A stretch of 64,000 nucleotides of DNA from Candidatus Latescibacterota bacterium. GTDB taxonomy: Bacteria > Latescibacterota > UBA2968. Shown here piece after piece: positions 1 through 64,000 of this stretch. Made by a program: the position numbers and the translations under genes. Every line of letters begins with the position of its first letter. Positions within the stretch are counted from its first letter, which is position 1. The stretch lies in the NCBI GenBank assembly GCA_965204375.1, contig OZ241986.1:3616001-3680000 (forward strand), written 5' to 3'. The notes beneath the pieces were generated by a model. It had not been told where the DNA came from, did not search any database, and saw only the letters and a program-made list of their open reading frames with translations.

Positions 1-725
1 CCTCGCCAGCGATAAGTCTTGCACTCAATCAGCGAAGGACCCTCGCCATTGCGCGCGCGCGCAACAGCCTCCTGAGCCGCGTCATAAACCGCCATCACAT
101 CATTCCCATCCACAACCACGCCCGGGATATCGTACCCCGCGGCACGCGCAGCAACATCGCTATGCGCCAGTGTACTCGCCGCCGGAGTGCTCGCCGCGTA
201 GAGATTGTTCTCGCAAACATAAATCATGGGCAACTTCCACGCCGCAGCGATATTGATCGACTCGTGAAACGGACCTGCATTTGACGCCCCATCGCCAAAA
301 AACGAAACCGCAACGCGACCCTTGCCCTCGAGCTGCGCGGCCAGACCAGCACCCGTAACAATGGGTATGCCACCCGCCACAATGCCATTTGCACCGAGCA
401 TCCCAATACTAAAATCGGCAATATGCATCGATCCCCCCTTGCCCTTGCAATACCCCGTCTCCCGCCCGTAAAGCTCAGCCATCATACGCTTCAAATCCGC
501 ACCCTTGGCAATACAATGCCCGTGCCCCCGATGCGTACTGATAATCTGATCATCCGGATTGAGCGCGGCACAGACACCAGTGGCAACGGCCTCCTCGCCG
601 ATATAGCAATGGACTACGCCGTAAATATCCCCTGCGCGATAATCATCAGACGCGCGCTCTTCAAAGCGCCGGATCGTTTGCATAATCCGCAGCATCTCGA
701 GTTGTTTTTCCTGTGTAAGAGCCAT
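1..725 (-). CDS. TPP-dependent dehydrogenase E1 alpha subunit (acetoin/pyruvate dehydrogenase-like), runs off window start
   Basis: Manual translation from ATG 725: MALTQEKQLEMLRIMQTIRRFEE...HCYIGEEAVA...STHRGHGH...GKGGSMH...FFGDGA...CENNLYA; absent from ORF track because it has no stop in the window. Confidence 0.9.
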   Translation of the reverse strand, partial: MALTQEKQLEMLRIMQTIRRFEERASDDYRAGDIYGVVHCYIGEEAVATGVCAALNPDDQIISTHRGHGHCIAKGADLKRMMAELYGRETGYCKGKGGSMHIADFSIGMLGANGIVAGGIPIVTGAGLAAQLEGKGRVAVSFFGDGASNAGPFHESINIAAAWKLPMIYVCENNLYAASTPAASTLAHSDVAARAAGYDIPGVVVDGNDVMAVYDAAQEAVARARNGEGPSLIECKTYRWR

Positions 726-738
726 ACGATATTCTCCA

Positions 739-2469
739 CTATGCGGGCCTATCGCCCTTTTTAACCGGCGCTGTTCTACTATCAACGCCCGGCAACATTT
801 TTGATGGATCTCTCGTAACAATAACATCGATAATCGTAGGAATATTGCGATTGGCAATACCCTCGGCAAAAGCGCCTTGCAACGCCCCGGGATCATCCAC
901 GCGAATACCCTGACAGCCGAGCGCGCGGGCCGTATCGGCATAATCGGTCTCGCTCAGATCACTCGACTGATAGCGCCCCTCATACATATTGTGCTGAAGC
1001 GCTTTGACATAACCCGAAGCCGCATTATTTACAATCGCCAGCGTAAACCCAAGCTCAAGGCGCCGGGCTGTCTCCAGTTCCCCCAGCACCATATTAAACC
1101 CCGCATCTCCCGTCAGACCAACAACGGGAGAATCCCCCGCCGCGAGTTGCGCGCCCATCGTACCCGGCAACCCATAACCTATAGAAGCAAATCCGCGATT
1201 GGCAATATACGTGCGCCCAGACCGGGTTGAATCGTAAAGCAAACCCGTCCAATGCGCGGCAAACCCACCATCCACAACCAGAATCCCGTCTTCGGGCATC
1301 ACATTTTGCAACTCGCGCACCACCCGCGCCATATTGACGGGCCTCTCATCAGAAGCATAACGCGGCTCTGCCTCGGCTCGCCAGGCAGCCATCCGTTCTG
1401 AGATCTCGGTCAAATAAGCCGCGCGCATCTGCTGTATCGTCCCCCGATCAGAGAATAAACTATCCCGAAGATCGCGCAAGCCCTCAGCAGCATCGCCCCA
1501 GAGTGAAACGGTAGCAGGCGTCGTGCGCCCGATCTCTTCAGCCACAATATCGAGATGGATAAAAGGCACATCGCGCGGAATCAAATCATAGCGTTTCGTG
1601 GCAATCTCGCCCATCTTGCATCCAACCGACAGAATACAATCTGCAGACTCGATCAAATCATTGGCAATCCGCGACCAGCGTCCGAACAACCCCACGCTGA
1701 GCGGATGAATACAGGGAATCGCGCCCTTGCCACTCAGCGTTTGCGCCACCGGAATACTAAAATCCTCGGCAAAACGCTGAAGTTCGCAATACGCCCCAGA
1801 AAGATGAACACCGCCACCAGCGAGAATAATCGGCCGCCGGGCATCGCGCAAACACTCCGCCGCGCGCGCAACCGCGTCTCGCCCCGGGCGCGAACGCTGT
1901 GCGGGAATGCTCAGCGTTTCTGGATCTACAAAAAAATCTGATTTGGAATAGTCATACTCCCCGTGCGCAATATCCTCGGGCACATCCAGCACAACAGGTC
2001 CCGGTCGCCCGGATGTGGCAACAGCGTACGCGCGTCGCACAAGCTCGGGAATGCGATAGCCGCTCTCGATCCGAATAAGCGCTTTGGCCGCTGGCGCCAG
2101 AATCTCCGTCTGACGCGCCTCCTGCGTCATATTCTTCCACGAATGCTCGCGATTGCTATTGCCCACAACAACAATAAGCGGAACACCCGCATTCAGAGAC
2201 TCCACCAATCCCGTAACCAGATTCGTCGCCCCGGGACCGAGCGTCCCATCGCATATACCGGGACGACCCGTCACGCGCGCCCAGGCATCCGCGGCAAAAA
2301 TACCACAGCGCTCATCATTGATCAACGTATGTGAAAGCCCCAACTCGCGCACAGCATCGTAAAAGGGCAAAAGTTGAAAGCCCCCCATACCGAACATAGG
2401 CGCAGGATCGTGAAGGCGAAACATCTCAGCGAGCGCCTGCCCGCCATTCATGTGTACGACTGAAGACAT
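739..2469 (-). CDS. thiamine pyrophosphate-binding protein, acetolactate synthase large subunit-like
   Basis: GPGATN, SGRPGPVVLDVPED and GDAGF...NN TPP-binding motif; 576 aa. Confidence 0.9.
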   Translation of the reverse strand: MSSVVHMNGGQALAEMFRLHDPAPMFGMGGFQLLPFYDAVRELGLSHTLINDERCGIFAADAWARVTGRPGICDGTLGPGATNLVTGLVESLNAGVPLIVVVGNSNREHSWKNMTQEARQTEILAPAAKALIRIESGYRIPELVRRAYAVATSGRPGPVVLDVPEDIAHGEYDYSKSDFFVDPETLSIPAQRSRPGRDAVARAAECLRDARRPIILAGGGVHLSGAYCELQRFAEDFSIPVAQTLSGKGAIPCIHPLSVGLFGRWSRIANDLIESADCILSVGCKMGEIATKRYDLIPRDVPFIHLDIVAEEIGRTTPATVSLWGDAAEGLRDLRDSLFSDRGTIQQMRAAYLTEISERMAAWRAEAEPRYASDERPVNMARVVRELQNVMPEDGILVVDGGFAAHWTGLLYDSTRSGRTYIANRGFASIGYGLPGTMGAQLAAGDSPVVGLTGDAGFNMVLGELETARRLELGFTLAIVNNAASGYVKALQHNMYEGRYQSSDLSETDYADTARALGCQGIRVDDPGALQGAFAEGIANRNIPTIIDVIVTRDPSKMLPGVDSRTAPVKKGDRPA

Positions 2470-2483
2470 AGAAACTCCACGGA

Positions 2484-3275
2484 TTACAAACTAAGCCTCT
2501 CCCCAAACTCCGGCACCTTCATCCCCGCTATAACACCACATCTTTCCGCCTGTAAATTGACATACGACAGAACACCGCTCTCCCATGCGGAAACCGCATC
2601 GCCAATACAGGCGGTCATCGCATCCACTGTCCCTGCGGGAATACCGGCGCGATCCAGAATCTCAAGACGCCGAATACCTGCCCGATCAATACCGACCCCC
2701 GCATCGTTAAACACAGCACCCCTCGCCTCTGCAGCGATACCATAATCGGGCCTGCCCGCAATCGCCCCACCGTGCGATCCCGTAATAATAAATGCACCTG
2801 CATCCTCAGGCGTAACAAGTGAAGCAGAATCACATGCAAGAGTGAGAACAGGCACCTCTTGCAACACAGAGCGCGATTCCTCGTAGCCCGGAACATCCCC
2901 TTCAAATGGCTTGCCATTGCACAAAACTTCAGCCGTCTCTCGACAAGACTGACCCTCTTCACATCCGAGCGCACGCGCTATCTCATTACAAAAACTAATG
3001 CGCCCACGCTTGAGCATATCTGCCCCATCGCCAATGCGCGCAGACGTATGTGCAATCGCCGCAGCCGCGAGTCCGAGACTTTGCAAATAATCAAGCGACC
3101 CAACCCCCGCATTGTCCTTCCCAACACCCGCATCATTAAAAATAACGCCCCGAAGACCAGCCAACGCTGCGAGATACCCACAATACCGCCCCCCGTGAGA
3201 AGCGGCAATTAGCACCTTCCCTCGTAACTCCGAACCAGGTTTCGTAATACTATCGGCAACTTGAATCGCGTCCAT
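2484..3275 (-). CDS. hypothetical protein with internal tandem duplication
   Basis: 263 aa with two copies of SHGG...FNDAGVG.D.AG...IGD; operon-like spacing with the TPP enzymes. Confidence 0.75.
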   Translation of the reverse strand: MDAIQVADSITKPGSELRGKVLIAASHGGRYCGYLAALAGLRGVIFNDAGVGKDNAGVGSLDYLQSLGLAAAAIAHTSARIGDGADMLKRGRISFCNEIARALGCEEGQSCRETAEVLCNGKPFEGDVPGYEESRSVLQEVPVLTLACDSASLVTPEDAGAFIITGSHGGAIAGRPDYGIAAEARGAVFNDAGVGIDRAGIRRLEILDRAGIPAGTVDAMTACIGDAVSAWESGVLSYVNLQAERCGVIAGMKVPEFGERLSL

Positions 3276-3318
3276 AATAGCCTCTAATTGTGCTATTGTA
3301 TATATTTTTTCGCTTTTT

Positions 3319-3362
3319 ATGCGTATTTTATACCTATTTCATACGTATTTTATACGTATTTT
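3319..3362. repeat. four 11-bp direct repeats in an AT-rich region upstream of the TPP operon
   Basis: ATGCGTATTTT/ATACCTATTTC/ATACGTATTTT/ATACGTATTTT. Confidence 0.7.
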
Positions 3363-3440
3363 TTTATTTTCAAATATATATAAAACAAATACTTACAAAA
3401 TTTATTACGTCTAATTGCGTAATTTATTGCGTTTTTTGGC

Positions 3441-5057
3441 TTAATTTTTTTCTTTTGACGCAATTCCAGATGGTGGTCGCCCTGGATACCAGCGAGCGGC
3501 TCTAGTGGCTCCAACTTTATAGATGCGCCCCTCGCTCTTCAAACTCCTAAGCAAACTCTGCACTTGATCGCGCGAAAGTGCCGGAAGTACCTGCCTCAAC
3601 TCCCGCAACTGACTCCCTTCTTTCCGATTATCTCGAATGTGTTTCAGCAGCAACTCCTTATTTGTCTCGCGATCTAACCCGCGCTTGCGCGTATAAGTAC
3701 CCGCCTTACCGATATACCGATAGAAACTTCGGGAGAGCATGAGCCGCACGCCACGCCCGCGTCCCACGCGCTCGATGATTCCCTGTTCCAGCAGATGATT
3801 AACTCTTGATTGCAGGTCGTTGGGAACCGGCTGTTCGCGGTGGACGAGATCGACCACCAACAAATCGTCAAGGCCAAATGTGGCGACTTGTTCTTGACCA
3901 ATCTCTTCCAGAAAACGCAGAAACTCCGGGTCTTGAATCTCACCGTGCAACGTGAGCCATACGGAGTAGGCATCTGTATGGGAAAAGTCGGGCAATGGCT
4001 TGCTCTGCTGAATGCACTCGCGGAAGATGCGGTCAAACCCTTGTCCCGCGCGTTCGACCAATCCGCATTTGCCAAGAACTTCGGCGATACGGCGATTGCG
4101 CGGATTTTGTTGCCGGAGAATATTATCGGGTGTGATGCCGGGCGGAAACCCACCAGGGCTGACAATCTCGATGCGCCGAGGGTACTGTCGAATAAAGACC
4201 GATCCTCCATGGCGATAATCGCGGTGACTCACCGCATTCAAAACAGCCTCACGCACCACACGCTCATTGAAAGTGGGCACATCCCAAATAAAAAATCCTT
4301 GCTGAAAGTGTTGCAGGTCATTGCGCTGGTTGATAAGTCGCCATATCTCGTCAAGCACAGTAAGAAAACCCTGTCTAAATTCATGCCGTTCCGCCGCTGG
4401 CCCCGGCACTTCGTTGGATCGGTACTCGAAGATGACCTCCGCTTGAGCGAGATATTTGCCCAGGGCCTCCCGTTTGCCAAGAAGAATCAATGCCGCATAC
4501 GTCACTTGATTATCAACGAGCAACTCGGCATCTGCCAGAAGTTGTTCTATGGGACGGGTCGAAATGTCCTGATCCAATAACTTGCGCTGCCAGAGTTGAC
4601 GCAGAACCCCCACAGCATTTGGATCGAGATCGTCCAATTGGGCAGAGGTACAAATCTCCGCCGAAAAATCGGGACCGGACTCGGCAAAAATGCGTTGGAG
4701 CAAGTCGGGTGTCATGGGAATAAGGGTTTCGCCACCACGCATCCAATATGCACCTTTATACTGCATAGGCATACCGATTGGATGAGAGGGAACCTGAAAG
4801 ACCAGAACCCGGCCATCTGGATGCTGAATCTCCTCGACATCAATACGAAGCCGCACTCGATCAATCAGACCCGCCTTTGTCCGTTCGAGATTGCTAAAAG
4901 CCTGGCTGCCAACCACTTTACGCGGCAGTTTATCCGTTACGCCCAGGATCATTCTTCCACCGCCTTCATTTGCCTCTTTGAACTCCAAGTGTTCATCTTC
5001 CCTGGCGTTCAAAGAGGTTTGGAGCATGTCTATGGAAACGGTCATGTGGCCTCTCAA
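3441..5057 (-). CDS. AlbA_2/Schlafen-like + HATPase (RecG C-terminal-like) + wHTH DNA-binding protein
   Basis: EHLEFKE, ANEGGGRMILGV, REAVLNAVSHRDY, IEIVSPGG, PRN..IA, VERAGQG motifs. Confidence 0.85.
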   Translation of the reverse strand: MRGHMTVSIDMLQTSLNAREDEHLEFKEANEGGGRMILGVTDKLPRKVVGSQAFSNLERTKAGLIDRVRLRIDVEEIQHPDGRVLVFQVPSHPIGMPMQYKGAYWMRGGETLIPMTPDLLQRIFAESGPDFSAEICTSAQLDDLDPNAVGVLRQLWQRKLLDQDISTRPIEQLLADAELLVDNQVTYAALILLGKREALGKYLAQAEVIFEYRSNEVPGPAAERHEFRQGFLTVLDEIWRLINQRNDLQHFQQGFFIWDVPTFNERVVREAVLNAVSHRDYRHGGSVFIRQYPRRIEIVSPGGFPPGITPDNILRQQNPRNRRIAEVLGKCGLVERAGQGFDRIFRECIQQSKPLPDFSHTDAYSVWLTLHGEIQDPEFLRFLEEIGQEQVATFGLDDLLVVDLVHREQPVPNDLQSRVNHLLEQGIIERVGRGRGVRLMLSRSFYRYIGKAGTYTRKRGLDRETNKELLLKHIRDNRKEGSQLRELRQVLPALSRDQVQSLLRSLKSEGRIYKVGATRAARWYPGRPPSGIASKEKN

Positions 5058-5187
5058 AAAAACTCCGAACTGGTAGAGCTACCTCGTTTTAGTGAATAGT
5101 TTAGTAAATTCACCCCAAGCATCTCCCTGAAAGAGATACGTTGTCTAATCAAATGGGTCAAGTCCAAATTTACTTTTAACGGAATAC

Positions 5188-6657
5188 TTATCCCAGTGGA
5201 GAATACGTCTTTGCCGGAATCGCTCGATAAAACTCGAGCTTCTCCCGATCCAGTCGGTCTCTGATCGTACTCAGGTGTGTCTCAATCAAATCTTGCCGCA
5301 CAGATTCCAGATCCGGATCCTCAAAAACATTATTCAGTTCCCTGGGATCATTTTGACAATCGTACATTTCAACCGGCTTCTCAGACGCGGACTCGACCAC
5401 CAGCTTGTATCGCCCATCAAAAACCATCGTAAACCCATCGACTTCACTAAACACAGCGTCCTTGCCCTTTTGGGCGCCATCGGCATCTGGACCTGCCAAT
5501 ACCTGAGATACAAACGAAACCCCATCGCTATCTTCCAGAGATTCTGCCCCTGCAACATCTAAAATCGTATCCGTGATATTCAAGCAATCCGTCAACCCTT
5601 CAGAGGTCCATCCAGACTGTCCACCTGGAGGACGCACCACCAGAGGCACCCGTACAGCCATATCGTAAAAGACCCCTTTGTGGCTCAACCGATGATCCCC
5701 TGCCATTTCGCCGTGATCCGAACTGTAAATAATCCAGGTATTATCCAAAATGCCCTTTGCCTCAAGAGCTTCGATAATGCCCCCGATCGCATTGTCGATC
5801 AATGTAATCTTTGCATAATAATTGATAACCAGTTGTTTCTTTTCTTCTTCGGTCATTGTTTTGGCATCGCCAGCACGAAAGAGCGACCGCACGATATATT
5901 TGGGATACGGTTCTTTGGGCAGATCCATAATACCCACAGGAATATCATCCATACTGTACATATCCCGATACTCCTGTGGCGAATCAAAGGGATTGTGCGG
6001 ACCCGGAAACAGCACCTGCAGATAAAATGGCTTATCCCCCTCATAATCGCGTACCCATTCCGCAGCCGTACGCCCGGTATAACTGTCCAGATGACATTCA
6101 GAAGGCAATGGACAGGGCGGATCTTCCCATGCCCGTGCCTTGCCCTCTTCCAGGCGCGTCTTTGACCTGACCACGTAGTCTCGATGCGTCTTCCACAAAC
6201 CCAATTCTTCGAGATAATCCGAATACTGCGACTTGTTTACCCCCGATGCGTGTGGGCCGTGCATCTCCTGAATATCTACAAACCCCCAATTTTCCAATAT
6301 TGCCGTCTTTTCCTGACTTTTTGTACCGCCCGTGTGCGTATATAAGTGGGTCTTGCCCACCAGAGCAGTATGATAGCCCACATCGCGCACATTTCGCACA
6401 TGACTGGGACCCCGCTGATCGGCCTCAACAATATTCTGCCAGACACCGTGTTCCCGCACGTACTGCCCCGTCATCATCGTCGCTCGTGCAGGCATACAAA
6501 TCGGCCCATTGGTATAACACTGGCTAAACACCACCCCTTCCGACCCCAAACGATCCAGATGTGGTGTTTTGATCACCGGATGCCCAGCGCACCCCACCGC
6601 ATCGCCGCGATGCTGATCCGAATATATAAAAACAATATTGGGTTTTGACATACACAC
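5188..6657 (-). CDS. sulfatase (formylglycine-dependent)
   Basis: PNIVFIYSDQHR, CMPAR (CxPxR), GKTH, SDHGE. Confidence 0.93.
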   Translation of the reverse strand: MCMSKPNIVFIYSDQHRGDAVGCAGHPVIKTPHLDRLGSEGVVFSQCYTNGPICMPARATMMTGQYVREHGVWQNIVEADQRGPSHVRNVRDVGYHTALVGKTHLYTHTGGTKSQEKTAILENWGFVDIQEMHGPHASGVNKSQYSDYLEELGLWKTHRDYVVRSKTRLEEGKARAWEDPPCPLPSECHLDSYTGRTAAEWVRDYEGDKPFYLQVLFPGPHNPFDSPQEYRDMYSMDDIPVGIMDLPKEPYPKYIVRSLFRAGDAKTMTEEEKKQLVINYYAKITLIDNAIGGIIEALEAKGILDNTWIIYSSDHGEMAGDHRLSHKGVFYDMAVRVPLVVRPPGGQSGWTSEGLTDCLNITDTILDVAGAESLEDSDGVSFVSQVLAGPDADGAQKGKDAVFSEVDGFTMVFDGRYKLVVESASEKPVEMYDCQNDPRELNNVFEDPDLESVRQDLIETHLSTIRDRLDREKLEFYRAIPAKTYSPLG

Positions 6658-6703
6658 CTCCAGTAGAGAACCCGGTCAACTCCGTATGCTTGAACTGAGA
6701 CGC

Positions 6704-8131
6704 TCACCTAGTCAATTTGAGGTCCCAACTAAAGCGATTATTAGCCGGGTCACTATAATCAATATAAACCGTGGGATTTGTAGCGTTGAGATATTCCTCA
6801 AGATTGGTGTAGCCGTCGTTGTCGCGGTCTTTTGGGCCGTCTGCAGGATCGGCCGGATTGAGTGAATAACGCTTCTCCCAGGCATCGGGCATACCATCGC
6901 GGTCGGTGTCGGCAGGTGGTTGACCAAGGGCCAATTCGGGCCAGCCACCAACCGTCTTCTGGGAATCGATAATGCCTGAACCTCCGCCATACGAACCACC
7001 GTAAGTGGCCGTACCGGATTCTACCTCGGCGACGATGCGTTTGTCGTGCGAGTCACGGCTCGGAAGGGTGGCACCGACGTGTTCCAGAACGCGTTGATAA
7101 GCGCGTGCGGCGGAATCCGTATGTATCGGTGCGATCTCGAAAGGACCGTCGGCACGAAAGTGATTGATAGGAAGATCATTACCGGGATGGACGCCAAGCC
7201 AGTTGTCAGCAGTGACGTCAGGAGCACCCACAACGAGATTACCGGCAATCCACCAACGCTCCAACCCCTCGGGACCTTCATCACCTTCATAGGGATTGGC
7301 GAGACGAGCGCGCACGTTTTCGCGGGTTGCAGGGCCGGGTTTGTAAACGTTATTGACCAAATTGATGCGAACATCGCCCTCACCGCCGTAGCAGGAGTTG
7401 TAGCCCCAGTTGTAGATGACGTTATTTCTCAGATCGACATGCTGGACGAAAGTATCGCGTCCGGCGATGCGCGGATTGCGGCTGGAGTGGTGTGCCAGCA
7501 GGTTGTGATGGTAGCTGACGCGCTTGCCACCCCAGATGCCGCCGAAGCCGTGGGCACCTTTTACGTGCACCGATTCTCGGAGGCTCTCTGAGATCAGGCA
7601 CCATTGAATGGTGACGTCCTCTACGCGATAGACTGAAACGCATTCATCTACACTCCAACTGGCTGAGCAGTGATCAATGATGATATTCTTATGATACCGG
7701 CTGCCGATGGCGTCCATATCTTCTCCCGTAGTATCGCCAAGGCGAACACGTAAGAAGCGCACAATAACCTCGTCGGCATCGATGCTGAGCTGATAGTCGG
7801 CCAGACAGATGCCCCCGCCAGGCGCGGTCTGACCGGCAACGGTAATATAAGGTTTACTGATCTTAAGTGGGCTTTTGAGGCGAATTGTGCCGCCGACTCG
7901 GAAGACAACGGTGCGGGGTCCAGTGGCTTCTACGGCGGCGCGAAGGCTGTTAGGACCGCTGTCGTTGAGGTTGGTAACCTCAATGAGGCGACCACCTCGA
8001 CCACCAACGGTTTGAGCACCGGCTCCTTCGGCACCAGGAAACGCAGGGATCGCATGGGCTTCGGCACCCGGAGCCACACCAACGATAGAGAATACAAAAG
8101 TAACTATGGTGAGAAAAATAGATGGTTTCAT
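6704..8131 (-). CDS. secreted pectate lyase (PL1-like)
   Basis: Signal peptide, AFPGAEGAG..TVGGRGG, IIDHCSASWSVDE, SRNPR, DTDRDGMPDAWE. Confidence 0.88.
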   Translation of the reverse strand: MKPSIFLTIVTFVFSIVGVAPGAEAHAIPAFPGAEGAGAQTVGGRGGRLIEVTNLNDSGPNSLRAAVEATGPRTVVFRVGGTIRLKSPLKISKPYITVAGQTAPGGGICLADYQLSIDADEVIVRFLRVRLGDTTGEDMDAIGSRYHKNIIIDHCSASWSVDECVSVYRVEDVTIQWCLISESLRESVHVKGAHGFGGIWGGKRVSYHHNLLAHHSSRNPRIAGRDTFVQHVDLRNNVIYNWGYNSCYGGEGDVRINLVNNVYKPGPATRENVRARLANPYEGDEGPEGLERWWIAGNLVVGAPDVTADNWLGVHPGNDLPINHFRADGPFEIAPIHTDSAARAYQRVLEHVGATLPSRDSHDKRIVAEVESGTATYGGSYGGGSGIIDSQKTVGGWPELALGQPPADTDRDGMPDAWEKRYSLNPADPADGPKDRDNDGYTNLEEYLNATNPTVYIDYSDPANNRFSWDLKLTR

Positions 8132-8203
8132 AGCACAAATCCTTCTGTTGAGATAAGGGCGCGATGACCGTCAAGAGCACCGTTGCCATCTAAAATTTGC
8201 ATA

Positions 8204-9112
8204 TCAGGATTCCTCGCTCAGCGCCTCTATAATCCTGCTCTCTTCACTATCATAATTCAGATCTTCCAGAGTAGTCAGATTCTCTGTCAACTGCTCAGAA
8301 GAGGAGACACCCAACATGATGGTGTGAACCCCGCTATCCTTGACTGCCCACTTGATCAAAGCTCTGGCAACTTGCGCTCTGTTGGCGTAGCCTTTTTCTT
8401 CTGCGATTGCAAACACCTTTGCTTTCTGAAAGAGCACCCGCCCCAAGATGCCTAACGCATGCTTTTCCGCTTTCACAATGGTATCACCAAATTTGGCCTT
8501 TTCGAGGGGGTTGCAGTTTATGAAAGTTGTATCAAAGCAACCCTTGTCATACTGTTTCGCATACGTCTCCGGACCTGAAAATGTATCTGCCGAAGCAAAT
8601 CGGATCAGCCCCTCATCCTTAAGCTTCTGGATGTTGTCCGCAATTTTATCGAGGTAGTCCGGATCGTATTCCAGGGCATCTGCCATGAAGGCAAAGTTGT
8701 AGATGTCTATCACCTCCCGCTGTATGAGCTTCAAAGCTCGGATCGCTTCAGTTCTCAAGAGGCTGTAATCCGCCATCTTCCGGTTGTGCGGGTCATAGGT
8801 ATAGACCATGCCCTCAGGCCGGGTTTGTATAAGGATCTCATCTTTGACATCCACCTCTTTCAGAATCCTGCCCATAGCCTCTTTCTCAGAATCGATTGTC
8901 AGATCGAAGAGGCTGACCCCAGCTTCCAGAGCTGTCTCTACAATCCGCAGTCTGTTCTCTCCGCCAAAGCCCGGGAAAATGTGACCAAGAGTTACTGCCA
9001 GGTCTTTGTTATCCCCAAAGCCAGCGACACGCGAATCAGGATGGAACTCGTGTCCTCCCAGACCGACAACAGATACTTTAATGCCAGTGCGCCCAAGATT
9101 GCGATATTGCAT
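8204..9112 (-). CDS. aldo/keto reductase
   Basis: MQYRNLGRTGIKVSVVGLGG N-terminus and GVSSSEQLTENL C-terminus; start trimmed to MQYR. Confidence 0.8.
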   Translation of the reverse strand: MQYRNLGRTGIKVSVVGLGGHEFHPDSRVAGFGDNKDLAVTLGHIFPGFGGENRLRIVETALEAGVSLFDLTIDSEKEAMGRILKEVDVKDEILIQTRPEGMVYTYDPHNRKMADYSLLRTEAIRALKLIQREVIDIYNFAFMADALEYDPDYLDKIADNIQKLKDEGLIRFASADTFSGPETYAKQYDKGCFDTTFINCNPLEKAKFGDTIVKAEKHALGILGRVLFQKAKVFAIAEEKGYANRAQVARALIKWAVKDSGVHTIMLGVSSSEQLTENLTTLEDLNYDSEESRIIEALSEES

Positions 9113-9281
9113 TTTTATCTCCTTTGCCAACCAGCAAAACCAATTCAAAGTTATCGGCAAGGTACTGGTCTTACAATACTATAATTAAAAATCAACGGGG
9201 AGCATCGCCAAATCGATGTCTCCCCGTCAATTTTATCCCTCTTATCGGGAAACTCTTTTGTCACACTTCCGCATCAGCAGG

Positions 9282-9515
9282 TCAGATTGGTTCAACACGC
9301 TCGTGCCCAATCACCTTTCGGGCATACAGGAGACAGGCCTGAATATCTTTCTGTGTCAGCCAAGGATAGCCTTCAAGCAGCACCTCGGGGGTATCTCCTG
9401 CTGCGAGCATGCCAAGGACCTGTTCAACGGCAAGTCGACGTCCTCGAACAATAGGCTTACCCCCAAAGATCTTCGGGTTGATCGTAATTCGTTCCAAGAG
9501 TTTTTTCTCATCCAT
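9282..9515 (-). CDS. DUF433 family antitoxin-like protein
   Basis: RITINPKIFGGKPIVRGRRLAVEQVL...YPWLTQKDIQACLLYA. Confidence 0.9.
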   Translation of the reverse strand: MDEKKLLERITINPKIFGGKPIVRGRRLAVEQVLGMLAAGDTPEVLLEGYPWLTQKDIQACLLYARKVIGHERVEPI

Positions 9516-9578
9516 TATTCATTTTTCCTCTGTCGTGACGAAATTACTTGAGATGGCAATGATGGCGAAATTTTCGTT

Positions 9579-10481
9579 TTAGTGATCTGAAGCATCTGTA
9601 TTGTTTGGACGATTAGATTGCGCAATAAGACGAAGAATCGGTTTTTTATCCAGTTCATCTTCGGATGAAATTTTCTTCCAATTGCTTTGGACTTCTGCCG
9701 TATCCAGAATTTTAGTCTCCAGAAGATTGGTAATAAGTGCTCCTGTTATCTGATCTTCAAATCCCTTGATTTCGGCCAACGGTACTTCTCCAAAATAAAG
9801 ATCGCATTCTACAAGAAGTGTTACTTTTAACTCTATTTCGAGGAAATCGTTATCTGCTTTGATAAATGCTACCGGTGGTGAAAGGGGAATATCTTTGTGG
9901 ATTCCTGGATCAGTTGGAAATTTCCTTTGTCTCCATAGATCATACACATAGTCTAAAGTAGTTCCTAGTTTCTGTTTCTGATTATCATATAGCACGATCT
10001 TTCCGGGATCTTGTAGAGGCATCCTCATCGTTCCTTGACCGGCAAAGGTCGATAAAAACTGCATGTTTCTAAAATCGGCCAATGCGGGAATGGCAACATA
10101 AGATTGCCAGTCGTGTTTCTCTGAATCTACCAATCGATACAATTCGATATTGGCCTCTGCTGCTCGTTTCTTTGCTGAAGCGCTAAAGCCACTTGCAGAA
10201 ATGATGGCTCCTCGGGTTGCTCGGATATCTTTAAATAGCCCCATAGAGGCTTCAATTGTTTTGATATCAGCAGGTTTTTTGTAGTCTTTGCAGTCAATTG
10301 CGAACAGGGTTTCAAATTGCCCAACTGTTTTTTTTATAACGATATCAATTTCCCTAAGCTGACCAGATTTTACGCCTCGTATCTTGGCATTCTGTTCTAC
10401 TTCGCAATCAGGTGATAGGGTCTTTTGGATTTGGCTACAAACGGATTCAAATCTACGCCATTTTTCAGATTTTTTTGCCAT
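9579..10481 (-). CDS. Mrr_cat-like PD-(D/E)xK restriction endonuclease
   Basis: FE..C..I, REIDIVI, IDCKDY, GAIISASGFSASA in the N-terminal domain. Confidence 0.8.
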   Translation of the reverse strand: MAKKSEKWRRFESVCSQIQKTLSPDCEVEQNAKIRGVKSGQLREIDIVIKKTVGQFETLFAIDCKDYKKPADIKTIEASMGLFKDIRATRGAIISASGFSASAKKRAAEANIELYRLVDSEKHDWQSYVAIPALADFRNMQFLSTFAGQGTMRMPLQDPGKIVLYDNQKQKLGTTLDYVYDLWRQRKFPTDPGIHKDIPLSPPVAFIKADNDFLEIELKVTLLVECDLYFGEVPLAEIKGFEDQITGALITNLLETKILDTAEVQSNWKKISSEDELDKKPILRLIAQSNRPNNTDASDH

Positions 10482-10585
10482 ATCAAGTCCATTTCTATAG
10501 AGACTGAATGAGAGCGTAATCTATACTGTGGTCAGAGGATAGCGATGTTGGTGTTACTTGAATACAGTAAGAGGCACTTTAAAAT

Positions 10586-11713
10586 TCATGAAAACTTAGC
10601 AAGAAACTCCTTCACTTGCTGTTCTTCCCAATCAACATAGCCAATCGGATTATTCCAGAATTTTATCCAAGCCATATTAAGTAATGAATGAATTGGATCT
10701 TTGGTTTCGGGACGGGCAATCCTAGTTCCCATTGCTCCAATCCCTTCAAAAGCCAGAATTGTGATTTTGTCCAGTAGTTCATCTGGATAGCAAATTTGGT
10801 ACTCTGGTTGTGGTTTAAATCCTGTGTGCATAGTGAGACATTTCCAAGTATCATCAATCTGTTGGCCTTCTGAAGCAAACCCGAGGTTATCCAATGCCTT
10901 CAAAATTACTGACATCCTGGCGGAATCCGCAGGATGGGATTCGATGCTTAAATCGAAAGGGTTTCCACCCGCCTTGAAAACTGAATGAAGGAATGTCCAA
11001 GCGTAAGCCGGTCCCAGCGTATATGTGCCAAAAAGGTCGCAGAATAATTCTTCTGCCCAAGACTTGGCCCAATAGTTGCGCCATTTTTCCAAAAAAAAAG
11101 ATAGATACACTGGGCCCTTCCTTCTATCCTCACGTAAAGCTCTATTGTTGATATACTCGTGAATATTTCCAAGTGCCTCAGCCAATTTTTGCTGTAATGG
11201 TTCGATGATTTTGTCATTTTGCGATATAAACAATCTATGTGTGAGTTCGTGGTATAGACAAGGAAGGTGTAGAAGAAAATGCCCTTCAACCAATGGGACG
11301 CATAATAGGTTCAATCCCGTTATTATATAAAAAAAATCTTTTGATAACGTAGATACAACAGGACAACTTCCTTTATATTGGATCTCTCTGCAGATTTCAA
11401 AAAGTAGCTTGTTAAGTCGGTGGTCATCGTCGGCTGCTTTGTTTAGTGCAGCTATTCCTGTTGCCTCTATGCTGTTTAGGTCATCCACACATCTTTGAAA
11501 TCTACGAATGCGTACAGGCTGAATTCGTGGGTCTTTCATTCGCTGGTCATCTCTTAAATGCCGCAACATATCTATGCAATGATCAATAACACTTTCACAA
11601 TTTTGTGTCAGAATTTGATAGTCACGCGGCAGACCCCTAGGGATTTTTCCCTTCAATATCTTCGCTCGTTGCTCCAATTGCGCAATCGTTCCCGCCAGAT
11701 ACTCCTCAATCAT
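10586..11713 (-). CDS. HExxH zinc metallopeptidase-like protein
   Basis: YHELTH, downstream EELFCD and SHPADSAR resemble gluzincin/M48-like motifs; start overlaps upstream stop at 11713. Confidence 0.65.
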   Translation of the reverse strand: MIEEYLAGTIAQLEQRAKILKGKIPRGLPRDYQILTQNCESVIDHCIDMLRHLRDDQRMKDPRIQPVRIRRFQRCVDDLNSIEATGIAALNKAADDDHRLNKLLFEICREIQYKGSCPVVSTLSKDFFYIITGLNLLCVPLVEGHFLLHLPCLYHELTHRLFISQNDKIIEPLQQKLAEALGNIHEYINNRALREDRRKGPVYLSFFLEKWRNYWAKSWAEELFCDLFGTYTLGPAYAWTFLHSVFKAGGNPFDLSIESHPADSARMSVILKALDNLGFASEGQQIDDTWKCLTMHTGFKPQPEYQICYPDELLDKITILAFEGIGAMGTRIARPETKDPIHSLLNMAWIKFWNNPIGYVDWEEQQVKEFLAKFS

Positions 11714-12081
11714 TAATTACCTCTCATCCTGGCGTATGCACTAGATCGCTCTTGTTCCACTGCTTGGGCCAAGGTCTCAAGTTGATCAAATTGGTCTTGG
11801 TTGATCTTATTGTTTAGTAATCGTTCGCCTAGGTCTTGCCACTTTGATTGCCATTTTGTTTGAGTTAGACCTGACTTCTCCTGTAAAATTGCAGATAACA
11901 CTTGTGCTGAGAGATCAAGTTTTTTTCTTTCTCCAATAGATTTCAAAACACAACCAAGTTCTTTGACTTTCTCATCCTGATCTATATTACCCGTACTTAG
12001 AGTTACAATAACCTCATCAACAAGCTGTGCAAATTTCCTCATTCTCTCATACATTCCTGAGTGTAATCCTGTATTACTCAT
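11713..12081 (-). CDS. small helical hypothetical protein in the Argonaute operon
   Basis: 122 aa, good RBS (GGAGGATGG), 11 bp from pAgo stop, coupled to the next gene. Confidence 0.75.
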   Translation of the reverse strand: MSNTGLHSGMYERMRKFAQLVDEVIVTLSTGNIDQDEKVKELGCVLKSIGERKKLDLSAQVLSAILQEKSGLTQTKWQSKWQDLGERLLNNKINQDQFDQLETLAQAVEQERSSAYARMRGN

Positions 12082-12092
12082 TTTCCATCCTC

Positions 12093-14456
12093 CTAAATAT
12101 CCAGTGAAAAATCAATTGCTTCTTCGTCATACTCGCTGGCATCTTCACCCAGCCGACGATCTGTTAGTTTGATTGTAATCGGGTCCCGTGTGCAGTCTTC
12201 AGGCCGAGTCCAAGTGAGAGCAGTAAGATAATATACATCCCTTAAGCAGTCTTCAAACGGCATATCTCCGTCAACATATCTGATATGCAACGGTCTTGTT
12301 GTACCTGGATGGAAAAATGCTTTTCCAGTCGTACATAAGTACGCATCTCTATCATCAATGATGTGGTAGCAGCCAACTTGAGGATTTTTAACTTCAAAAT
12401 CATCCCACTTTTTCGTAACATCAAAAAATCTGATGGGGACCGGAGATGTCTTTGAAATTTCCAAAAATGTTACTGTTGAGGATTTGGGTAGGGTACCCTT
12501 TTCCTTAAGCAGGATCAATGCTTCTTGGATACCGTCGATTTCAGATTGAAACAATCTTCCATCTCGATGAATAACAATCCGCTCAATAGGCTTGTCCGCT
12601 ACTTCGGCTTCCTTACTTATTAGTTTGAATAAGAAGGTTTTGACCTGCGGTTTTCCCAGCTTTTCCCTATGTCTGGAGCGTGATACTTCCGTCCTAATCC
12701 TTGCTCCCATGTTTCCGACGAGAGTGAAACCCGCCGTACTATGTTTTGCGTCGATTCCAATGGTCAAATCTGCTTCGAGTGGTGTAGCTAAGACAAATGG
12801 CCAATTTTCATTAGTTAGAAGAATTTTATTGAGTACTACACCGCGGATATAGCCTCTCAATTTGCCAGCCTTCTTAGGATTTGGTTCATACACATCAATA
12901 CCATTCTTTGATATAAGATCATAACATTCTTGGCCTACGGCAGAGTGATTGACAGCGACCCGCAAATCGTAATCGCGTTCCAAGCGATTTATTATCATCG
13001 CACCTAATTGATCGTGTTCGCGGAATTTTTGATCCCTAGTGTGATGTAACATCACGAGCATATGTCCGCTCAGTTGTCCTTCTTCTTCGATCGCAGTAAG
13101 TATAGATTTGCCTTGTGCGACGAATGTTCTTGGTCCACCATCGGGATAGGTGATGATCTTTGGTGCGTAGGGTGGCAAGACTTGATTATCCGATTTACCA
13201 AGACAATCAGCCACACAATTCTGAATATCTGTGGTATATTTTTCTCCCCAACTTTTTTCTACGGATTCTGGTAGGACAAGATACTGTTGTCCAAGGGGAG
13301 CCTTGTCATAGAATCCAACTGATTGATCAGCTAATAGATCTAATCGAACACGTCCAATATTATCAAGGCTGACTTGCTGAGCTTGTGGTGTTCCACTCAC
13401 AGATACAATGTGACCTTCACCAAACTCATAATCGGGAATTTGAAACATTGCTTGCGGGATAGTGATCTGTGTCGAAGACAATCTGACAGGAACATCACCG
13501 AATTTCAAGCTTGATAGGTATTTTGCTGTAAATTTGTGAATCTTTGATCGTCTGACTTTCGGATGTGGCACAACCAGTTTGTGGTTATGTCGAACTGCAG
13601 AATGTCTGTTATCTAAAATCGCATAACATAGTCCGGTCGGAACTGCCCTGGGTTCGCCTTTATTGGTTCTATATATTGCAACAGATGAATCGTGCAGGAG
13701 GTTAGTAACCTCCTTTGGCAAAGGTTGTGGCGCATGTTTAAGGATATATTCTCTGAGATTATAATTTTTCCCGTCCTTTACAATTGGATACGTAGAAATA
13801 TCGAGATCGTGTAACTCATCTAATTTTACATCATACCAGCTACGTCCAAAATGGTAAACAAACCGGCTACCAGCATATTTCCGGAATTTGTCTCTTGACA
13901 GGTGCAATGGAAGTGAAGTGTTACTGACGAATTTTCCTCTAAAATCGACACACAAACCTATACCGCCATTTGGTGTTACAATTGCCCTAAATGCAAATCC
14001 CTGAAAAAAATCAATGTCTCCGATACGGCGAGTTGGGTTTCTTTCATAAAAAGGAGTACCACTGCCCAATTGCCATAGGGCCCTATTTTTCCAAACTTCA
14101 CTTTGCAAAGCAAAATTGAGGAACCGGAGACAGATATCATCATTGTTCACAGATCTTTCTGTAAAATCTATTGGTAATACACCTACTTTTTCAAATATCA
14201 CAACAGTACGAACGAGGTCGTAGGGAGATGGGGGTTCAGGACCACGTTCGGATAACACAAGATGGGGAATACCTTCAATTTCAATAATTATTGCGGAAGT
14301 TCGCAATTGAAAGCTGATCTGCCTGACAATCTGTGCCTTATTTTGAAAGTATTCGTCTTGATTTCTATCTAAATTTAGAATCTTATACAAACGATATCGA
14401 GCAGAAAACTCTGCTATGTTTTCAATGTTAAAGATGTTTGTTTCAAGGCCTTTCAT
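12093..14456 (-). CDS. ago: long prokaryotic Argonaute (PIWI domain, putative DEDD tetrad)
   Basis: 787 aa; PIWI motifs IGIDAKH, REKL, IVIHRDGR, EISK, GTTRPL, DVYYLTALTW, RDPITIKLTD. Confidence 0.9.
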   Translation of the reverse strand: MKGLETNIFNIENIAEFSARYRLYKILNLDRNQDEYFQNKAQIVRQISFQLRTSAIIIEIEGIPHLVLSERGPEPPSPYDLVRTVVIFEKVGVLPIDFTERSVNNDDICLRFLNFALQSEVWKNRALWQLGSGTPFYERNPTRRIGDIDFFQGFAFRAIVTPNGGIGLCVDFRGKFVSNTSLPLHLSRDKFRKYAGSRFVYHFGRSWYDVKLDELHDLDISTYPIVKDGKNYNLREYILKHAPQPLPKEVTNLLHDSSVAIYRTNKGEPRAVPTGLCYAILDNRHSAVRHNHKLVVPHPKVRRSKIHKFTAKYLSSLKFGDVPVRLSSTQITIPQAMFQIPDYEFGEGHIVSVSGTPQAQQVSLDNIGRVRLDLLADQSVGFYDKAPLGQQYLVLPESVEKSWGEKYTTDIQNCVADCLGKSDNQVLPPYAPKIITYPDGGPRTFVAQGKSILTAIEEEGQLSGHMLVMLHHTRDQKFREHDQLGAMIINRLERDYDLRVAVNHSAVGQECYDLISKNGIDVYEPNPKKAGKLRGYIRGVVLNKILLTNENWPFVLATPLEADLTIGIDAKHSTAGFTLVGNMGARIRTEVSRSRHREKLGKPQVKTFLFKLISKEAEVADKPIERIVIHRDGRLFQSEIDGIQEALILLKEKGTLPKSSTVTFLEISKTSPVPIRFFDVTKKWDDFEVKNPQVGCYHIIDDRDAYLCTTGKAFFHPGTTRPLHIRYVDGDMPFEDCLRDVYYLTALTWTRPEDCTRDPITIKLTDRRLGEDASEYDEEAIDFSLDI

Positions 14457-15378
14457 AGTTATCCTCCCAACATATCATTTTAAATTTGCACCTTTGACAA
14501 TTACCAGGGTAGATAGTGACGTCAAAATCTTCAGGTTTGAGATCCGAAGGCTTGTTATTATCGACCGCGGAGACCATATCATTAATACTTTTCCCGATAT
14601 AATCTTCTAACTTGTGAATATCTTCTTCTGTGAGTTGATACTCTCTCAGAGTGTTTGTCAGTAATTGCACTTCTGCTAGTTCGATATCGGTTTCAGCCCA
14701 CCTATCAAGAGAGGGAAAATATGAGTGAGGTTTGCATCTTTTGAGTGCTAGAGCATAGACTCCCAACTGCAACCAAGCTTCTTGTAGGGCAAATGTATGC
14801 ACTTTCCAATCGACAATTAGCGGGGCACGATTATTGTAGAAGGCCAGTACGTCAGGAATAGCTCGAACTGTATTCTCGAAGAAAGGGAACTGTAGAATCC
14901 TCTGTGCAAATAGTCCGTCTGCTTGAGCTAACTTTTGTAGCAGGACTTCCTGACTATATAGATTCTCAATGGCCTGCAAGACTTCAATTCTGGCTTTATC
15001 TAATTGATCTGTTGGGATTGAACCATCATAGACTATCGCTTGAAATGCCACAAAATCTGGATCTTTGAGGTTAGTAGTAGGAGAAAGTAGATCATTTTCC
15101 AACCCAAATTTTAACTGTTTTTCGAGTTGATGTACCGCTTCGTTTTGTAGTTGATCCTTTGAAGGCACACGCTTATATCTTAGCCCTTTAAGTAGGGATT
15201 CTGATAAGACTTCATCAACTATTAACCCTCTCCAAGCACTGACCGAAACTAATTTTGACAAGCGATAAGCTAAATGCCGGTCAGGAGACTTAGCTCTTGC
15301 ATTTGCAAATGTCTTCTGAAAGAACCATTTTCTTGGACAACCTCGGAAATTATAGTTGTCCGAAACTGACCATATCAT
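14443..15378 (-). CDS. Cas4/AddB-like PD-(D/E)xK nuclease with predicted Fe-S cluster
   Basis: N-terminal CPRKW, IPD..., IVDWK, QLGVY and C-terminal CQRCKFKMIC (1+3 Cys pattern). Confidence 0.85.
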   Translation of the reverse strand: MIWSVSDNYNFRGCPRKWFFQKTFANARAKSPDRHLAYRLSKLVSVSAWRGLIVDEVLSESLLKGLRYKRVPSKDQLQNEAVHQLEKQLKFGLENDLLSPTTNLKDPDFVAFQAIVYDGSIPTDQLDKARIEVLQAIENLYSQEVLLQKLAQADGLFAQRILQFPFFENTVRAIPDVLAFYNNRAPLIVDWKVHTFALQEAWLQLGVYALALKRCKPHSYFPSLDRWAETDIELAEVQLLTNTLREYQLTEEDIHKLEDYIGKSINDMVSAVDNNKPSDLKPEDFDVTIYPGNCQRCKFKMICWEDNYERP

Positions 15379-15731
15379 TATTCCTTCCTCCGATTTTTTT
15401 TTAATCGTAAAAAGTCCAAATACTCAATCAGCGCTTCCTGTTCTTCTTCACTTGTTGCTCCGAGTCTTGCAACGAATGCTGTTTCCTTATTTTGTTCTTG
15501 ATGATCGGGCATTGGGTATCCTGCCATTGTCATTATCGAAGCATATGGCACCTGATACAATTCGCTCAACTTAAACAGAATTTTGGGAGAAGGAGTACGG
15601 ATTTTGCCACTTTCTAATTGGCTAAGGTAAGCATTGGAAATTTCGGTTTCTTTTTCAACTGCTCTGAGAGTGTAGTTTTTCGATTGTCTCATAGACTTCA
15701 GGTGTGCTCCGAGTTCGTTTAAGTCAGGCAT
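15378..15731 (-). CDS. XRE-family HTH transcriptional regulator
   Basis: LKSMRQSKNYTLRAVEKETEISNAYLSQLESGKIRTPS; RBS AGGAGAG before ATG 15731. Confidence 0.92.
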   Translation of the reverse strand: MPDLNELGAHLKSMRQSKNYTLRAVEKETEISNAYLSQLESGKIRTPSPKILFKLSELYQVPYASIMTMAGYPMPDHQEQNKETAFVARLGATSEEEQEALIEYLDFLRLKKNRRKE

Positions 15732-15770
15732 GTTTTCTCTCCTGCTGATCGTTTGATTCAACAATTCTTT

Positions 15771-15808
15771 TGCTAATTATATCAAGCATTGCTAAATTTG
15801 TCAAGCAT
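15771..15808 (-). promoter_or_regulatory. consensus sigma70 promoter overlapped by two TGCT-N10-AGCA operators
   Basis: Minus strand reads TTGACA (15804-15799), 17 bp spacer, TATAAT (15781-15776); palindromes at 15771-15788 and 15790-15807. Confidence 0.85.
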
Positions 15809-16097
15809 TTCAGATAAAAAATTTTCGATTCCTAAAATCATTTAAACTCTAACTTCATATTTTACATACTATTTGACTGAGGTATATTAGTTGGAAAAAA
15901 GGATACTGTTGCGAGAATTTTGAGTCTTGATGCCTTTTTGTTTGACATTCGACTTCGGTTCATATACATTTCAAATCCAATGGGGACTTGGTTTCCTGCT
16001 CTCCGGGAAAATTAGAGGATACATCTCCGGATTTTGTAGAAATGGTCTTAAAAAAAGCATTCCAGAAATAGACTAAAGACAATAAGTTAAATTGGGT

Positions 16098-16174
16098 GGG
16101 CGATTAGCTCAGGTGGTTAGAGTGCTTGCTTGACATGCAAGAGGTCACTGGTTCAAGTCCAGTATCGCCCACCA
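16098..16174 (+). tRNA. tRNA-Val(GAC)
   Basis: 77-nt cloverleaf: GGGCGAT/ATCGCCC acceptor stem, CTTGC-TTGACAT-GCAAG anticodon arm, GGTTCAAGTCC T arm, encoded CCA. Confidence 0.97.
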
Positions 16175-16182
16175 TTAAAAAC

Positions 16183-16216
16183 AATGGGTTACGCAAATTG
16201 ATGCGTAACCCATTTT
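16183..16216 (+). terminator. intrinsic terminator after tRNA-Val
   Basis: 13-bp stem AATGGGTTACGCA/TGCGTAACCCATT followed by T residues. Confidence 0.8.
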
Positions 16217-16260
16217 CCTTTGATGCCCATCTGGATGCAGTCTTTCAAGGAATTCTGAAC

Positions 16261-16896
16261 ATGAAACGAATCGGTATTCTGGCCTACGGCTCTCTAATAG
16301 ACAATCCGGGTCCAGAACTGGGACCGAACACGGTTGCAAAAATCAAAGGTGTCAATACGCCATTCAGGGTTGAATTCGCCCGGAAGAGCCGAAGCCGCAA
16401 TTATGCACCCACTTTAGTTCCGGTTGCTGAGAGTGGTGCTTCCGTTAAAGGCGTTATACTCATATTGAGAGACGGCATATCTGAAACAGAAGCTAAAAAT
16501 ATGCTCTGGCGCCGGGAAGTGAACCGTTTTGACACTCGGAAAATTTACCAACCCTATGCAAACCCCGGTGACAATAAGGTGTATGTGGAAGCGCTGGAAC
16601 ATTTCAAGGGTATCGATGTGGTTTATTACGTCCGAATTGCCTCTAATATCCAACCCTTGACACCAGCACGCCTGGCAAAGCTGGCTATTCAAAGCGTCAG
16701 CTTAAAAAAGAAAAACCAGGGGCGAGATGGCATTAGCTACCTGAACAATGCAAAAGCAAACGGTATTCAAACGCCCCTCATGTCCGCATACGAACTGGAG
16801 ATTCTACAGCGGATGAACGCAAAAAATCTCGCAGAAGCCTTGTCCTCGCAAATCAACCTGTTGAAAGAAAATGCTGGATCATCTCACGCTCCGTAG
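16261..16896 (+). CDS. gamma-glutamylcyclotransferase/ChaC-like protein
   Basis: MKRIGILAYGSLI N-terminal motif, PTLVP, RE; ORF-track start lies inside the tRNA so it was trimmed to ATG 16261. Confidence 0.7.
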   Translation: MKRIGILAYGSLIDNPGPELGPNTVAKIKGVNTPFRVEFARKSRSRNYAPTLVPVAESGASVKGVILILRDGISETEAKNMLWRREVNRFDTRKIYQPYANPGDNKVYVEALEHFKGIDVVYYVRIASNIQPLTPARLAKLAIQSVSLKKKNQGRDGISYLNNAKANGIQTPLMSAYELEILQRMNAKNLAEALSSQINLLKENAGSSHAP

Positions 16897-16897
16897 G

Positions 16898-17716
16898 TTA
16901 ATCCCCTTCAGAAAGTATTTCAGCAATTTTATCCAGATATGCTTTCAGGGACAAACCGTGACTTCTTGCCAGAATCCCCAGCGTATCCACTTTTGTCCGT
17001 TCTCCCTTTTCGATTCTGCGCACATGGCGTTCCGAAAGGCCCTGAATATCGGCTTGCTTAAGCCCACACTGTTTTCGAAATGCGGCAACAGCCTCTCCGA
17101 ACCGAATGTCAGACATCAATCTTTCCCGATCCTTTTGCTCCCGCCACATATCATCTTTCAGGTAGCGAACAGCATCCAGGTCGATGTGTACATCAGCCTC
17201 AGGCCAGTGAATATAACTGCCTTCGCTGGAGATGGTAAATGAAGAACGCTGTTTTTCTGGTATGCTCTCGAATGCGAGCATTTCATCAAACCCAACTCTG
17301 AACAAGGTATGATCACAGGCCACGACAAAAAGCTCATCATCAATAACCTGTGCAGTGGCAATTAGCTGATCCGGACATCCAAGACTCCAGGCCGTAAGCA
17401 CGCGCTTTGGCACATCCTTATCTGAATGCACAAGAATGTTTCGGGTCATTCTCAGTTTAGCTGCATAAAGCATCTGCGGTAAAAACTGAGCATTGTGGTC
17501 TTCCCGGACAAAAAGGGTTCGAAGATGGTTTCGGTGATTGGCAGCACGCACAAATTCAGTAACAACAGGCAGATCGGGAACAGAAGTGAGCACAAAAATA
17601 TCCCGAGAATTTATCCTTCCCAAGTCTGGCTTCCGAAAAACCCTGAAAGAACGCGGAATGATGTCATCGCTGAATGGGTCTTGAGCCCAGACGGTCATAT
17701 TAGCAGTCTTTGACAT
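16898..17716 (-). CDS. DUF2442 + XRE HTH antitoxin-like protein
   Basis: FTISSEGSYIHWPEADVHID (DUF2442-like) and C-terminal HTH (RKQCGLKQADIQGLSERHVRRIEKGE); RBS AAGGAG before ATG 17716. Confidence 0.75.
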   Translation of the reverse strand: MSKTANMTVWAQDPFSDDIIPRSFRVFRKPDLGRINSRDIFVLTSVPDLPVVTEFVRAANHRNHLRTLFVREDHNAQFLPQMLYAAKLRMTRNILVHSDKDVPKRVLTAWSLGCPDQLIATAQVIDDELFVVACDHTLFRVGFDEMLAFESIPEKQRSSFTISSEGSYIHWPEADVHIDLDAVRYLKDDMWREQKDRERLMSDIRFGEAVAAFRKQCGLKQADIQGLSERHVRRIEKGERTKVDTLGILARSHGLSLKAYLDKIAEILSEGD

Positions 17717-17718
17717 AC

Positions 17719-17997
17719 TTAGCTCCTTGTATCCACTTTGGCTTCCCACTCGGCATAAAGCGCGTCTCGATATTGAAGCACCAGATTTAAAAGCTCCCGG
17801 CACTCTTTGCCCGAAGGACCCGATCCAGAGGGAGGAAACTTCACATTGAAAACCAAATTGCTGCGTTTACACGCACGAAAAAAGACGCGGATCTCCCATT
17901 TGTCTGGTTTGCGGGCGTGAAAATGAGGCGGTTCGTGATCCGAGGAATTGAACCATAGGTCCACACCCGCCATATGAAAACAATCCAATTTGCCCAA
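17719..17997 (-). CDS. DUF4160 family protein (toxin-like)
   Basis: FNSSDHEPPHFHA motif; probable TTG start after AGGAG; paired with the DUF2442 gene. Confidence 0.8.
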   Translation of the reverse strand: MGKLDCFHMAGVDLWFNSSDHEPPHFHARKPDKWEIRVFFRACKRSNLVFNVKFPPSGSGPSGKECRELLNLVLQYRDALYAEWEAKVDTRS

Positions 17998-18293
17998 AAG
18001 ACCGCTCCTTTTTCTGTACAAAGAAGATACCCAATACCGGACAATTTGGCAATATCATAAATGCCTAAAAATGTCCGATCGAATCTGGTCACAATAACAT
18101 TCCGATCAACACACTTAGTCAGAACAATATCTAATCCCTTTGTCCCATACCTGTTCCACCTTTTTAAGCATATACCAGACTTGTAGTTGTGGAAATTCAT
18201 CTTGCAGCCATTGGTTCACAAAGCTACATTTACTTAGATTTTTCAATCGTTCTACACGCTCGCTTAGAATTGGATATGACAGGAGCATCAAAA

Positions 18294-19106
18294 ATGGCAG
18301 ATAATATACCAATCGAACACCGGTTCCATTTTGACCTGAGCGGCTTTCTGATCCTTCGCAATATATTGACACCCGAAGAATGCGAAACCACTCTAAATGT
18401 CCTGTCTGATTTGGAAAGCCGGACATACAAAGATGAATGGATGGCTTCTGCACCCAATTTTGGGAGACCAAAACCACTACCCACATGTGATAAGAGCCGA
18501 GAATTTCAGACCCGTTTGAATGGTCTTTTACGGCTTAATCCCGTCTTTGACCTGATGATCGCACATCCAAAAGTCGTGCCTTATCTGAAGGCATTTATGG
18601 GCGAACCTCAACTCATCAACACCTGGTCGATTTCTAAATTCAAGGGCGCGCAACAGGGTGGGTGGCATCGCGGTGTACCAACGACGGATTACAGTTATCG
18701 AAACGGTGATATTCGTTCTCGGATGCTCAATACCGTGTATTTTTTAACAGATAATGGACCCGACGACGGGTGTGTGGTGGCTGTACCGGGTTCACATAAG
18801 AGCAATTTTGATCTGAGCTGGCAAGAATATCAGGGATTGGATCTTCCGGGTGCCGTCGCAGTAACGGGTAAGGCAGGCGATGTCTTACTCTTTTCCGAGA
18901 CCGTCATCCACAATGGACTGCCCAAGACCACAGAACCAGTGCGATCCAATCTGTATTTCAACTACACACACGCGCATTACAATGTGATGATGCGTGAGCC
19001 GCCAAATGGATACCACAGATGTGTTCCGCCAGAGATCCGCGAGCGATTCAATGAAGCGCAAAAAGCGATGACGCGATGGATGGAATTGGCAAGGTGGGAT
19101 GTGTAG
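18294..19106 (+). CDS. phytanoyl-CoA dioxygenase (PhyH) family protein
   Basis: GFLILRNILT, WHRG, YFLTD.GPDDG...VPGSHK, AGDVLLF...HNG. Confidence 0.88.
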   Translation: MADNIPIEHRFHFDLSGFLILRNILTPEECETTLNVLSDLESRTYKDEWMASAPNFGRPKPLPTCDKSREFQTRLNGLLRLNPVFDLMIAHPKVVPYLKAFMGEPQLINTWSISKFKGAQQGGWHRGVPTTDYSYRNGDIRSRMLNTVYFLTDNGPDDGCVVAVPGSHKSNFDLSWQEYQGLDLPGAVAVTGKAGDVLLFSETVIHNGLPKTTEPVRSNLYFNYTHAHYNVMMREPPNGYHRCVPPEIRERFNEAQKAMTRWMELARWDV

Positions 19107-19185
19107 CACTGCGTTTGCAATGAAGGGGTGCGGCCCATTGTTGCCTTAAATTCTGGGCGAAAGCCCACAAACGGAAGAATCACAT

Positions 19186-20583
19186 ATGGCGAAACCGAAT
19201 ATTCTGCTCTTGATGACGGATCAACAGCGTGCAGATGCGATGGGCTGCACTGGTGGCTGGGTTGAAACGCCGAATATGGATCGGATCGCAAATGAAGGCG
19301 TGAGGTTTTCTAATTGCGTTACGAATTCGCCTATCTGTGTACCTGCAAGGCTGAGCCTGGCTACGGGACACTACCCTCACAATACGGGTGTGTGGAATCA
19401 TCAGGACCATACCCTGTCGCCCGACGCGAAAACGTGGACCCAGGTTGTCAGGTCCTGTGGGTATCGAACCAGCCTGTTCGGCAAGACACACCTGCATCCT
19501 ACGTCAGGTGACTTGCGCAGTCGAGAGCACCTGCTGCACGCCTATGGGCTGGATGATGTGAATGAAATTGGGGGCCCACGGGCGTGCGCAAACTGCGTTT
19601 CTCATATGACTTCGATGTGGGAAAAAAAGGGTCTGTGGGAAAAGTACAAAGCGGACCTCGCTGAGCGTTCCAGAACCAAACGGTACCTGGTGCGGCCCTC
19701 GGCAGTGGGGCTGGAGGACTATTACGATGTATATGTAGGCCAGCAAGCCAAAGGCTATCTAGAAAGCTATGATCGCTCCGAGCCGTGGTTTTGCTGGGTG
19801 AGTTTTGGCGGACCACATATGCCTTATGACACACCTGAACCGTACGCGAGCAAGTACCACCCCGACTCCATGCCCAGTCCGGTTCCTTATCCCGGAGATG
19901 AGCGCAAGCGACCTCGGGGAACCCTGGATGATATCCTGGACAACAGGCCCACATTCGACCCTGGAGAAGAAAAGATACTACGAGCGGATTACGCCGGTAA
20001 CGTGACTCTGATTGACGACCAAATCGGAGAGATCCTATTGGCGATCGAAGCACGTGGTGAGCTTGACGACACGGTGATTCTTCTGGTCTCTGACCACGGC
20101 GAAATGAACGGTGATTGTGGAATTCTGGCGAAAAGCAATTTTATGAATGGCGCCGTTCGCGTACCCCTGGTGATTCGGACCCCTGACACCGTCGGTCGTT
20201 CGGCTGCTGGAAAGACATGCGCAAGCCATACGGAGTGGTTTGATGCGGGGCCGACACTAGCTGAACTAGCGGGAGGGGAAATCGAGTATCCCCAGTTTGC
20301 GAAATCCCTCTGCCCGATGCTTGCAGACCCCTCGATCGAACACCGGAGCGAGGCGATTTCGGAATATGGCGGAGATGTCATGCTGTTGAATCATGATTGG
20401 AAGATTGCACTCAACAAAGAAGGAGAGGCCTACCTGCTGTTTGACGTGAAGAACGACCCGAGTGAGGTGAATAACCTGGCCGGAAGAGCCGATATGGCTG
20501 ACGTGGAGAATTCTCTGAAGCTGAGGATACTGGAACGAATGATGGAGAGTCAGGTTTATACAGGGGCCAGGTTCGCGGGTTGA
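19186..20583 (+). CDS. sulfatase
   Basis: PNILLLMTDQQR, CVPAR, GKTH, SDHGE. Confidence 0.93.
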   Translation: MAKPNILLLMTDQQRADAMGCTGGWVETPNMDRIANEGVRFSNCVTNSPICVPARLSLATGHYPHNTGVWNHQDHTLSPDAKTWTQVVRSCGYRTSLFGKTHLHPTSGDLRSREHLLHAYGLDDVNEIGGPRACANCVSHMTSMWEKKGLWEKYKADLAERSRTKRYLVRPSAVGLEDYYDVYVGQQAKGYLESYDRSEPWFCWVSFGGPHMPYDTPEPYASKYHPDSMPSPVPYPGDERKRPRGTLDDILDNRPTFDPGEEKILRADYAGNVTLIDDQIGEILLAIEARGELDDTVILLVSDHGEMNGDCGILAKSNFMNGAVRVPLVIRTPDTVGRSAAGKTCASHTEWFDAGPTLAELAGGEIEYPQFAKSLCPMLADPSIEHRSEAISEYGGDVMLLNHDWKIALNKEGEAYLLFDVKNDPSEVNNLAGRADMADVENSLKLRILERMMESQVYTGARFAG

Positions 20584-20628
20584 TTTTCAGGAGATCACGG
20601 ACCAGGGCGAAAACGAACTAATATCCTT

Positions 20629-21858
20629 CTACGCATCCAACCACGCATCCTCAAACACCCGACATCCGACGCCCTCCTGCCCCATGGAACTGCATGCGTA
20701 GAGCGTAATGTACTGGGATTCATTGAGAGGACCAACAGTACTGTACGAAAAGGTCTCTGGCTCGATAACCCTGTGGCGCCAGGTCTGACCTTCGTCATCG
20801 CTAAAATAGATCGCCCCGCGCTGACGCTCGGAGGCGTGCTGGCGTTCGGATTCGGGCAGATCGGAACCATTGGGAATAGAAAACAGCAGACGCCTCCCGC
20901 CCCGGGCAAGTGTGCCGTGGCAAAGCACGCCGCTAATATCGACGAGAAAGGGCCGGGACCACGTCTTGCCACAATCAGTCGAAGTATGGGCAATGCGCTG
21001 CACAGGACCGGGGCGCACCTCCGAGCGGGGGACCTGAGCTTCAAGCATACCCCGTGAATTCAGCCTGCGGACGAGCAGCAACTCCTCACCGCGATTAATC
21101 GACACGGTAGAGGCTTCATTGGCCAAGTAATCTGTAATAAAGCCATCCACGCGCCAGGTCTCACCCTGATCATCGCTATAGATAACGGCAGAACCGGACT
21201 GGGGATGGTTGCGAAAATAATTCGTAACGACTTCTCCCTCGGGCACAACAGTAACAGGTCCACCCAGAACGTACCGCCCCTGATACGGACCCTGGGTAAT
21301 CGCGTGAACCTGCCCCACAGCGTTAAACATAATCAGCGTACCATCGGCATAGCGGTGATTCAGAGGCGACCGGTCTCCGAACAACGTCTCCATAGTCCAG
21401 GTATCGCCATCGTCATCTGAATCGAACCGGCAAAGAACCATAGGCGTATCGCGCCCCACAGCGTCGATATCGATACCGGACTGCGCCCGCATCACACCAT
21501 AGTCCTTGTCGTAAATATCCTCCGTACCTCGCAAATCGACCATGGACAGCACAGACACGCGCTCGCGTCCATCTCGATCGGAGAGATACGCAGACACCGC
21601 GTAGTGGTTGATCCGACCCGAAACGGCTCTCGCTGGCGACCACGTCGCGCCCCAATCGCTACTCCTGCTCGTCAGAATCACCTTCGGATCGTCGTCGCGG
21701 CCTCCGCGCAACCTCCCCTGACAAAAGGCAATCAACACGCCGTCGCGCGTGACAACGTACGACGGCTGAAACGTGCGACACACCACCTCACCGTGTACCT
21801 CAAAACCCGGCTCAAAAGCCAGCGTCCGTTCACTCAATCCGTTTTTAAGCTTTCTCAT
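20629..21858 (-). CDS. sialidase/BNR (Asp-box) repeat protein
   Basis: Multiple SxDxGxTW Asp-boxes (SSDWGATW, SDDQGETW, STDCGKTW, SDDEGQTW). Confidence 0.85.
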   Translation of the reverse strand: MRKLKNGLSERTLAFEPGFEVHGEVVCRTFQPSYVVTRDGVLIAFCQGRLRGGRDDDPKVILTSRSSDWGATWSPARAVSGRINHYAVSAYLSDRDGRERVSVLSMVDLRGTEDIYDKDYGVMRAQSGIDIDAVGRDTPMVLCRFDSDDDGDTWTMETLFGDRSPLNHRYADGTLIMFNAVGQVHAITQGPYQGRYVLGGPVTVVPEGEVVTNYFRNHPQSGSAVIYSDDQGETWRVDGFITDYLANEASTVSINRGEELLLVRRLNSRGMLEAQVPRSEVRPGPVQRIAHTSTDCGKTWSRPFLVDISGVLCHGTLARGGRRLLFSIPNGSDLPESERQHASERQRGAIYFSDDEGQTWRHRVIEPETFSYSTVGPLNESQYITLYACSSMGQEGVGCRVFEDAWLDA

Positions 21859-21878
21859 ACGGTCTTCTCCTGAATACC

Positions 21879-23378
21879 TTATCCAGATCCTCCATCGCGA
21901 AACCGCAGCGAATAGAGGCCCACGTTCTTGAGGTAGAAGCGGAGGAACACAGGCCTGCCCACGAGTTCGGCCATATCCTGCTTGTTTTTCCACGTCACTT
22001 TGTGCTCGACAAGGTCAACAGCCTGTGTGGTGCAGTCGGCAAGGGTGAAACCGGGCACGGGACTCGGGGCACCGCTCTCACCGAATCGCAGCACCTCGAC
22101 AGAGAATTCGGGCGGAACAATCGCCGTAGCCGGATCGCTGTTATAACCGTCGGCCACGGTCGTATTGACGATCAGTTCCGGTGCGGCAACAACCATTTCG
22201 CGGGTGAGCAGGAAGCCACCCGTGTGCGCACCCATCTGCGCGACGAATCGATCCCGGAGGAATTGCGCCCGGCCGATGCCCGAGACATTGTTCCTGTTGC
22301 CCTGTGCCTGGCCGTGGCGGGATCCGCGATAGTAGATAAAATCCGTATTTCCCATGCTCACAATGCCTCCGGCTCCCGAGGTGGAACCCGAGTCGAAGGC
22401 GTCGGAGCCGCCATGGGGAAGATATACAGACCGGTCGGGCAGCATATTCCAGTGCAGGCCATCTCTGCTAAACGCCAGATGCAGATGGAAGGCCATGTGC
22501 GGCGGCGGCCCCATCATTCCGACAAAGCCGATGAAATGGCTGCCTACCCGAGAAACCACCATGTGGTCGATATCCGGATCATCTATTTCTTCCGGCCACA
22601 TCACCACCCGGGGCTGGCCAAAATCATACGGCGTCTCCCCGACCATCACCGCTGTGCGGCGCTTGAAGTTGTGCTCCGTCGGTCCACCCGGAACATCCCC
22701 AACGCCAGCGGTACACACGGGCCGCGTAAACATCAGCCAGCGCTCTCGAACAGGGTCGAACACCATGTTTTGCCATGTGTCCCGCAGGCCAATGAAAGCC
22801 GGGTTCGATGGGTCCTCCCGCCAGTGAATCCCATCATCCGAATAAGCCAGACACAGACATCCATAGCCCTCGGCCAGATTGTCCTTGTAAGTCATCAGAA
22901 AACGGCTCTGCTGCACGCCACCGAGGGGGTTCCACATCACGCGCACCCCCTGGGCCTTTTGCTGTCCCGTGACCACCACATTGGTCCTCTCATATTGTCC
23001 ATAAGGCTTGCCTTCTATCATCGGCTTGTCCCAGTGTACCCCGTCCGTACTTTCGGCATAGCAGACAAAATAGGGATACCCGTGCCGATCCGCCTGCCAG
23101 TCTTTGAAGCGGAACTGGTGCATCCACGCGTTCCAATCGGTCCCGGCATACCACATGCGGAACACACCGGCTTCGTCGTCGTAAATCACATTTTGCTGAC
23201 CCACCGAATCTTCCCACGGCCTATCGGGCATGAGCACGGGGTTGTGTGGATCCTTAATCGGCACATTCAGCACACGACTTACCCCCCAGCGGTCTTCCAC
23301 CGTGGCATTGTCGATCAGCAATACGGTTTCCGTACCAACCTCAAGTGGCTCCCCTGCGCAGTAGGATTCCAGATTCAT
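21879..23378 (-). CDS. beta-propeller glycoside hydrolase-like protein
   Basis: NPVL.PD.PWE, FRMWY, YAESTDGVHWDKP, SDDGIHW, SRDGLHW repeats. Confidence 0.7.
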   Translation of the reverse strand: MNLESYCAGEPLEVGTETVLLIDNATVEDRWGVSRVLNVPIKDPHNPVLMPDRPWEDSVGQQNVIYDDEAGVFRMWYAGTDWNAWMHQFRFKDWQADRHGYPYFVCYAESTDGVHWDKPMIEGKPYGQYERTNVVVTGQQKAQGVRVMWNPLGGVQQSRFLMTYKDNLAEGYGCLCLAYSDDGIHWREDPSNPAFIGLRDTWQNMVFDPVRERWLMFTRPVCTAGVGDVPGGPTEHNFKRRTAVMVGETPYDFGQPRVVMWPEEIDDPDIDHMVVSRVGSHFIGFVGMMGPPPHMAFHLHLAFSRDGLHWNMLPDRSVYLPHGGSDAFDSGSTSGAGGIVSMGNTDFIYYRGSRHGQAQGNRNNVSGIGRAQFLRDRFVAQMGAHTGGFLLTREMVVAAPELIVNTTVADGYNSDPATAIVPPEFSVEVLRFGESGAPSPVPGFTLADCTTQAVDLVEHKVTWKNKQDMAELVGRPVFLRFYLKNVGLYSLRFRDGGSG

Positions 23379-23390
23379 GTCTCAACTCCT

Positions 23391-24731
23391 CTAATCAAAA
23401 GGCTGCTCCGCGTGATAAATCTCCCGATCCGCCTCCAGAAGAAACGAGCCGTCTGCCTGTTTAATCCACTGCGGAACATCGGAATGACCTTCTCTATTCG
23501 GCACAAACCCCATCAAAATGGGATCATCTGTCTCCTCGAGAAACGCGGTTAATTGCCCCTCCAGATCATCGCGAACCTTTGAAAAACGCGGATCATCTGC
23601 AACATTATTCAACTCATACGGATCGTCTGCCAAACTGTAAAGCTCCCGATCCGGTGCCGGTTTTGAAAAAAGCGCCTGAACAATCTCTCGTCTGTTCTGA
23701 AAACGATTCACCCACCCATTATCGACATAATTTGGCACCCGCGCAAAATTGCGAATCAGCTTGAACTGCTCTGACCGAACGCACCGCATCGGCGTGTAAT
23801 ACCAGTTCCCAGAACGCCGCCCCCAGGTCTGCTCGGCAAACACCACAGACCGGCCAGCCCAACCCGCACCGGAAAACAACCCCCGAAAACTCCGACCCAG
23901 AATACCATCCGGTTTCTCCAGACCACACAAATCCATCACCGTCGGCAGCAGGTCCATGTTGCTAATCAAATCGCCATACACAGTTCCAGCAACAATCTCA
24001 GACGGGCACCTCATAAGCAAAGTCGTACGGATACCCGCATCATAAAGCGTATGCTTTGCCCGCGCAGTCGCCACCCCGTGTTCGGTAGTAAACACCACAA
24101 CGGTCTCATCCGCCAGCCCACGATCATCAAGTGCATTCAAAATCCGCCCCACTTTTTTATCCAACTCTCCAATCTGCCGACACAACGCCGCGAGATCTTT
24201 ACGCACCTCCGAACAATCGGGCAGATCCGGCGGCACATCCATTCTCTCCGCAAGCTCTGGATCGTAATCCAGACCAAAAGGTCTATGTACTTCCGAGAAA
24301 GAGACCTGCAAAAAAAAGGGACACTTGATAGACGAGGCTTCTTCTCGCAAAAAACGTTCAGCCAACACTTCCACACCAGCCTTCCCCGCCAGCACACGCG
24401 AAAAACCCGCCCAGGATGGATCATTCAAAATCATCAACCGGTTGCTCAGCACCGTCTCATAGCCCGCATCCTGAAAATAACGCGCCATGCACACCGCATC
24501 ATCCGCATAGGGAAATTGTCCCCACACACCGATCATGTGCGGCATCTGACTGCAATACAAGCCAACGCGACTGGGAATACAGATGGGTGCCGTCGCGATA
24601 AATTGCGTAAACCGAGCACCCTGAGAAGCCAACCGATCCAGATTCGGCGTTGATACATCGGGCCGGTCATAACAACCGAGCCAATCGCCCAGATCGTGAC
24701 AGTCGATAAACACAACATTGGGTTGTTTCAT
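23391..24731 (-). CDS. sulfatase (N-sulfoglucosamine sulfohydrolase-like)
   Basis: PNVVFIDCHDLG, CIPSR, HRPF, AKHTLYDAG. Confidence 0.88.
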   Translation of the reverse strand: MKQPNVVFIDCHDLGDWLGCYDRPDVSTPNLDRLASQGARFTQFIATAPICIPSRVGLYCSQMPHMIGVWGQFPYADDAVCMARYFQDAGYETVLSNRLMILNDPSWAGFSRVLAGKAGVEVLAERFLREEASSIKCPFFLQVSFSEVHRPFGLDYDPELAERMDVPPDLPDCSEVRKDLAALCRQIGELDKKVGRILNALDDRGLADETVVVFTTEHGVATARAKHTLYDAGIRTTLLMRCPSEIVAGTVYGDLISNMDLLPTVMDLCGLEKPDGILGRSFRGLFSGAGWAGRSVVFAEQTWGRRSGNWYYTPMRCVRSEQFKLIRNFARVPNYVDNGWVNRFQNRREIVQALFSKPAPDRELYSLADDPYELNNVADDPRFSKVRDDLEGQLTAFLEETDDPILMGFVPNREGHSDVPQWIKQADGSFLLEADREIYHAEQPFD

Positions 24732-24917
24732 ACTATGCTCCTCTATCTCATCAAAGACCTGAAATTGCCACATTGCACATCTTGTAAAAACAAAATGTGA
24801 GTAACCAGTATGCACAATTTTCAGGTTGTTGCATTAACCTCGGTATAGACACACAATAATATAAGCCTTTTGTGTAATAATATTGACAAAAAACTATAAA
24901 TAGATATACTTTGACAC

Positions 24918-25523
24918 ATGTCTAAAAATTCACCTGAAAATCAAGTCCTGGAACTGGCACAGCAAGGACTCTTGAGAGTTTGCGATCTGACTTCCCGGGG
25001 CCTTCATCCCGAATATCTGCGACGGCTGTATCAGAAAGGACTGGTGCGACGGGAGGGAAGAGGCCTGTACATTGCAGCCAATGCCGAGATTTCGGTACAC
25101 TATGGTCTGGCGCAAGTAGCAAAGCGCATTCCTCACGGAGTGATTTGTCTGCTGTCAGCTTTGAGCTTTCACGAAATTGGCACACAGCTACCGCACCAGG
25201 TCTGGATAGCCATTGACCGCAGAGCAGCGAAGCCAAAGATGCAATTTCCTCCTCTGAGAGTGATGCGGTTCTCCGGTACTGCACTGACTGAAGGGGTCGA
25301 AACGTATCGGATTGAGGGCGTTCCCGTTCAGATTTTTAACCCCGCCAAAACAGTTGCAGACTGCTTCAAATACCGCAACAAAATCGGTCTGGACGTCGCG
25401 CTTGAAGCATTGAAAGAATGCATTCGCGACCGTCGCACCACAATGGACGACCTCTGGCATTTCGCACAAATCTGTCGAATGACCAACGTGATGCGGCCCT
25501 ATATGGAAGCTATGGTGGCATGA
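24918..25523 (+). CDS. abiEi: type IV TA antitoxin, AbiEi family
   Basis: wHTH GRGLY, GVICLLSALSFHEIGTQLP, KTVADCFKYRNKIGLDVALEAL; TTGACA-16-TATACT promoter just upstream. Confidence 0.88.
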   Translation: MSKNSPENQVLELAQQGLLRVCDLTSRGLHPEYLRRLYQKGLVRREGRGLYIAANAEISVHYGLAQVAKRIPHGVICLLSALSFHEIGTQLPHQVWIAIDRRAAKPKMQFPPLRVMRFSGTALTEGVETYRIEGVPVQIFNPAKTVADCFKYRNKIGLDVALEALKECIRDRRTTMDDLWHFAQICRMTNVMRPYMEAMVA

Positions 25524-25624
25524 AAAGAGCGCGTCCCAAAAACCTGCCTGTATCCATCCATCAGCGACTTTTAAACCTGAGCAAAGAAAAAAGGGAAGAG
25601 CCTACGGAATCTCGAACTTTCTGA
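25520..25624 (+). pseudogene. truncated AbiEii toxin remnant
   Basis: ATGA overlap with abiEi; MKRARPKNLPVSIHQRLLNLSKE matches the AbiEii N-terminus and stops after 34 codons. Confidence 0.7.
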
Positions 25625-25645
25625 GAACTGTGAAAAAATTCAAGA

Positions 25646-25674
25646 TTGACATATACTGAACATATGTATATTAT
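25646..25674 (+). promoter_or_regulatory. sigma70-like promoter for the methyltransferase operon
   Basis: TTGACA-17bp-TATTAT; contains ATATAC...GTATAT inverted repeat. Confidence 0.55.
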
Positions 25675-25828
25675 ACCAGGAAACTATGATAGCACAATAG
25701 CTTCGAGGTCACTATTGTCTTGCGAGTAGCTTATTCTTATCTTGTGGCTGTAAGTTTTTTGAAAATAATTCGTTGGAGAAAATACTGGAGGCGGTTTAGA
25801 ATACTTAAGTAGCCGCGGAGACTATGCT

Positions 25829-27127
25829 ATGGGGAAAAGGGGTAAGAACAAGGACAACAAAGATCCAAATCTTTTTATTGATCTGTTTGCAGGTTGCGGG
25901 GGGTTGTCTCTTGGACTCATGCTCGCTGGCTGGAAAGGGCTATTTGCAATAGAAGGAAATAGGGATGCATTTGAAACACTTAGCCATAACCTGATTAATG
26001 GCAACCGTGACATGTGTTATGAGTGGCCATATTGGTTACCTAAAAAAGCCTACGAGATAAATGCCTTCATAAAGGAGTATAGAAGTCAAATCTCCAAGTT
26101 GCGGAACAAGGTCTTACTCATTGCCGGTGGTCCTCCTTGTCAGGGGTTTTCCTTATATGGTAAACGAAACAAAACAGATCCTAGAAATTGGTTGTTTCGG
26201 CATTATCTCGATATAATAAAATTGGTAAAACCTTCCTTTATTCTTTTGGAAAACGTGAGAGGTATAGATGTAGAATTCGGAAAAAAAAGACGGCAGACCA
26301 CAAATAAAAACGGTGTTGGACGACCACCAAAGTCGTTTTCCAAACTTATTAAGGAATGTCTTGAAGGTGATTACGAAATCCATGCGGGACTCATCAAGGC
26401 AGTAGACTTCGGTGTACCGCAGTTGCGTCCACGCTATATTATGCTGGGAATTGATAGAAATCTCTTGAAGGGTAACAATACACAAATTGATCCATTTGAA
26501 CTGATTGAAGATTATAGGCTATCGTTTCTCAATGAAAAAAAACTTCCGATAGACAGACCTGTCAATGTAAAAGAAGCTATTTCAGATCTGGAGACACACG
26601 GTAAGGCATTAATCGACTGCGTTGATTCCCCCAGATTTAAGCAGATTGATTATGATTCTCCCCAAACATATTATCAAGAGTTACTGCACGGTAATCTTAA
26701 CGGCGTCGCACCAAATAGTCTCAGATTACCTAAGCATAGAGATAAAACTGTCAAGCGATTTTCAACAATACTCAACACCTGTAGACGTGGAGTTCAGCTA
26801 TCCCAGGAGGATAGAGAGCGTCTCGGTATCAAAAAGCAACGAATCGTTGCCCTGAACGAAAAACGACCCTCCCATACAATTACCACATTACCGGATGATA
26901 TTCTGCATTACTCCGAACCCAGGATTTTGACCGTAAGAGAGTCCGCACGCTTACAATCCTTTCCCGATTGGTTTGCCTTTAAAGGAAACTACACCACAGG
27001 AGGTCATAGGCGTGTTAAGGATTGTCCACGCTATACTCAGGTAGGAAATGCTGTGCCTCCGTTCATTGCCGAAATATTGGGCAAAGTTGTGAGTGAAATG
27101 ACTGAACGACTGTTACCGACCAATTGA
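25829..27127 (+). CDS. DNA (cytosine-5) methyltransferase
   Basis: DLFAGCGG, GGPPCQGFS, ENV, PQLRPR, RESARLQSFPD, QVGNAVPP. Confidence 0.96.
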   Translation: MGKRGKNKDNKDPNLFIDLFAGCGGLSLGLMLAGWKGLFAIEGNRDAFETLSHNLINGNRDMCYEWPYWLPKKAYEINAFIKEYRSQISKLRNKVLLIAGGPPCQGFSLYGKRNKTDPRNWLFRHYLDIIKLVKPSFILLENVRGIDVEFGKKRRQTTNKNGVGRPPKSFSKLIKECLEGDYEIHAGLIKAVDFGVPQLRPRYIMLGIDRNLLKGNNTQIDPFELIEDYRLSFLNEKKLPIDRPVNVKEAISDLETHGKALIDCVDSPRFKQIDYDSPQTYYQELLHGNLNGVAPNSLRLPKHRDKTVKRFSTILNTCRRGVQLSQEDRERLGIKKQRIVALNEKRPSHTITTLPDDILHYSEPRILTVRESARLQSFPDWFAFKGNYTTGGHRRVKDCPRYTQVGNAVPPFIAEILGKVVSEMTERLLPTN

Positions 27128-29271
27128 TGATTGGTATTTCTTCTGAAAGAATTCTCATGCCTAAAAACAAGAACCCCTGGATTGAAAAATTACTGTCTTG
27201 GCACGGACACGATCAAGGTGGGGTAAGTGTACCCTTTAATGACCGTGGGGGAAATCCTCTTCGAGACGAACATGGTGATCCCGAAGTTATCGAAACAAAT
27301 CTAATAAAAAGGCTGAGAGATTTAGCACGAGATATCGCGGAAGGGACAGAAGCACCCAGATGGATTTTCCTCGTGGGTGGCCCGGGCAACGGGAAATCTG
27401 AGGCAGTTCAGGAATTTCTTTATACCCTCGATAGGGAACTTCAATGTGATGGAAAACTGGTTGGGATTCTTAAACAAAAATTCTCTCCTGCTCCACTTGT
27501 CCCATGGAATGTGGAAGTCAACAGTGATGATTCTGGCCTACCCGCTCTCTTCAAAGAAAAAATACAAAGATTGATTGTTGTGCAAGATGCATCCGCAAGT
27601 AACAATCCTCGTTCTGACGCAGCTAATGAGATAGTTAATAAAATTGCAGATTTGGCGACGCATCCCCCATCTCTGCTCCTACCTGTATTCATTTGTTGTA
27701 TCAATAGGGGACTACTAGCCAGAGCTCTCACAGTTGCTCACAAAGTCTGGGGTTCAGGCAATGAAGTGGTTAGGATCATTGAGGCCTTGATCGAAGCTAC
27801 TGCGATGAGACAAGAAACCTTATCAGAAAACAAAGATAGACCTCCATGTTGGCCCTTAAATCTGGACATATCTGAGGTAGAAAAACAGGTATGCTGTTGG
27901 CCGCTTGACGTCGAAAGCTTGCTTCTCCCAGAGAATCATGGTGGATCCAGCATTTCGCCCGTGGAACAAATAATAGAAAAAGCGATTGTGGAGAATGAAT
28001 GGGAAGTATCTGGACGCTGTGCAGATTGCGATAGCGCAGATCTGTGCCCATTTCGACAAAATGCAATCTGGTTAAGGAATGAGGAAACAAGAGACAATCT
28101 ACTTTCAATTCTGCGCCGTGGAGAATTGGCTATTTCTCAGCGATGGAATTTTCGTGACACATTTTCCCTAATTGCGGGAACTCTTGTTGGGAATTGGAAT
28201 GATTTCGCTGAATTTGATCATCCCTGCGAATGGGTTCACGAAAAGGTAGTAAGTATTTGTCAGCAGGTGCAAACACGGCCTGAAAAGGCGGTTGCTCCTA
28301 CGATTGCACTTGTTTCGCGTTTGTATCCCAATGCTATGTTTCCAGTACCTATGTTCTTGAACTTACAAGAAAAAAATCTCACAGAAAAAATAACTCTTGA
28401 GGTAAAAAACAGTATTACCTTACTGGAAAAACAGCCTCAGACCCACATTCAAAACTTACTCAGGCATTCCATATCACCGAGGTTAGATCCTGCATTTCTT
28501 TCTCCTCTCAAAGAGGATCATCCAATTAGAAAACTTGAGAATAGTTATAGCCAATCGGTAGAAATCGGAAACCAGAGCTGGGATAGCTGTTCGGGTATGA
28601 GCAAGGTAGAGAGTATTTTTTTTACTTTACTAAAAAGTGCAGAGGATGAATGGGACCCACTCAGTCGTGAATCAGCCCAGATTCTAGAAGTCCTCAGATT
28701 TTTAGGGGTTGTAGGCGTTTCCTTAGCGAAACGATCCGTGGGGGCAAGATTAGGTTATCATACAAATGAGGATTACCTATTAGACTACGAGGCAGTTATT
28801 CGCGATGAAGATGCTCTTTACGATTTGACTCAAGAGTTGAGGTCGTTACTTGGCGCAGGAGGATTCCATTTTAACGCATTAGAGAGCTTTGGACAACCAC
28901 GGTCGGAAGATGATTGGTTAATTGCACTCCGGGGAGATACCATGCCAATCGCCCCTATAACACCTGCTCCAATGGGAGGGCGCGATCTACCGGCGCATGA
29001 TTTTCCATTCATTAAAATAGTGAATTATTCTATACCACTTACATTCGACTTGTATATGGCACTAAGACTCAGACAGGACGGATGTGAAAGTAGCAGTTTA
29101 CCGGCAAGTGTTCGTGCTGCAATTGACCGTATTCGGCACCTACATGCCGGGCAACTTTGTCGTGACCAAGAGGCTTTTGTTAACGGGAAAGTCTTTTACG
29201 AAATAAAAGACTATGGAAAAATAGATTTACCCCGAGAAGGGGAATCTCCCAGACTAAGAGAAATGAGATAG
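27124..29271 (+). CDS. P-loop NTPase with Cys cluster, DndF/DptF-like
   Basis: Walker A GGPGNGKS, VVQDAS, CINRGLL, CADC....CPF..N, WNFRD; overlaps the MTase stop. Confidence 0.6.
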   Translation: MMIGISSERILMPKNKNPWIEKLLSWHGHDQGGVSVPFNDRGGNPLRDEHGDPEVIETNLIKRLRDLARDIAEGTEAPRWIFLVGGPGNGKSEAVQEFLYTLDRELQCDGKLVGILKQKFSPAPLVPWNVEVNSDDSGLPALFKEKIQRLIVVQDASASNNPRSDAANEIVNKIADLATHPPSLLLPVFICCINRGLLARALTVAHKVWGSGNEVVRIIEALIEATAMRQETLSENKDRPPCWPLNLDISEVEKQVCCWPLDVESLLLPENHGGSSISPVEQIIEKAIVENEWEVSGRCADCDSADLCPFRQNAIWLRNEETRDNLLSILRRGELAISQRWNFRDTFSLIAGTLVGNWNDFAEFDHPCEWVHEKVVSICQQVQTRPEKAVAPTIALVSRLYPNAMFPVPMFLNLQEKNLTEKITLEVKNSITLLEKQPQTHIQNLLRHSISPRLDPAFLSPLKEDHPIRKLENSYSQSVEIGNQSWDSCSGMSKVESIFFTLLKSAEDEWDPLSRESAQILEVLRFLGVVGVSLAKRSVGARLGYHTNEDYLLDYEAVIRDEDALYDLTQELRSLLGAGGFHFNALESFGQPRSEDDWLIALRGDTMPIAPITPAPMGGRDLPAHDFPFIKIVNYSIPLTFDLYMALRLRQDGCESSSLPASVRAAIDRIRHLHAGQLCRDQEAFVNGKVFYEIKDYGKIDLPREGESPRLREMR

Positions 29272-29275
29272 GAAA

Positions 29276-30814
29276 ATGCCACTCCAAGATTTTTATGACT
29301 TGCTGTGGACAAAAGAACATGGTGCCTACGATAAGTCGATTCTTCGTCCGGTTGCACCGGAGTATACGACTGGTGAAGTACTCCTAGGAGCGACTTACCG
29401 AAAACTTCTCCTGGGACAACAAGAAGCAAACGTAGACTTGAATGAGATCGATACGCTTCCTGATAAGTTAGCACCTCAACAGCAGGCTTGGAAGTCCATT
29501 CTTAAGTCGAGAGAAGGATTGGCAAGTCCATCCTTATCTGGTCAGAGAAGTACTCCTCCACCGCAGTTGATGCCACTGGTGCCAGAAATCGCGCGTTATG
29601 GATGTGTATTAGGTGGAAGACCAAGAAGTAGATGGGACCCAGGTAATCTTTTGTTATCTACATTAGGATCAGGTCTAGGTCCTAATGGGATTGAATCCAT
29701 TATAGAACGCTTGAGGGAGGTCTTGGCAATTACCGATCAAGAAGATGTGTTTGCAAAATTTGTAGAAAACTCACTGGATGAAATCGCAGATGGACCTAAA
29801 GATGATCTGCTGTCACTTGATAATTTAGAAGCACTGGCCTGGAGAGCTTCCAACGACCTAATACGGACACCGGCTGAACAATTTTCCGAGGATCTTAATA
29901 GTATAATAGGGTTGAAAGAGCATTTGACACGTCGGCAGTGGACCGTGTTACTTGAAGCATTACTAAGAATTGGACTTGCAACTCACATGCTGTGGCTATG
30001 TCGTGCAAACAAGGTTGTATGGCACATGGTCCTGAAAGTTCTCGGCTCTGATACCCCTGCGCCTGATGCATTGGCTATAGAAAAGCAATGTTGGGAAGGA
30101 CATGACAATATTGATCCCTTGTTGGAACTCGGTCGTGACGGTATACCTTTTATAAAGAAAAGACTCCAAGAATTTATCCAGGCAAGGTTAGGATTAAATC
30201 TTTTGCTACATGCATTGGAAGATGCTGACCATAGTTGGCCAAATCCCATTGGAGTTTCCCCAGATAAAAACCCTCAACCTGCTCCTGAATTGATAGCAGC
30301 ATTCTTGAGCCATGTTGAGAGCCACAAATCGTCCATACAACAGATCGTTCAACAAACGCTCCACGAACCGTCCCTACGTAACGCAGCACAAACAATCGCC
30401 GATTCTAATCCTCGGCTCCTCGGCTCTCAGTCGGGTCCAACTAAGAATCTATACGAGTTCTTACGCTATAGCCTTAGGCAATTACAACCTATGGAGTCAG
30501 AGATGAGCTCGTATGATCAGTCTTACGTTTTATATAAAAAAAATAGAAGGCAGAACAATTCACCCTGGCCCGTCCAACCAGGCCCTGCAGCATTGATCAT
30601 GCTTGTCCACTCTTGCTGCAAATCATTAGGAAGAGTGCCTGCAAGCATTGATTACTTTAGAAATTATTTGGCAAATTATGGAATCTTGGCACCGGCCGGA
30701 GAATTGCAGGGTGGCCAGACAGGTAGAGACCTAGAGCGACTTGGGCTTGTCGTTGATAGCCCAGATGCAGGGGGAGGCCGTCTGCTGGTTTATCCTTTTA
30801 AGAGATCAGCATAA
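29276..30814 (+). CDS. hypothetical protein, DndG/DptG-like
   Basis: 512 aa; C-terminal LERLGLVVDSPDAGGG resembles the DptG E..G....SDSG terminus as I recall it; sits between F-like and H-like genes. Confidence 0.5.
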   Translation: MPLQDFYDLLWTKEHGAYDKSILRPVAPEYTTGEVLLGATYRKLLLGQQEANVDLNEIDTLPDKLAPQQQAWKSILKSREGLASPSLSGQRSTPPPQLMPLVPEIARYGCVLGGRPRSRWDPGNLLLSTLGSGLGPNGIESIIERLREVLAITDQEDVFAKFVENSLDEIADGPKDDLLSLDNLEALAWRASNDLIRTPAEQFSEDLNSIIGLKEHLTRRQWTVLLEALLRIGLATHMLWLCRANKVVWHMVLKVLGSDTPAPDALAIEKQCWEGHDNIDPLLELGRDGIPFIKKRLQEFIQARLGLNLLLHALEDADHSWPNPIGVSPDKNPQPAPELIAAFLSHVESHKSSIQQIVQQTLHEPSLRNAAQTIADSNPRLLGSQSGPTKNLYEFLRYSLRQLQPMESEMSSYDQSYVLYKKNRRQNNSPWPVQPGPAALIMLVHSCCKSLGRVPASIDYFRNYLANYGILAPAGELQGGQTGRDLERLGLVVDSPDAGGGRLLVYPFKRSA

Positions 30815-30849
30815 GAACACATGTTTGTAGATTCTTCGAGGTTAGACTA

Positions 30850-33800
30850 ATGAAAGCATTAGCTGAAAAATTTATTGAGTTCATAAAAGATGCGTTAGAA
30901 ATCAGGCTTTTCCGCGGTACAGATAACCGCGTTCAACCCGTGATCTTGGGACCACCTACCGATGTGATGGAAGAAGTTTTTAATATCATGACCAATAATA
31001 ATACCAGTGATTGGGTGGTGGGTGATCCTGAGAATCCAATTGATATTGTAGTGCTCTTGGTATACAGAGATATAGTGAGCAGTCAACCTGACAGTATGGG
31101 AAAGGTTCTAAGTCAAAAATGTAACTGGGATTACGCGGTCTCCATTCGAAATAGCGGTCAACCCTGTGTTACCTTGGTAATACCTAGAGCCTGGGATTCA
31201 CGCCCTGAGTCTATTGCAAATGCTACGGAAACAATTGGAAGTCCTAGAATATCCGATGATAAGGACTTCTATAAAAAAGATCCCTGGCCTTTCTTAGTTG
31301 GTAGTATATCCAATACCTCGAACGTTTCAGAAACCGAGATCCACGACCTATTGTCCATAGTACAAAAAGAAGCCTTGAATCGTACTGAGCAAAGGGAATC
31401 AGCACTTTGGGACGTTGTAGATCAGCTCATCCAGGCAACCCAAGCAGAAGATATTGTTAAATCGGTTGGGTTACCAAATTTAGGAAACCAGAATTTAACC
31501 CAGAAGACACTGAAAGACTCAAATGACATCCTGTCCGATTTAGCAAAATTCTGTGCGAAAACCGGGCTCAGGAATGCTGAGAATGAGCTTAGGGAAGGTG
31601 CAATTTCTCTTTGTATAGAAAGACCACTAAAAGAACTTTTCTCCCATCTCCGTGATAGTGCAGGGTCTGGGACTACATTTAATGATTGTCCTGCATGGTA
31701 TTTTCGTCCAGTCTCGAATAGTTCTGATTGGTGGGATCATCTTCCATATGAAAAAATACAGAAGTTACTTGAAGAGATCGGGGAGAGCAGACCTACGGGG
31801 AGATTGGAACTTAGTTGTCAAAATGCATTAAATCGCGATGACCTGATTAAAGATGAACCATTAATCGTAGAGAATGAAGTTGATTTGCAGGTTAGGGATA
31901 ATAAGGGTGATATTCCACGGTCAGTCGATTTTTCCAGGAAAATAGGAAGGCAATATGATTCAATCTATCCAGAATACCAGAACGGAAACTTTATTGACGC
32001 ATCTGTTCCAGACCATCAGCAGGTTGTTGCTTACAAGACCGACAGTGACCTGTATCGTCCTGGGACATTAAAATTGATTTCTTTATCCTCGTTTCAATGC
32101 CGAGGTCATGCCCGAATATCTGACGCAGTAAGCAATCCACCTCCTGTTTTACAACGTGGAAGCGGTGTGTTTGAACAAGAGATCACGCTTCAGAGAATAG
32201 GCACACATGAAATGGTTGTGTTCAGTGCCCCAGAGGTAAGTGTTACTACTATTGAAAAGCTCTCAGAGGACTCCCCCCACCTATCCTCCCCAGATAGGCC
32301 AGCCACGTTTACCATTGATGTTGAGCACAATGACATAATAAATATTTCTACCTTAGGACAAGATGGTCAAACACTTGGAAACTGGACCCTACGAATTCTC
32401 GTTGAAGAATCTTTAGAGAGTGCTCCTCGTACACGTTTCGAGTCCCTCGTAAGGGCACACCAAGAGAACCGAGGGAACGCAAGACCTGTGAGACCTACTG
32501 TTTCTGAGGTAAGACGTTTGGAGGAATCCTATCTCCAGAGTCAGGAAAGTTGGAAGGGAATGGTAGCCTGTTGGTCGACAACAACCAAGGTTTTTGAAAA
32601 AATTGATTGGACACAGCGTTGCATAGGTAATATCCCTTTGACAGAAATCTTATCACCTGACTTAGACAAAATAACACCCCCGACATCCTATCTTTCTAAA
32701 AGGGAAGACATAAGGCAGAAACTGGAGACCGCACATCGAACAATCGGCGAGATTAATCTTGATGACCAAAACTTGATTGCAACTGCAACTGATTATCTGA
32801 ATGATTATTTGGTCTGGTTAAAACAAAAACCCGAGGTAGCGGTCTGGACGGATTGCATTGCTATTCATGCACCTTCACAAAATATACAAGCAGGGCAAGT
32901 GATAGCAACCGGAGAACCAATTGGCCTTTTACTTTCACCCCTGCATCCCCTACGTTTTGCTTGGCACTGCCATTCCCAGCATGTGTTGCAAGAATCACTT
33001 TCAACGAAACGGTGTCCAGCAGCAGGATTGCTGGACCCATCGGCTTGCCCTGCCTTGTTCTCGCTACCTCTTTACAGAGGAGAAACACAGGCAATTTGGC
33101 GAACGTTTGTGACAGTAGGCTGCAACGAGCCACATTGGTTATTGCTGTGGAATGTCGATCATATTGGGGATTCTGAAGAAAAAAGATGCCTGATTTCCAT
33201 CCTGATAAATCTTGGTATTATACCCACGGGGTTAAGTGGTGGATTCACTGGCTCCCAAACCCAGAGGGCCCTAGAGGAAGTTTCGAGTATTCTATCTGCC
33301 AGAGCATCCCTGAGAGTGGGATTTATCGGTGGTAGTGAAGAATCCTTTAACTGTGTTGATGGCCTCATCGAATGGTGCACTAAACACTTCCACTCGGATG
33401 AAGAAGAAGATAAAATCAGTTTTCCCAGTTCCTGCGAAGTTTATGATCTTAGGGATAATCCTTCCTATCCTTCCGCAGCGAAAATAGCAGATTTATCTGA
33501 AGAAACAAGAGAACGGGTTAGATGGTTTTCAATAGGGACGAAGCAGCAATCACACAATATGGACTTAGTGGTTCTCGACCAAGTAGGTACGCTTGATCCA
33601 AATGGTATTCGCTCAACCTCGAAATCGTTAATCGCTAATGGGGCTCTCATGCGGTTCAATACTCGCCAAGACATAGGAAACGGTAGCATTTTACAGGATT
33701 CTCGTGCTTCCAGGTACGACGGATCATTATCTGGAATTGAGGAAAAAATAGTAAAGACGACAACCACATTAGAAAATCTTGCAAAAGAAAAAGGCGATAT

Positions 33801-36072
33801 CTCACACATAGAATTTAGACCTAATCAACAAGCCATAGGATCGCGCCTTGATCAATCCATGTTTGTTGCGGCCACATCAAGCCAGATTGATCCCGCCTGT
33901 TTCATTCGGGGAGCAGGAACACATGATGCTTATTTGTGGGATTACGAACTACCTGAGACATTAGGATTTGATGAAAACCAAGCAGGATATTATCTAATTG
34001 CCAAGCCATCCGATTCCATGAAAGATGCGATCCTTGCATCTGCAAGATTGATAACTAGTGCTTCCCTAAGGGCAGAGTCTCTCCTGGAAGAGATTTCAAA
34101 ACGAGGAATACCTGTGCTTAAGCAGCTGGCAAGCGGAGGGACGAGTGCGCGTGGTGAACTAGGCGTATTATTAGCTGTTCGCCTGATCCAAGACGCTTTT
34201 CGACAGGGTGGAAGTGGTATACGACTTCCTGTCATAACTGATGAATGTATGCATGTGTTATTGCCTGTAGATTCCTACTGGAAACCACTCTCTCAATTTC
34301 GTAAAATCCTCGATCCAAAGAGTTCCCACGAAAGACCGGACATTCTGGTAATTGCTATCCACTTTCCTAAAAATGAACAAGTAAGAGTCAAAGTTAAGAT
34401 AACCCCTGTTGAAGTTAAATTCCGTAACAGCACAATGCCTAATGGAGAAGTAAGACAGGCCCTGAGACAGGCAGAAAATTTGGGTGGATTGTTAAGAAAA
34501 ATCTGGGGATCAACTCCAGAAAACGAGCTATGGAGTGTATGTTCAAAATCCCTGCTTTGTCAATGTTTAGAACATGCTTTTCGTATCTATGCTGATTCCA
34601 ATATCCACGGTCTATCAGACGATGAATGGACAAAAAAACACGAAGATGTTCTACACGATATCCTTACGGGACAGGCTTCGATAATCGTTAATCAGGCTGG
34701 CCGGTTGCTTGTATTTGACCAATCAAATAATACCTCCATAAATGATATGGATGGCGACGGTCAGAGCGATACCGCCATTTTATCTTCTAAGGATGCCGAT
34801 TACTTACTCAGTGGTAACGGTAGCTTATCTCCAAAAGCACAAAATGTAGTACGACTCTTGGACTTTTCTTTTTCTGAGTGTATTTCACAACAAACTTCAC
34901 CAAGTAGTACTGGGACAGGTGATAATAGATCAGAAGTTATCGAGCCTATAGAAACAAGGGCATCAAGTGCGGATTTAGCGGGAGAAATTACTGTTCAAGA
35001 ACCTGAAGAAACAAACCAGAGCGGAGATCAGATATCCGAACTCCAAGAAAAAAAAGATAGTACTTCTCCTGTCCCGTCCGAAGTAAGAGAATTAGTTCGG
35101 CAAGCCTTTGATGGATTTATTGGTAATGAACCTGCTGTAAAACGTGTTTCTAATGACTTGTTACGCGCCCTGATTGAAAAACCACCCCACTTGCCCAAAA
35201 ACTACCTTTTTACGGGTTTACCGAGTACCGGAAAGACAGAATTTGCCCGCAGGATAGCGAAAGCACTCAGATTGCCGTTTGTCCAGTTAGACGGACGCGG
35301 GGTAGGCACGCGGGAACGGCTCTTCGATCTCGTAAAGGGAGAACTCAATCAACAGGATCTCTCAATATCACAGGTGGGACAACAGTCAGGGCTACCCTTG
35401 ATAGAATATCCTCCTCTCATCATTTTTATTGATGAAGTGCATCTGGTGCCAAAAAGTGTCCAAGAAAGCCTACTTACCATGTTAGAAGCCATGGATAGAA
35501 CTGTTATCCTATCTGATCAAGTTGCCAAGATGAACAAGGCCACTTTCCTGTTTGCTACCACGAGAGCATCGCAAGTGGACGCGGCTTTTCGCAGTCGGTG
35601 TGCGGAAGTCCAACTCAGGGAGTACACGAAATCCGAGGTAGCAGAAATCCTTCGCCGAAGAATTTCTGAAGAATGGCCTGAAGACATTCATCTGGAAATT
35701 GCAAAACTCGGTCGTTGTGTTCCTCGTGTAGCCATTGAGCTTGCACGAGAACTGGAAACGGAAATAACCGTATCGGAACATCCGGAGAGGAGTTTAGAAG
35801 AGCACTTAGAGGAAGTACAAAAAGCCAGAGAAATAGACGTTTTGGGATTAACCCTCACAGATCGCCAATATCTCACTGTGTTGGAAAAGGAAGGGAAACC
35901 TGTTGGTGAGAAAGCTATTATCAACATCCTCGGAGCCGTGGACAAGGATAGGATAATAAACGAAATTGAGCCCTTTCTACGGAGATTAGGATTTATAAAA
36001 CTTGGTGGGCAAGGAAGAGAAATAACACCTGAAGGTATAGATTACATCCTTTCAAAAAGACGTGAAGAATAA
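30850..36072 (+). CDS. large DndH-like protein: PD-(D/E)xK nuclease motif fused to a C-terminal RuvB-like AAA+ motor
   Basis: RPDILV...PVEVKFR near aa 1160-1190; from aa ~1418 FDGFIG, GLPSTGKT, IFIDEVH, ATTR, FRSR, VPRVA, PVG..., IEPFL..LGFI....QGR.IT as in RuvB. Confidence 0.75.
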   Translation: MKALAEKFIEFIKDALEIRLFRGTDNRVQPVILGPPTDVMEEVFNIMTNNNTSDWVVGDPENPIDIVVLLVYRDIVSSQPDSMGKVLSQKCNWDYAVSIRNSGQPCVTLVIPRAWDSRPESIANATETIGSPRISDDKDFYKKDPWPFLVGSISNTSNVSETEIHDLLSIVQKEALNRTEQRESALWDVVDQLIQATQAEDIVKSVGLPNLGNQNLTQKTLKDSNDILSDLAKFCAKTGLRNAENELREGAISLCIERPLKELFSHLRDSAGSGTTFNDCPAWYFRPVSNSSDWWDHLPYEKIQKLLEEIGESRPTGRLELSCQNALNRDDLIKDEPLIVENEVDLQVRDNKGDIPRSVDFSRKIGRQYDSIYPEYQNGNFIDASVPDHQQVVAYKTDSDLYRPGTLKLISLSSFQCRGHARISDAVSNPPPVLQRGSGVFEQEITLQRIGTHEMVVFSAPEVSVTTIEKLSEDSPHLSSPDRPATFTIDVEHNDIINISTLGQDGQTLGNWTLRILVEESLESAPRTRFESLVRAHQENRGNARPVRPTVSEVRRLEESYLQSQESWKGMVACWSTTTKVFEKIDWTQRCIGNIPLTEILSPDLDKITPPTSYLSKREDIRQKLETAHRTIGEINLDDQNLIATATDYLNDYLVWLKQKPEVAVWTDCIAIHAPSQNIQAGQVIATGEPIGLLLSPLHPLRFAWHCHSQHVLQESLSTKRCPAAGLLDPSACPALFSLPLYRGETQAIWRTFVTVGCNEPHWLLLWNVDHIGDSEEKRCLISILINLGIIPTGLSGGFTGSQTQRALEEVSSILSARASLRVGFIGGSEESFNCVDGLIEWCTKHFHSDEEEDKISFPSSCEVYDLRDNPSYPSAAKIADLSEETRERVRWFSIGTKQQSHNMDLVVLDQVGTLDPNGIRSTSKSLIANGALMRFNTRQDIGNGSILQDSRASRYDGSLSGIEEKIVKTTTTLENLAKEKGDISHIEFRPNQQAIGSRLDQSMFVAATSSQIDPACFIRGAGTHDAYLWDYELPETLGFDENQAGYYLIAKPSDSMKDAILASARLITSASLRAESLLEEISKRGIPVLKQLASGGTSARGELGVLLAVRLIQDAFRQGGSGIRLPVITDECMHVLLPVDSYWKPLSQFRKILDPKSSHERPDILVIAIHFPKNEQVRVKVKITPVEVKFRNSTMPNGEVRQALRQAENLGGLLRKIWGSTPENELWSVCSKSLLCQCLEHAFRIYADSNIHGLSDDEWTKKHEDVLHDILTGQASIIVNQAGRLLVFDQSNNTSINDMDGDGQSDTAILSSKDADYLLSGNGSLSPKAQNVVRLLDFSFSECISQQTSPSSTGTGDNRSEVIEPIETRASSADLAGEITVQEPEETNQSGDQISELQEKKDSTSPVPSEVRELVRQAFDGFIGNEPAVKRVSNDLLRALIEKPPHLPKNYLFTGLPSTGKTEFARRIAKALRLPFVQLDGRGVGTRERLFDLVKGELNQQDLSISQVGQQSGLPLIEYPPLIIFIDEVHLVPKSVQESLLTMLEAMDRTVILSDQVAKMNKATFLFATTRASQVDAAFRSRCAEVQLREYTKSEVAEILRRRISEEWPEDIHLEIAKLGRCVPRVAIELARELETEITVSEHPERSLEEHLEEVQKAREIDVLGLTLTDRQYLTVLEKEGKPVGEKAIINILGAVDKDRIINEIEPFLRRLGFIKLGGQGREITPEGIDYILSKRREE

Positions 36073-36164
36073 ACATAATGTTTTAAAAAAAGTGCGAAAT
36101 ATTGTCAAAATTGTGATGGTACTGAGCACAGGCTTGAGTATAGCTGACTGGAGCAATCTGGCGC

Positions 36165-36290
36165 GGTTAGAGTGCTTGCTTGACATGCAAGAGGTCACTG
36201 GTTCAAGCCCAGTATCGCCCACCATTAAAAACAATGGGTTACGCAAATTTATGCGTAACCCATTTTCCTTTGATGCCCATCTGGATGCAG
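36165..36290 (+). repeat. second copy of tRNA-Val 3' portion, terminator and downstream sequence (att-like)
   Basis: Lacks the tRNA 5' end; identical to 16115-16240 except 2 nt. Confidence 0.92.
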
Positions 36291-36326
36291 CCTTTTTCGG
36301 TTGTAACGTGTGCTATAAAGAGTTTC

Positions 36327-36782
36327 TCAATTATTGCCAATGAGCATATCATCTACAATGTTAACGATCTGGGGAACGCTTGACACCAGAAAGATAATAT
36401 TCAGCGACCGGGGATCAATCTGTTTAGGGATTTGTATGGCTGTGCTCTCAATGTTATTGCATATAGCCTTAGCATCTGGTGTGTCATCGACAAAAGGATC
36501 AATAACCTGTATAAGCCGTCTCTCTGGGGTCTCGGTCTGCACAGTCAGTTGCTCCACAAAATGCTTATCCTTATCTGTTTTCCATCGTGCGATATTCCAG
36601 GTTTCTGAAATAGCTACCTGAATCTGATTTGAACTTTCCTCCTGCATCGCCTGATTATACAGATCCAAGACTTCCTCAGCAAAATCATAATCTTTCTTAA
36701 ATGGAATTAGATTCTTCATCAATTGGCTGTAAGAACATATGTAAACTCCCATCAGGACGACGGTATTGAATGTTGGGATCAT
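36327..36782 (-). CDS. hypothetical protein
   Basis: 151 aa ORF overlapping the stop of the upstream gene by 4 nt. Confidence 0.55.
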   Translation of the reverse strand: MIPTFNTVVLMGVYICSYSQLMKNLIPFKKDYDFAEEVLDLYNQAMQEESSNQIQVAISETWNIARWKTDKDKHFVEQLTVQTETPERRLIQVIDPFVDDTPDAKAICNNIESTAIQIPKQIDPRSLNIIFLVSSVPQIVNIVDDMLIGNN

Positions 36783-38116
36783 AGTTTTTCTTTTAATTCA
36801 CTGATCACTTTATTCACCTTGGACCAGAGAGTAGTGCTCCCATGTAAGCCTCCTGCCAACCCGATGCTGATGAAGCCATCACCAGAATCATCAGGATGTC
36901 TTGGCAGCTCAAGTATCTCATAGCCCGATACTGAATGACGTACAGATTTTAAAGCTAAATCCCTTAGTACTTTCACTTCATTGTCAAGCTTTTGGTCATC
37001 CCATATACTTAAATCCGAAAATGAAAAATTCATAGGTGGTGGTTTGAATTCTTCATGGAAAAACGGTAAGATCAATCTCATAATGTTATCTAGATCTTTC
37101 GAGAAACCCCTTGTTGTTAGAGGCGGTTTGTAAAGCACTACAAGCTTCACAGGAACAAGAAGCGGCATCAACGTTGAGAATTTCTCTCTATATGCATGCA
37201 TCGATTCCTTTGCTTCTTCCCTAAAATTCTTGCTCTCACCTTCACTGACTGGAACAGTGGGAAGCTGAATTTTGATCGGTGAGTGTACGATCCATTTTGC
37301 AAGTCCGGCTGAATATTTCTGTACAAACTGCTCAAGATTTGGAAATGTGCCTAGACCACGATGCAAGGTTCCTGACGCTCGGTATAGAATACTGGCCTCC
37401 CGGATGCCCAATTCACCCTGTCTTAAGAATGCGTTCTGGTCCTGCATCCGGCTGTATTTAACGAGATTGTCATACGCGTTTTTTCCTAATGATTTGATAT
37501 AATAATCCTTATCAGACTTAATACTGCTTAAGTGAGAGAATTCATCAAGGTTATCATCATCGAAGTCTAATCTGAAACTGCTATAGTCATCTATATATTC
37601 GTTATAATTACCACTCAATATCTCTTCCGCTAATTTCAAGTCCTGAAGAAAATAACCCATTGGCATAAACTGACCTGATATGCCTGATTCTTTTCCACCT
37701 AGCGAGTAGCTGATTGCAAGATACTTTATCTGACGATCATCCTGATAAACCAACCCTTTTCTCGTAATACCACTGTCACGTAAAGGCTTGCCAAAGAGAT
37801 CTAAGATATTTTTCGTTGCGGTATGGATGTGAGGGGGATTGGGAGAGGTAGTATTGATCCACACTTCGGCAGCTACGCTTCCCCTAAACGACCTTTTGCA
37901 TCTTTCTTTCATTTGACCCAAAATGGTAGTCTGAAAGCTAATTTTTTCTGCCATCCTCATTGCTCTCTTAGATTTGGGTTCCTCGGCAATGTCATAATAA
38001 CCCCACCCCCGAAACCGGCGCCATTGGTGACGTCCGATCTGTGCTTTAGGCGTCTTAAGAAATTCGGATTTGCTGCCTGAGCTGTCAAATAAGCTTCTGA
38101 AATTCATCATCTTCAT
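36779..38116 (-). CDS. hypothetical protein with two RusA-like segments
   Basis: KNILDLF...VYQDDRQIKYL and YKPP....KDLDNIMR resemble RusA motifs. Confidence 0.5.
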   Translation of the reverse strand: MKMMNFRSLFDSSGSKSEFLKTPKAQIGRHQWRRFRGWGYYDIAEEPKSKRAMRMAEKISFQTTILGQMKERCKRSFRGSVAAEVWINTTSPNPPHIHTATKNILDLFGKPLRDSGITRKGLVYQDDRQIKYLAISYSLGGKESGISGQFMPMGYFLQDLKLAEEILSGNYNEYIDDYSSFRLDFDDDNLDEFSHLSSIKSDKDYYIKSLGKNAYDNLVKYSRMQDQNAFLRQGELGIREASILYRASGTLHRGLGTFPNLEQFVQKYSAGLAKWIVHSPIKIQLPTVPVSEGESKNFREEAKESMHAYREKFSTLMPLLVPVKLVVLYKPPLTTRGFSKDLDNIMRLILPFFHEEFKPPPMNFSFSDLSIWDDQKLDNEVKVLRDLALKSVRHSVSGYEILELPRHPDDSGDGFISIGLAGGLHGSTTLWSKVNKVISELKEKL

Positions 38117-38120
38117 ATTC

Positions 38121-38716
38121 TCATTTACCTGAATATCCTACAGAAAGTATTTCAGCAATTTTATCCAGATAGGCTTTCAGGGACAATCCGTGACTTCTTG
38201 CCAGAATCCCCAGCGTATCCACCTTTGTCCGTTCTCCCTTTTCGATTCTGCGCACATGGCGTTCCGAAAGACTCTGAATATCGGTTTGCTTAAGCCTACA
38301 CTGTTTTCGAAATGCGGCAACGGCCTCTCCGAACCGAATGTCAGACATCAATCTTTCCCGATCCTTTTTTTCGCGCCACTCATCATCTTTCAGGTATCGA
38401 ACAGCATCCAGGTCGATATGTACATCAGCCTCAGGCCAATGGATATAACTGCCTTCGCTGGAGATGGTAAATGAAGAACGCTGTTCTTCTGGTATGCTCT
38501 TGAGTGCAGGCATTTCTTCAAAGCCAACTCTGAATAGGGTATGGTCACAGGCCACGACAAAAAGCTCATCATCAATAACCTGTGCAGTGGCAATTAGCTG
38601 ATCCGGACATCCAAGACTCCAGGCCGTGAGCACGCGCTTTGGCACATCTTTATCTGAATGCACAAGAATGTTTCGAGTCATTCTCAGTTTTGCCTCATAA
38701 AGCATCTGTGGTAAAA
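38121..38716 (-). pseudogene. 5'-truncated second copy of the DUF2442-HTH gene
   Basis: Near-identical to the 3' two-thirds of 16898-17716; homology ends about 38716 at a hairpin; no DUF4160 partner. Confidence 0.8.
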
Positions 38717-38752
38717 CGGGTAGAGAGCCCTGTGATACTCTACCCGTTTTTT
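38713..38752. terminator. inverted repeat / bidirectional terminator-like hairpin
   Basis: AAAACGGGTAGAG...CTCTACCCGTTTT. Confidence 0.65.
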
Positions 38753-38871
38753 ATTTCGAAAAAATTTCACATCCTCTGAATCTTTCATCTCTTCGGCTTT
38801 GTCAGAGTCGATACCGCACCAAAACAATGCATAAATGCATAAATGATGGGAGGGGAAAGGAGACTGAAAAC

Positions 38872-39411
38872 ATGCCAGACGAAAGCAACAAACTCTACCT
38901 CTATGAAGCTCTGGAACTCAGGGCTGAATACGATGCCAGGATCAAAACCCTGAAAGATTGCCTGCCAGAAACCAGGCAAAATCGCAATCGATCATTTTTC
39001 AATCGCGATGAAGAGGGCCAATATCGCCCCAATTCCGGGTTCGACATCTCTGAAGTACGCGATCAGATCAAAGCGCTGGAATACAAACGGCGCAAGCTCA
39101 ACAGTGCCATTCAGCAGACCAATTTTCAGCATCAGATGGAACATGATGGCGACACCATCAACCTCAACGAGGCGCTGGAATTGCGAAAAGGCTTGAATGT
39201 ACAAATCGGCGAGCTACACACGCAAGTCGTGGACGCAGCATACCAGCGGGTAATCTACAAAGAAGACCGCGACATTGTAGAACCCAACGAATTGTCATAT
39301 CCCGACAGCGTCCAGGACCTTGAAAGTGTGCGATTGGCTTTTCGGGCGTTAAACAGAAAGTTGCGATCAGCATCTTTTGAAGCCATCGTAGCCTTTCAGG
39401 ACGAGCAGTAA
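38872..39411 (+). CDS. DIP1984-like coiled-coil protein
   Basis: Two L.EAL.LR repeats, KLNSAIQQTN and RALNRKLRSASF pattern of the DIP1984 family; RBS AAGGAG. Confidence 0.65.
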   Translation: MPDESNKLYLYEALELRAEYDARIKTLKDCLPETRQNRNRSFFNRDEEGQYRPNSGFDISEVRDQIKALEYKRRKLNSAIQQTNFQHQMEHDGDTINLNEALELRKGLNVQIGELHTQVVDAAYQRVIYKEDRDIVEPNELSYPDSVQDLESVRLAFRALNRKLRSASFEAIVAFQDEQ

Positions 39412-39416
39412 TCATC

Positions 39417-39617
39417 AATCCGAAAGGAGACAGGGGAGCAAGCGCGACTGCTTCGGTGACGGAGCATAGCCCAGACTGTGGCATCTGTAAAAGCCATCCT
39501 CTTGAGGGGTGACGCTCATAACGTCCGGCAAAGCACCAGACCATTGAGCATCAAACCTCAGAGCAAACAAAGACTCACAGCCAAAAAGCCTTCAGGCTCC
39601 GCATCTCTTTTCGGATT
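39417..39617 (+). ncRNA. candidate ~200-nt structured ncRNA
   Basis: Ends pair over 14 bp (AATCCGAAAGGAGA/TCTCTTTTCGGATT), continued by GGAGC/GCTCC, with internal CTGTG/CACAG and GACG/CGTC helices. Confidence 0.55.
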
Positions 39618-39625
39618 CCCACATC

Positions 39626-40492
39626 CTATCCAATCGCCGATCGTTTTGGCAGCGCGGCTCTAAACGCCGCCACACTCTCCCACTCGGAACCCAGTGCGTG
39701 CCGCGAGAATATCGGATCTGGATGCCGATACATCAAATGCGCAGTGCGTCGAATCCGCTGCGTCTGCCGGACAGTCCCGCAGTGATAATTGGCAATATTG
39801 AACATCACAGCAGACCCCGCAGGCGCGTGGACATCGACCCGACCAATCCGTCGGGGATTTGTGCGACCAAAGGAATCTGTCCACATCGGCTTATCCGGAT
39901 CCACATACGCCGTCTCACCATCGTCAATCCGCAAAACACCCTCGCCCCATCCGGTTTTCCCCTCCCGCGTCTTGGGCAATTGTCGCTTGGTCTCGGCACT
40001 CTCTGGAATAAGACTCGTACAGTGGGACTCGGCATCCACATCGTCCAGATAGTAAATCACCTGTATCGCCGGGGCAAAAAACTCATTCCTATCCGCACCC
40101 TCTACAATACCATTGTACTCCCGGTGCCACTGCCGTGAGAGACAAATCGGATCCCCCCCGTCAATATCCTCTGGCGGATCGGCGGCGCACGCCTCGCGCC
40201 GCAAAAAACTCAGACTGCTAAACTGAACACCCGCTCCGAGAATGCGGCGCACCAGTGGCGCAACCGACGGATGGTGAACCAGGCCATCCAGCGCCTCTGT
40301 CCTGTGCATCAGTTCCGGCGCCCTGCAGCCCACCGCTATATGACCCGGACGCGGTCCAGGCTCCCATTCCTTCGGGTGCGCGGCCACATCGGCATCAATC
40401 CCATCGTTAATCGCCGTCACCTCCTCCGGTGAAAGCGCCCCCTCCACCACGGCATACCCGTTCTTCGCAAAACATCTCAGCATCTCGTCCAT
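39626..40492 (-). CDS. PhyH family dioxygenase
   Basis: GYAVVEGALS, WHRE, IYYLDDVD, AGSAVMFN...HCG; start trimmed to MDEMLR. Confidence 0.82.
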   Translation of the reverse strand: MDEMLRCFAKNGYAVVEGALSPEEVTAINDGIDADVAAHPKEWEPGPRPGHIAVGCRAPELMHRTEALDGLVHHPSVAPLVRRILGAGVQFSSLSFLRREACAADPPEDIDGGDPICLSRQWHREYNGIVEGADRNEFFAPAIQVIYYLDDVDAESHCTSLIPESAETKRQLPKTREGKTGWGEGVLRIDDGETAYVDPDKPMWTDSFGRTNPRRIGRVDVHAPAGSAVMFNIANYHCGTVRQTQRIRRTAHLMYRHPDPIFSRHALGSEWESVAAFRAALPKRSAIG

Positions 40493-40520
40493 CGCATCGC
40501 TCCTTTGAAAAGACACCGCG

Positions 40521-41618
40521 TCAAACCGAATATCTCTCAAGAACATCTCGGTCAATCTCAATCCCCAGCCCGGGACCTTGGGGAACCGCGAGATACCCAT
40601 CCACGGGCAAAACAGGCTCTTTAGACAACGCTGTTCGAAGCCCATTCTCCGTCATATCGCATTCAAAAAAAGAAGGGACTGGATTCATAGAACCGGACGC
40701 ATCTGGCATCGACGCCTGCCAGTGCAGGGTAGCGACAAGACCAACAACTGCCCCCCACATATGCGGCATAACCGGGATATAATTGGCACTGGCCATTGCC
40801 ACAACCTTTCTCGCCTCTGTAAACCCGCCGACAATCGCAATATCCGGCTGCACAATATCCACCGCCCGTCGCTGAATAAACTCCCGAAATGCCCAGCGCC
40901 CCTGCAAACCTTCGCATCCCGCAATCCGCATCCCGAGCGCCCTTTTAATTTCCACATACCCGGCCACATCATCCCTCGAAATCGGTTCTTCATACCAGAA
41001 CAGATCGTACGCTTCCATCCTGCGCCCCACCGCAATCGCCGTACCCACATCATAGGCCAAATTTGCATCCACGCACAAAAGAATATCATCGCCAATCGCC
41101 TTCCGCACAGCAGCCACATTCCTCTCATCATAAGCCTTCCCAAGCCCAACCTTCATCTTCATCGCAGGAAAACCCTGATCCACATATCCTCTGGCTTCAT
41201 CCATCAATGCCTGTGTGTTATCCGGCCTGTCTTTCCTGAACAGCCCGCTGGCATAGCAGGGAATACGGTCTCGAAATGCGCCCCCCAGAAGGCGATAAAT
41301 CGGCACATCAAGCACCTTACCCATAATATCCCACAGCGCAATATCCACGCCGCTGGTCGCGCCCACATTCCTCAGATTCCCCGAATTGTTCAGCGCGTTC
41401 CAGATCACTTCATAATCGAACGGATCCTTCCCGATCACATGCCGCTGAATATCCGACTCACCCAGCGATCCCGCCCCCTGTCCCCATCCCGTAATACCCG
41501 CATCGGTAACAATCTCCAATAGGATAGATGACCGCTCCGTAATCCACGTAAAAGAATTTCCGAACTTCTCGGTCACAGGATAGCGCAAACGGTGATATTT
41601 AACATCCGTAATCTTCAT
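40521..41618 (-). CDS. mandelate racemase/muconate lactonizing enzyme family protein
   Basis: GVDIALWDIMGK, KMKVG, VDAN, WYEEP, QPD, PH, GPGLG. Confidence 0.93.
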   Translation of the reverse strand: MKITDVKYHRLRYPVTEKFGNSFTWITERSSILLEIVTDAGITGWGQGAGSLGESDIQRHVIGKDPFDYEVIWNALNNSGNLRNVGATSGVDIALWDIMGKVLDVPIYRLLGGAFRDRIPCYASGLFRKDRPDNTQALMDEARGYVDQGFPAMKMKVGLGKAYDERNVAAVRKAIGDDILLCVDANLAYDVGTAIAVGRRMEAYDLFWYEEPISRDDVAGYVEIKRALGMRIAGCEGLQGRWAFREFIQRRAVDIVQPDIAIVGGFTEARKVVAMASANYIPVMPHMWGAVVGLVATLHWQASMPDASGSMNPVPSFFECDMTENGLRTALSKEPVLPVDGYLAVPQGPGLGIEIDRDVLERYSV

Positions 41619-41839
41619 AATTTCTCCCAACGACAATACATCCCAAAAATCTACGTCTGTCCAACATATAAACCTACCCGAAAATACAACCCCATTTTAC
41701 CAAAGTCAACCAGCACTGAACTTTAGAATATCATATTTCCCATCTGGACTTGCTATTCATTCTAACCTTGCCCATATTTGAATAGACAAACTGATCCAGA
41801 AATTTCTGTTGTTCAACCTCTTTACACAGGATTAGTAAA

Positions 41840-42139
41840 ATGGCTTCTTGGCAAATTAAGCAACTCGAAAAAATGAGCGAAACGGATCCCAATTTGATAG
41901 ATGATGTACTCCATCATCTACACCAATCAAACCCTGTACGCCTTGAAAAACTTGTAATAGGTGCTTATCTCGATCATGATATTAACCTCGGCAAAGCAGC
42001 AGAACTTCTCGGTCTGCATCGAGAAGAACTGAGACAACGCTTTCTCAAACAGGGCATTCCACTGAGAGAAGGGAGCCAATCCGTTGATGAATTAAAAGCT
42101 GAAATCGCTGCTGCTGATCAAATGGGGCGTTCGAAGTGA
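41840..42139 (+). CDS. UPF0175 family antitoxin
   Basis: INLGKAAELLGLHREE..RF..GIPL. Confidence 0.8.
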   Translation: MASWQIKQLEKMSETDPNLIDDVLHHLHQSNPVRLEKLVIGAYLDHDINLGKAAELLGLHREELRQRFLKQGIPLREGSQSVDELKAEIAAADQMGRSK

Positions 42140-42609
42140 TCATTATTGACAATACCGTATTGTCTAATTTTGCACGTACAAACCACCTTCAACTATTAGA
42201 ATTATTCTGTCGCAGTCGTGGATTGATCGTTCAGTCAGTCAGAGAAGAGTTTCAACGGGGTATCAATAGAGGCTTATTTTTTGAAACAGACTTATCTTGG
42301 ATGAATCAAATCGATATCACAGATCCCAAAGAAATCTATCTTTCACAACGTTATAGATTGGAGTTGGGCAACGGTGAATCTGACTGCCTGGCTATCGCCG
42401 TATGCCGCAACCATGAACTGCTCACTGATGATCGCAGAGCTCGTCAGATCGGATTTCGAGAACAAATACGTGTTTCGGGAAGTGTTGGTGTTCTTGGTTC
42501 GCTTATCAGACGATCCACAATCTCGTTGCTTGAAGGAAATCAAGTGTTGAAAGAATTTATTAAGGCGGGATATTTCTCGCCCGTTGAAGAACTTGATGAT
42601 TTGATTTGA
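42136..42609 (+). CDS. DUF3368 family PIN-domain protein
   Basis: IIDNTVLSNF, LGNGES, LLTDDRRAR, GSVGVL. Confidence 0.85.
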   Translation: MIIIDNTVLSNFARTNHLQLLELFCRSRGLIVQSVREEFQRGINRGLFFETDLSWMNQIDITDPKEIYLSQRYRLELGNGESDCLAIAVCRNHELLTDDRRARQIGFREQIRVSGSVGVLGSLIRRSTISLLEGNQVLKEFIKAGYFSPVEELDDLI

Positions 42610-42669
42610 CGAATAAAATTACAGATATACCAATTATCCGACAAAAGATCCATTAGTTTTATCTGGATT

Positions 42670-43341
42670 ATGGAGCATCTATTAATTTCCGGAATGAAAA
42701 TGATAGCCACGATATTTGACATTGATGGAACTCTGGTCGAGAGTTTTGGTTTTGATAGCGCCAGCTACATCTCTGCAATAAGAGAGGTCCTGGGCGGAGT
42801 TTACATCGACGATGATTGGAGCAAATACAAAAACGTAACGGATTCAGGTATGTTGCGACAAATAATGGAAGAGAATAAAATTCAAGAAGATGGACAAATT
42901 GAGGAAATCCGCAAAAAATTCGGTGAATTAATTGAGCAGTATCTTGAAAATGGTGGCGAATGCCGCCCAACGAAAGGGGCGATCTCCCTGATTGACAAAC
43001 TTCTATCTGATCAACACTATAAAATTGGAATTGCCACAGGTGGTTGGAAACATACCGCCAAGATGAAACTCAGGCATGCGGGATTTGACTTGAGAAATAC
43101 GGTTCTATTTTCCAGCGATGATAGCGACGAGCGTGTGGAAATCATGAAGAAATGTCTATCTGCATTGGGAAATGGCTTCCATCGCGTCGTATATGTCGGT
43201 GATGCTGTGTGGGATATCCAGGCGACCAAAAGACTGGGATGGCATTTCATAGGCGTAGGACCACGCTTAAAGGGGAAATGTGAGTGCTGGATTGAAGACT
43301 TTTCAAACTATGACACATTCATGAGAATGCTACACGCTTAA
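42670..43341 (+). CDS. HAD family hydrolase
   Basis: FDIDGTLV, IATGG, YVGDAVWD. Confidence 0.9.
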   Translation: MEHLLISGMKMIATIFDIDGTLVESFGFDSASYISAIREVLGGVYIDDDWSKYKNVTDSGMLRQIMEENKIQEDGQIEEIRKKFGELIEQYLENGGECRPTKGAISLIDKLLSDQHYKIGIATGGWKHTAKMKLRHAGFDLRNTVLFSSDDSDERVEIMKKCLSALGNGFHRVVYVGDAVWDIQATKRLGWHFIGVGPRLKGKCECWIEDFSNYDTFMRMLHA

Positions 43342-43348
43342 AAACGAG

Positions 43349-44104
43349 ATGACGCTTAAAGAGCTAAAACAAATCGCAGCGTCTATTGGTAAAATTCAAG
43401 GGTGGGATTTCTCCGCCGTAAGAGATGGGCGGGATCCTGTTCCATGGGATTATATGACTCTGGTTCGCAACTACCTCACCTCATCATCTCGCGTCCTTGA
43501 CATAGGGACGGGTGGTGGCGAAAAGTTTCTCACTCTATCACCGACCTTCGGCAGGGGCATTGGTACCGACATCAGCGACGAAATGATTCAAACAGCTCAT
43601 GAAAATCAATCTAAAATGCAGATAAACAACGTCTCATTCAATGTCATGAGTGCTGATGCTCTGCAATTGCCTGACTCGGATTTCGATATTGTTTTGAATC
43701 GACATTCTGTTGTCAATGTAGATGAGATTTTGCGTGTGCTACGCACGGGAGGGTATTTTATCACGCAGGGCGTGGGACATCGCAATACGTCCAATATCCT
43801 GGCAGCATTCGATTGGACAAGCAACAGTTTTGGCAAGAATTGGTGGTCGTCTGCTAAAGAACTCGCCAAAACTTTCCAGCAACGCGGCAATCGCATCATC
43901 GCGCTCATGGAATATGACGTCGCGTATTGGTTCTGTGATGTTGAATCACTTCTCTTGTGGCTACACACGGTCCCGTTGCCCGAAAAATTTGAAATCGAAA
44001 AACACTGGCAATGCGTTAACCAGATTCTTGAAAATTACACCACTCAGCGAGGCATTGAAACCAACGAACACCGCGAGTTGCTTATTGTGCAAAAGAGCGC
44101 TTAA
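43349..44104 (+). CDS. class I SAM-dependent methyltransferase
   Basis: VLDIGTGGGE, FDIVLNRH, RVLRTGGYF. Confidence 0.9.
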   Translation: MTLKELKQIAASIGKIQGWDFSAVRDGRDPVPWDYMTLVRNYLTSSSRVLDIGTGGGEKFLTLSPTFGRGIGTDISDEMIQTAHENQSKMQINNVSFNVMSADALQLPDSDFDIVLNRHSVVNVDEILRVLRTGGYFITQGVGHRNTSNILAAFDWTSNSFGKNWWSSAKELAKTFQQRGNRIIALMEYDVAYWFCDVESLLLWLHTVPLPEKFEIEKHWQCVNQILENYTTQRGIETNEHRELLIVQKSA

Positions 44105-44125
44105 CAGCTTCCAGAGGAGAACCCA

Positions 44126-45208
44126 ATGGCTGAACCCAAAGGTAAAGCTTTTCAGACCGTGCGAGATACCGCGCCCCAAAATACCTATCGAGGTGCTGTT
44201 GTAGGATGCGGCAGAATGGGCAGCACCATTGACGACGAACACATCGGTATGCCCCATTACCCATGGCCCTGGGCGCATGCGCCTGCAATGATTGAAGCCC
44301 GGGGAATTGATCTCGTTGCCGCCGCTGATGATGACCCCGCCAAACTCGAGGACTTCAAACAGCGCTGGAACGTATCAGCCCTCTACACCGATTACCGGGA
44401 AATGGTCGAAAAAGAACAGATCGACGTAGTTTGTCTAACCACCCGACCCGAACCCCGTGCTGAAATCACAATCGGTCTGGCCGAACTGGGAGTCAAAGCC
44501 ATCTTCGCCACCAAACCAATGTGCCGCACATTGGCCGAAGCCGATGCCATGATCGACGCCTGCGCCAAAAACAACGTCATCCTCTCAATGGCCTGTCATC
44601 TCAACTGGTATAGCTACTACACAAACGCCCGCCAGCTCATTGCCGACGGCATCATTGGACCCTTAAAAACAATGATCTGCCACAGCCCCTCCAGCCTTTC
44701 CAATATACAAAGCCACACCCTGACTCTGCTCCGCCTCTTTGCCGGTGCGCCAGCCCAATGGGTAGTCGGTCTCATCGACACAGACAAACAGGCACGGTCC
44801 AACGCCGACATCCCCGGCTCGGGAATCATCGTCTATGAAAACGGCATCCGCACTATCTTAAACTCCCGCTCCGAAACCATGCCTTTTGCCTGGTCCCTGG
44901 AATTCATCGGCGAAACCGGCCGCATCATCTCCCGCAACGCCCATGCCCAGTTCGAGCTATGGACCCCGCACCCCGAAACCGACGCGCCCACCCAGACACA
45001 CCTCCCGGGACCATGGCATCCCAGAAGCTCAATGGTTGACGCCATCGAAGGCGTCTGTCGCTCTATTGAACAGGGCCGCGAAGACATCTGCCCCGGCGAG
45101 TTTGGCCGCGAAGCCCTTGAAATCGGCATTGCCATAAGAGAATCGCATCGCCGCGGCAACATCCGCATAGACCTGCCCCTTGAAGACCGCAACTTGAGGA
45201 TGGGGTAA
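44126..45208 (+). CDS. Gfo/Idh/MocA oxidoreductase
   Basis: GCGRMG, YTDYREM, TKPM. Confidence 0.9.
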   Translation: MAEPKGKAFQTVRDTAPQNTYRGAVVGCGRMGSTIDDEHIGMPHYPWPWAHAPAMIEARGIDLVAAADDDPAKLEDFKQRWNVSALYTDYREMVEKEQIDVVCLTTRPEPRAEITIGLAELGVKAIFATKPMCRTLAEADAMIDACAKNNVILSMACHLNWYSYYTNARQLIADGIIGPLKTMICHSPSSLSNIQSHTLTLLRLFAGAPAQWVVGLIDTDKQARSNADIPGSGIIVYENGIRTILNSRSETMPFAWSLEFIGETGRIISRNAHAQFELWTPHPETDAPTQTHLPGPWHPRSSMVDAIEGVCRSIEQGREDICPGEFGREALEIGIAIRESHRRGNIRIDLPLEDRNLRMG

Positions 45209-45229
45209 TCGGCCTGATGAGGAAAAATC

Positions 45230-45616
45230 ATGATCGTCGTATATGGTATCAAAGAAAAACTGAATCCCATCAAAGCAAAATTATCCGATGTGATTCACGG
45301 GTGTATGCAATCCGTCCTCGGTATGCCAGAGGACAAGCGAGCGCACCGCTTTGTACCCATGGCCAAAGAGGATTTTTACTATCCCGGCGGTCGCACGGAC
45401 GCATACACCGTCATAGAAATCAACATGATGGCTGGTCGCCAGGTGGAAACCCAAAAAAGCTTGATCAAAACGCTATTCAAAGAAATCGAAAGCCAATTAT
45501 CTATTCCCCCCATGGACATCGAAATCACCATAAAAGAACAAGCACCGCATTGCTGGGGATTTCGGGGCATAACGGGGGATGAAGCCAACGACCTCAAATA
45601 CAAAGTCAACGTGTAA
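45230..45616 (+). CDS. tautomerase family protein
   Basis: PEDKRAHRF, GRTDAYTVIEI, GRQVETQK, WGFRG. Confidence 0.85.
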   Translation: MIVVYGIKEKLNPIKAKLSDVIHGCMQSVLGMPEDKRAHRFVPMAKEDFYYPGGRTDAYTVIEINMMAGRQVETQKSLIKTLFKEIESQLSIPPMDIEITIKEQAPHCWGFRGITGDEANDLKYKVNV

Positions 45617-45635
45617 CAACGACCAGGGAGCCTCA

Positions 45636-46754
45636 ATGAATACCATACTGGAAACAGTCGAAACAACCCAAACATCCCCCGAAGGATTCTTCACCCTCGG
45701 AAAACTCGGCGAACGCTGGATTCTGCTCACACCAGAGCGACAGCCCTTCTTCTCAGTCGGACTGAATCACATCGACTCCTCCCCACTGCTATATCCAGAG
45801 AACCTGTCCCGCTGGCAACAAAAATACGACAACAACAGCATCAAATGGATCTGTGAATCCGTATCTCCCGACCTGAAAGCATGGGGATTCAACACCGTCG
45901 GCTGGGTACAGGACGTGACCATCTTAAAATACGCGCACAGCCCGAGCTTCACCCTGGAAGAATATCGCGCGCTATCCATGCCCTACTGCCACCTGTTGCC
46001 CTTCATCGAAACACATCAATGGAACCCATGGCACAAAAATCCCGACATCTTCAGCAAAGACTTCGAGGACTGGTGCGATTATGTTGCCAGATCCGAATGC
46101 GCCCGACTGCGGGATGAACCGAACTTAATCGGCTATTTTTACTCGGACTGTCCAACCTGGGTTCACGTCCGCCCCCCCCACACGGCATGGCGCGGCCCCA
46201 TGTTTGATCCCACGCGACTGGAATCGCAAGCGGGCCGGACGGAACTCTTCAATCTGGCACAGCGATACTACAAAGTCACCCACGACGCCATTCGCCGTTA
46301 TGATCCCCATCACTTAATCCTCGGAGACCGATACGAAGCACTCGCACCACTCCCAATGGAAATTGTACAGGCTGCCGAACCGTACGTTGATGTACTCAGC
46401 TTTCAGGACTTCGGAGACCCGGTCACACACATGCACGAATGGCACGCAGCCACGGGAAAACCGGTTCTATGGGCAGATGGCTCTCGCCCACGTGAAATCA
46501 TCACAGACGACAGCGGAAAATATCTGGATGGGGAATATCATCTCGTGGATGGGGAATGGTATGCCGAAGCCCTGTACGGCCTTCTGGAAAACCCCGGCGC
46601 AATAGGCGCGCATCTTTGCGGCGGTTATCTCCGAAACCGCTTCCGGCGAAAAGGTCTGATCGATGAACGAGAACAACCCGACCACGAAGCCATATCTGAA
46701 ATAAAAAAAGGCAGTCAAGTTGTATCACAATGGCTCGATGATTTGGAATCCTGA
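45636..46754 (+). CDS. agarase-like glycoside hydrolase
   Basis: RWILLTPE..PFFSVG, WGFNT.G.W, LIGYF, IRRYDPHHLILGDRY. Confidence 0.65.
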   Translation: MNTILETVETTQTSPEGFFTLGKLGERWILLTPERQPFFSVGLNHIDSSPLLYPENLSRWQQKYDNNSIKWICESVSPDLKAWGFNTVGWVQDVTILKYAHSPSFTLEEYRALSMPYCHLLPFIETHQWNPWHKNPDIFSKDFEDWCDYVARSECARLRDEPNLIGYFYSDCPTWVHVRPPHTAWRGPMFDPTRLESQAGRTELFNLAQRYYKVTHDAIRRYDPHHLILGDRYEALAPLPMEIVQAAEPYVDVLSFQDFGDPVTHMHEWHAATGKPVLWADGSRPREIITDDSGKYLDGEYHLVDGEWYAEALYGLLENPGAIGAHLCGGYLRNRFRRKGLIDEREQPDHEAISEIKKGSQVVSQWLDDLES

Positions 46755-46778
46755 ACAGATCCCGCAAGCTGAGAGACC

Positions 46779-47597
46779 ATGCCATTAGACCTCGTGACAC
46801 CGGCTATGACGGATGAAGCACCTGGCCCGGGTAAGCGTGTGCGTCAAACCGCGCCGGAGTATAGAGGGACCGATGTACACCACGCGCTATACCTTCCCAT
46901 AGACTGGCAACCCGGGCGCAAACACCCCGTCATCGTCGAATACACCGGCAACAAATGGGAACCGTGCAAATCAACGGGTAAGGTAGAAGATGCGAACCTG
47001 GGCTATGGGATAAGTGAGGGGCGTGGATTTATCTGGATATCCATGCCATATATAGAAAAAGGAAAAAAAGAAAACGCCGTCACATGGTGGGGCGATAAAC
47101 AAGCAACTATAAACTACTGCAAAACCAATCTCCCACGGATCTGTGAAAAATTTGGAGGCGACCCGCACAACATATTCATCTGCGGCTTCTCGCGCGGAGC
47201 CATCGGCACCAGCTACATCGGCCTTGCAGATGATGAAATTGCAGCCTTTTGGAAAGGCATCTTCACCCACGATCATTTTGACGGCGAAAGAGAATGGGAT
47301 TACCCAGAAAGTAATCGCGCATCCGCCCTCACCCGTCTCGCACGGATAAAAGGCAGGCCCGTACTCATCTGCGGTCTGAACGCCACGCGCGTAAGAGACC
47401 AATTTCTCAAAGCGCACCTCAAGTTGGCGCGCTTCACATTTTTGAACGTGCCAACCGACCAGATATTCAACATACCCGAAGGCAATATCGTCCACCCGCA
47501 TACGGATCTGTGGATGCATAGAGAAAGTGTGTATCGCAAGCACGCCAGAGCCTGGCTTGAAAGTGTCCTAAAAGAAACGCGCTACGCCCAGGGATGA
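46779..47597 (+). CDS. alpha/beta hydrolase-fold protein
   Basis: LYLP.DW, PVIVE, GFSRG nucleophile elbow. Confidence 0.65.
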   Translation: MPLDLVTPAMTDEAPGPGKRVRQTAPEYRGTDVHHALYLPIDWQPGRKHPVIVEYTGNKWEPCKSTGKVEDANLGYGISEGRGFIWISMPYIEKGKKENAVTWWGDKQATINYCKTNLPRICEKFGGDPHNIFICGFSRGAIGTSYIGLADDEIAAFWKGIFTHDHFDGEREWDYPESNRASALTRLARIKGRPVLICGLNATRVRDQFLKAHLKLARFTFLNVPTDQIFNIPEGNIVHPHTDLWMHRESVYRKHARAWLESVLKETRYAQG

Positions 47598-48592
47598 AGC
47601 ACGATCTTTGCGGCCTCACCAGCAGCGAGAAGACCAAAAGCCTCCTGAATTTTGCTCATCGGCATAACGTGGCTGATCAGCTTATCGATAAGAGGCGACT
47701 CGGCAATCACCTGCATTACGCCCTCGTAATCCTGCATATTGTACAGCCAATTTCCCGACACCAGCAACCCTTTGCGAATCAAATCCGGGCTCACCTTAAT
47801 CGGCAAATCCTGGGAACACTCGCCGACAAACGCCACCCGTCCGCGCCGCCGCACCGCATCAATACACAACCGCTCGCCCGACACCGAACCAGAGCAATCC
47901 ACCGCGCAATCAACCCCGCGACCATCTGTCAAATCTCGAATACGCGCAAGCGGATCATCCTGAGGATGCAGCACCACTTCTGCGCCCAACTCGAGACCGA
48001 GCGCAGCGCGCCACGGCGCAGGCTCCACCGCCAGCACCCGCGCCCCGCGGAACCGGCCATTAATGATTCCACCAAGTCCCACCGGCCCCAGCCCTGTAAT
48101 CAGCACCGTATCAAAAGCACCCACGCCAATCGCTTGCATGCCCCCGAAAGAAGCACCGATACCGTCAATCGCCATTGTCGCCTGCTCGTACGTAACCCGT
48201 TCGGGAATCGGCAACAAAAGCCATGAGGGCTTGACCACATAATGGGCAAACGTACCACTGCCCTCGCGGGTACCCGTGAACTCGGCAAAATCGTACGTAT
48301 CCTCACAATAGACATAATCGCCAGCACGGCACAGAGCGCAATTGCCACACGGATACTGCGGCATCACCGTAACCCGGTCACCCACCTTCACCCGCCCCGG
48401 CTGCGCCACCGCCACCACCTCGCCCGCCCCCTCGTGCCCGATCACCTCGCGCCGATCCCCCGCCATCCACGCCTTATATTCAGTACACATCGCCGAAGCA
48501 TGCACCTTCACCACCGCCCAATCTTCTTTCGGCTCTGGCACTGGTGCTGGCACCACATCTGACTGCTCCTTTCCAATGATTCTTGCTTTCAT
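47582..48592 (-). CDS. zinc-binding alcohol dehydrogenase family protein
   Basis: GHEGAG, CGNCALC...C, GLGPVG. Confidence 0.92.
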   Translation of the reverse strand: MKARIIGKEQSDVVPAPVPEPKEDWAVVKVHASAMCTEYKAWMAGDRREVIGHEGAGEVVAVAQPGRVKVGDRVTVMPQYPCGNCALCRAGDYVYCEDTYDFAEFTGTREGSGTFAHYVVKPSWLLLPIPERVTYEQATMAIDGIGASFGGMQAIGVGAFDTVLITGLGPVGLGGIINGRFRGARVLAVEPAPWRAALGLELGAEVVLHPQDDPLARIRDLTDGRGVDCAVDCSGSVSGERLCIDAVRRRGRVAFVGECSQDLPIKVSPDLIRKGLLVSGNWLYNMQDYEGVMQVIAESPLIDKLISHVMPMSKIQEAFGLLAAGEAAKIVLHPWA

Positions 48593-48628
48593 ATTGCTAC
48601 CCTTGACTTTGTATGTTGGGCAATCGCG

Positions 48629-49543
48629 TTACGCCATTGCATCTAACATGCGTTCAAATTCATCGAGATTGGACACCTGTATCGCCGCACGAAGCAACTG
48701 CTTCAGGCGTTGCAAATCGTCAATAGTGGCAATGCGGTCAGATAGAGAGTCTGCTTCGTGCAGATCAAATCGAATCTCCAATACTTCGAGGATATCTTCA
48801 AGCGTACTTTTTCTTTGGCCCTGCTCAATGCCTTGCTCAAAACCTTCCTCTCTACCTTCTTGCTTAAAGTATTGAATAAGGGATGATTCGCGGATCAGAT
48901 CCATGAGACCCTCCTTGATAATGATTTCAGAAACAGTTTCAGGCGCGTAAACCAACTCGCTCAAAACCGCCATGCCTGCCAGATAATTGGACTTGCGCGT
49001 CCGTTCTATGCGGCGCGTCTGAGCGGTGTGAATACACTGACGTAACCACGCATCAGATGCCATCCCTTCAGGCGGCTTCATCAACGGCGTGAAGGGAATC
49101 AGGCCAGAATGCCCCGCTTCGAGGATGCGTTGACCTTCGATCTCAATCAGCCTGATCACATTGTATTGAATCACCACGCGATAGCCGCGTAAGGCTTGCT
49201 CGTAGAATCCTGGATCGATCTTTCCCGCATTGGGACGCAGGTAGATGACGTTGGAATAAATCGGCAACCCGTGATGCTCAATGGCCCGTCCGATATAGCC
49301 AGCCATGCGACGCGGCATAGGCGGAGTGGTGCTGTCCGTGGTTTGAAATTCAGTGTGTATGAGTGCTTCTTCATCGCCGATTCGCACGCGGATGAAGCTA
49401 TCGGCCTGTCGTGCTTCAACGGTGTGTTGCTCCGTGTTGATGGTTTCAATGACCTCGATATCGTCTCGTGCAAGGGCGAAGCTGGCGAAGTGGTCGGGAT
49501 AGTGTTGAATCAGGTATTTGGAGATGGTGTCAATGTCTGCCAA
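48629..49543 (-). CDS. Rpn/YhgA-like PD-(D/E)xK putative transposase-family protein
   Basis: QADS, HTEFQT, MPRRMAGY, VIYL, EGREEGFEQGIEQG repeats; probable TTG start. Confidence 0.7.
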   Translation of the reverse strand: MADIDTISKYLIQHYPDHFASFALARDDIEVIETINTEQHTVEARQADSFIRVRIGDEEALIHTEFQTTDSTTPPMPRRMAGYIGRAIEHHGLPIYSNVIYLRPNAGKIDPGFYEQALRGYRVVIQYNVIRLIEIEGQRILEAGHSGLIPFTPLMKPPEGMASDAWLRQCIHTAQTRRIERTRKSNYLAGMAVLSELVYAPETVSEIIIKEGLMDLIRESSLIQYFKQEGREEGFEQGIEQGQRKSTLEDILEVLEIRFDLHEADSLSDRIATIDDLQRLKQLLRAAIQVSNLDEFERMLDAMA

Positions 49544-49802
49544 AAGCGATGCCCTGGATCTGAGGGTTGGGGTTTTTGGAACACACGCAACAGTCAGAAT
49601 CCAAAGCAAATATCAGGCCAATGTCACAGCATCGCACGGCAAATTGTATGGATTATCCTGATTATGTTTTCAATATGCTGTATTGTGCCTTTGTTCACAA
49701 CCTGAATTTAAATCCGCAGATGGACGCAGATGGGCACAGATGAAAGGCGAGAGGGTACACTTTGTGCCATGAATGGGCGGTCATGTGAAAGATATGTACG
49801 GC

Positions 49803-51080
49803 CTACTGTATCACTTTCATTGGTTTGTTTTGCAGATGATTTAGTATTTTTTTTACGCTACATTTGGGATCGGTCACATTAAAGGGAAAACAAGACAAAG
49901 ACAATTCATCATCAAATTTGTAGCGCAATATTTCCCGAAACTGCTCAGTCTTCGGATAGACAAGCGCGACCTGCTTGCAGCGATACTTTTTCCCATAAGC
50001 AAACAACTGGTACATATCGGCCTGGCTGATGCCGTGTTTTGGGTCACTGCCTTCTCCGTTAATACGCTTCCACTTGGTATCCAAGATAAATTCTGGCTCC
50101 CTGCCAGACATCAGGCTGATATCCGGTTTCATTGCAAATGCGCGATAGCCCTGGCCATCCGTAACCAAATACTTTCGCGGCCCTTGTTCGCGTACGAAAA
50201 ATTGCCGCTGATATCGGCGAAAACATGCCGCAACGAAATCCTCAAACACTTCCCACATCGGAAACAACAGCGTCTGATTGACATATTTGCCAGCAAACGT
50301 AGTCAGGCCGTGATTAAAAAGAAACAGCCCAACCCACTGCATCACCTCATCGTAATGCTGAATCGAACGATCTACCTGATGCCGATCCCAATCGCTTTTG
50401 GGGTGTTCCGACTGCGGAATATCGGAAAAGCTGATACGCAACTGATGGAGCAACTGCTGATTTCTCGGTTGTCGCACAGAACCCATCAGTTTGTGAATAG
50501 TGCTGTGAATCAGACGATTGGCCGGACGGTTGGCACTGAACTCGTCATAGCCGACGTAAAACCGCGCACGATTAGCTACATTTTCACGAATATGCTGCGG
50601 AAAAAGAATTCGCCCGCGTAGATAAGGCTGGTTGTCTTCCTGCGATTGATAGTGACGGGCGAGACCGCGTTGTGTCAGTAAAACGAGATTGTTCAGAAAC
50701 AGGTGGACAAACACCTCCAGCATATTGAAACGCCTCACAGCGTTGATGTGACTCGCGTTAAACTGCGCCAACGATTTGAACCCGCGCCAATCCCGCAGCA
50801 TAGTAAAAAAAATCCGTTTGGTTTTCTCTGTGTCTTCGCCTTCGGAAAAATCTACCTTCGGCAAAATTTCGAGCACGGTCCCTTTGTGCGTTTCAATAAT
50901 ACCGACATAATTTTGCGCGTATAGCCGACTGTTTTTCCACTCCAAAACAGGTCGGTAGTTGCCCTCCACATCTGTTCCATTTTCAAGAGCAAAATCCTTC
51001 AGGTCCCGCAATTCGTCTTGGCTAAGACCCTTTAGTTCTTCATGTTCCCTGATGGCGAGAGGTTCTTTGATAGCGGGCAT
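49803..51080 (-). CDS. mcrC: McrC family restriction endonuclease subunit
   Basis: QNYVGII, ILPK, LFPMWEVFE, MKPDI, ILDTKWK, ADMYQLFAY. Confidence 0.92.
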   Translation of the reverse strand: MPAIKEPLAIREHEELKGLSQDELRDLKDFALENGTDVEGNYRPVLEWKNSRLYAQNYVGIIETHKGTVLEILPKVDFSEGEDTEKTKRIFFTMLRDWRGFKSLAQFNASHINAVRRFNMLEVFVHLFLNNLVLLTQRGLARHYQSQEDNQPYLRGRILFPQHIRENVANRARFYVGYDEFSANRPANRLIHSTIHKLMGSVRQPRNQQLLHQLRISFSDIPQSEHPKSDWDRHQVDRSIQHYDEVMQWVGLFLFNHGLTTFAGKYVNQTLLFPMWEVFEDFVAACFRRYQRQFFVREQGPRKYLVTDGQGYRAFAMKPDISLMSGREPEFILDTKWKRINGEGSDPKHGISQADMYQLFAYGKKYRCKQVALVYPKTEQFREILRYKFDDELSLSCFPFNVTDPKCSVKKILNHLQNKPMKVIQ

Positions 51081-51091
51081 AATCAGGCGTC

Positions 51092-53398
51092 CTATTCGGT
51101 CTCACCTTGTTCTTTGTAGATCGCTTGGTAACTTTCCGGTTTTTTCCATTCCCCTCTATCAAAGGACAGTAACTCATAGACTTCACGGTTGTCATCTACC
51201 GGGGATCCACGCAAATCTTCTGGAATATCGATTTCTTCAATAAAACCATTTTTGTTTAATACCAGATCAATCTTCTCCCAGTTATCGTAAAAGTATTCCT
51301 GCAACAACGGAATGATTTTGGTTTTGAAGGCTGCCTCGAGAGAATTCTTGCCCGTAACCCTCTTAACATCCATAAAATACGTGTGCCCAATCTGATGTTC
51401 GCGGTCAAGCAGGAAACGGATGCGTTTATTCATTGTTGCAAGTAATTCTTGGCAGTTCACTCCCTCAATATCCGTACTGATTTTGTGATGCTTTGCATCC
51501 GGCATCATCTCAATAAACTCAAATCGCCGCCGCAGGGCGGTATCCAACAGGGCAATGGAGCGATCAGCCGTATTCATCGTGCCGATGATGTAGAGGTTGT
51601 CCGGTATGCCGAAAGAGTCTTGTGAATAAGGCAGGGTAACGGTTGCTGCATCATTCCCTCCAATCCGCTTAGATGACTCAATTAGCGTGATTAACTCGCC
51701 GAAAATCTTGGCGATATTACCGCGATTGATTTCGTCAATAATCAGGACATAATTCTGCTTCTCTACTGGTATCGATTCTTCCTGCTGCCATTCCTCGTCG
51801 TGAAATTGTTTTATCATTTGGTACAATTGAAAGAGGTATCTGGCTCTTTCATGCTCAGTTTGTTTTGATCTTCTGGTAGGTCTAATGTCTGTTCTCGATT
51901 TAATCTTGCCCTCACAAAAAGCCTCGTAATCTCGCTTGATCACTTTCTCAGCAAGTCTCCCGTACCTATCAAGTTTAAAAGATTGGAATTTATCATCTTT
52001 TGACCAATTTATTTGTTTGATAATGGCACCGCTTCTGTGATCGGGAGGAAAGAGATTGATTTCCTCTCCTGATTCCAGCCTCTCTTCTATTGACTTGGCG
52101 AATGCCTCAAGCAATGCATCCATATCCCATGACTTGTTGTCTGTCTGCTCAGATTGCGTCCTGGTTTCATCGGCTCGATCTGCAATTTCCCTGAAAACAC
52201 CCTCGTGTAGTTTATATTCAATATTCTTGCTCCCTTCATCTTCTTCGCTCCCTTTACCCGCCAAGACAGGCCTGATCCCTTCAATGAAATCCTCATAAGT
52301 AAAGTTCTGATGAAATGTCACCATTGCAATCTGACCGTCCTCCTTTAATTTATCAAATCGCTCCTTTATCTTTTTACGGATTTCTCTTTCAATATCACTT
52401 TGGTCATTCTCAAATTGCTCTTTTATCTCTTTACGAATTTCTTTTTCAAGATCCACTACAGACTTATCCTCGATAATCGCCACAGCGTGATTGACAGTGT
52501 TATAAGTTTTACCCGTACCTGGCGGACCATAAAGAATTTGGTTCAAAGTATCTGCTTTGGGTTGCGGATTGTTCTGATCAGGTTTAGACTCATTTTCGGA
52601 CTTAGAATCTTGCCAAAGCTCCCGAAGAGGAGAGGCGTAAAAGTCCAAATCCCTGATGTCATGTTCTTTTTCTTGTTCACGCCGTATATTGAGAAGTTCC
52701 TGGTCTATTTCCAATGCTGATAGTTTATTGACCTCTGCATTGGTTTTCCCCGTAAATTCTCGGACTATATCCCTTCGCTTTGTTCTAGCAAATATGTGTT
52801 CAAAGTCGTCTGGAAAAAGTAAAAACATGATCATATTGCGGAATTGGCGCCGATCACATTCTGGAATCTGTTCAAGCCACTTGCCAAACTTCCAGCCTTC
52901 GGAGAGAAGCTCGCGGCGTTCTGAGTCAGCGAGACTCTTAAAGGCAATCATCATGTGGATAAAGAACCTCAAATCGTACCATCTGTGCGTGTTACCCTGC
53001 CCAGTGTCGCCTGCCCCAATAAGAACATCTTCTGCTACCCAATCAGAGTCTTCAGGAAAGGGTTCACCTGACCACTCCCAAACAAGCCTAATATTCCCAA
53101 GCTTTTTCGACTTAGTAATATTGTCTGGACATAAGTGCATAAACCACAACATCTCTGCAGCCAGTTGTTTGACCTCAGATTTCGCTGGATCAAGTTGCCT
53201 TTTTAGTTTATCAAAGAAGTCACCATCACCCTCGTCAGGCTGATCAATAAAGTGCTGCTTTAAGTCTTGAAGATACGACAATGTCCACACTGGTTTCTGT
53301 GCAAATACTGCCCCATCTGACAGCAAGTTAACCTCTTTCCAAAGTTGACCGACATCCAGCATCCGTTCGAGACTCCTATGAGCATGATAACGACTCAT
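51092..53398 (-). CDS. mcrB: McrB family AAA+ GTPase subunit
   Basis: GPPGTGKT, TFHQ..YEDF.EG, IIDEINRGN, MNTADRS, ALRRRF. Confidence 0.93.
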   Translation of the reverse strand: MSRYHAHRSLERMLDVGQLWKEVNLLSDGAVFAQKPVWTLSYLQDLKQHFIDQPDEGDGDFFDKLKRQLDPAKSEVKQLAAEMLWFMHLCPDNITKSKKLGNIRLVWEWSGEPFPEDSDWVAEDVLIGAGDTGQGNTHRWYDLRFFIHMMIAFKSLADSERRELLSEGWKFGKWLEQIPECDRRQFRNMIMFLLFPDDFEHIFARTKRRDIVREFTGKTNAEVNKLSALEIDQELLNIRREQEKEHDIRDLDFYASPLRELWQDSKSENESKPDQNNPQPKADTLNQILYGPPGTGKTYNTVNHAVAIIEDKSVVDLEKEIRKEIKEQFENDQSDIEREIRKKIKERFDKLKEDGQIAMVTFHQNFTYEDFIEGIRPVLAGKGSEEDEGSKNIEYKLHEGVFREIADRADETRTQSEQTDNKSWDMDALLEAFAKSIEERLESGEEINLFPPDHRSGAIIKQINWSKDDKFQSFKLDRYGRLAEKVIKRDYEAFCEGKIKSRTDIRPTRRSKQTEHERARYLFQLYQMIKQFHDEEWQQEESIPVEKQNYVLIIDEINRGNIAKIFGELITLIESSKRIGGNDAATVTLPYSQDSFGIPDNLYIIGTMNTADRSIALLDTALRRRFEFIEMMPDAKHHKISTDIEGVNCQELLATMNKRIRFLLDREHQIGHTYFMDVKRVTGKNSLEAAFKTKIIPLLQEYFYDNWEKIDLVLNKNGFIEEIDIPEDLRGSPVDDNREVYELLSFDRGEWKKPESYQAIYKEQGETE

Positions 53399-53440
53399 TT
53401 AATACCTCATTGTGATATAGTGATCAGAAGAAGCGGTAAA

Positions 53441-53580
53441 CTGGATCGCGGCTAAAATCATGCCGCGATGACAGACGGGACGGCACGGGAGCCTGTCCCA
53501 TAGTGCCTTTATACGGGAACCGTCCCTTACAAGACTATAGCCTGCCCCTGCGTGGTTTAAGCAGGGGCCGCGATGACACC
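53441..53580. repeat. cluster of REP-like GC-rich palindromes
   Basis: ATCGCGGC-N9-GCCGCGAT, GGGACGGC...GCCTGTCCC, GCCCCTGC-N9-GCAGGGGC; GCCGCGATGACA occurs twice. Confidence 0.6.
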
Positions 53581-53583
53581 TCT

Positions 53584-54606
53584 CTATTCACCGACCTTCG
53601 CGCCCGCTTCTGTAAGAACGCGAACAACCTCGCGGAGCTTATCCTTGTTCTTAATCGTCGAGCGCAACGCATTCATAAGCGGTGTTTGCCCCTTATCATC
53701 TCGCAAATCGACTTCTGCGCCGTGTTCGAGTAATAGAGAAACAATATCCACAAACCCCGCTCTTGCTGCACAGTGCAACGCAGTCTGGCCCTTGTAATTG
53801 CGCGCATTCACATCTGCACCGCGCGAGATCAAATCCCGGACGCGATCAACATTGCCGCCGCGATCCCCGCGGGCCTGAAAAACAATCGGCGGCCAGCCAT
53901 CCTCTGCGCGATTTGGATCGCAATCCACCCCGTGGCTTGAAAGCAAGGCAATAATATCGGGATTGGTAAGACCAGAACGCGGCAGTTCAGCCGTCACCGG
54001 ATCGAGACCCGCGTTGAGCAACACCTTCAAAATATCTGCCCGATCGCGCCAGATACAGAACCGCACCAGCCAATCGCCACAGAGCCGCGGATCTGCACCC
54101 CACTCAAGCAACAAACAAACAATATCCAGATAACCAGCACCAACCGCGTAGTGCAACACCGTAGCGCGAATATCCGTATCGTGCTGCACCCGCTCCACAG
54201 TGGCGAGACCCGGATCGCGGCGCAGGCACTCGGCAACTGCATCCCCATCGCCCAGATACGCAAACGTATAGATATCGGTACTCGCCCCTCTCGCCCATAA
54301 CACATCGGCAACCGCGTCGTGCTTCTTAAACCGCGCCGCGCAATAAGGCGAAATATCCACCAGCAACGGCGTAAAATGACAGCCCCATGCATGGATGTCT
54401 GCACCCTGGTCGAGCAACCATTCAACCATCGCCAACCGCCCCCGGTACGCCGCTTCCCAGAGCATCGTCCGCCCGTGCGACCCAACGCGCAACAACCAGT
54501 CTGGCCTCTCCGCCAGCACCAACTGCACAGTCTCCAAATCGCCGCGACCAGCAGCCGCAACCCCGATCTTCAAAAAATCACTAACCTTACCCGTAAGCAA
54601 CGACAT
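53584..54606 (-). CDS. ankyrin repeat protein
   Basis: GQTALHCAARAG...LLLEHGAEVD..D.KGQTPL repeats. Confidence 0.92.
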   Translation of the reverse strand: MSLLTGKVSDFLKIGVAAAGRGDLETVQLVLAERPDWLLRVGSHGRTMLWEAAYRGRLAMVEWLLDQGADIHAWGCHFTPLLVDISPYCAARFKKHDAVADVLWARGASTDIYTFAYLGDGDAVAECLRRDPGLATVERVQHDTDIRATVLHYAVGAGYLDIVCLLLEWGADPRLCGDWLVRFCIWRDRADILKVLLNAGLDPVTAELPRSGLTNPDIIALLSSHGVDCDPNRAEDGWPPIVFQARGDRGGNVDRVRDLISRGADVNARNYKGQTALHCAARAGFVDIVSLLLEHGAEVDLRDDKGQTPLMNALRSTIKNKDKLREVVRVLTEAGAKVGE

Positions 54607-55995
54607 CTAAAGCTCCAAAACCGTATCCACATGCGCGCGGTAAATCCACGCCGTATCGTGTGCATCGAGAAAATTTGCGTCAAAACCGCCAAAGTAGAGA
54701 AATTGACCCGCATCCTCTGAAAAAGGCGACAACGCAATCGCGCGGATCGCCACCAGAAACGGATCACCGGGTTTCCATCGTCCATTCACCTCCTTGACCC
54801 GATAGCTCAAATCGGGATATCGGATCAAATAAGCCGCGCCCGGATACCACTCCCCAAAAGTCTGTCCGCCATTCACCTTTGACTGAACGCCCATCATATA
54901 GACGGTCTGTCCCGTCGCAGGATCGGTAACAGGCACCATATCGCTGTACGCCGCAATAATACTTCTGCCTCTAATAGAACGCCGCCATGCCTTATTGAGC
55001 AACGCATCGATCCTCAGCTCAACAGTCGCTGCATAATCCGCCTCTGGATCCATGCGAATAATGCGATTTGTGTGAGAAAACAAAAGAGACGCACCTCCCC
55101 CTGCTGGAGAGGGAATCGCCGTCAAACCGCGGATACCAGCCTGTTCAAAACTATACGGCGTATCATCCGTGTACACCTCTTCCCAAACAGGCGCCTGCCC
55201 ATCCACGCGGCGATAAACCGACGTCCCAATCGAAGCGTACAAAACGCCATTTGCCTCTGCAAAAGACATAGGACGTGCCTCAATCGGCCCAAACTCGGAC
55301 GCCTCATCCCATCGAATCTTCCCCAACTGAGCCGGATCATAAACCCCTGAATAAATCCCCAACTGCCCCGCAGAAACAAAAATGCGATCCACCCCCGTCA
55401 CGCCATCGCGATGAACAAAAAATGCGCGCACCATGCGCCGATATCCCCTGCCGGACTGAAGCGTAGTCCTCACCCACGAACCACTATCATCGTCTCGCGT
55501 AAAAATATTCGACTCACCCATCCCGCGAACGCCCCTGCGCCGGTCAGAACCAGCCAGCAAAAGATGTACTTTCTCGGACAGGGAATTGCCCGAATCATCC
55601 GTCTCAAAAACCACCGACTTCAGCGCAGTAACCCGAAGATGTGACGCCCCCAAACTGTGGTCTATACGCCACGCATCACCCGGTGAATCAATCGCCAGAA
55701 CCTGCGCCCAGGGTATCGCGGTATAAGGATGATCCATCCAATAGCCATTTCCGGCATAAAGCCGACCCTTATGCGCCTCGATATGCACAATCTCCGTACC
55801 CCTCGCAAGCGGATCTGCGGAACCAATGCGACCTGCCAGAAAATTACACATCCAGGATTGCGTATCGCTATTCATCACTCGCCTCTCATTCCTATTCGTC
55901 TGCTGTGCAAGCGCGCCCTGAGGCACAATTCCATCCAACAAAGCCATACCCGCCGCAAAATGCGTTGCACTAACCAAAAATCTGCGGCGATCCAT
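54607..55995 (-). CDS. Tat-exported hypothetical beta-propeller-like protein
   Basis: MDRRRFL twin-arginine signal; beta-rich repeats; start uncertain. Confidence 0.6.
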   Translation of the reverse strand: MDRRRFLVSATHFAAGMALLDGIVPQGALAQQTNRNERRVMNSDTQSWMCNFLAGRIGSADPLARGTEIVHIEAHKGRLYAGNGYWMDHPYTAIPWAQVLAIDSPGDAWRIDHSLGASHLRVTALKSVVFETDDSGNSLSEKVHLLLAGSDRRRGVRGMGESNIFTRDDDSGSWVRTTLQSGRGYRRMVRAFFVHRDGVTGVDRIFVSAGQLGIYSGVYDPAQLGKIRWDEASEFGPIEARPMSFAEANGVLYASIGTSVYRRVDGQAPVWEEVYTDDTPYSFEQAGIRGLTAIPSPAGGGASLLFSHTNRIIRMDPEADYAATVELRIDALLNKAWRRSIRGRSIIAAYSDMVPVTDPATGQTVYMMGVQSKVNGGQTFGEWYPGAAYLIRYPDLSYRVKEVNGRWKPGDPFLVAIRAIALSPFSEDAGQFLYFGGFDANFLDAHDTAWIYRAHVDTVLEL

Positions 55996-56059
55996 GTAAC
56001 CGCGAAGATACGCATCGCCAGATTCTATGTAATGTCTTATTGGCATGCGTGTTATTTTT

Positions 56060-56290
56060 TCAATCGAGACGCAAGCGATAGTGTCTGGGGCCAATTTTTT
56101 CTAATCGACCGTCTTCCAACCACTGCGCCCGACGTTTCAACGCCAACTGAATCAAACCCCGACGTGCCTCCGCATCGCGAGGACGACGACGGGGCAGGCG
56201 CTGGCGTCGCTGCGTGCGTTGCTCGAGTTGATAGCGTCGCGCACGCGGTCGTATCTCTCGAACGTGTTGATCAAAATTTACAGTTCTCAA
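56060..56290 (-). CDS. small basic hypothetical protein
   Basis: 76 aa, overlaps the stop of the upstream nucleotidyltransferase by 4 nt. Confidence 0.45.
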   Translation of the reverse strand: MRTVNFDQHVREIRPRARRYQLEQRTQRRQRLPRRRPRDAEARRGLIQLALKRRAQWLEDGRLEKIGPRHYRLRLD

Positions 56291-56862
56291 CCTCTGTCCT
56301 CCTCTGCCTGGCTTCTAAATGCAATCAATGCCTCTATCACGCCTTCAGCTTGCGCGCGGGTTTTGAGATATGTCCAATCAATATCTTGATAGTATAATGC
56401 CATGAGTTCCTGCGCCCAATTTCCATCATCGGTTGAATCCCAGTGGACATAAGCATCCAGCCGATCAATGATGAGATCTTCCACCCCGATAATATAAACA
56501 GTCAAATCCTCAATCTCGACCTGTGTCACCCTATCTTCAGATCCCGCCAGGACATCATCGGGAATCTCAATCGCAATATCCAGCCCCACATGATGCCAAT
56601 GTCTGCCCGTCTGATCAAACCCCCAGCTTTCCAACAAATTGCCAATTTCAGCTCGCCTTGAACTCACGAGATCGACATCCACAGTGGCATAAGCACCAAG
56701 CGTATAGAACTCCAGGGCATTGCCACCAACAATGACATAAGGCAACTTTTTTGCTTGCGGCAGTGCTGCGGCCACAAGCGCGCAAACATAGAGCCGACGG
56801 CGCAATGGATCGGCAATTGTCTTCGCATAATCGAGTTTTGCACACCATTTTGTTTCTGACAT
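56287..56862 (-). CDS. nucleotidyltransferase-fold protein (DUF6036-like)
   Basis: IVGGNALEFY...ATVDVDLV, EDLIIDRL. Confidence 0.75.
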   Translation of the reverse strand: MSETKWCAKLDYAKTIADPLRRRLYVCALVAAALPQAKKLPYVIVGGNALEFYTLGAYATVDVDLVSSRRAEIGNLLESWGFDQTGRHWHHVGLDIAIEIPDDVLAGSEDRVTQVEIEDLTVYIIGVEDLIIDRLDAYVHWDSTDDGNWAQELMALYYQDIDWTYLKTRAQAEGVIEALIAFRSQAEEDRG

Positions 56863-56883
56863 GTTGTTCTTTCGTCTCTGCGG

Positions 56884-57474
56884 TCACTTCACCGGTATGG
56901 GATTAATAGAAAGGGACAGCGCACGGTCACGCTCACTGTGATAAACAGCCTGAGATAAAAAACCGCGTGCGTACAAATCGGACAAAAGCGCATCGCGTCG
57001 TTTCAGAGCCTCAATCGGATCATTCATCGGAACATCCGCACCCTGCGCGAGATCGCACAGCAGCAAAACCTCGCCAGCCGTGAGCTTTGAATGGTGAATA
57101 TCAAAATGATATAGAGAAGCCCGCTCAATACCGCGCACGGGACCAAACTGCGCGTAATGCAAAAATGCGGCAACGCGCTTCTCCTGTGATGTGTACGCGA
57201 GAAAAAGTGCAAAAACCAAACGGCGAATCGGCTGGTCGGACACGAGGGCTTCGGAAAGGATCCACTCCATATCTGATGCATCCGACCGCGAGTGATAAGC
57301 CGCAATTAAATCGGGTATATCGGCGGCATAATGCGAAGTTGGCGGCACATTGAGAGAGCGGTGAAAATCATCCCGGTAATCCAGAAAAACTACAAAAACG
57401 CAAATCACCAGAGCGATTGCAGCAATTAGGAAAAAAATATATCGCGCCTTGAAAGTCACACATCCTCCACTCAC
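56884..57474 (-). CDS. membrane protein with degenerate peptidoglycan transglycosylase-like domain
   Basis: N-terminal TM; FG..RGIERAS..HF....KLT.GE..LL and P.EALKRRD..L resemble the GT51 C-terminal half. Confidence 0.5.
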   Translation of the reverse strand: MSGGCVTFKARYIFFLIAAIALVICVFVVFLDYRDDFHRSLNVPPTSHYAADIPDLIAAYHSRSDASDMEWILSEALVSDQPIRRLVFALFLAYTSQEKRVAAFLHYAQFGPVRGIERASLYHFDIHHSKLTAGEVLLLCDLAQGADVPMNDPIEALKRRDALLSDLYARGFLSQAVYHSERDRALSLSINPIPVK

Positions 57475-58184
57475 AGGGTATATTCAGTCTGTGTAATATT
57501 CATACCCGAAATCTCGTACACGCGAAAGGGATGGGGTGGCTCTCGAAACGCACGCGCCGTCGCAAAACAAACATGACCTTCCGCCATGAGATCCTCTCCC
57601 TCGTGATAATGCCCACTAAGCACGATCTTGTGGCGCGAATCTGCGAGCAGTGCAGCTTTCAACTCTGCCGCATCGCCATAATTAAATGGATATCCTCCGC
57701 TATGCTCGGGAAATATCATATAGTGTTGCAAATGAATCTGAGGACGCGGATCGCCATCTGACACCACAGATTGAAACCGCGCGCGTTCCGCCCCAACGCG
57801 CTGCGGGACATTGTGATCCCCTTCCTCATCGAAAAAAGTAATCACGCGAAAACCCTGCACATCAAAATCAAAAGGTTGATCACAAAAAACGCGGCGAAAA
57901 GACACGGGATGATCGTGATTGCCAGGCACATACGCAACAGGACAGGAAAGACTATCGAAACATTCGCGCACGAGATGGAGATCTTTTTCCCCCAGTGCAA
58001 TCGTATCGGGATCGTCTAATACATCGAGCGGATAATCGACCAGATCACCCGTCACAGCGACCAAATCGGGAGAATGCGCGGCAATATGACGCGCACCTTC
58101 GGATATAAGATCAGGCCCGCACTTAATATTATCGCCTTCGATATGGTGGCGAAGATGGAAGTCGGAAATATGTGCAATTTTCAT
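57471..58184 (-). CDS. metallophosphoesterase
   Basis: HISDFH, TGDLVD, PGNHD, SGHYH. Confidence 0.92.
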   Translation of the reverse strand: MKIAHISDFHLRHHIEGDNIKCGPDLISEGARHIAAHSPDLVAVTGDLVDYPLDVLDDPDTIALGEKDLHLVRECFDSLSCPVAYVPGNHDHPVSFRRVFCDQPFDFDVQGFRVITFFDEEGDHNVPQRVGAERARFQSVVSDGDPRPQIHLQHYMIFPEHSGGYPFNYGDAAELKAALLADSRHKIVLSGHYHEGEDLMAEGHVCFATARAFREPPHPFRVYEISGMNITQTEYTL

Positions 58185-58363
58185 TGAGTAATCCTCCGTT
58201 ATCAGTTACCAATTCCAAGATACACAGAACGGGGAATGCGGTAAAGGCTTGTTTCAGCTTTTACTTCACACTTCTCACTTCTCACTTTCCCACTGGATTT
58301 GCCCGTCATGTTTGCCTATATTCCCAGCGTTTCCAAAACCCCAAACTTTTTCAGGAGGTCATA

Positions 58364-58801
58364 ATGCTCGATGTTGGCGATATCGCGCCTGATTTTCTGG
58401 TCAAAGACCACACAGGCAGTGAAGTAAAACTCAGTGATTATCGCGGAAAAACCGTCGTACTCTGGTTTTATCCCAGAGCAAGCACCGGCGGCTGAACGGC
58501 TGAAGGTATGGGATTCCAGGAGCGAATCCAGGACTATACAGATAGAAATGTGCAAATTCTGGGCGTCAGCACAGACAGTGTAGAAGCCAATGCCAAATTT
58601 GCAAAAACACAGGAATTTGAATATCCCTTATTGTGCGACACAGAACGCGAAATCTGTCTATCTTACGGGGCTTGTCAATCGGCATCGGACCGCGCTGCCA
58701 AACGCATGACATACCTCATTGCACCCGATGGGACAATCGCACAAATTCATACCAATGTGGATGCGCGAAAACATCCCGAGGCATTGTTGCCCACAATATA
58801 G
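58364..58801 (+). CDS. bcp: peroxiredoxin (BCP/PrxQ-like) selenoprotein with in-frame UGA at the peroxidatic position
   Basis: APDF...VVLWFYPRASTGG-UGA-TAEG continues in frame into ORF 58508-58801 (GVSTD..FPLL-like, R.TYLI..DG.I). Confidence 0.85.
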
Positions 58802-58868
58802 GGATGCATCGACTGGCGGCAGACGGATTGTATCGTCTGCCGTTTTACTTGATGTACACAAATTGTGT

Positions 58869-60821
58869 ATGAACACCTTGCCCAAAGAAAATGAAATAAC
58901 TTTGTTCCGCTACAGAAATCGGCTCATGGCGGGCGTGTGTGTCAACATCTCCCATACCAGAGCCAGATTTGCGGTATCGGCGCGTACATCTCACAATGTA
59001 CCCATAGAAAATATTCTCCAGGCAACCGGACATATCGGAAATGACAAAACCGCTGGCACAGCGTGGCTCAATCGGGCAAAAGCCACAAGCACCGACATTG
59101 ACCTTTGCGACCTGTGGGAACTCGTCGTAGAAGAAGATGAAATCTGGGATCTGAACGAACTGACCGAACTGCATTACAATCACATGCCGACATCGGAACA
59201 AATGTCGGCATTTTTAGTCGCATTGGAAACGAGTGCCTACTTCGATGTCGAAGGACGGAGATTTCGCGCACTTGATCGGACAGAAGTCAGCCACAGATTG
59301 GAAATAGTCGCTCGCGACAAAGAACGAGAAGCGGAACGAGAGGCATTTTTGAAATGGCTTCAGTTTCAGGGCACCGGCAAAGACGACTGGATCGAACGGA
59401 TAAAAGACGTCGCACTACACGGCGAACAGAGCAAATATGCACACTGGCTGGAACGCATGGCCAGCGAGACCATCTCTGCGCGCAAAGCTTTTGATCGCTT
59501 AGTCGCCGAAGGTGTATGGGATCGGCATGCCTTTGTCGAATTGATGCGCGAAGATGTACCTCTGGACTTTCCCGACATATTAATCAAAGAAGCGGACGCG
59601 ATTCAAGCCATGTATAAATCGCTATTTGCAAATCGCCAGGACCTGACGCATATAGATGCCGTGACCATTGACGACGCATCGACAACAGATATGGACGATG
59701 CGATATCAGTTCAATTTCGGGAAGACGGCAGCTATCAAATTGGCGTGCATATTACCGATGTCTCCTCGTTGATCCCCGCGCACTCAGCCCTCGATGAAGA
59801 AGCCAGAAACCGCGGCGCAAGCCTCTACTTTCCAGAGACAAAATACCCCATGTTGCCGCCCGTTCTATCGGAAAATCTGGGCAGTCTCATCCCCCGTGAA
59901 AATCGATTGGCCGTCAGCCTATTGTGGGATGTGGGGCCAGATGGCACGATGGGAACCCCGACCTGGACACTTTCCGTCATCCAGTGTCGCGAAAAACTGA
60001 GTTATGATGAAGCAGACGCAATACTCGACAATGCGACGCACCCCAGACACGCGATATTATCAGCCCTATTTGACGCGGCAGAATCGCTTTTGATACAGCG
60101 CGTCGAAGCCGGTGCTGTAGCGGTTGATCAAGTTGACCGCCGCGTGAATATCTCGGCTGATGGAACCGTGAATATCAAAATAAAAAAACGCGACTCCAGG
60201 GCTGATTTGCTGGTCAGCGAACTGATGGTCAAAGCCAATGTCGAAGCCGCCAAATTGTGTGTTGAACAAAACGCACCCGCGATCTTTCGCGTACAAGACG
60301 CGCCCGACCTCTCCGATTTAGAACCCACGGATAGCGAGCAAGTACACCGCTATCAGACACTGACGCGCATGCGTGCAGCTGCAATCTCACTACAACCCGG
60401 TCTGCACGGTGGCCTGGGGGTAGAACCCTATTGCCAGACCACATCTCCCCTGAGGCGATTCATAGATCTGGTATCACAGCGACAACTCGTCGCCATCATC
60501 GACAACAAAGCCTTGCCCTATTCTATAGATGACCTGACGACACTTTGTCCCTACCTCGAAGAACGCCTCCGCCTGATCAACCGCCTGGAACAGCGCAGAG
60601 AGCGATACTGGATATTTCACCATCTCGCGCAATACAGAGGACAGGTATTTGACGCACTCGTGTTAAATACATGGGACCACCGCGCCCGGATCGAAATCCC
60701 GGACTATGCCCTGCAAGTTGACATGCGTCTATCGGGACAAATCCGCGTGGGTGAACGCATAAGCGTACGCCTGACGCGGATAGATCCCTGGGCAGATGAT
60801 ATTCAATTTGTCATGGAGTGA
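58869..60821 (+). CDS. ribonuclease II/R (RNB domain) protein
   Basis: TIDDASTTDMDDA, VHITDV, PMLP, ELMVKAN, TSPLRRFIDL; start uncertain. Confidence 0.9.
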   Translation: MNTLPKENEITLFRYRNRLMAGVCVNISHTRARFAVSARTSHNVPIENILQATGHIGNDKTAGTAWLNRAKATSTDIDLCDLWELVVEEDEIWDLNELTELHYNHMPTSEQMSAFLVALETSAYFDVEGRRFRALDRTEVSHRLEIVARDKEREAEREAFLKWLQFQGTGKDDWIERIKDVALHGEQSKYAHWLERMASETISARKAFDRLVAEGVWDRHAFVELMREDVPLDFPDILIKEADAIQAMYKSLFANRQDLTHIDAVTIDDASTTDMDDAISVQFREDGSYQIGVHITDVSSLIPAHSALDEEARNRGASLYFPETKYPMLPPVLSENLGSLIPRENRLAVSLLWDVGPDGTMGTPTWTLSVIQCREKLSYDEADAILDNATHPRHAILSALFDAAESLLIQRVEAGAVAVDQVDRRVNISADGTVNIKIKKRDSRADLLVSELMVKANVEAAKLCVEQNAPAIFRVQDAPDLSDLEPTDSEQVHRYQTLTRMRAAAISLQPGLHGGLGVEPYCQTTSPLRRFIDLVSQRQLVAIIDNKALPYSIDDLTTLCPYLEERLRLINRLEQRRERYWIFHHLAQYRGQVFDALVLNTWDHRARIEIPDYALQVDMRLSGQIRVGERISVRLTRIDPWADDIQFVME

Positions 60822-60904
60822 GAGGGCCTCACACGAGCGGGGTACAACTGCGATAGCAGTTCAAGACACGAAGACACACAAAGATAGAAAAAGGATACAA
60901 CAGT

Positions 60905-63133
60905 ATGATGCATGTGTGGTATCTGTTTTGTTTTTTGTTTTTCTCTCTTACCCCACACCTTTGGGCAGATGTGCCCAACGGGGGATTTGAACAAATCACA
61001 GCATCGCAGATACCTGTAAATTGGTCTCCCGTACCCGATTCTACGCGGATCATGGTCGAACGCGAACGCGCCCACAGCGGCAAAACCTCAGTCCTTCTGC
61101 TGGGCGGACCGCGGGGAGAACCCACCGCACTGATCAGCGATCCCGTCAGTATTCAGCCAGGAGCCGTTTATGTCTTAACCGGATGGGCGCGTGCCGACAG
61201 CGCAAAGGCCTATGCACGCATCCGATGGTTGTCAGAAGATCAGACTCCGGTGGGTGAAAGCGGGACAACAACAGAAGTAACAAGCGCGTCGTGGACAGAA
61301 TGGGCCGAGACTTTTGTGGTACCCACGAAAGCCATATTTGGGCGTGTAATTTGTCTTATCGACGGAAAAGAAGCAGCTTTTGACGACGTGCGTCTGCACA
61401 AAATTGCACCGCGAATGCCTCTCGGTCTTCAATTAAAAGCAACGGATTTTCCCACACAGGGCGCGCGCGCCGCAAACGTGCGCGTGACAATACAAGACAG
61501 CGTTGTCGCGCTACCCCACCAGGTCACGCAACAGGACAGTGTGGTCTCTCATGATGGAGCCGTGGTTATTTTTGAAGCGAGTCGCGGGCAAATAACCCCC
61601 TGGGCAACAATCAAAAATGGCACAGCGACAGCCACATTGCGCGACGCCGAAGAAAACGCGGGCGGCGTCTATGTGCGGGCGCGGTTGGCCCACCTCAGTG
61701 CCCGGGCCTATGCAGGCGACAAAAAAGCGACCCGATTGCGCGGTCGTCTTTTCAATACCGAAACCGGGCACCCCCTATTGGGCCGGATAATCGTCGCCGA
61801 TTCTCTGGGTAATATTTTACAGACGGGATTTGCAGAACGCGGCTTTGTTGCCGACAGTGCATTTGCAATTGATGTACCACCCCAAACAATCACCATATCC
61901 GCAACGCGCGGTTTCGCGCACCTGCCGCCAGAGCCTCAGGTCTTGCACCTCGTACCCGGTCGTGAACACATGGTAGAACTGCCCTTCAAACCATGGGGAG
62001 ACCTCCATGCGCGCGGATGGGTGGCAGGTGATCTTCTCAATAGCAATGATGCGCGAGCACGCGGACTGGATTGGGCAGCTTTGCCAGTGAATGGAAATGG
62101 AAATTCGATACTGACGCTACCCGGCAAAAATGTTGAAACCCGCGGGGGAAAACAATGGGTGTTGGGCACCACCGGGCTATTTACCCCCGAAAAAGCCGGA
62201 TTTGAGGTACATGCCCAGGCGCGTTTAGACCGCGGTATTACTGGCTATACAGATATTCGGGGCACATCGTTATTCGATATTCTCGCTGGACCGGCTTTTG
62301 ACGCACTCAATGTCGCACATCCCGATACGCGAGCAATCTGGTTTGCACTGCTCAATCGGGGGTATCGCATTGCGGGTACTGCTTTTTCCGACGAACATTT
62401 TCGCACATACACACAGGTACCCGGCGACCTGACCGCCGATAGACTGATGCGCGCAATAGCCAACGGCCAAAATATGATAACCAACGGGCCTCTGATCTCA
62501 TTATCCATCTTTGCAGCCGGACCCGGCAACCAATTGCCAGCAGGCCACAAAAGACGGGCAACAATTCACGCCTGGGCAGCCGCAAAATCCGATGCGTATT
62601 TGACGCGCATTGAACTCATTCGCAATGCACGGGTAATCCAGAGTTGGGATTTGAAAGAACAACCCCGGAAATATCGGATATCAACAGCACTCGAAGATAC
62701 TGTCAACTGCTGGTACCTCGCCCGGTGTTACGGTGCAGACACATCGCGCGTGGCATTGACGAATCCAATCTACTTCGAAACAAAAAATTTCGCGCCTCTC
62801 CAACCTGTTCGGGCTATTGTACAGGGCAAAATTGAAATGGCTGACAATTCTCCCGTACCCCAGGCCGTTATTCGAGCGGTTGATCCCATTGGCAGAACAG
62901 TCTTAGAGACAGTAGCCCGGCACGGAACATTTCAAATTTGGGTACCTGCGACCAGCCAGATTCGCGTAGAAGCAAAAGGCTACGAAACGCCACCGCAACG
63001 CATCTTTGACCATCGAGATATTCAGCGCCTATTGCAAACACCTGTCAACCCGTCTGAACTAAACGCCCTGGATACGCTGACAGAACAATTACAAGCCATT
63101 GACATGGTGTTTGTTCTCAAACGATCACGATAA
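60905..63133 (+). CDS. secreted protein with carbohydrate-binding-like N-terminus and degenerate CehA/McbA (PHP-like) domain
   Basis: Signal peptide, NGGFE...AHSG...FDDV module, GWVAGDL, TNGPLI, ALTNPIY. Confidence 0.55.
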   Translation: MMHVWYLFCFLFFSLTPHLWADVPNGGFEQITASQIPVNWSPVPDSTRIMVERERAHSGKTSVLLLGGPRGEPTALISDPVSIQPGAVYVLTGWARADSAKAYARIRWLSEDQTPVGESGTTTEVTSASWTEWAETFVVPTKAIFGRVICLIDGKEAAFDDVRLHKIAPRMPLGLQLKATDFPTQGARAANVRVTIQDSVVALPHQVTQQDSVVSHDGAVVIFEASRGQITPWATIKNGTATATLRDAEENAGGVYVRARLAHLSARAYAGDKKATRLRGRLFNTETGHPLLGRIIVADSLGNILQTGFAERGFVADSAFAIDVPPQTITISATRGFAHLPPEPQVLHLVPGREHMVELPFKPWGDLHARGWVAGDLLNSNDARARGLDWAALPVNGNGNSILTLPGKNVETRGGKQWVLGTTGLFTPEKAGFEVHAQARLDRGITGYTDIRGTSLFDILAGPAFDALNVAHPDTRAIWFALLNRGYRIAGTAFSDEHFRTYTQVPGDLTADRLMRAIANGQNMITNGPLISLSIFAAGPGNQLPAGHKRRATIHAWAAAKSDAYLTRIELIRNARVIQSWDLKEQPRKYRISTALEDTVNCWYLARCYGADTSRVALTNPIYFETKNFAPLQPVRAIVQGKIEMADNSPVPQAVIRAVDPIGRTVLETVARHGTFQIWVPATSQIRVEAKGYETPPQRIFDHRDIQRLLQTPVNPSELNALDTLTEQLQAIDMVFVLKRSR

Positions 63134-63201
63134 TTTGACCACCGTATTATATTTATACTGTAGAAATATATACATTTTCATTTTCATACCAGGAGAATAA
63201 A

Positions 63202-63894
63202 ATGAATAAAATTCTGGTGGTTGAAGACGAACCTGATATTTTGGAAATGGTGCGCTACAACCTCGATCAAGCTGGGTTAGATGTGGAAACAGCAGAAGAT
63301 GCCGAGTGTGCCCTCCAGAGCGTTCAGGAGGTTCTGCCAGATTTGATCGTACTGGATCTGATGCTGCCGGGCATTGACGGCCTGGATATGTGCAGGCAAC
63401 TAAAACAAGATGCTCGAACCCGTCACATACCCATCTTAATGTTGACCGCGCGCAAAGAGGAAGTAGATCGCATTGTGGGATTGGAGTTGGGAGCCGATGA
63501 CTACGTTGTCAAACCCTTTTCCCCACGCGAACTCGTCTTGAGGGCGCAGGCGATTCTGCGGCGCAGTCAGAGCAGCTTGCAATCGACCACAGATACCTGG
63601 TTACATACGGGACCGATATCTATCGATAAAGCCGCACACCAGGCCCTGTTAAACGGTGACCCATTGGAATTGACAGGCACAGAATTTAAGCTGCTCATAA
63701 CCCTGATCGAACGCCGCGGACGCGTGCAAACACGCGACGATTTACTCGATACAGTATGGGGTTATGAATACAGTGGTTATGGGCGCACGGTCGATACGCA
63801 CATCAGGCGATTGCGCGAGAAACTCGGCGAAGCAAGCGAATGGATCGAAACCGTGCGAGGCGTGGGTTATCGCTTCCGCCGAGAGAGAGCATAG
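63202..63894 (+). CDS. OmpR/PhoB-family response regulator
   Basis: VVEDE, LDLMLPG, GADDYVVKPFS, RTVDTHIRRLREKL, ETVRGVGY. Confidence 0.95.
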   Translation: MNKILVVEDEPDILEMVRYNLDQAGLDVETAEDAECALQSVQEVLPDLIVLDLMLPGIDGLDMCRQLKQDARTRHIPILMLTARKEEVDRIVGLELGADDYVVKPFSPRELVLRAQAILRRSQSSLQSTTDTWLHTGPISIDKAAHQALLNGDPLELTGTEFKLLITLIERRGRVQTRDDLLDTVWGYEYSGYGRTVDTHIRRLREKLGEASEWIETVRGVGYRFRRERA

Positions 63895-63895
63895 A

Positions 63896-64000
63896 ATGCG
63901 TTTGCACTGGAAATGGATGCTCGCCTGCCTTTCTGTACTGGTACTGGTACTGGCATCTGCACATCTGTATCTGGATCACGTCATACGCGACTTTTGGGTT
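63896..64000 (+). CDS. probable sensor histidine kinase N-terminus (partial)
   Basis: ATG 1 nt after the regulator stop; MRLHWKWMLACLSVLVLVLASAHLYL transmembrane segment. Confidence 0.6.
   Translation, partial: MRLHWKWMLACLSVLVLVLASAHLYLDHVIRDFWV

Follow-up and report, generated by a model that had tools for sequence, protein, structure and literature searches.

The question raised by this locus is whether its long prokaryotic Argonaute (pAgo) works with neighboring genes as a larger system and, if so, which of them belong to it. The window, i.e., the whole 64-kb stretch of a Candidatus Latescibacterota contig that was analyzed, carries six genes on the minus strand between positions 9579 and 15764 (Table 1). 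The first-pass annotation had listed these genes and their junctions, and its description is borne out by the ORFs, overlaps and gaps as well as by the Pfam and PADLOC families. The XRE and nuclease genes overlap by 1 nt at 15378, nuclease and pAgo by 14 nt (14443-14456), and p122 and p375 by 1 nt at 11713; a gap of 11 nt separates pAgo from p122, and one of 104 nt separates p375 from the Mrr-like gene.

Table 1. Features of the Argonaute locus.
Feature	Positions	Strand	Remarks
Promoter with two tandem 18-bp operators	15771-15807	minus	sigma-70 match
Operator 1	15790-15807	minus	TGCTTGACAAATTTAGCA; includes -35 TTGACA
Operator 2	15771-15788	minus	TGCTTGATATAATTAGCA; includes TG-extended -10 TATAAT
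XRE ORF	15378-15764	minus	first operon gene; 117 aa from the likely start ATG 15731 (ORF list: TTG 15764)
Cas4-family nuclease	14443-15378	minus	311 aa
pAgo	12093-14456	minus	787 aa
p122	11713-12081	minus	122 aa
p375	10586-11713	minus	375 aa
Mrr-like gene	9579-10481	minus	300 aa; Mrr_cat domain N-terminal; outside the cassette

The pAgo was assigned to Piwi (Pfam, 1e-8) and pAgo_II (PADLOC, 1.8e-274). Its top PDB match is PliAgo (7R8K/7R8F), to which it is homologous over its full length (residues 4-784, E 1.3e-135). In an ungapped alignment to 7R8K, the residues D569, E598, D632, and D766 correspond to the PliAgo tetrad D563, E592, D626, and D762, which confirms the earlier observation of acidic residues at all four PIWI positions. 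Furthermore, K571 and K763 are the equivalents of PliAgo K565 and K759, and H504 and Y536 those of H498 and Y530 in the unusual MID pocket, as these residues are named and numbered by Lisitskaya et al. (2022; PMC9360449). By its sequence, the pAgo is a long-A member of the PliAgo group, which comprises DNA-guided, RNA-cleaving Argonautes. Given this homology and the intact DEDD tetrad, it most likely uses DNA guides and cleaves complementary RNA.

The gene upstream of pAgo encodes a Cas4-family nuclease (PDDEXK_1 in Pfam, 4.4e-11; Aga_Cas4-like_Nuc in PADLOC, 1.3e-102). Its residues C14, D176, D190-W-K192, C294, C297, and C303 are invariant in 28 sequences and make up a D-DxK triad and four cysteines. 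The APACE1 system likewise has a catalytically active long-A pAgo in translational coupling with a Cas4-family nuclease that is encoded upstream and contains such a triad and a four-Cys cluster (Mol Cell 2025, PMC12094033), which is likely an analogy for guide processing. However, CtAgo (9IAD) is absent from the PDB matches of the pAgo at E<=1e-3, and the solved structures closest to the nuclease profile, CtACE1 (9IAB) and MaACE1 (9IAC), were reached only at E 0.11 and 0.2. For these reasons, the pAgo was rejected as an APACE1 member and the nuclease as its ACE1. Of the pairing of a long pAgo with a Cas4-family nuclease, to which the first-pass annotation had pointed, the nuclease family holds, but not an identity with APACE1. 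The length of the nuclease matches that of the ACE2 class (mean 313 aa; PMC12094033). APACE1 is a two-gene, DNA-acting system, and the text of that paper mentions neither an HTH protein nor a peptidase.

The first gene of the operon codes for an XRE-type regulator (HTH_3 in Pfam, 3.5e-13; HTH_VI, 1.3e-13, and capH, 6e-8, in PADLOC). A Shine-Dalgarno-like site (GGAGAG) is located 5′ of ATG 15731, and alignments of homologues begin at residues 2-7 of the form starting there. The operator-bearing promoter is the sole 12/12 sigma-70 match in a scan of positions 9000-16300. The motif TGCTTG-N6-TTAGCA occurs twice in the window, both times at this promoter, and 76 of 88 loci have at least one site with up to two substitutions at -200 to +60 relative to the start of XRE, compared to 1 of 88 random 260-nt pieces used as controls. 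We infer that XRE binds these operators, and it is presumably the autorepressor of the operon.

The order XRE, nuclease, pAgo, p122, p375 was identified in 73 of 87 p375-seeded loci from many phyla (71 of 85 unique loci; HMM-based presence calls), and six of the 14 loci without the full set end at a contig edge. The same order was found in 7/7 same-phylum pAgo loci, and the cyanobacterial pAgo-seeded matches show nuclease, pAgo, a p122-like and a p375-like gene in 3/3 cases. The same architecture is also seen in a second clade, at about 20% identity (L135, L139-L141). As the order recurs in 73/87 related loci, the arrangement is far beyond chance, and the five genes form one conserved cassette. 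XRE was detected in 78/87 loci (phmmer) and p122 in 86/87 (HMM), the latter invariably immediately upstream of p375. Further conserved flanking genes were not found around the 87 loci, with maxima of six loci upstream and four downstream. Compared with the related-strain run X6, the cassette (10561-15783) differs at 12 of 4469 nt (0.27%) and its flanks at about 5%; its GC content is 0.37-0.43 versus 0.53-0.60 farther away.

The product of the last cassette gene, p375, matches no family in Pfam, NCBIfam, or PADLOC and has 1556 relatives at E<=1e-3 among 1.84 billion proteins. It contains the motifs H155-E-x-x-H159 (H155-E156-L-T-H159, the HExxH reported previously for this gene), E222-x-x-C-D226, and H260-P-x4-R266, all three of which are retained in 98 of 99 p375 ORFs of at least 340 aa. 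The motifs are collinear with HExxH, ExxAD, and HPxxxxR of M48 peptidases (HtpX, BepA, Ste24), and U49 (Lit) shares HExxH, E-x-x-(A/C)-D, and H-P-x4-R in equal order. M48 and U49 are also the nearest named clusters in the ESM Atlas (score 0.78, a lead only). The hhalign comparisons showed a weak M48 likeness that exceeded the controls (P 0.05-0.39) but was not significant (probability 6.3%, P 0.0058), and gave P 0.13 for U49. In contrast to both families, p375 is cytoplasmic, has a helical N-terminal domain of 110 residues and a dedicated partner. Its AF2 model (pLDDT 94, pTM 0.91) is mostly helical, with three strands followed by the HExxH helix; neither the whole protein nor its core had a match at E<=1e-3 in PDB or BFVD (Foldseek). 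Judged by its motifs, p375 would belong to an unnamed family of zinc metallopeptidases of the gluzincin type.

The small, helical p122 matches no family above cut-off in the family-profile databases, including Pfam and PADLOC. Its conserved parts are a C-terminal helix and the N-terminus MSxxGLxSGxY (M1 in 75/75, S2 in 71/75, L6 in 64/75, and Y11 in 71/75 sequences), a motif which is found in 0/80 p375 and 0/82 XRE sequences. Structure prediction on alignments built in this analysis yielded a complex of p122 and p375, in line with the pairing calculations proposed in the first-pass annotation. Its ipSAE values are 0.88, 0.86, and 0.88 (best of three controls 0.00), a mark also reached by 58/80 solved complexes and 2/110 mismatched pairs; between runs at least 85% of the contacts agree, with a partner pLDDT of at least 79. 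In the model, p122 residues 1-13 lie in the HExxH cleft, contacting p375 residues 126-133, 155-156, 159, 221-222, and 259-260, and coincide with the most conserved residues of p122, and the helices of p122 grip p375 at its helical N-terminal domain. Thus, p122 is predicted to be a partner, pseudosubstrate or substrate of p375. Fusions of p122 to the pAgo C-terminus occur in three loci (L021, L042, L049), and one to the p375 N-terminus in P0026. In PliAgo, the C-terminal end shows disorder and can carry a fused GFP (PMC9360449). The fusions to a free pAgo C-terminus and to the p375 N-terminus suggest that p122 tethers the protease to the Argonaute, the three pAgo fusions being the evidence for the pAgo side.

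The conservation of p122 and p375 beside pAgo suggests an Argonaute that works with a switchable protease. Tentatively, and at slightly less than an even chance, the locus can be read as a five-gene, horizontally mobile Argonaute defense cassette with a latent, pseudosubstrate-gated metalloprotease. XRE bound to the two operators over -35 and -10 would repress the single strong promoter, and the nuclease would, by analogy to ACE1, supply or trim small DNA guides with which the pAgo would cut complementary RNA. Occupying the HExxH cleft in the manner of a substrate or pseudosubstrate, the N-terminal tail of p122 would keep p375 latent and, as p122 would tether p375 to pAgo, Argonaute activity or target binding may shift this plug and fire the protease. 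The likeliest outputs would be cleavage of the XRE repressor, leading to feed-forward de-repression of the cassette, or cleavage of host proteins, leading to growth arrest.

The larger system of the first-pass annotation comprised six genes, with the Mrr-like nuclease as an additional effector. Its inclusion of p122 and the HExxH protein is supported by the neighborhood survey, but that of the Mrr-like gene (Mrr_cat in Pfam, 1.2e-11) is not. This gene follows on the same strand within the same low-GC stretch, the gap shows no terminator-like site and one run X4 contig bridges it and the cassette, but a homologue was found beside 0/87 related and 0/7 same-phylum cassettes. Moreover, the stretch 9168-10531 differs from run X6 at 61 of 1138 nt (about 5.4%), and the step from 0.27% falls between 10561 and 10531, precisely in the p375/Mrr gap. 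Being about 20-fold more divergent than the cassette, the Mrr-like gene is merely a neighbor and was rejected as a cassette part, which makes a six-gene system extremely improbable. It is also quite improbable that p375 lacks catalytic activity and, as a pseudopeptidase or another helical protein, serves only as a scaffold that assembles or stabilizes the pAgo complex together with p122. Its mostly helical structure, the Foldseek search without a zincin fold and the label 'Thiaminas...', given by one source to a 43%-identical relative, would fit, but pseudoenzymes usually lose catalytic-motif residues, and H155, E156, H159, E222, D226, H260, and R266 do not vary among 36 sequences, are retained in the second clade and are all predicted to line the groove of the p122 tail.

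Two further readings, in which the protease is not coupled to the Argonaute, start from the repeated, independent loss of pAgo and nuclease in at least nine lineages, most of which keep XRE, so that the p122/p375 module can persist without Argonaute. In 12/12 pAgo-less loci both proteins are full length with all three p375 motifs, which would also fit an autonomous module. Such a pair, toxin-antitoxin-like or acting in abortive infection, in which the protease would be the toxin and the plug its antitoxin, could stabilize the cassette or be a separate defense that just travels with it. The tight predicted protease-inhibitor complex would agree with this, as do divergent, solitary p150/p375′ pairs beside a STAND NTPase (L136) and an Eco57I-type methylase (L137), but the pair adjoins pAgo in 73/81 loci with sufficient flank, the same architecture is repeated in the 20%-identity clade, 0/11 full-length pAgo-seeded loci of the PliAgo group (a small sample) are without it, and pAgo fusions exist; we consider this reading rather unlikely. 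Similarly doubtful is that XRE, p122, and p375 are a self-contained repressor/protease/inhibitor switch, physically uncoupled from the Argonaute, which sets the transcription of whatever cargo they enclose in response to a cellular signal such as DNA damage. In ImmR-ImmA, DdrO-IrrE, and CapH-CapP, XRE repressors are cut by metalloproteases, and BlaI-BlaR1 is a like switch; here, too, a repressor and an HExxH protein share one defense or mobile unit, XRE matches capH, conserved operators cover the promoter, and the three genes are kept together after pAgo loss (L028, L074, L075/L095, L082, L129, L130, L133, L134). However, p375 has no Pfam match and does not belong to M78 (COG2856; ImmA/IrrE), its gene and XRE lie at opposite operon ends, a third protein, p122, is predicted to plug the protease, XRE lacks the cleft-binding motif in all 82 sequences, L142 and L143 have p122 and p375 but a first gene other than XRE, and the pAgo-p122 fusions favor a physical Argonaute link.

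Regarding the cassette with a protease gated by p122, which we prefer, part was already known in 2022. The PliAgo 'D-R' operons have 'the same gene composition' and, as here, pAgo comes after genes for an HTH regulator and a PD-(D/E)XK nuclease (Lisitskaya et al., 2022; PMC9360449). The text of that paper names only these two and neither a small nor an HExxH protein, which its Figure 1b or supplements may draw; compared to this text, the pairing of protease and plug, the gene fusions, the two tandem operators and the repeated loss of pAgo are new.

Finally, the type III-E CRISPR Craspase consists of gRAMP, the TPR-CHAT protease and Csx30. It offers an analogy of function only, as a guided RNA-targeting effector joined to a protease with an adjacently encoded substrate; the present locus differs in having an Argonaute instead of Cas, a metalloprotease instead of a caspase-like one, non-homologous parts and a putative coupling. 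A CHAT protease domain is fused to p375 in three of eight long forms scanned (P0122, P0097, and P0136, the last below cut-off).

Six minus-strand ORFs lie head to tail (table below), and four of them have concordant family matches (HTH_3, PDDEXK_1, Piwi and Mrr_cat). The ORF coordinates bear out the gene overlaps given in the first-pass annotation. The first five genes, in the order XRE, nuclease, pAgo, p122 and p375, are referred to as the cassette, and the Mrr-like gene as its downstream neighbor.

Genes of the cassette and its downstream neighbor (window positions)
Gene or product	Position	Strand	Remarks
XRE-type HTH gene	15378-15731	-	ATG start; longer ORF call to TTG 15764
Cas4-family nuclease	14443-15378	-	Pfam PDDEXK_1; PADLOC Aga_Cas4-like_Nuc 1.3e-102
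Argonaute (pAgo), 787 aa	12093-14456	-	Pfam Piwi; PADLOC pAgo_II 1.8e-274
p122, 122 aa	11713-12081	-	0 Pfam/NCBIfam/PADLOC families
p375, 375 aa, HExxH	10586-11713	-	0 Pfam/NCBIfam/PADLOC families
Mrr_cat gene	9579-10481	-	Pfam Mrr_cat; 104-nt gap before gene

A pAgo-seeded search of 168 genomes of the same phylum gave matches in 12, including the window's own. The seven relatives with a full-length pAgo copy, one of which is split by insertions, all contain XRE, nuclease, pAgo, p122 and p375 in unchanged order. Furthermore, a scan of 185,579 species genomes with a p375 profile gave 148 confirmed relatives; the record titles of the best 80 of these 148 loci, which were taken further, name Planctomycetota, Acidobacteriota, Cyanobacteria, Chloroflexota, Bacteroidota, Proteobacteria, Verrucomicrobiota, Nitrospirales and others. 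Homologues also occur in cultured strains, for example of Calothrix and Pedobacter. Genes were called over 87 related loci, the p375-seeded set, by HMMs built from the first matches. All five genes are present on one strand in 73 of the 87 loci (71 of 85 unique ones), while six of the other 14 loci are cut by a contig end and eight show internal losses. No further conserved gene was found beside the cassette in the 87-locus set (at most six loci upstream and four downstream).

A second clade, in which p375 is only about 20% identical and its partner has 150 aa (the pair p150/p375'), also shows the layout XRE, nuclease, pAgo, small protein and p375, in locus L135 and in all three metagenome loci with enough flank; the metagenome scan seeded with this clade gave four loci. 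In a cyanobacterial sample, three of 401 genomes gave a pAgo match, a number too small to tabulate co-occurrence. Two pAgo-seeded loci from cyanobacteria, of a more distant pAgo clade, carry nuclease, pAgo, p122-like and p375-like genes behind a different first gene. Ahead of the nuclease they encode a 128-aa or 148-aa protein (L142:11239-11625 and L143:5251-5697), for which no Pfam match and no match to the XRE HMM was obtained. According to the text of PMC9360449, a sigma-70 factor stands at the first-gene place in the PnyAgo group; such a factor was not seen at this place in L142 and L143. Additionally, a search of genome contigs with the single pAgo protein gave 51 pattern stretches, none of which was confirmed.

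The Mrr-like protein was found in none of the 87 p375-seeded loci and in none of the seven same-phylum pAgo loci. A near-identical cassette is present on contigs of public sequencing runs from other studies. In run X6, 12 of the 4469 positions in the pieces over 10561-15783 are different (0.27%), as are 61 of 1138 (5.4%) in the stretch 9168-10531 with the Mrr-like gene and its downstream region, and 21 of 440 (4.8%) in the right flank 16392-16831. Since this jump in divergence falls in the gap between p375 and the Mrr-like gene, the five genes and their promoter seem to have been shared recently as one unit, with the Mrr-like gene as part of the more diverged surroundings. One contig of run X4 spans both the Mrr-like gene and the cassette, which makes them neighbors in that strain too. 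At the level of sequence and comparison, the cassette is thus shown to be a five-gene unit: the larger operon that had been proposed holds for the conserved p122 and p375, and loses the Mrr-like gene.

The best solved relative of the Argonaute in a phmmer search of the PDB is PliAgo (7R8K/7R8F, E 1.3e-135, query residues 4-784). In a gapless alignment, D569, E598, D632 and D766 correspond to PliAgo D563, E592, D626 and D762, so that the earlier claim of a complete catalytic tetrad was right, as all four residues align to the published one. In addition, K571 and K763 align to the group-specific K565 and K759, and H504 and Y536 to H498 and Y530, which are both invariant in the unusual MID pocket, while the positions of R467 and S501 hold H472 and V507; these lysine and pocket residues were counted by hand on the PliAgo alignment, with residue names from the text of PMC9360449. 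There, PliAgo is described as the founding member of pAgos which use DNA guides to cut RNA, and its group as having a non-canonical MID pocket (RHSY) with absolutely conserved H and Y. As judged by sequence and comparison, the protein is a PliAgo-type catalytic long-A Argonaute, and it would be expected to share the specificity for DNA guides and RNA targets.

In the nuclease, the D-DxK triad (D176, D190 and K192) and four cysteines (C14, C294, C297 and C303) are invariant in 28 sequences, with one N-terminal and three C-terminal cysteines as for the Cas4-like family. The single protein gave no match against the PDB at 1e-3, and the profile of the 28 sequences reached CtACE1 (9IAB) at E 0.11 and MaACE1 (9IAC) at E 0.2; on these values, a place in the ACE1 clade was rejected. 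The same values, together with the absence of CtAgo from the phmmer PDB matches of the Argonaute, led to the rejection of an identity of the system with APACE1. The nuclease has 311 aa and ACE2 proteins a mean of about 313 aa, a comparison by length alone; the ACE2 length is due to an insertion of 28-41 aa relative to ACE1 (text of PMC12094033).

The XRE protein matches HTH_3 with 49.8 bits against a Pfam cut-off of 23. The only 12-of-12 sigma-70 match of the region, with a TG-extended -10, lies 45 nt upstream of its start codon, and the -35 and -10 hexamers are located inside two tandem 18-bp sites, TGCTTGACAAATTTAGCA and TGCTTGATATAATTAGCA; nowhere else in the 64 kb does TGCTTG-N6-TTAGCA match. 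Upstream of XRE, 76 of 88 loci from different phyla have one or more operator-like sites with at most two substitutions, 32 of them two or more, and one of 88 random control pieces has such a site. By sequence and comparison the operator pair is conserved, and XRE probably binds the 18-bp sites. A CapH/CapP-type pair with an adjacent ImmA/IrrE (M78) protease was considered for XRE and p375 and rejected, as p375 has no Pfam match and lies four genes away from XRE.

For p375, 228 relatives were found in a word-indexed search, and an exhaustive profile search gave 1556 at E<=1e-3, of which 725 reach E<=1e-10 and 325 reach E<=1e-30. Apart from fused CHAT domains, no Pfam family was found among the relatives, and 30 members showed no recurring one even at E<=10. 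A C-terminal CHAT protease domain is present in three of eight long forms scanned, in one of them below the cut-off, and a 609-aa form lies within a pAgo operon (L039). Among 36 sequences, no variation was seen at H155, E156, H159, E222, C225, D226, H260 and R266, and 98 of 99 p375 ORFs of at least 340 aa contain all three motifs, HExxH, ExxCD and HPxxxxR. The AlphaFold2 model (pLDDT 94, pTM 0.91) shows a helical N-terminal domain of 110 residues. Three strands come next, then the HExxH helix and the helical body. Foldseek found nothing at E<=1e-3 in the PDB or BFVD, neither with the whole protein nor with residues 111-375 folded alone, and the likeness to zincins is limited to the local layout of three strands and the following HExxH helix. 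One relative with 43% identity (P0070) bears a name beginning with 'Thiaminas...' in one source; Pfam assigned none of the 30 members to a thiaminase or TenA family.

Characteristic of the M48 family are HExxH, an ExxAD further downstream that supplies a Glu ligand, and HPxxxxR. In the ESM Atlas, the nearest named clusters for p375 are M48 and U49 (score 0.78, a lead only). A greedy hhalign alignment places H155ExxH159, E222xxCD226 and H260Px4R266 collinear with the M48 motifs, with ExxCD opposite ExxAD. Against 23 M48 sequences, hhalign gave P 0.0058 with a probability of 6.3%, and unrelated controls gave P 0.05-0.39. Membership in M48 was rejected on this probability and because none of the 30 members matches PF01435 even at E<=10; U49 (Lit) was rejected at P 0.13 against four sequences. 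The best match of the p375 profile to PDB sequences, YmcA/RicA on the N-terminal helices (E 0.051), was taken as chance. Since the motifs line up with those of M48 and the matches are not significant, p375 is taken as probably a gluzincin-type metallopeptidase which has M48-like motifs but represents a new family, and not as an M48 member.

The p122 protein is fast-evolving, but its N-terminus (M1 in 75, S2 in 71, L6 in 64 and Y11 in 71 of 75 sequences) and a C-terminal helix are kept. The HMM finds p122 in 86 of the 87 loci, so that the single match of a word-indexed search reflects the index and not an orphan status. A p122-p375 complex was predicted with scores of 0.88, 0.86 and 0.88 in three runs (best of three controls 0.00). 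Of 80 solved complexes 58 reach this mark, and of 110 mismatched pairs two do; the calibration holds only roughly for a prediction from custom alignments. The runs share at least 85% of contacts, with a partner pLDDT of at least 79. We know of no complex like this one, so the score is unlikely to be a memory of a solved structure.

In the model, the most conserved part of p122, residues 1-13, touches the p375 strands (124-138), the HExxH helix (152, 155-156 and 159), and residues 221-222 at E222 and 259-260 at H260; the p122 helices pack on the p375 helix 58-84. Zincins hold substrates and pseudosubstrate inhibitors as a peptide along the edge strand, over the HExxH helix. The prediction supports a binding of p122 to p375, with the p122 tail modelled in the p375 cleft. 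From the model, a cut in p122 would be expected near S8-G9-M10, or else an inhibition of p375 by a tail that stays uncleaved. Gene fusions agree with this pairing and extend it, p122 being fused to the p375 N-terminus in P0026 and to the pAgo C-terminus in loci L021, L042 and L049. In the PliAgo structure, the C-terminal tail is disordered and a GFP fusion is tolerated (text of PMC9360449). A motif like the p122 tail, searched for as a hint to substrates, was found in none of 82 XRE, one of 70 nuclease, six of 67 pAgo and none of 80 p375 sequences, and never at a conserved position.

A strong p375 match was found in 14 genomes of the window's phylum, six of which lack a full pAgo. The loci of these six carry XRE, p122 and p375 (L134), the same genes with residues 1-91 of the nuclease behind XRE (L131 and L132), or short nuclease::pAgo remnants (L129, L130 and L133). 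Together with pAgo-loss loci from other phyla (L028, L069, L074 and L082), they point to at least nine independent deletions of nuclease and Argonaute. In all 12 pAgo-less loci checked, p122 and p375 are full length with all three motifs, and XRE is left in most. Furthermore, L019, L020 and L135 have pAgo or nuclease split by IS elements. In view of these repeated deletions and insertions, pAgo and nuclease look costly and often lost, and XRE-p122-p375 retained. The interrupting insertions have about 1.3-1.7 kb in L019, L020 (=L059) and L135, and the L135 copy encodes a DDE_Tnp_1_4 transposase.

Two p150/p375' pairs were found without pAgo, one beside a STAND (NACHT/NB-ARC) NTPase and an Mrr_cat-nSTAND3 ORF (L136:8876-13966), the other beside a 1186-aa Eco57I/N6_Mtase protein (L137:4430-9847). 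They may be remnants, or else a module which stands on its own within defence islands. The idea of a module serving other defence systems is weakened, as three of three metagenome loci of the clade with enough flank hold XRE, nuclease and pAgo.

A pathway can be outlined in which XRE would repress the operon, the nuclease would feed DNA guides by analogy with ACE1 (text of PMC12094033) and pAgo would cut invader RNA. The p122 protein would tether a latent protease to pAgo and release it once pAgo is engaged, and the released protease would cut XRE or host proteins. This coupled-protease reading is proposed tentatively, at slightly less than an even chance. The loci which keep XRE, p122 and p375 after the loss of pAgo may also be read as a repressor/protease switch working independently of pAgo, a reading that has to be set beside the p122-pAgo fusions and is rather unlikely. 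To about the same degree we doubt an autonomous toxin-antitoxin-like or abortive-infection pair, for which the full-length p122 and p375 of the pAgo-less loci may speak, and beside which the complete cassettes have to be considered.

That p375 is a non-catalytic scaffold would fit the missing Foldseek match, and is quite improbable next to its invariant motif residues. The proposed six-gene system with the Mrr-like nuclease has the shared neighborhood on the X4 contig in its favor, but in the absence of co-occurrence and with the divergence discontinuity at the gene boundary it is abandoned as very improbable. Beyond the coupled-protease reading, PliAgo-type Argonautes could conceivably be the sensor arm of a protease-signalling immunity rather than stand-alone slicers, with guide-directed RNA recognition by pAgo acting through tethered p122 on a metalloprotease of a new family and from there on XRE or host proteins, and with XRE-p122-p375 as a portable switch outliving the sensor. 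This more far-reaching proposal is doubtful; if true, it would be the Argonaute counterpart of the Craspase (CRISPR) pathway.

Systems of pAgo with accessory proteins are a known kind. To our knowledge, DNA-guided RNA-cleaving Argonautes have so far been studied as single proteins for biotechnology. The comparison shows that they are almost never alone. Their companions are a nuclease of the Cas4 family, a repressor of their own whose operator is conserved, and an unnamed protein pair, which looks like a gated zinc protease. Their natural function in bacteria is called an open question in the text of PMC9360449, which states that the operons of the PliAgo group share one gene composition and names the nuclease and the HTH regulator; the two downstream genes are unnamed in this text. 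The words HTH and peptidase are absent from the text of the APACE1 paper (PMC12094033), as are XRE, peptidase and protease from that of the 2018 census, as far as these texts were covered. In the texts searched, no paper was found that connects a protease with the PliAgo group or with any long-A pAgo; figures and supplements may show the two genes unlabelled. Two uncharacterised protein families are added to the defence-associated genes, p375 alone with its 1556 relatives. If the protease is fired by Argonaute, this would be the first protease-coupled Argonaute pathway within the literature searched.

The GC content is 0.37-0.43 across 9-16 kb versus 0.53-0.60 further out, and this low-GC stretch adjoins an intact tRNA-Val. 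A 'second tRNA-Val' called by ARAGORN consists only of the tRNA 3' part (about 57 nt) and about 56 nt of a downstream hairpin. The repeat of the tRNA-Val locus at 16098-16230 and 36151-36283 has two mismatches over about 117 nt, and the copies look like att-like direct repeats bounding an insertion of about 20 kb to the right of the tRNA. Among the ORFs in 24.8-38.5 kb that have 140 aa or more, no integrase was found. Inside this insertion, a second defence-like cluster (24918-36072) encodes an AbiEi regulator, a C-5 cytosine methylase, a 715-aa AAA_16 ATPase, a 512-aa protein without family and a 1740-aa protein with an AAA+/RuvB-like module at its end.

On the other side of the cassette, a contig in runs X4 and X6 connects 8144 with 9168 through 53 letters of other sequence, so that the aldo/keto-reductase-like ORF 8204-9160 is absent or replaced in these strains. 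Finally, ORFs containing DUF2442 lie just right of each tRNA-Val repeat copy, at 16898-17803 (-) and 38121-38705 (-), the former with an HTH_3-like stretch besides DUF2442.

Follow-up and report, generated by a model that had tools for sequence, protein, structure and literature searches.

The H gene of the window (the entire 64,000-nucleotide stretch of DNA that was analysed) encodes a protein of 1740 residues in which a multidomain body is followed by a nuclease, a linker, and a RuvB-like motor. The open reading frame extends from nt 30850 to nt 36072 on the plus strand and is the last gene in a conserved cassette, where it follows the genes for a C5 cytosine methylase and the components F and G. 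H is probably the effector of this horizontally acquired, four-gene restriction-modification-like cassette, with the RuvB-like module as the equivalent of a HerA/FtsK duplex-DNA pump, and the cassette is most likely a methylation-protected restriction system of the DndFGH/SspFGH type. A previous, sequence-only reading, in which the feature started at nt 34300 (H residue 1151), had described a complete RuvB-like module at the end of the protein, and this is borne out by the match to RuvB_C, by a colinear alignment, and by the presence of all the motifs that it named. Misassembly of the fusion is ruled out by the more than 100 full-length homologues of H and by contigs from an independent study that span nt 33800–36194, across the junction, without gaps.

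All features within H are on the plus strand. In the AF2 model, residues 1–1000 have a mean pLDDT of 87.5. Residues 1–310 (nt 30850–31779) include an N-terminal α/β domain (residues 1–130) and an all-helical domain (residues 137–310); they are followed by two tandem β-sandwich domains (residues 316–520, nt 31795–32409), where the AF2 secondary structure is all-β, and by an α+β and then α/β region (residues 529–1000, nt 32434–33849) that includes the invariant LSPLHPLR(F/L)AW motif at residues 694–705. The β-sandwiches gave 340 Foldseek matches against the PDB at E ≤ 1e-3, and the best matches listed are two-domain Ig/FN3-like receptors aligned over ~190–260 columns. Many further putative DNA-binding domains are present in the model. 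The PD-(D/E)xK-type nuclease (residues ~1085–1340, nt 34102–34869), assigned from its motif, the AF2 model, and weak structural matches, lies upstream of the motor and contains the sequences RPD (residues 1162–1164) and EVK (residues 1188–1190); Asp1164 is encoded by nt 34339–34341 and Glu1188-Val-Lys1190 by nt 34411–34419. Together with Glu1103, residues Asp1164, Glu1188, and Lys1190 are invariant in all 30 aligned members of the H family. In the AF2 model of this domain (pLDDT 80), Glu1103 is on a helix (residues 1097–1113), Asp1164 is just ahead of a strand (residues 1165–1171), and Glu1188 and Lys1190 are within the next strand (residues 1181–1191), so that the predicted arrangement of helix, strand start, and next strand is that of the PD-(D/E)xK layout. 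The structure search lends weak support to this predicted fold: Foldseek gave no match to the domain at E ≤ 1e-3, the top two matches, both to the HamA nuclease, are non-significant (E = 0.056 and 0.07, probability 0.41 and 0.38), and Bse634I and AgeI were matched at E = 0.76. The S/T/E-rich linker that the sequence-only reading placed ahead of the motor (residues ~1346–1410, nt 34885–35079) is predicted to be disordered, with pLDDT values below 50 for residues ~1350–1400 in the AF2 model.

The RuvB-like AAA+ module occupies residues 1411–1740 (nt 35080–36072). When it is aligned with five housekeeping RuvBs, colinearity extends from the N-terminal IG[NQ] motif, here within AFDGFIGN (residues 1419–1426), through the winged helix. 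The module shares with RuvB the order of Walker A (GLPSTGKT, residues 1456–1463, nt 35215–35238) and Walker B (IFIDEVH, residues 1525–1531, nt 35422–35442), sensor 1 (ATTR, residues 1569–1572), the arginine finger (FRSR, residues 1580–1583), and sensor 2 (PRVA, residues 1625–1628), and it keeps the three-domain layout of large domain, lid, and winged helix, the last with EPFL..GFI..GREIT at residues 1707–1726. Residues Lys1462, Asp1528, Glu1529, Thr1570, Thr1571, Arg1583, and Arg1626 are invariant in 30 of the 30 aligned family members. The Pfam scan gave RuvB_C (PF05491; residues 1665–1733, nt 35842–36048) at 51.9 bits, above its cut-off of 24.7, and AAA at 48.7 bits, whereas RuvB_N, with 22 bits, falls below its cut-off of 27. 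The best two NCBIfam matches are the RuvB equivalogs TIGR00635 and NF000868, although the scores are far below the equivalog cut-offs (98.5 versus 282 bits and 86.4 versus 299 bits), and the next are the clamp-loader proteins DnaX (36 bits) and HolB. RuvB, the motor of branch migration at Holliday junctions, accounts for 18 of the 19 PDB sequence matches of the module, the best with E = 8.6e-16. The module differs from RuvB in a family-specific insert of 20 residues ahead of Walker B, in the lack of the C-terminal Q..LF tail, and, in all fused modules shown in the alignment, in a pre-sensor-1 region that is shorter by six residues; we take the RuvA-binding hairpin to be located in this region, which separates Walker B from sensor 1. 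Three DNA-contact arginines of the RuvB C-domain were placed on the alignment by our own mapping of passages from RuvB papers; the first two vary in the module rows printed, and at the position of the third, in the winged-helix hairpin, a GR sequence is invariant in 30 of 30.

The sequence-only reading had called for a phylogeny with housekeeping RuvB proteins. In a tree rooted on RarA-like proteins as the sole outgroup, 24 modules of this type group together in a clade of their own (SH-aLRT 97), which is sister to, and not inside, that of five housekeeping RuvB proteins (97); the module clade is deeply diverged, with branch lengths of 1.9 and 2.5. The module is not the housekeeping RuvB of the organism, which is encoded elsewhere in the genome and scores 445.5 bits. 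A housekeeping ruvB is also present in all four of the fusion-bearing bacterial genomes tested, but a Thermoplasmata MAG carries the fusion and has no housekeeping RuvB. In H the module is joined to a nuclease body of 1400 residues, whereas at one locus (L029) it is a free-standing protein adjoining a DNA methylase.

The module occupies a position at which relatives of H have a different motor. A profile of the body ahead of the motor (H residues 560–1345) retrieved 618 representative proteins at E ≤ 1e-3, and the C-termini of the 97 full-length proteins among the best 150 of these were classified with our own HMMs: 29 are RuvB-like, 63 are HerA/FtsK domains of the DptH type, three are mad8-like HerA domains, and two are none of these types, so that a HerA/FtsK C-terminus is found in 66 of the 97. 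A protein of the RuvB type (P0088) and one of the HerA type (P0242) are 58% identical over residues 1–1339 and unrelated beyond, the similarity ending at the linker. In a FastTree phylogeny of the body, which has several long branches, the motor label changes eight times as compared with a minimum of three. The linker is the point where motors are exchanged, and this has occurred repeatedly. These sequence comparisons, which find both motor types on the same body, support the proposal of the sequence-only reading that a RuvB-type AAA+ module has taken the place of the HerA/FtsK ATPase of the relatives.

The module might be no translocase but an ATP-driven switch for assembly or licensing, similar to ORC/Cdc6 or to a clamp loader, that oligomerizes H and gates the nuclease after F and G have sensed foreign DNA or nucleotides; we regard such a role as unlikely. 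The insert, the shortened pre-sensor-1 region, and the varying arginines make a switch or remodelling role possible, and the position of DnaX and HolB as the next families after RuvB and the proposal that DndF, a relative, is a nucleotide sensor (PMC10853773, section 20) are also consistent with it. However, there is no variation in the arginine finger or in sensors 1 and 2, and the full three-domain layout is retained; in addition, the HerA/FtsK domain with which the module alternates has been interpreted as a DNA translocase or pump (PMC10853773, section 21), and nickase and translocase activities are reported for DndFGH in the abstract of PMC11662687. The target proposed by the sequence-only reading, branched phage DNA, appears improbable. 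The module would in this case direct the effector to four-way or branched DNA such as phage forks and recombination intermediates and not to plain duplex, as is suggested by its specifically RuvB-like, and not generic AAA+, character and by a winged helix of the RuvB kind in which the DNA-contact hairpin still has its invariant GR. However, the presumed site of the RuvA-binding hairpin is shortened, bodies that are nearly identical bear either the module or, in its place, a HerA/FtsK pump for duplex DNA, and an archaeal MAG without RuvAB carries the fusion. No RuvA family in Pfam or NCBIfam matched any protein of the cassette, although the extra putative DNA-binding domains of H could in principle stand in for RuvA. 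In RuvB, according to passages of the RuvB papers, both junction binding and loading depend on RuvA: domains I and II of RuvA bind the junction, and domain III, to which the β-hairpin of the RuvB N-terminal domain binds, loads RuvB.

The three genes upstream of H are on the same strand. The first (nt 25829–27127) encodes a C5 cytosine DNA methyltransferase of the Dcm type with 432 residues, which matches Pfam DNA_methylase (PF00145; 162.3 bits, cut-off 22), PADLOC MTase_II (E = 7.5e-73), and TIGR00675 (129 bits). Its translation includes FAGCGG, GPPCQGFS, ENV, QLRPR, and GNAVPP, which we take to be C5-methyltransferase motifs, among them the SAM motif and the catalytic cysteine of PCQ, and the enzyme is presumed to be the self-marking module of the cassette. 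The gene for F (nt 27124–29271) overlaps the methylase stop codon by 4 nt and encodes an SspF-like P-loop protein of 715 residues with the Walker A sequence GGPGNGKSE. PADLOC SspF (PDLC02793) matches all 14 members of the F family with a best E of 1.9e-9 (the F of the window itself has E = 0.0066), and a second SspF model matches seven of the 14; an hhalign comparison with two DptF proteins gave E = 5.9e-4 and a probability of 29%, and F is closer to SspF than to DptF. Residues Gly85–Glu93, Asn194, and Arg195 are invariant in the F family. G (nt 29276–30814, 512 residues) is always located between F and H, in conserved synteny. It has no match in Pfam, NCBIfam, or PADLOC, no similarity to DptG, and no detectable relation to DndG or SspG, the PADLOC SspG model matching none of 16 G members. 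A lead from a protein atlas, which placed G nearest to MAD7 clusters (score 0.93), was not confirmed, with Pfam matching none of the 16.

This gene order is widely shared. Wherever a genome locus extends far enough upstream, H is preceded by F and G, Dcm flanks 14 of the 19 genome loci that have a full-length H of the RuvB type, and the layout is unchanged in the divergent variants L028 and L031. Among the HerA-type relatives, all 54 loci for which 3.9 kb or more of upstream sequence is available have F and G, and all 32 roomy metagenome loci have Dcm; 44 of 63 Dcm placements at HerA-type loci are upstream and on the same strand. A promoter-like site, TTGACA-17-TATTAT (nt 25646–25674, plus strand, 11 of 12 matches to the consensus), precedes the methylase gene by ~155 nt and is possibly the promoter of the cassette, although this amounts to consistency only because the region has 31 promoter-like sites as compared with 22.7 ± 5.5 in shuffled sequences, which is no clear enrichment. 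Similarly, a hairpin with a 13-bp stem between convergent genes (nt 36233–36264) is a possible bidirectional terminator in a region where terminator-like sites are not enriched (10 versus 11.3 in shuffles).

The cassette has a sporadic, cross-phylum distribution. Its horizontal acquisition is supported by its presence in one genome among the 168 of the phylum and its absence from the 20 other species of the genus, by a GC content of 0.43–0.45 as compared with 0.50–0.56 in the flanks, by a tree of the module that is incongruent with taxonomy, and by a tRNA-Val repeat at the end of the cassette. ARAGORN identified a tRNA-Val(GAC)-like copy at nt 36151–36224 on the plus strand, 79 nt past the stop codon of H. 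Between the D-arm and the 3′ end it differs by a single base from the tRNA-Val at nt 16098–16174, whereas its 5′ part is divergent, and the 3′ part and downstream flank of the tRNA form a direct repeat of 131 nt with 98% identity (nt 16115–16245 and 36165–36295). Since its 3′ part and flank repeat those of the tRNA-Val, this copy may be the scar of an integration site. An AbiEi-like gene adjoins the cassette. It is highly improbable that selfish addiction (through a restriction-modification element for post-segregational killing) is the main role of the cassette, or that it is modification-dependent, with the methylase in either case having a role other than protection from H: the sporadic distribution driven by horizontal transfer, the location beside the tRNA-Val repeat and the AbiEi-like gene, and the toxicity of unrestrained SspFGH to unmodified cells described in passages of PMC8092258 speak for this reading, but the methylase is strictly linked to F, G, and H, mostly in one direction of transcription, as suits a protective partner, no modification-reading domain was found in the cassette with Pfam, PADLOC, or NCBIfam, and addiction and defence can coexist.

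If the cassette is a methylation-protected restriction system in which the module is a duplex pump, then the methylase would mark the DNA of the host, and F, G, and H would assemble on DNA by analogy with the published behavior of DndFGH. On DNA that is unmethylated, the RuvB-like module may form a ring around the duplex and translocate it with ATP, and the nuclease would then nick or cut the DNA. The module would not, in this mechanism, be a Holliday-junction-specific device.

DndFGH (DptFGH, with DndH equivalent to DptH), a restriction module linked to phosphorothioation, has the same three-gene order, F-G-H, and an H protein of ~1700 residues. As far as can be judged from models, DndH and the H of the window also have the same order of fold classes: α/β, helical, two β-sandwiches, an α/β region, an REase with D...E-V-K, a linker, and a C-terminal ring ATPase. 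Passages of PMC10853773 describe eight domains in DndH, namely an inactive SNF2-C P-loop domain, an HTH, two β-sandwiches, a TRD, an inactive DAM with TRD, the REase, and the ATPase; the first two (section 21) appear in the same order as the domains predicted for H residues 1–310, and the TRD and inactive methylase module are at a position that would match residues 529–1000. In hhalign comparisons, H and DptH have weak, colinear matches (residues 600–707 with 558–661, E = 0.0014, and residues 815–949 with 750–875, E = 0.0043) within which a [ST]PxHPLxLA[WY] motif is common to both, but the probability for the H body is 2.8%, and our own DptH profile had no significant match among the 150 body relatives and gave only E = 2–10 in both directions. 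TIGR03237, the NCBIfam DptH model, has no match in the genome even at E ≤ 1 and is not among the listed NCBIfam matches of six H family members. The PADLOC DndH and SspH models do not match the H of the window (P0001); PADLOC DndH matches two of 21 RuvB-type cores, in the nuclease region (best E = 0.0013), and a second model matches one of 21. PADLOC DndH also matches P0262 from its PD motif onward (E = 4.1e-76) and P0244 over the nuclease region (E = 4.4e-5), and close relatives of the H body carry the HerA/FtsK domain of the DptH type. The similarity of H to DndH is thus limited to architecture and weak profile matches; the label DndH is justified only remotely, and the statistics do not establish that the body is homologous to canonical DptH.

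The systems differ in motor and in modification partner. DndFGH has a HerA/FtsK motor and the partner dndABCDE, from which it is often decoupled according to the abstract of PMC10853773, whereas the cassette of the window has a RuvB-like AAA+ motor and a C5 cytosine methylase. SspFGH, the restriction module of SspABCD-SspFGH and likewise a set of three genes, has an F component homologous to that of the cassette, but its partner is sspBCD and its motor is FtsK-like; as described in passages of PMC8092258, its H ends in an ATPase resembling DNA translocases and the module damages unmodified DNA. PADLOC SspH matches none of the 21 H cores. MADS, the methylation-associated defence system (mad1–8), is an eight-gene m6A system, as outlined in parts of PMC13662399 and bioRxiv 10.1101/2023.03.30.534895, and is methylation-based, as is the cassette. 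PADLOC mad8 matches three proteins that are very closely related to the H body, at their HerA-like C-termini, with E = 5.5e-13 to 3.8e-20 in P0242 and P0244, the two that were scanned, and weakly matches three of 14 F members (best E = 0.015); at the thresholds used, none of the other mad models had a reported match to F, G, or H. The closest parallel for the exchange of motors is the "HerA/FtsK capture" of Rakesh, Aravind and Krishnan (NAR 2024, PMC10853773), described in passages of that paper as the repeated acquisition of the C-terminal ATPase of DndH from different sources. RuvB is not mentioned in the main text of the paper, and its passages on DndFGH treat that system as having no built-in modification module, unlike the present cassette with its tightly linked cytosine methylase. 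The logic of a body with an exchangeable motor is the same in both, but all six captured clades in the paper are HerA/FtsK, whereas the motor of H belongs to the AAA+ class; restriction-type defence systems of this sort can exchange motors.

The protein H, of 1740 residues, encoded by an open reading frame at 30850–36072 on the plus strand of the window, ends in a module of about 330 residues whose matches are RuvB-specific. The sequence-only reading had described this module as following RuvB from end to end, and every motif that it named is present in the translation at the position that it gave. Pfam matches it to RuvB_C (51.9 bits; cut-off 24.7) and AAA (48.7 bits), the best two NCBIfam models for H are RuvB equivalogs (98.5 and 86.4 bits, as against 36 bits for DnaX, which comes next), and 18 of 19 PDB sequence matches of the module are RuvB, with 3pfi_A at the top (E = 8.6e-16); with a family profile, the RuvB match improves to E = 6.4e-23. 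Aligned by MAFFT with RuvB of the housekeeping type (five sequences), the module is colinear throughout. F.GFIGN of H aligns with ..[FI]GQ of RuvB, the H-family Walker A motif G(L/P)PSTGKTE with GPPGLGKT, Walker B FIDEVH with FIDEIH, FRSRC with (L/M)R(D/S)RF and VPRVA with TPR(I/V)A; ATTR is the same in both, and the winged helix can be aligned through GLT..D..YL, PVG, EPFL..LGFI and GR.IT. Residues Lys1462, Asp1528, Glu1529, Thr1570, Thr1571, Arg1583 and Arg1626 are invariant in an alignment of 30 H-family members.

As compared with RuvB, the module has 20 extra residues ahead of Walker B, is shorter by 6 residues between Walker B and sensor 1 and lacks the Q..LF tail at the C terminus. The shortened region is presumably the place of the "feature" β-hairpin that binds RuvA domain III. 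The RuvB paper assigns the hairpin that binds RuvA domain III to the RuvB N-terminal domain and describes three C-domain arginines that touch DNA. By our own mapping, these arginines would be those of the RTPRGR segment; its first two positions are variable in the H-family rows shown, and the GR that ends the equivalent segment is invariant in all 30 members. The module scores below the RuvB equivalog cut-offs, belongs to a clade of its own and has no RuvA partner; it resembles RuvB but is not RuvB.

The fusion is genuine. Misassembly is rejected on the strength of sequences of independent origin: over 100 full-length homologues are known from separate assemblies, and two metagenome runs (X3 and X4), from another study than the one that probably supplied the window DNA, yielded contigs that are gap-free over 33800–36194 with 3–4 base differences. 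The protein database contains 191 homologues of H at E <= 1e-3, and nearly all of the 120 listed have 1650–1850 residues with RuvB_C and AAA. A module captured recently from the ruvB of the host is also rejected, because the modules make up an old clade of their own. A true ruvB (445.5 bits) is found elsewhere in the same genome and housekeeping ruvB is also present in all four bacterial genomes among five other fusion carriers tested; the fifth carrier, a Thermoplasmata MAG, has the fusion only. In the phylogeny against housekeeping RuvB, 24 RuvB-like modules (20 fused to an H-type body, two to divergent bodies and two stand-alone) form one clade with an SH-aLRT of 97, five housekeeping RuvB form the neighboring clade (97), and RarA-like proteins lie outside (99). 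Because the clades are separated by long branches (1.9 and 2.5), the modules are an old sister family and were not copied recently from a host ruvB. Near-identical modules occur across Bacillota, Chloroflexota, Planctomycetota and Acidobacteriota, which argues for horizontal transfer. The two stand-alone members are from Chloroflexota MAGs (locus L029, 8853–11026, and locus L030, 7902–9182; 363 and ~366 residues). The gene in L029 lies downstream of a DUF5131 gene and overlaps an N6/N4 DNA methylase gene at the end of the latter, so the link of this clade to DNA methylases is not confined to the fusion. A second RuvB-like clade, deeply diverged, thus serves methylase-linked conflict systems in Bacteria and in at least one archaeal MAG.

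The proposal that RuvB had been swapped in as the motor of H was supported when the C termini of its relatives were compared. A profile of the body (H residues 560–1345, 21 sequences) was searched against 1.84 billion representatives, each a cluster at 50% identity, and matched 618 proteins at E <= 1e-3, of which 232 reach E <= 1e-30. Among the best 150 of the 618, 53 are shorter than 1500 residues; the C termini of the other 97, classed with our own HMMs, comprise 29 RuvB-like modules, 63 HerA/FtsK domains of the DptH type, three of a third, HerA-like type (P0242, P0244 and P0247) and two of none of these types. Library scans of five of the 97 concur: P0244, P0262 and P0365 match Pfam DUF87, the HerA central domain; P0262 and P0299 match TrwB_AAD_bind; P0262, P0299 and P0365 match PADLOC DndH (E = 1e-58 to 4e-76), the match in P0262 beginning at its PD motif; and P0242 (E = 5.5e-13) and P0244 (E = 3.8e-20) match PADLOC mad8, a HerA-like ATPase of the MADS system. 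The nuclease region of P0244 also matches DndH (E = 4.4e-5).

The clearest pair is P0088 (RuvB type) and P0242 (HerA type), which are 58% identical over residues 1–1339 and 1–1330, respectively; the similarity ends at a DFSFPDC motif just ahead of the linker, and none beyond it is significant. In a FastTree phylogeny of the body (98 rows), a HerA-type clade of 60 rows has a support of 97 and a RuvB-type clade of 28 rows a support of 95, with the three mad8-type proteins inside the latter at three separate places. P0327, of the RuvB type, is nested in a distant six-row clade (support 100) in which the other five are of the HerA type. The labels require eight changes on this tree as compared with a minimum of three, the exact number of swaps being uncertain because of long branches and an approximate method. 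Relatives of the HerA type occupy the same cassette, as seen at 80 metagenome loci: F and G, the two proteins encoded ahead of H, are present wherever at least 3.9 kb lies upstream (54 of 54), a methylase gene is present at all 32 with room on both sides, and a RuvB-like module at none of the 80.

The remainder of H was modeled confidently with AF2 from a 44-sequence alignment (mean pLDDT of 87.5 for residues 1–1000; pLDDT of 80.1 and pTM of 0.79 for residues 985–1400). The predicted structure comprises an α/β domain (residues 1–130), an all-helical domain (137–310), an all-β stretch (316–520), an α+β and then α/β region (529–1000), the nuclease domain and a disordered linker (~1350–1400). Foldseek gave 340 matches at E <= 1e-3 for the all-β stretch, to two-domain Ig/FN3-like proteins; the search with the 1000-residue N-terminal model was swamped by this β-sandwich pair and is uninformative on the other domains. 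In the protein atlas, residues 1–1400 fall in unnamed clusters only. The nuclease motif residues Glu1103, Asp1164, Glu1188 and Lys1190 are invariant among the 30 aligned members; in the model Glu1103 is on a helix, Asp1164 immediately precedes a strand, and Glu1188-x-Lys1190 is in the next strand. No Foldseek match to the nuclease model reached E <= 1e-3, the best two (E = 0.056 and 0.07) being to HamA, the Hachiman nuclease.

The H gene is the last of four closely packed genes. It is preceded by a C5 cytosine methylase gene (25829–27127; Pfam DNA_methylase, 162 bits, with FAGCGG, GPPCQ, ENV, QLRPR and GNAVPP in the translation) and by the genes for F, a P-loop protein of 715 residues (27124–29271), and G, of 512 residues (29276–30814). 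At 26 related genome loci, which span many phyla, F and G lie upstream of H wherever the contig permits. The methylase is present at 14 of the 19 loci with a full-length H of the RuvB type; at the other five (L008, L009, L010, L021 and L023) the contig ends in or beside F or G. The four-gene layout is also retained in two divergent variants (L028 and L031). In the Thermoplasmata MAG (L014, 4980–8433) both the methylase gene and the F gene are broken into two ORFs, and an alphaproteobacterial MAG (L032, 5310–13811) has a decayed copy, with the whole F-G-H region fragmented into numerous short ORFs. All 14 F members match the SspF model of PADLOC (best E = 1.9e-9), which identifies F by profile as an SspF homologue. 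G has no family match in Pfam, NCBIfam, PADLOC or a profile comparison with DptG. Its assignment as MAD7, suggested by a protein-atlas score of 0.93 with MAD7 clusters nearest, was not confirmed by Pfam in any of 16 G members. The RuvB-type body has among its closest relatives P0242, P0244 and P0247, which carry the HerA-like ATPase. These mad8-type relatives and the atlas score, which Pfam does not confirm, suggest that the cassettes and the MAD7-MAD8 module may be linked.

Its rarity, its GC content and a tRNA-Val copy at its end mark the cassette as an accessory element gained by horizontal transfer. It is present in 1 of 168 genomes of the phylum and in none of 20 other species of the genus, and its GC content is 0.43–0.45 as compared with 0.50–0.56 in the flanks, which encode sulfatases and a BNR protein. 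It ends 79 nt short of a partial copy of tRNA-Val(GAC) with a divergent 5' part (36151–36224), 20 kb downstream of the tRNA-Val(GAC) gene itself (16098–16174). A 131-nt direct repeat (16115–16245 and 36165–36295; 98% identical) covers the tRNA sequence from the D-arm on and a further ~70 nt of flank past the 3' end, and a second repeat of 300 nt (94%) follows each copy at 16900–17199 and 38132–38431. The repeats resemble the edges of one or two islands inserted at tRNA-Val; no integrase was identified. Immediately 5' of the methylase is an AbiEi-type antitoxin/regulator gene (24918–25523, plus strand; PADLOC AbiEi, E = 4.5e-85; Pfam AbiEi_4) with no adjoining AbiEii-like toxin gene. Because phmmer finds no homologue of it at any of the related loci L007–L032, it is probably outside the system. 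Three convergent genes on the minus strand (36327–38705; 151, 445 and 194 residues) lie in the same low-GC stretch and may form a further small accessory module; only the 194-residue protein has a family, DUF2442, and the 445-residue protein (36779–38116) has no Pfam or PDB sequence match. The lowest GC content of the window (0.39–0.46) is at 8000–16000, just upstream of the first tRNA-Val, where minus-strand genes include a 787-residue ORF (12093–14456).

PMC11662687 attributes nickase and translocase activities to DndFGH, and PMC8092258 describes SspFGH as damaging unmodified DNA and as toxic without its modification genes. By inference from these relatives, the methylase would mark self DNA, and F, G and H would act jointly on unmethylated DNA, the ring ATPase of H moving the complex on the duplex and its PD-(D/E)xK domain nicking or cutting. 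HerA/FtsK-class ATPases are read as DNA translocases or pumps in PMC10853773; because the RuvB-like module alternates with them on nearly identical bodies and has no RuvA partner, it is probably an equivalent duplex-DNA motor. It is unlikely that the module is an ATP-driven switch that does not translocate. The suggestion of the sequence-only reading that the module aims the system at branched intermediates has no support so far and is also unlikely. In its furthest form, no more probable, the swap would alter the target: the N-terminal DNA-binding domains of H would stand in for RuvA and load the RuvB-type variants at branched structures such as replication forks, recombination junctions or packaging intermediates, with branch migration or fork regression then coupled to cleavage, which would make for methylation-gated restriction aimed at DNA structure and not at sequence alone. 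The overall logic of the cassette is still that of a restriction-modification-type defence.

H itself is not classed here as a member of the DptH family, as profile comparisons with authentic DptH (two genomes and 18 database relatives) are sub-threshold. With hhalign, the probability was 2.8% (E = 0.016) against the 20-sequence DptH alignment and 3.6% against a two-sequence alignment; HMM-to-sequence searches in both directions gave E = 2–10 at best, with none of 150 significant; the NCBIfam DptH model does not match H, and DptH is found in none of the 168 genomes of the phylum. Windowed hhalign gave four colinear best matches between H and DptH (8–73 with 13–85, 600–707 with 558–661, 815–949 with 750–875 and 1163–1254 with 1101–1186), which take in the nuclease motif D...E-V-K as well as a [ST]PxHPLxLA[WY] motif common to both proteins. 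The best-conserved stretch in common is LSPLHPLR(F/L)AW (H 694–705; nt 32929–32964), on which nearly every weak alignment between the families lands; its counterpart is TPxHPLxLAYF at ~653–664 of DptH. As described in PMC10853773, DndH consists of an inactive SNF2-type P-loop domain, HTH, two β-sandwiches, TRD, inactive DAM, REase and HerA/FtsK ATPase, and the order of fold classes predicted for H agrees with it. The word RuvB is absent from the main text of that paper, and a full-text search of a limited collection found no description of the RuvB variant or of the methylase-linked family.

The cassette appears to function like DndFGH and SspFGH but falls outside both by family comparison: only F passes, as SspF, and H matches neither DptH nor SspH models and has no HerA/FtsK domain. 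The published view is of repeated capture of HerA/FtsK ATPases by DndH-type effectors. The exchange of RuvB for HerA/FtsK, both real and somewhat unexpected, extends this theme to another ATPase class, the RuvB-like AAA+ proteins; ring and pump are interchangeable at one disordered linker on bodies up to 58% identical. These natural chimeras offer a way to the motor's contribution to restriction of the DndFGH/SspFGH type, be it translocation, loading or target choice. DndFGH is treated in PMC10853773 as being without a modification module of its own; in the cassettes of the present family an ordinary C5 cytosine methylase takes the place of phosphorothioation genes (32 of 32 HerA-type loci examined with sufficient room and 14 of 19 RuvB-type genome loci), and since methylation lends itself to mapping and to supply in trans, this family may be the easier to study.
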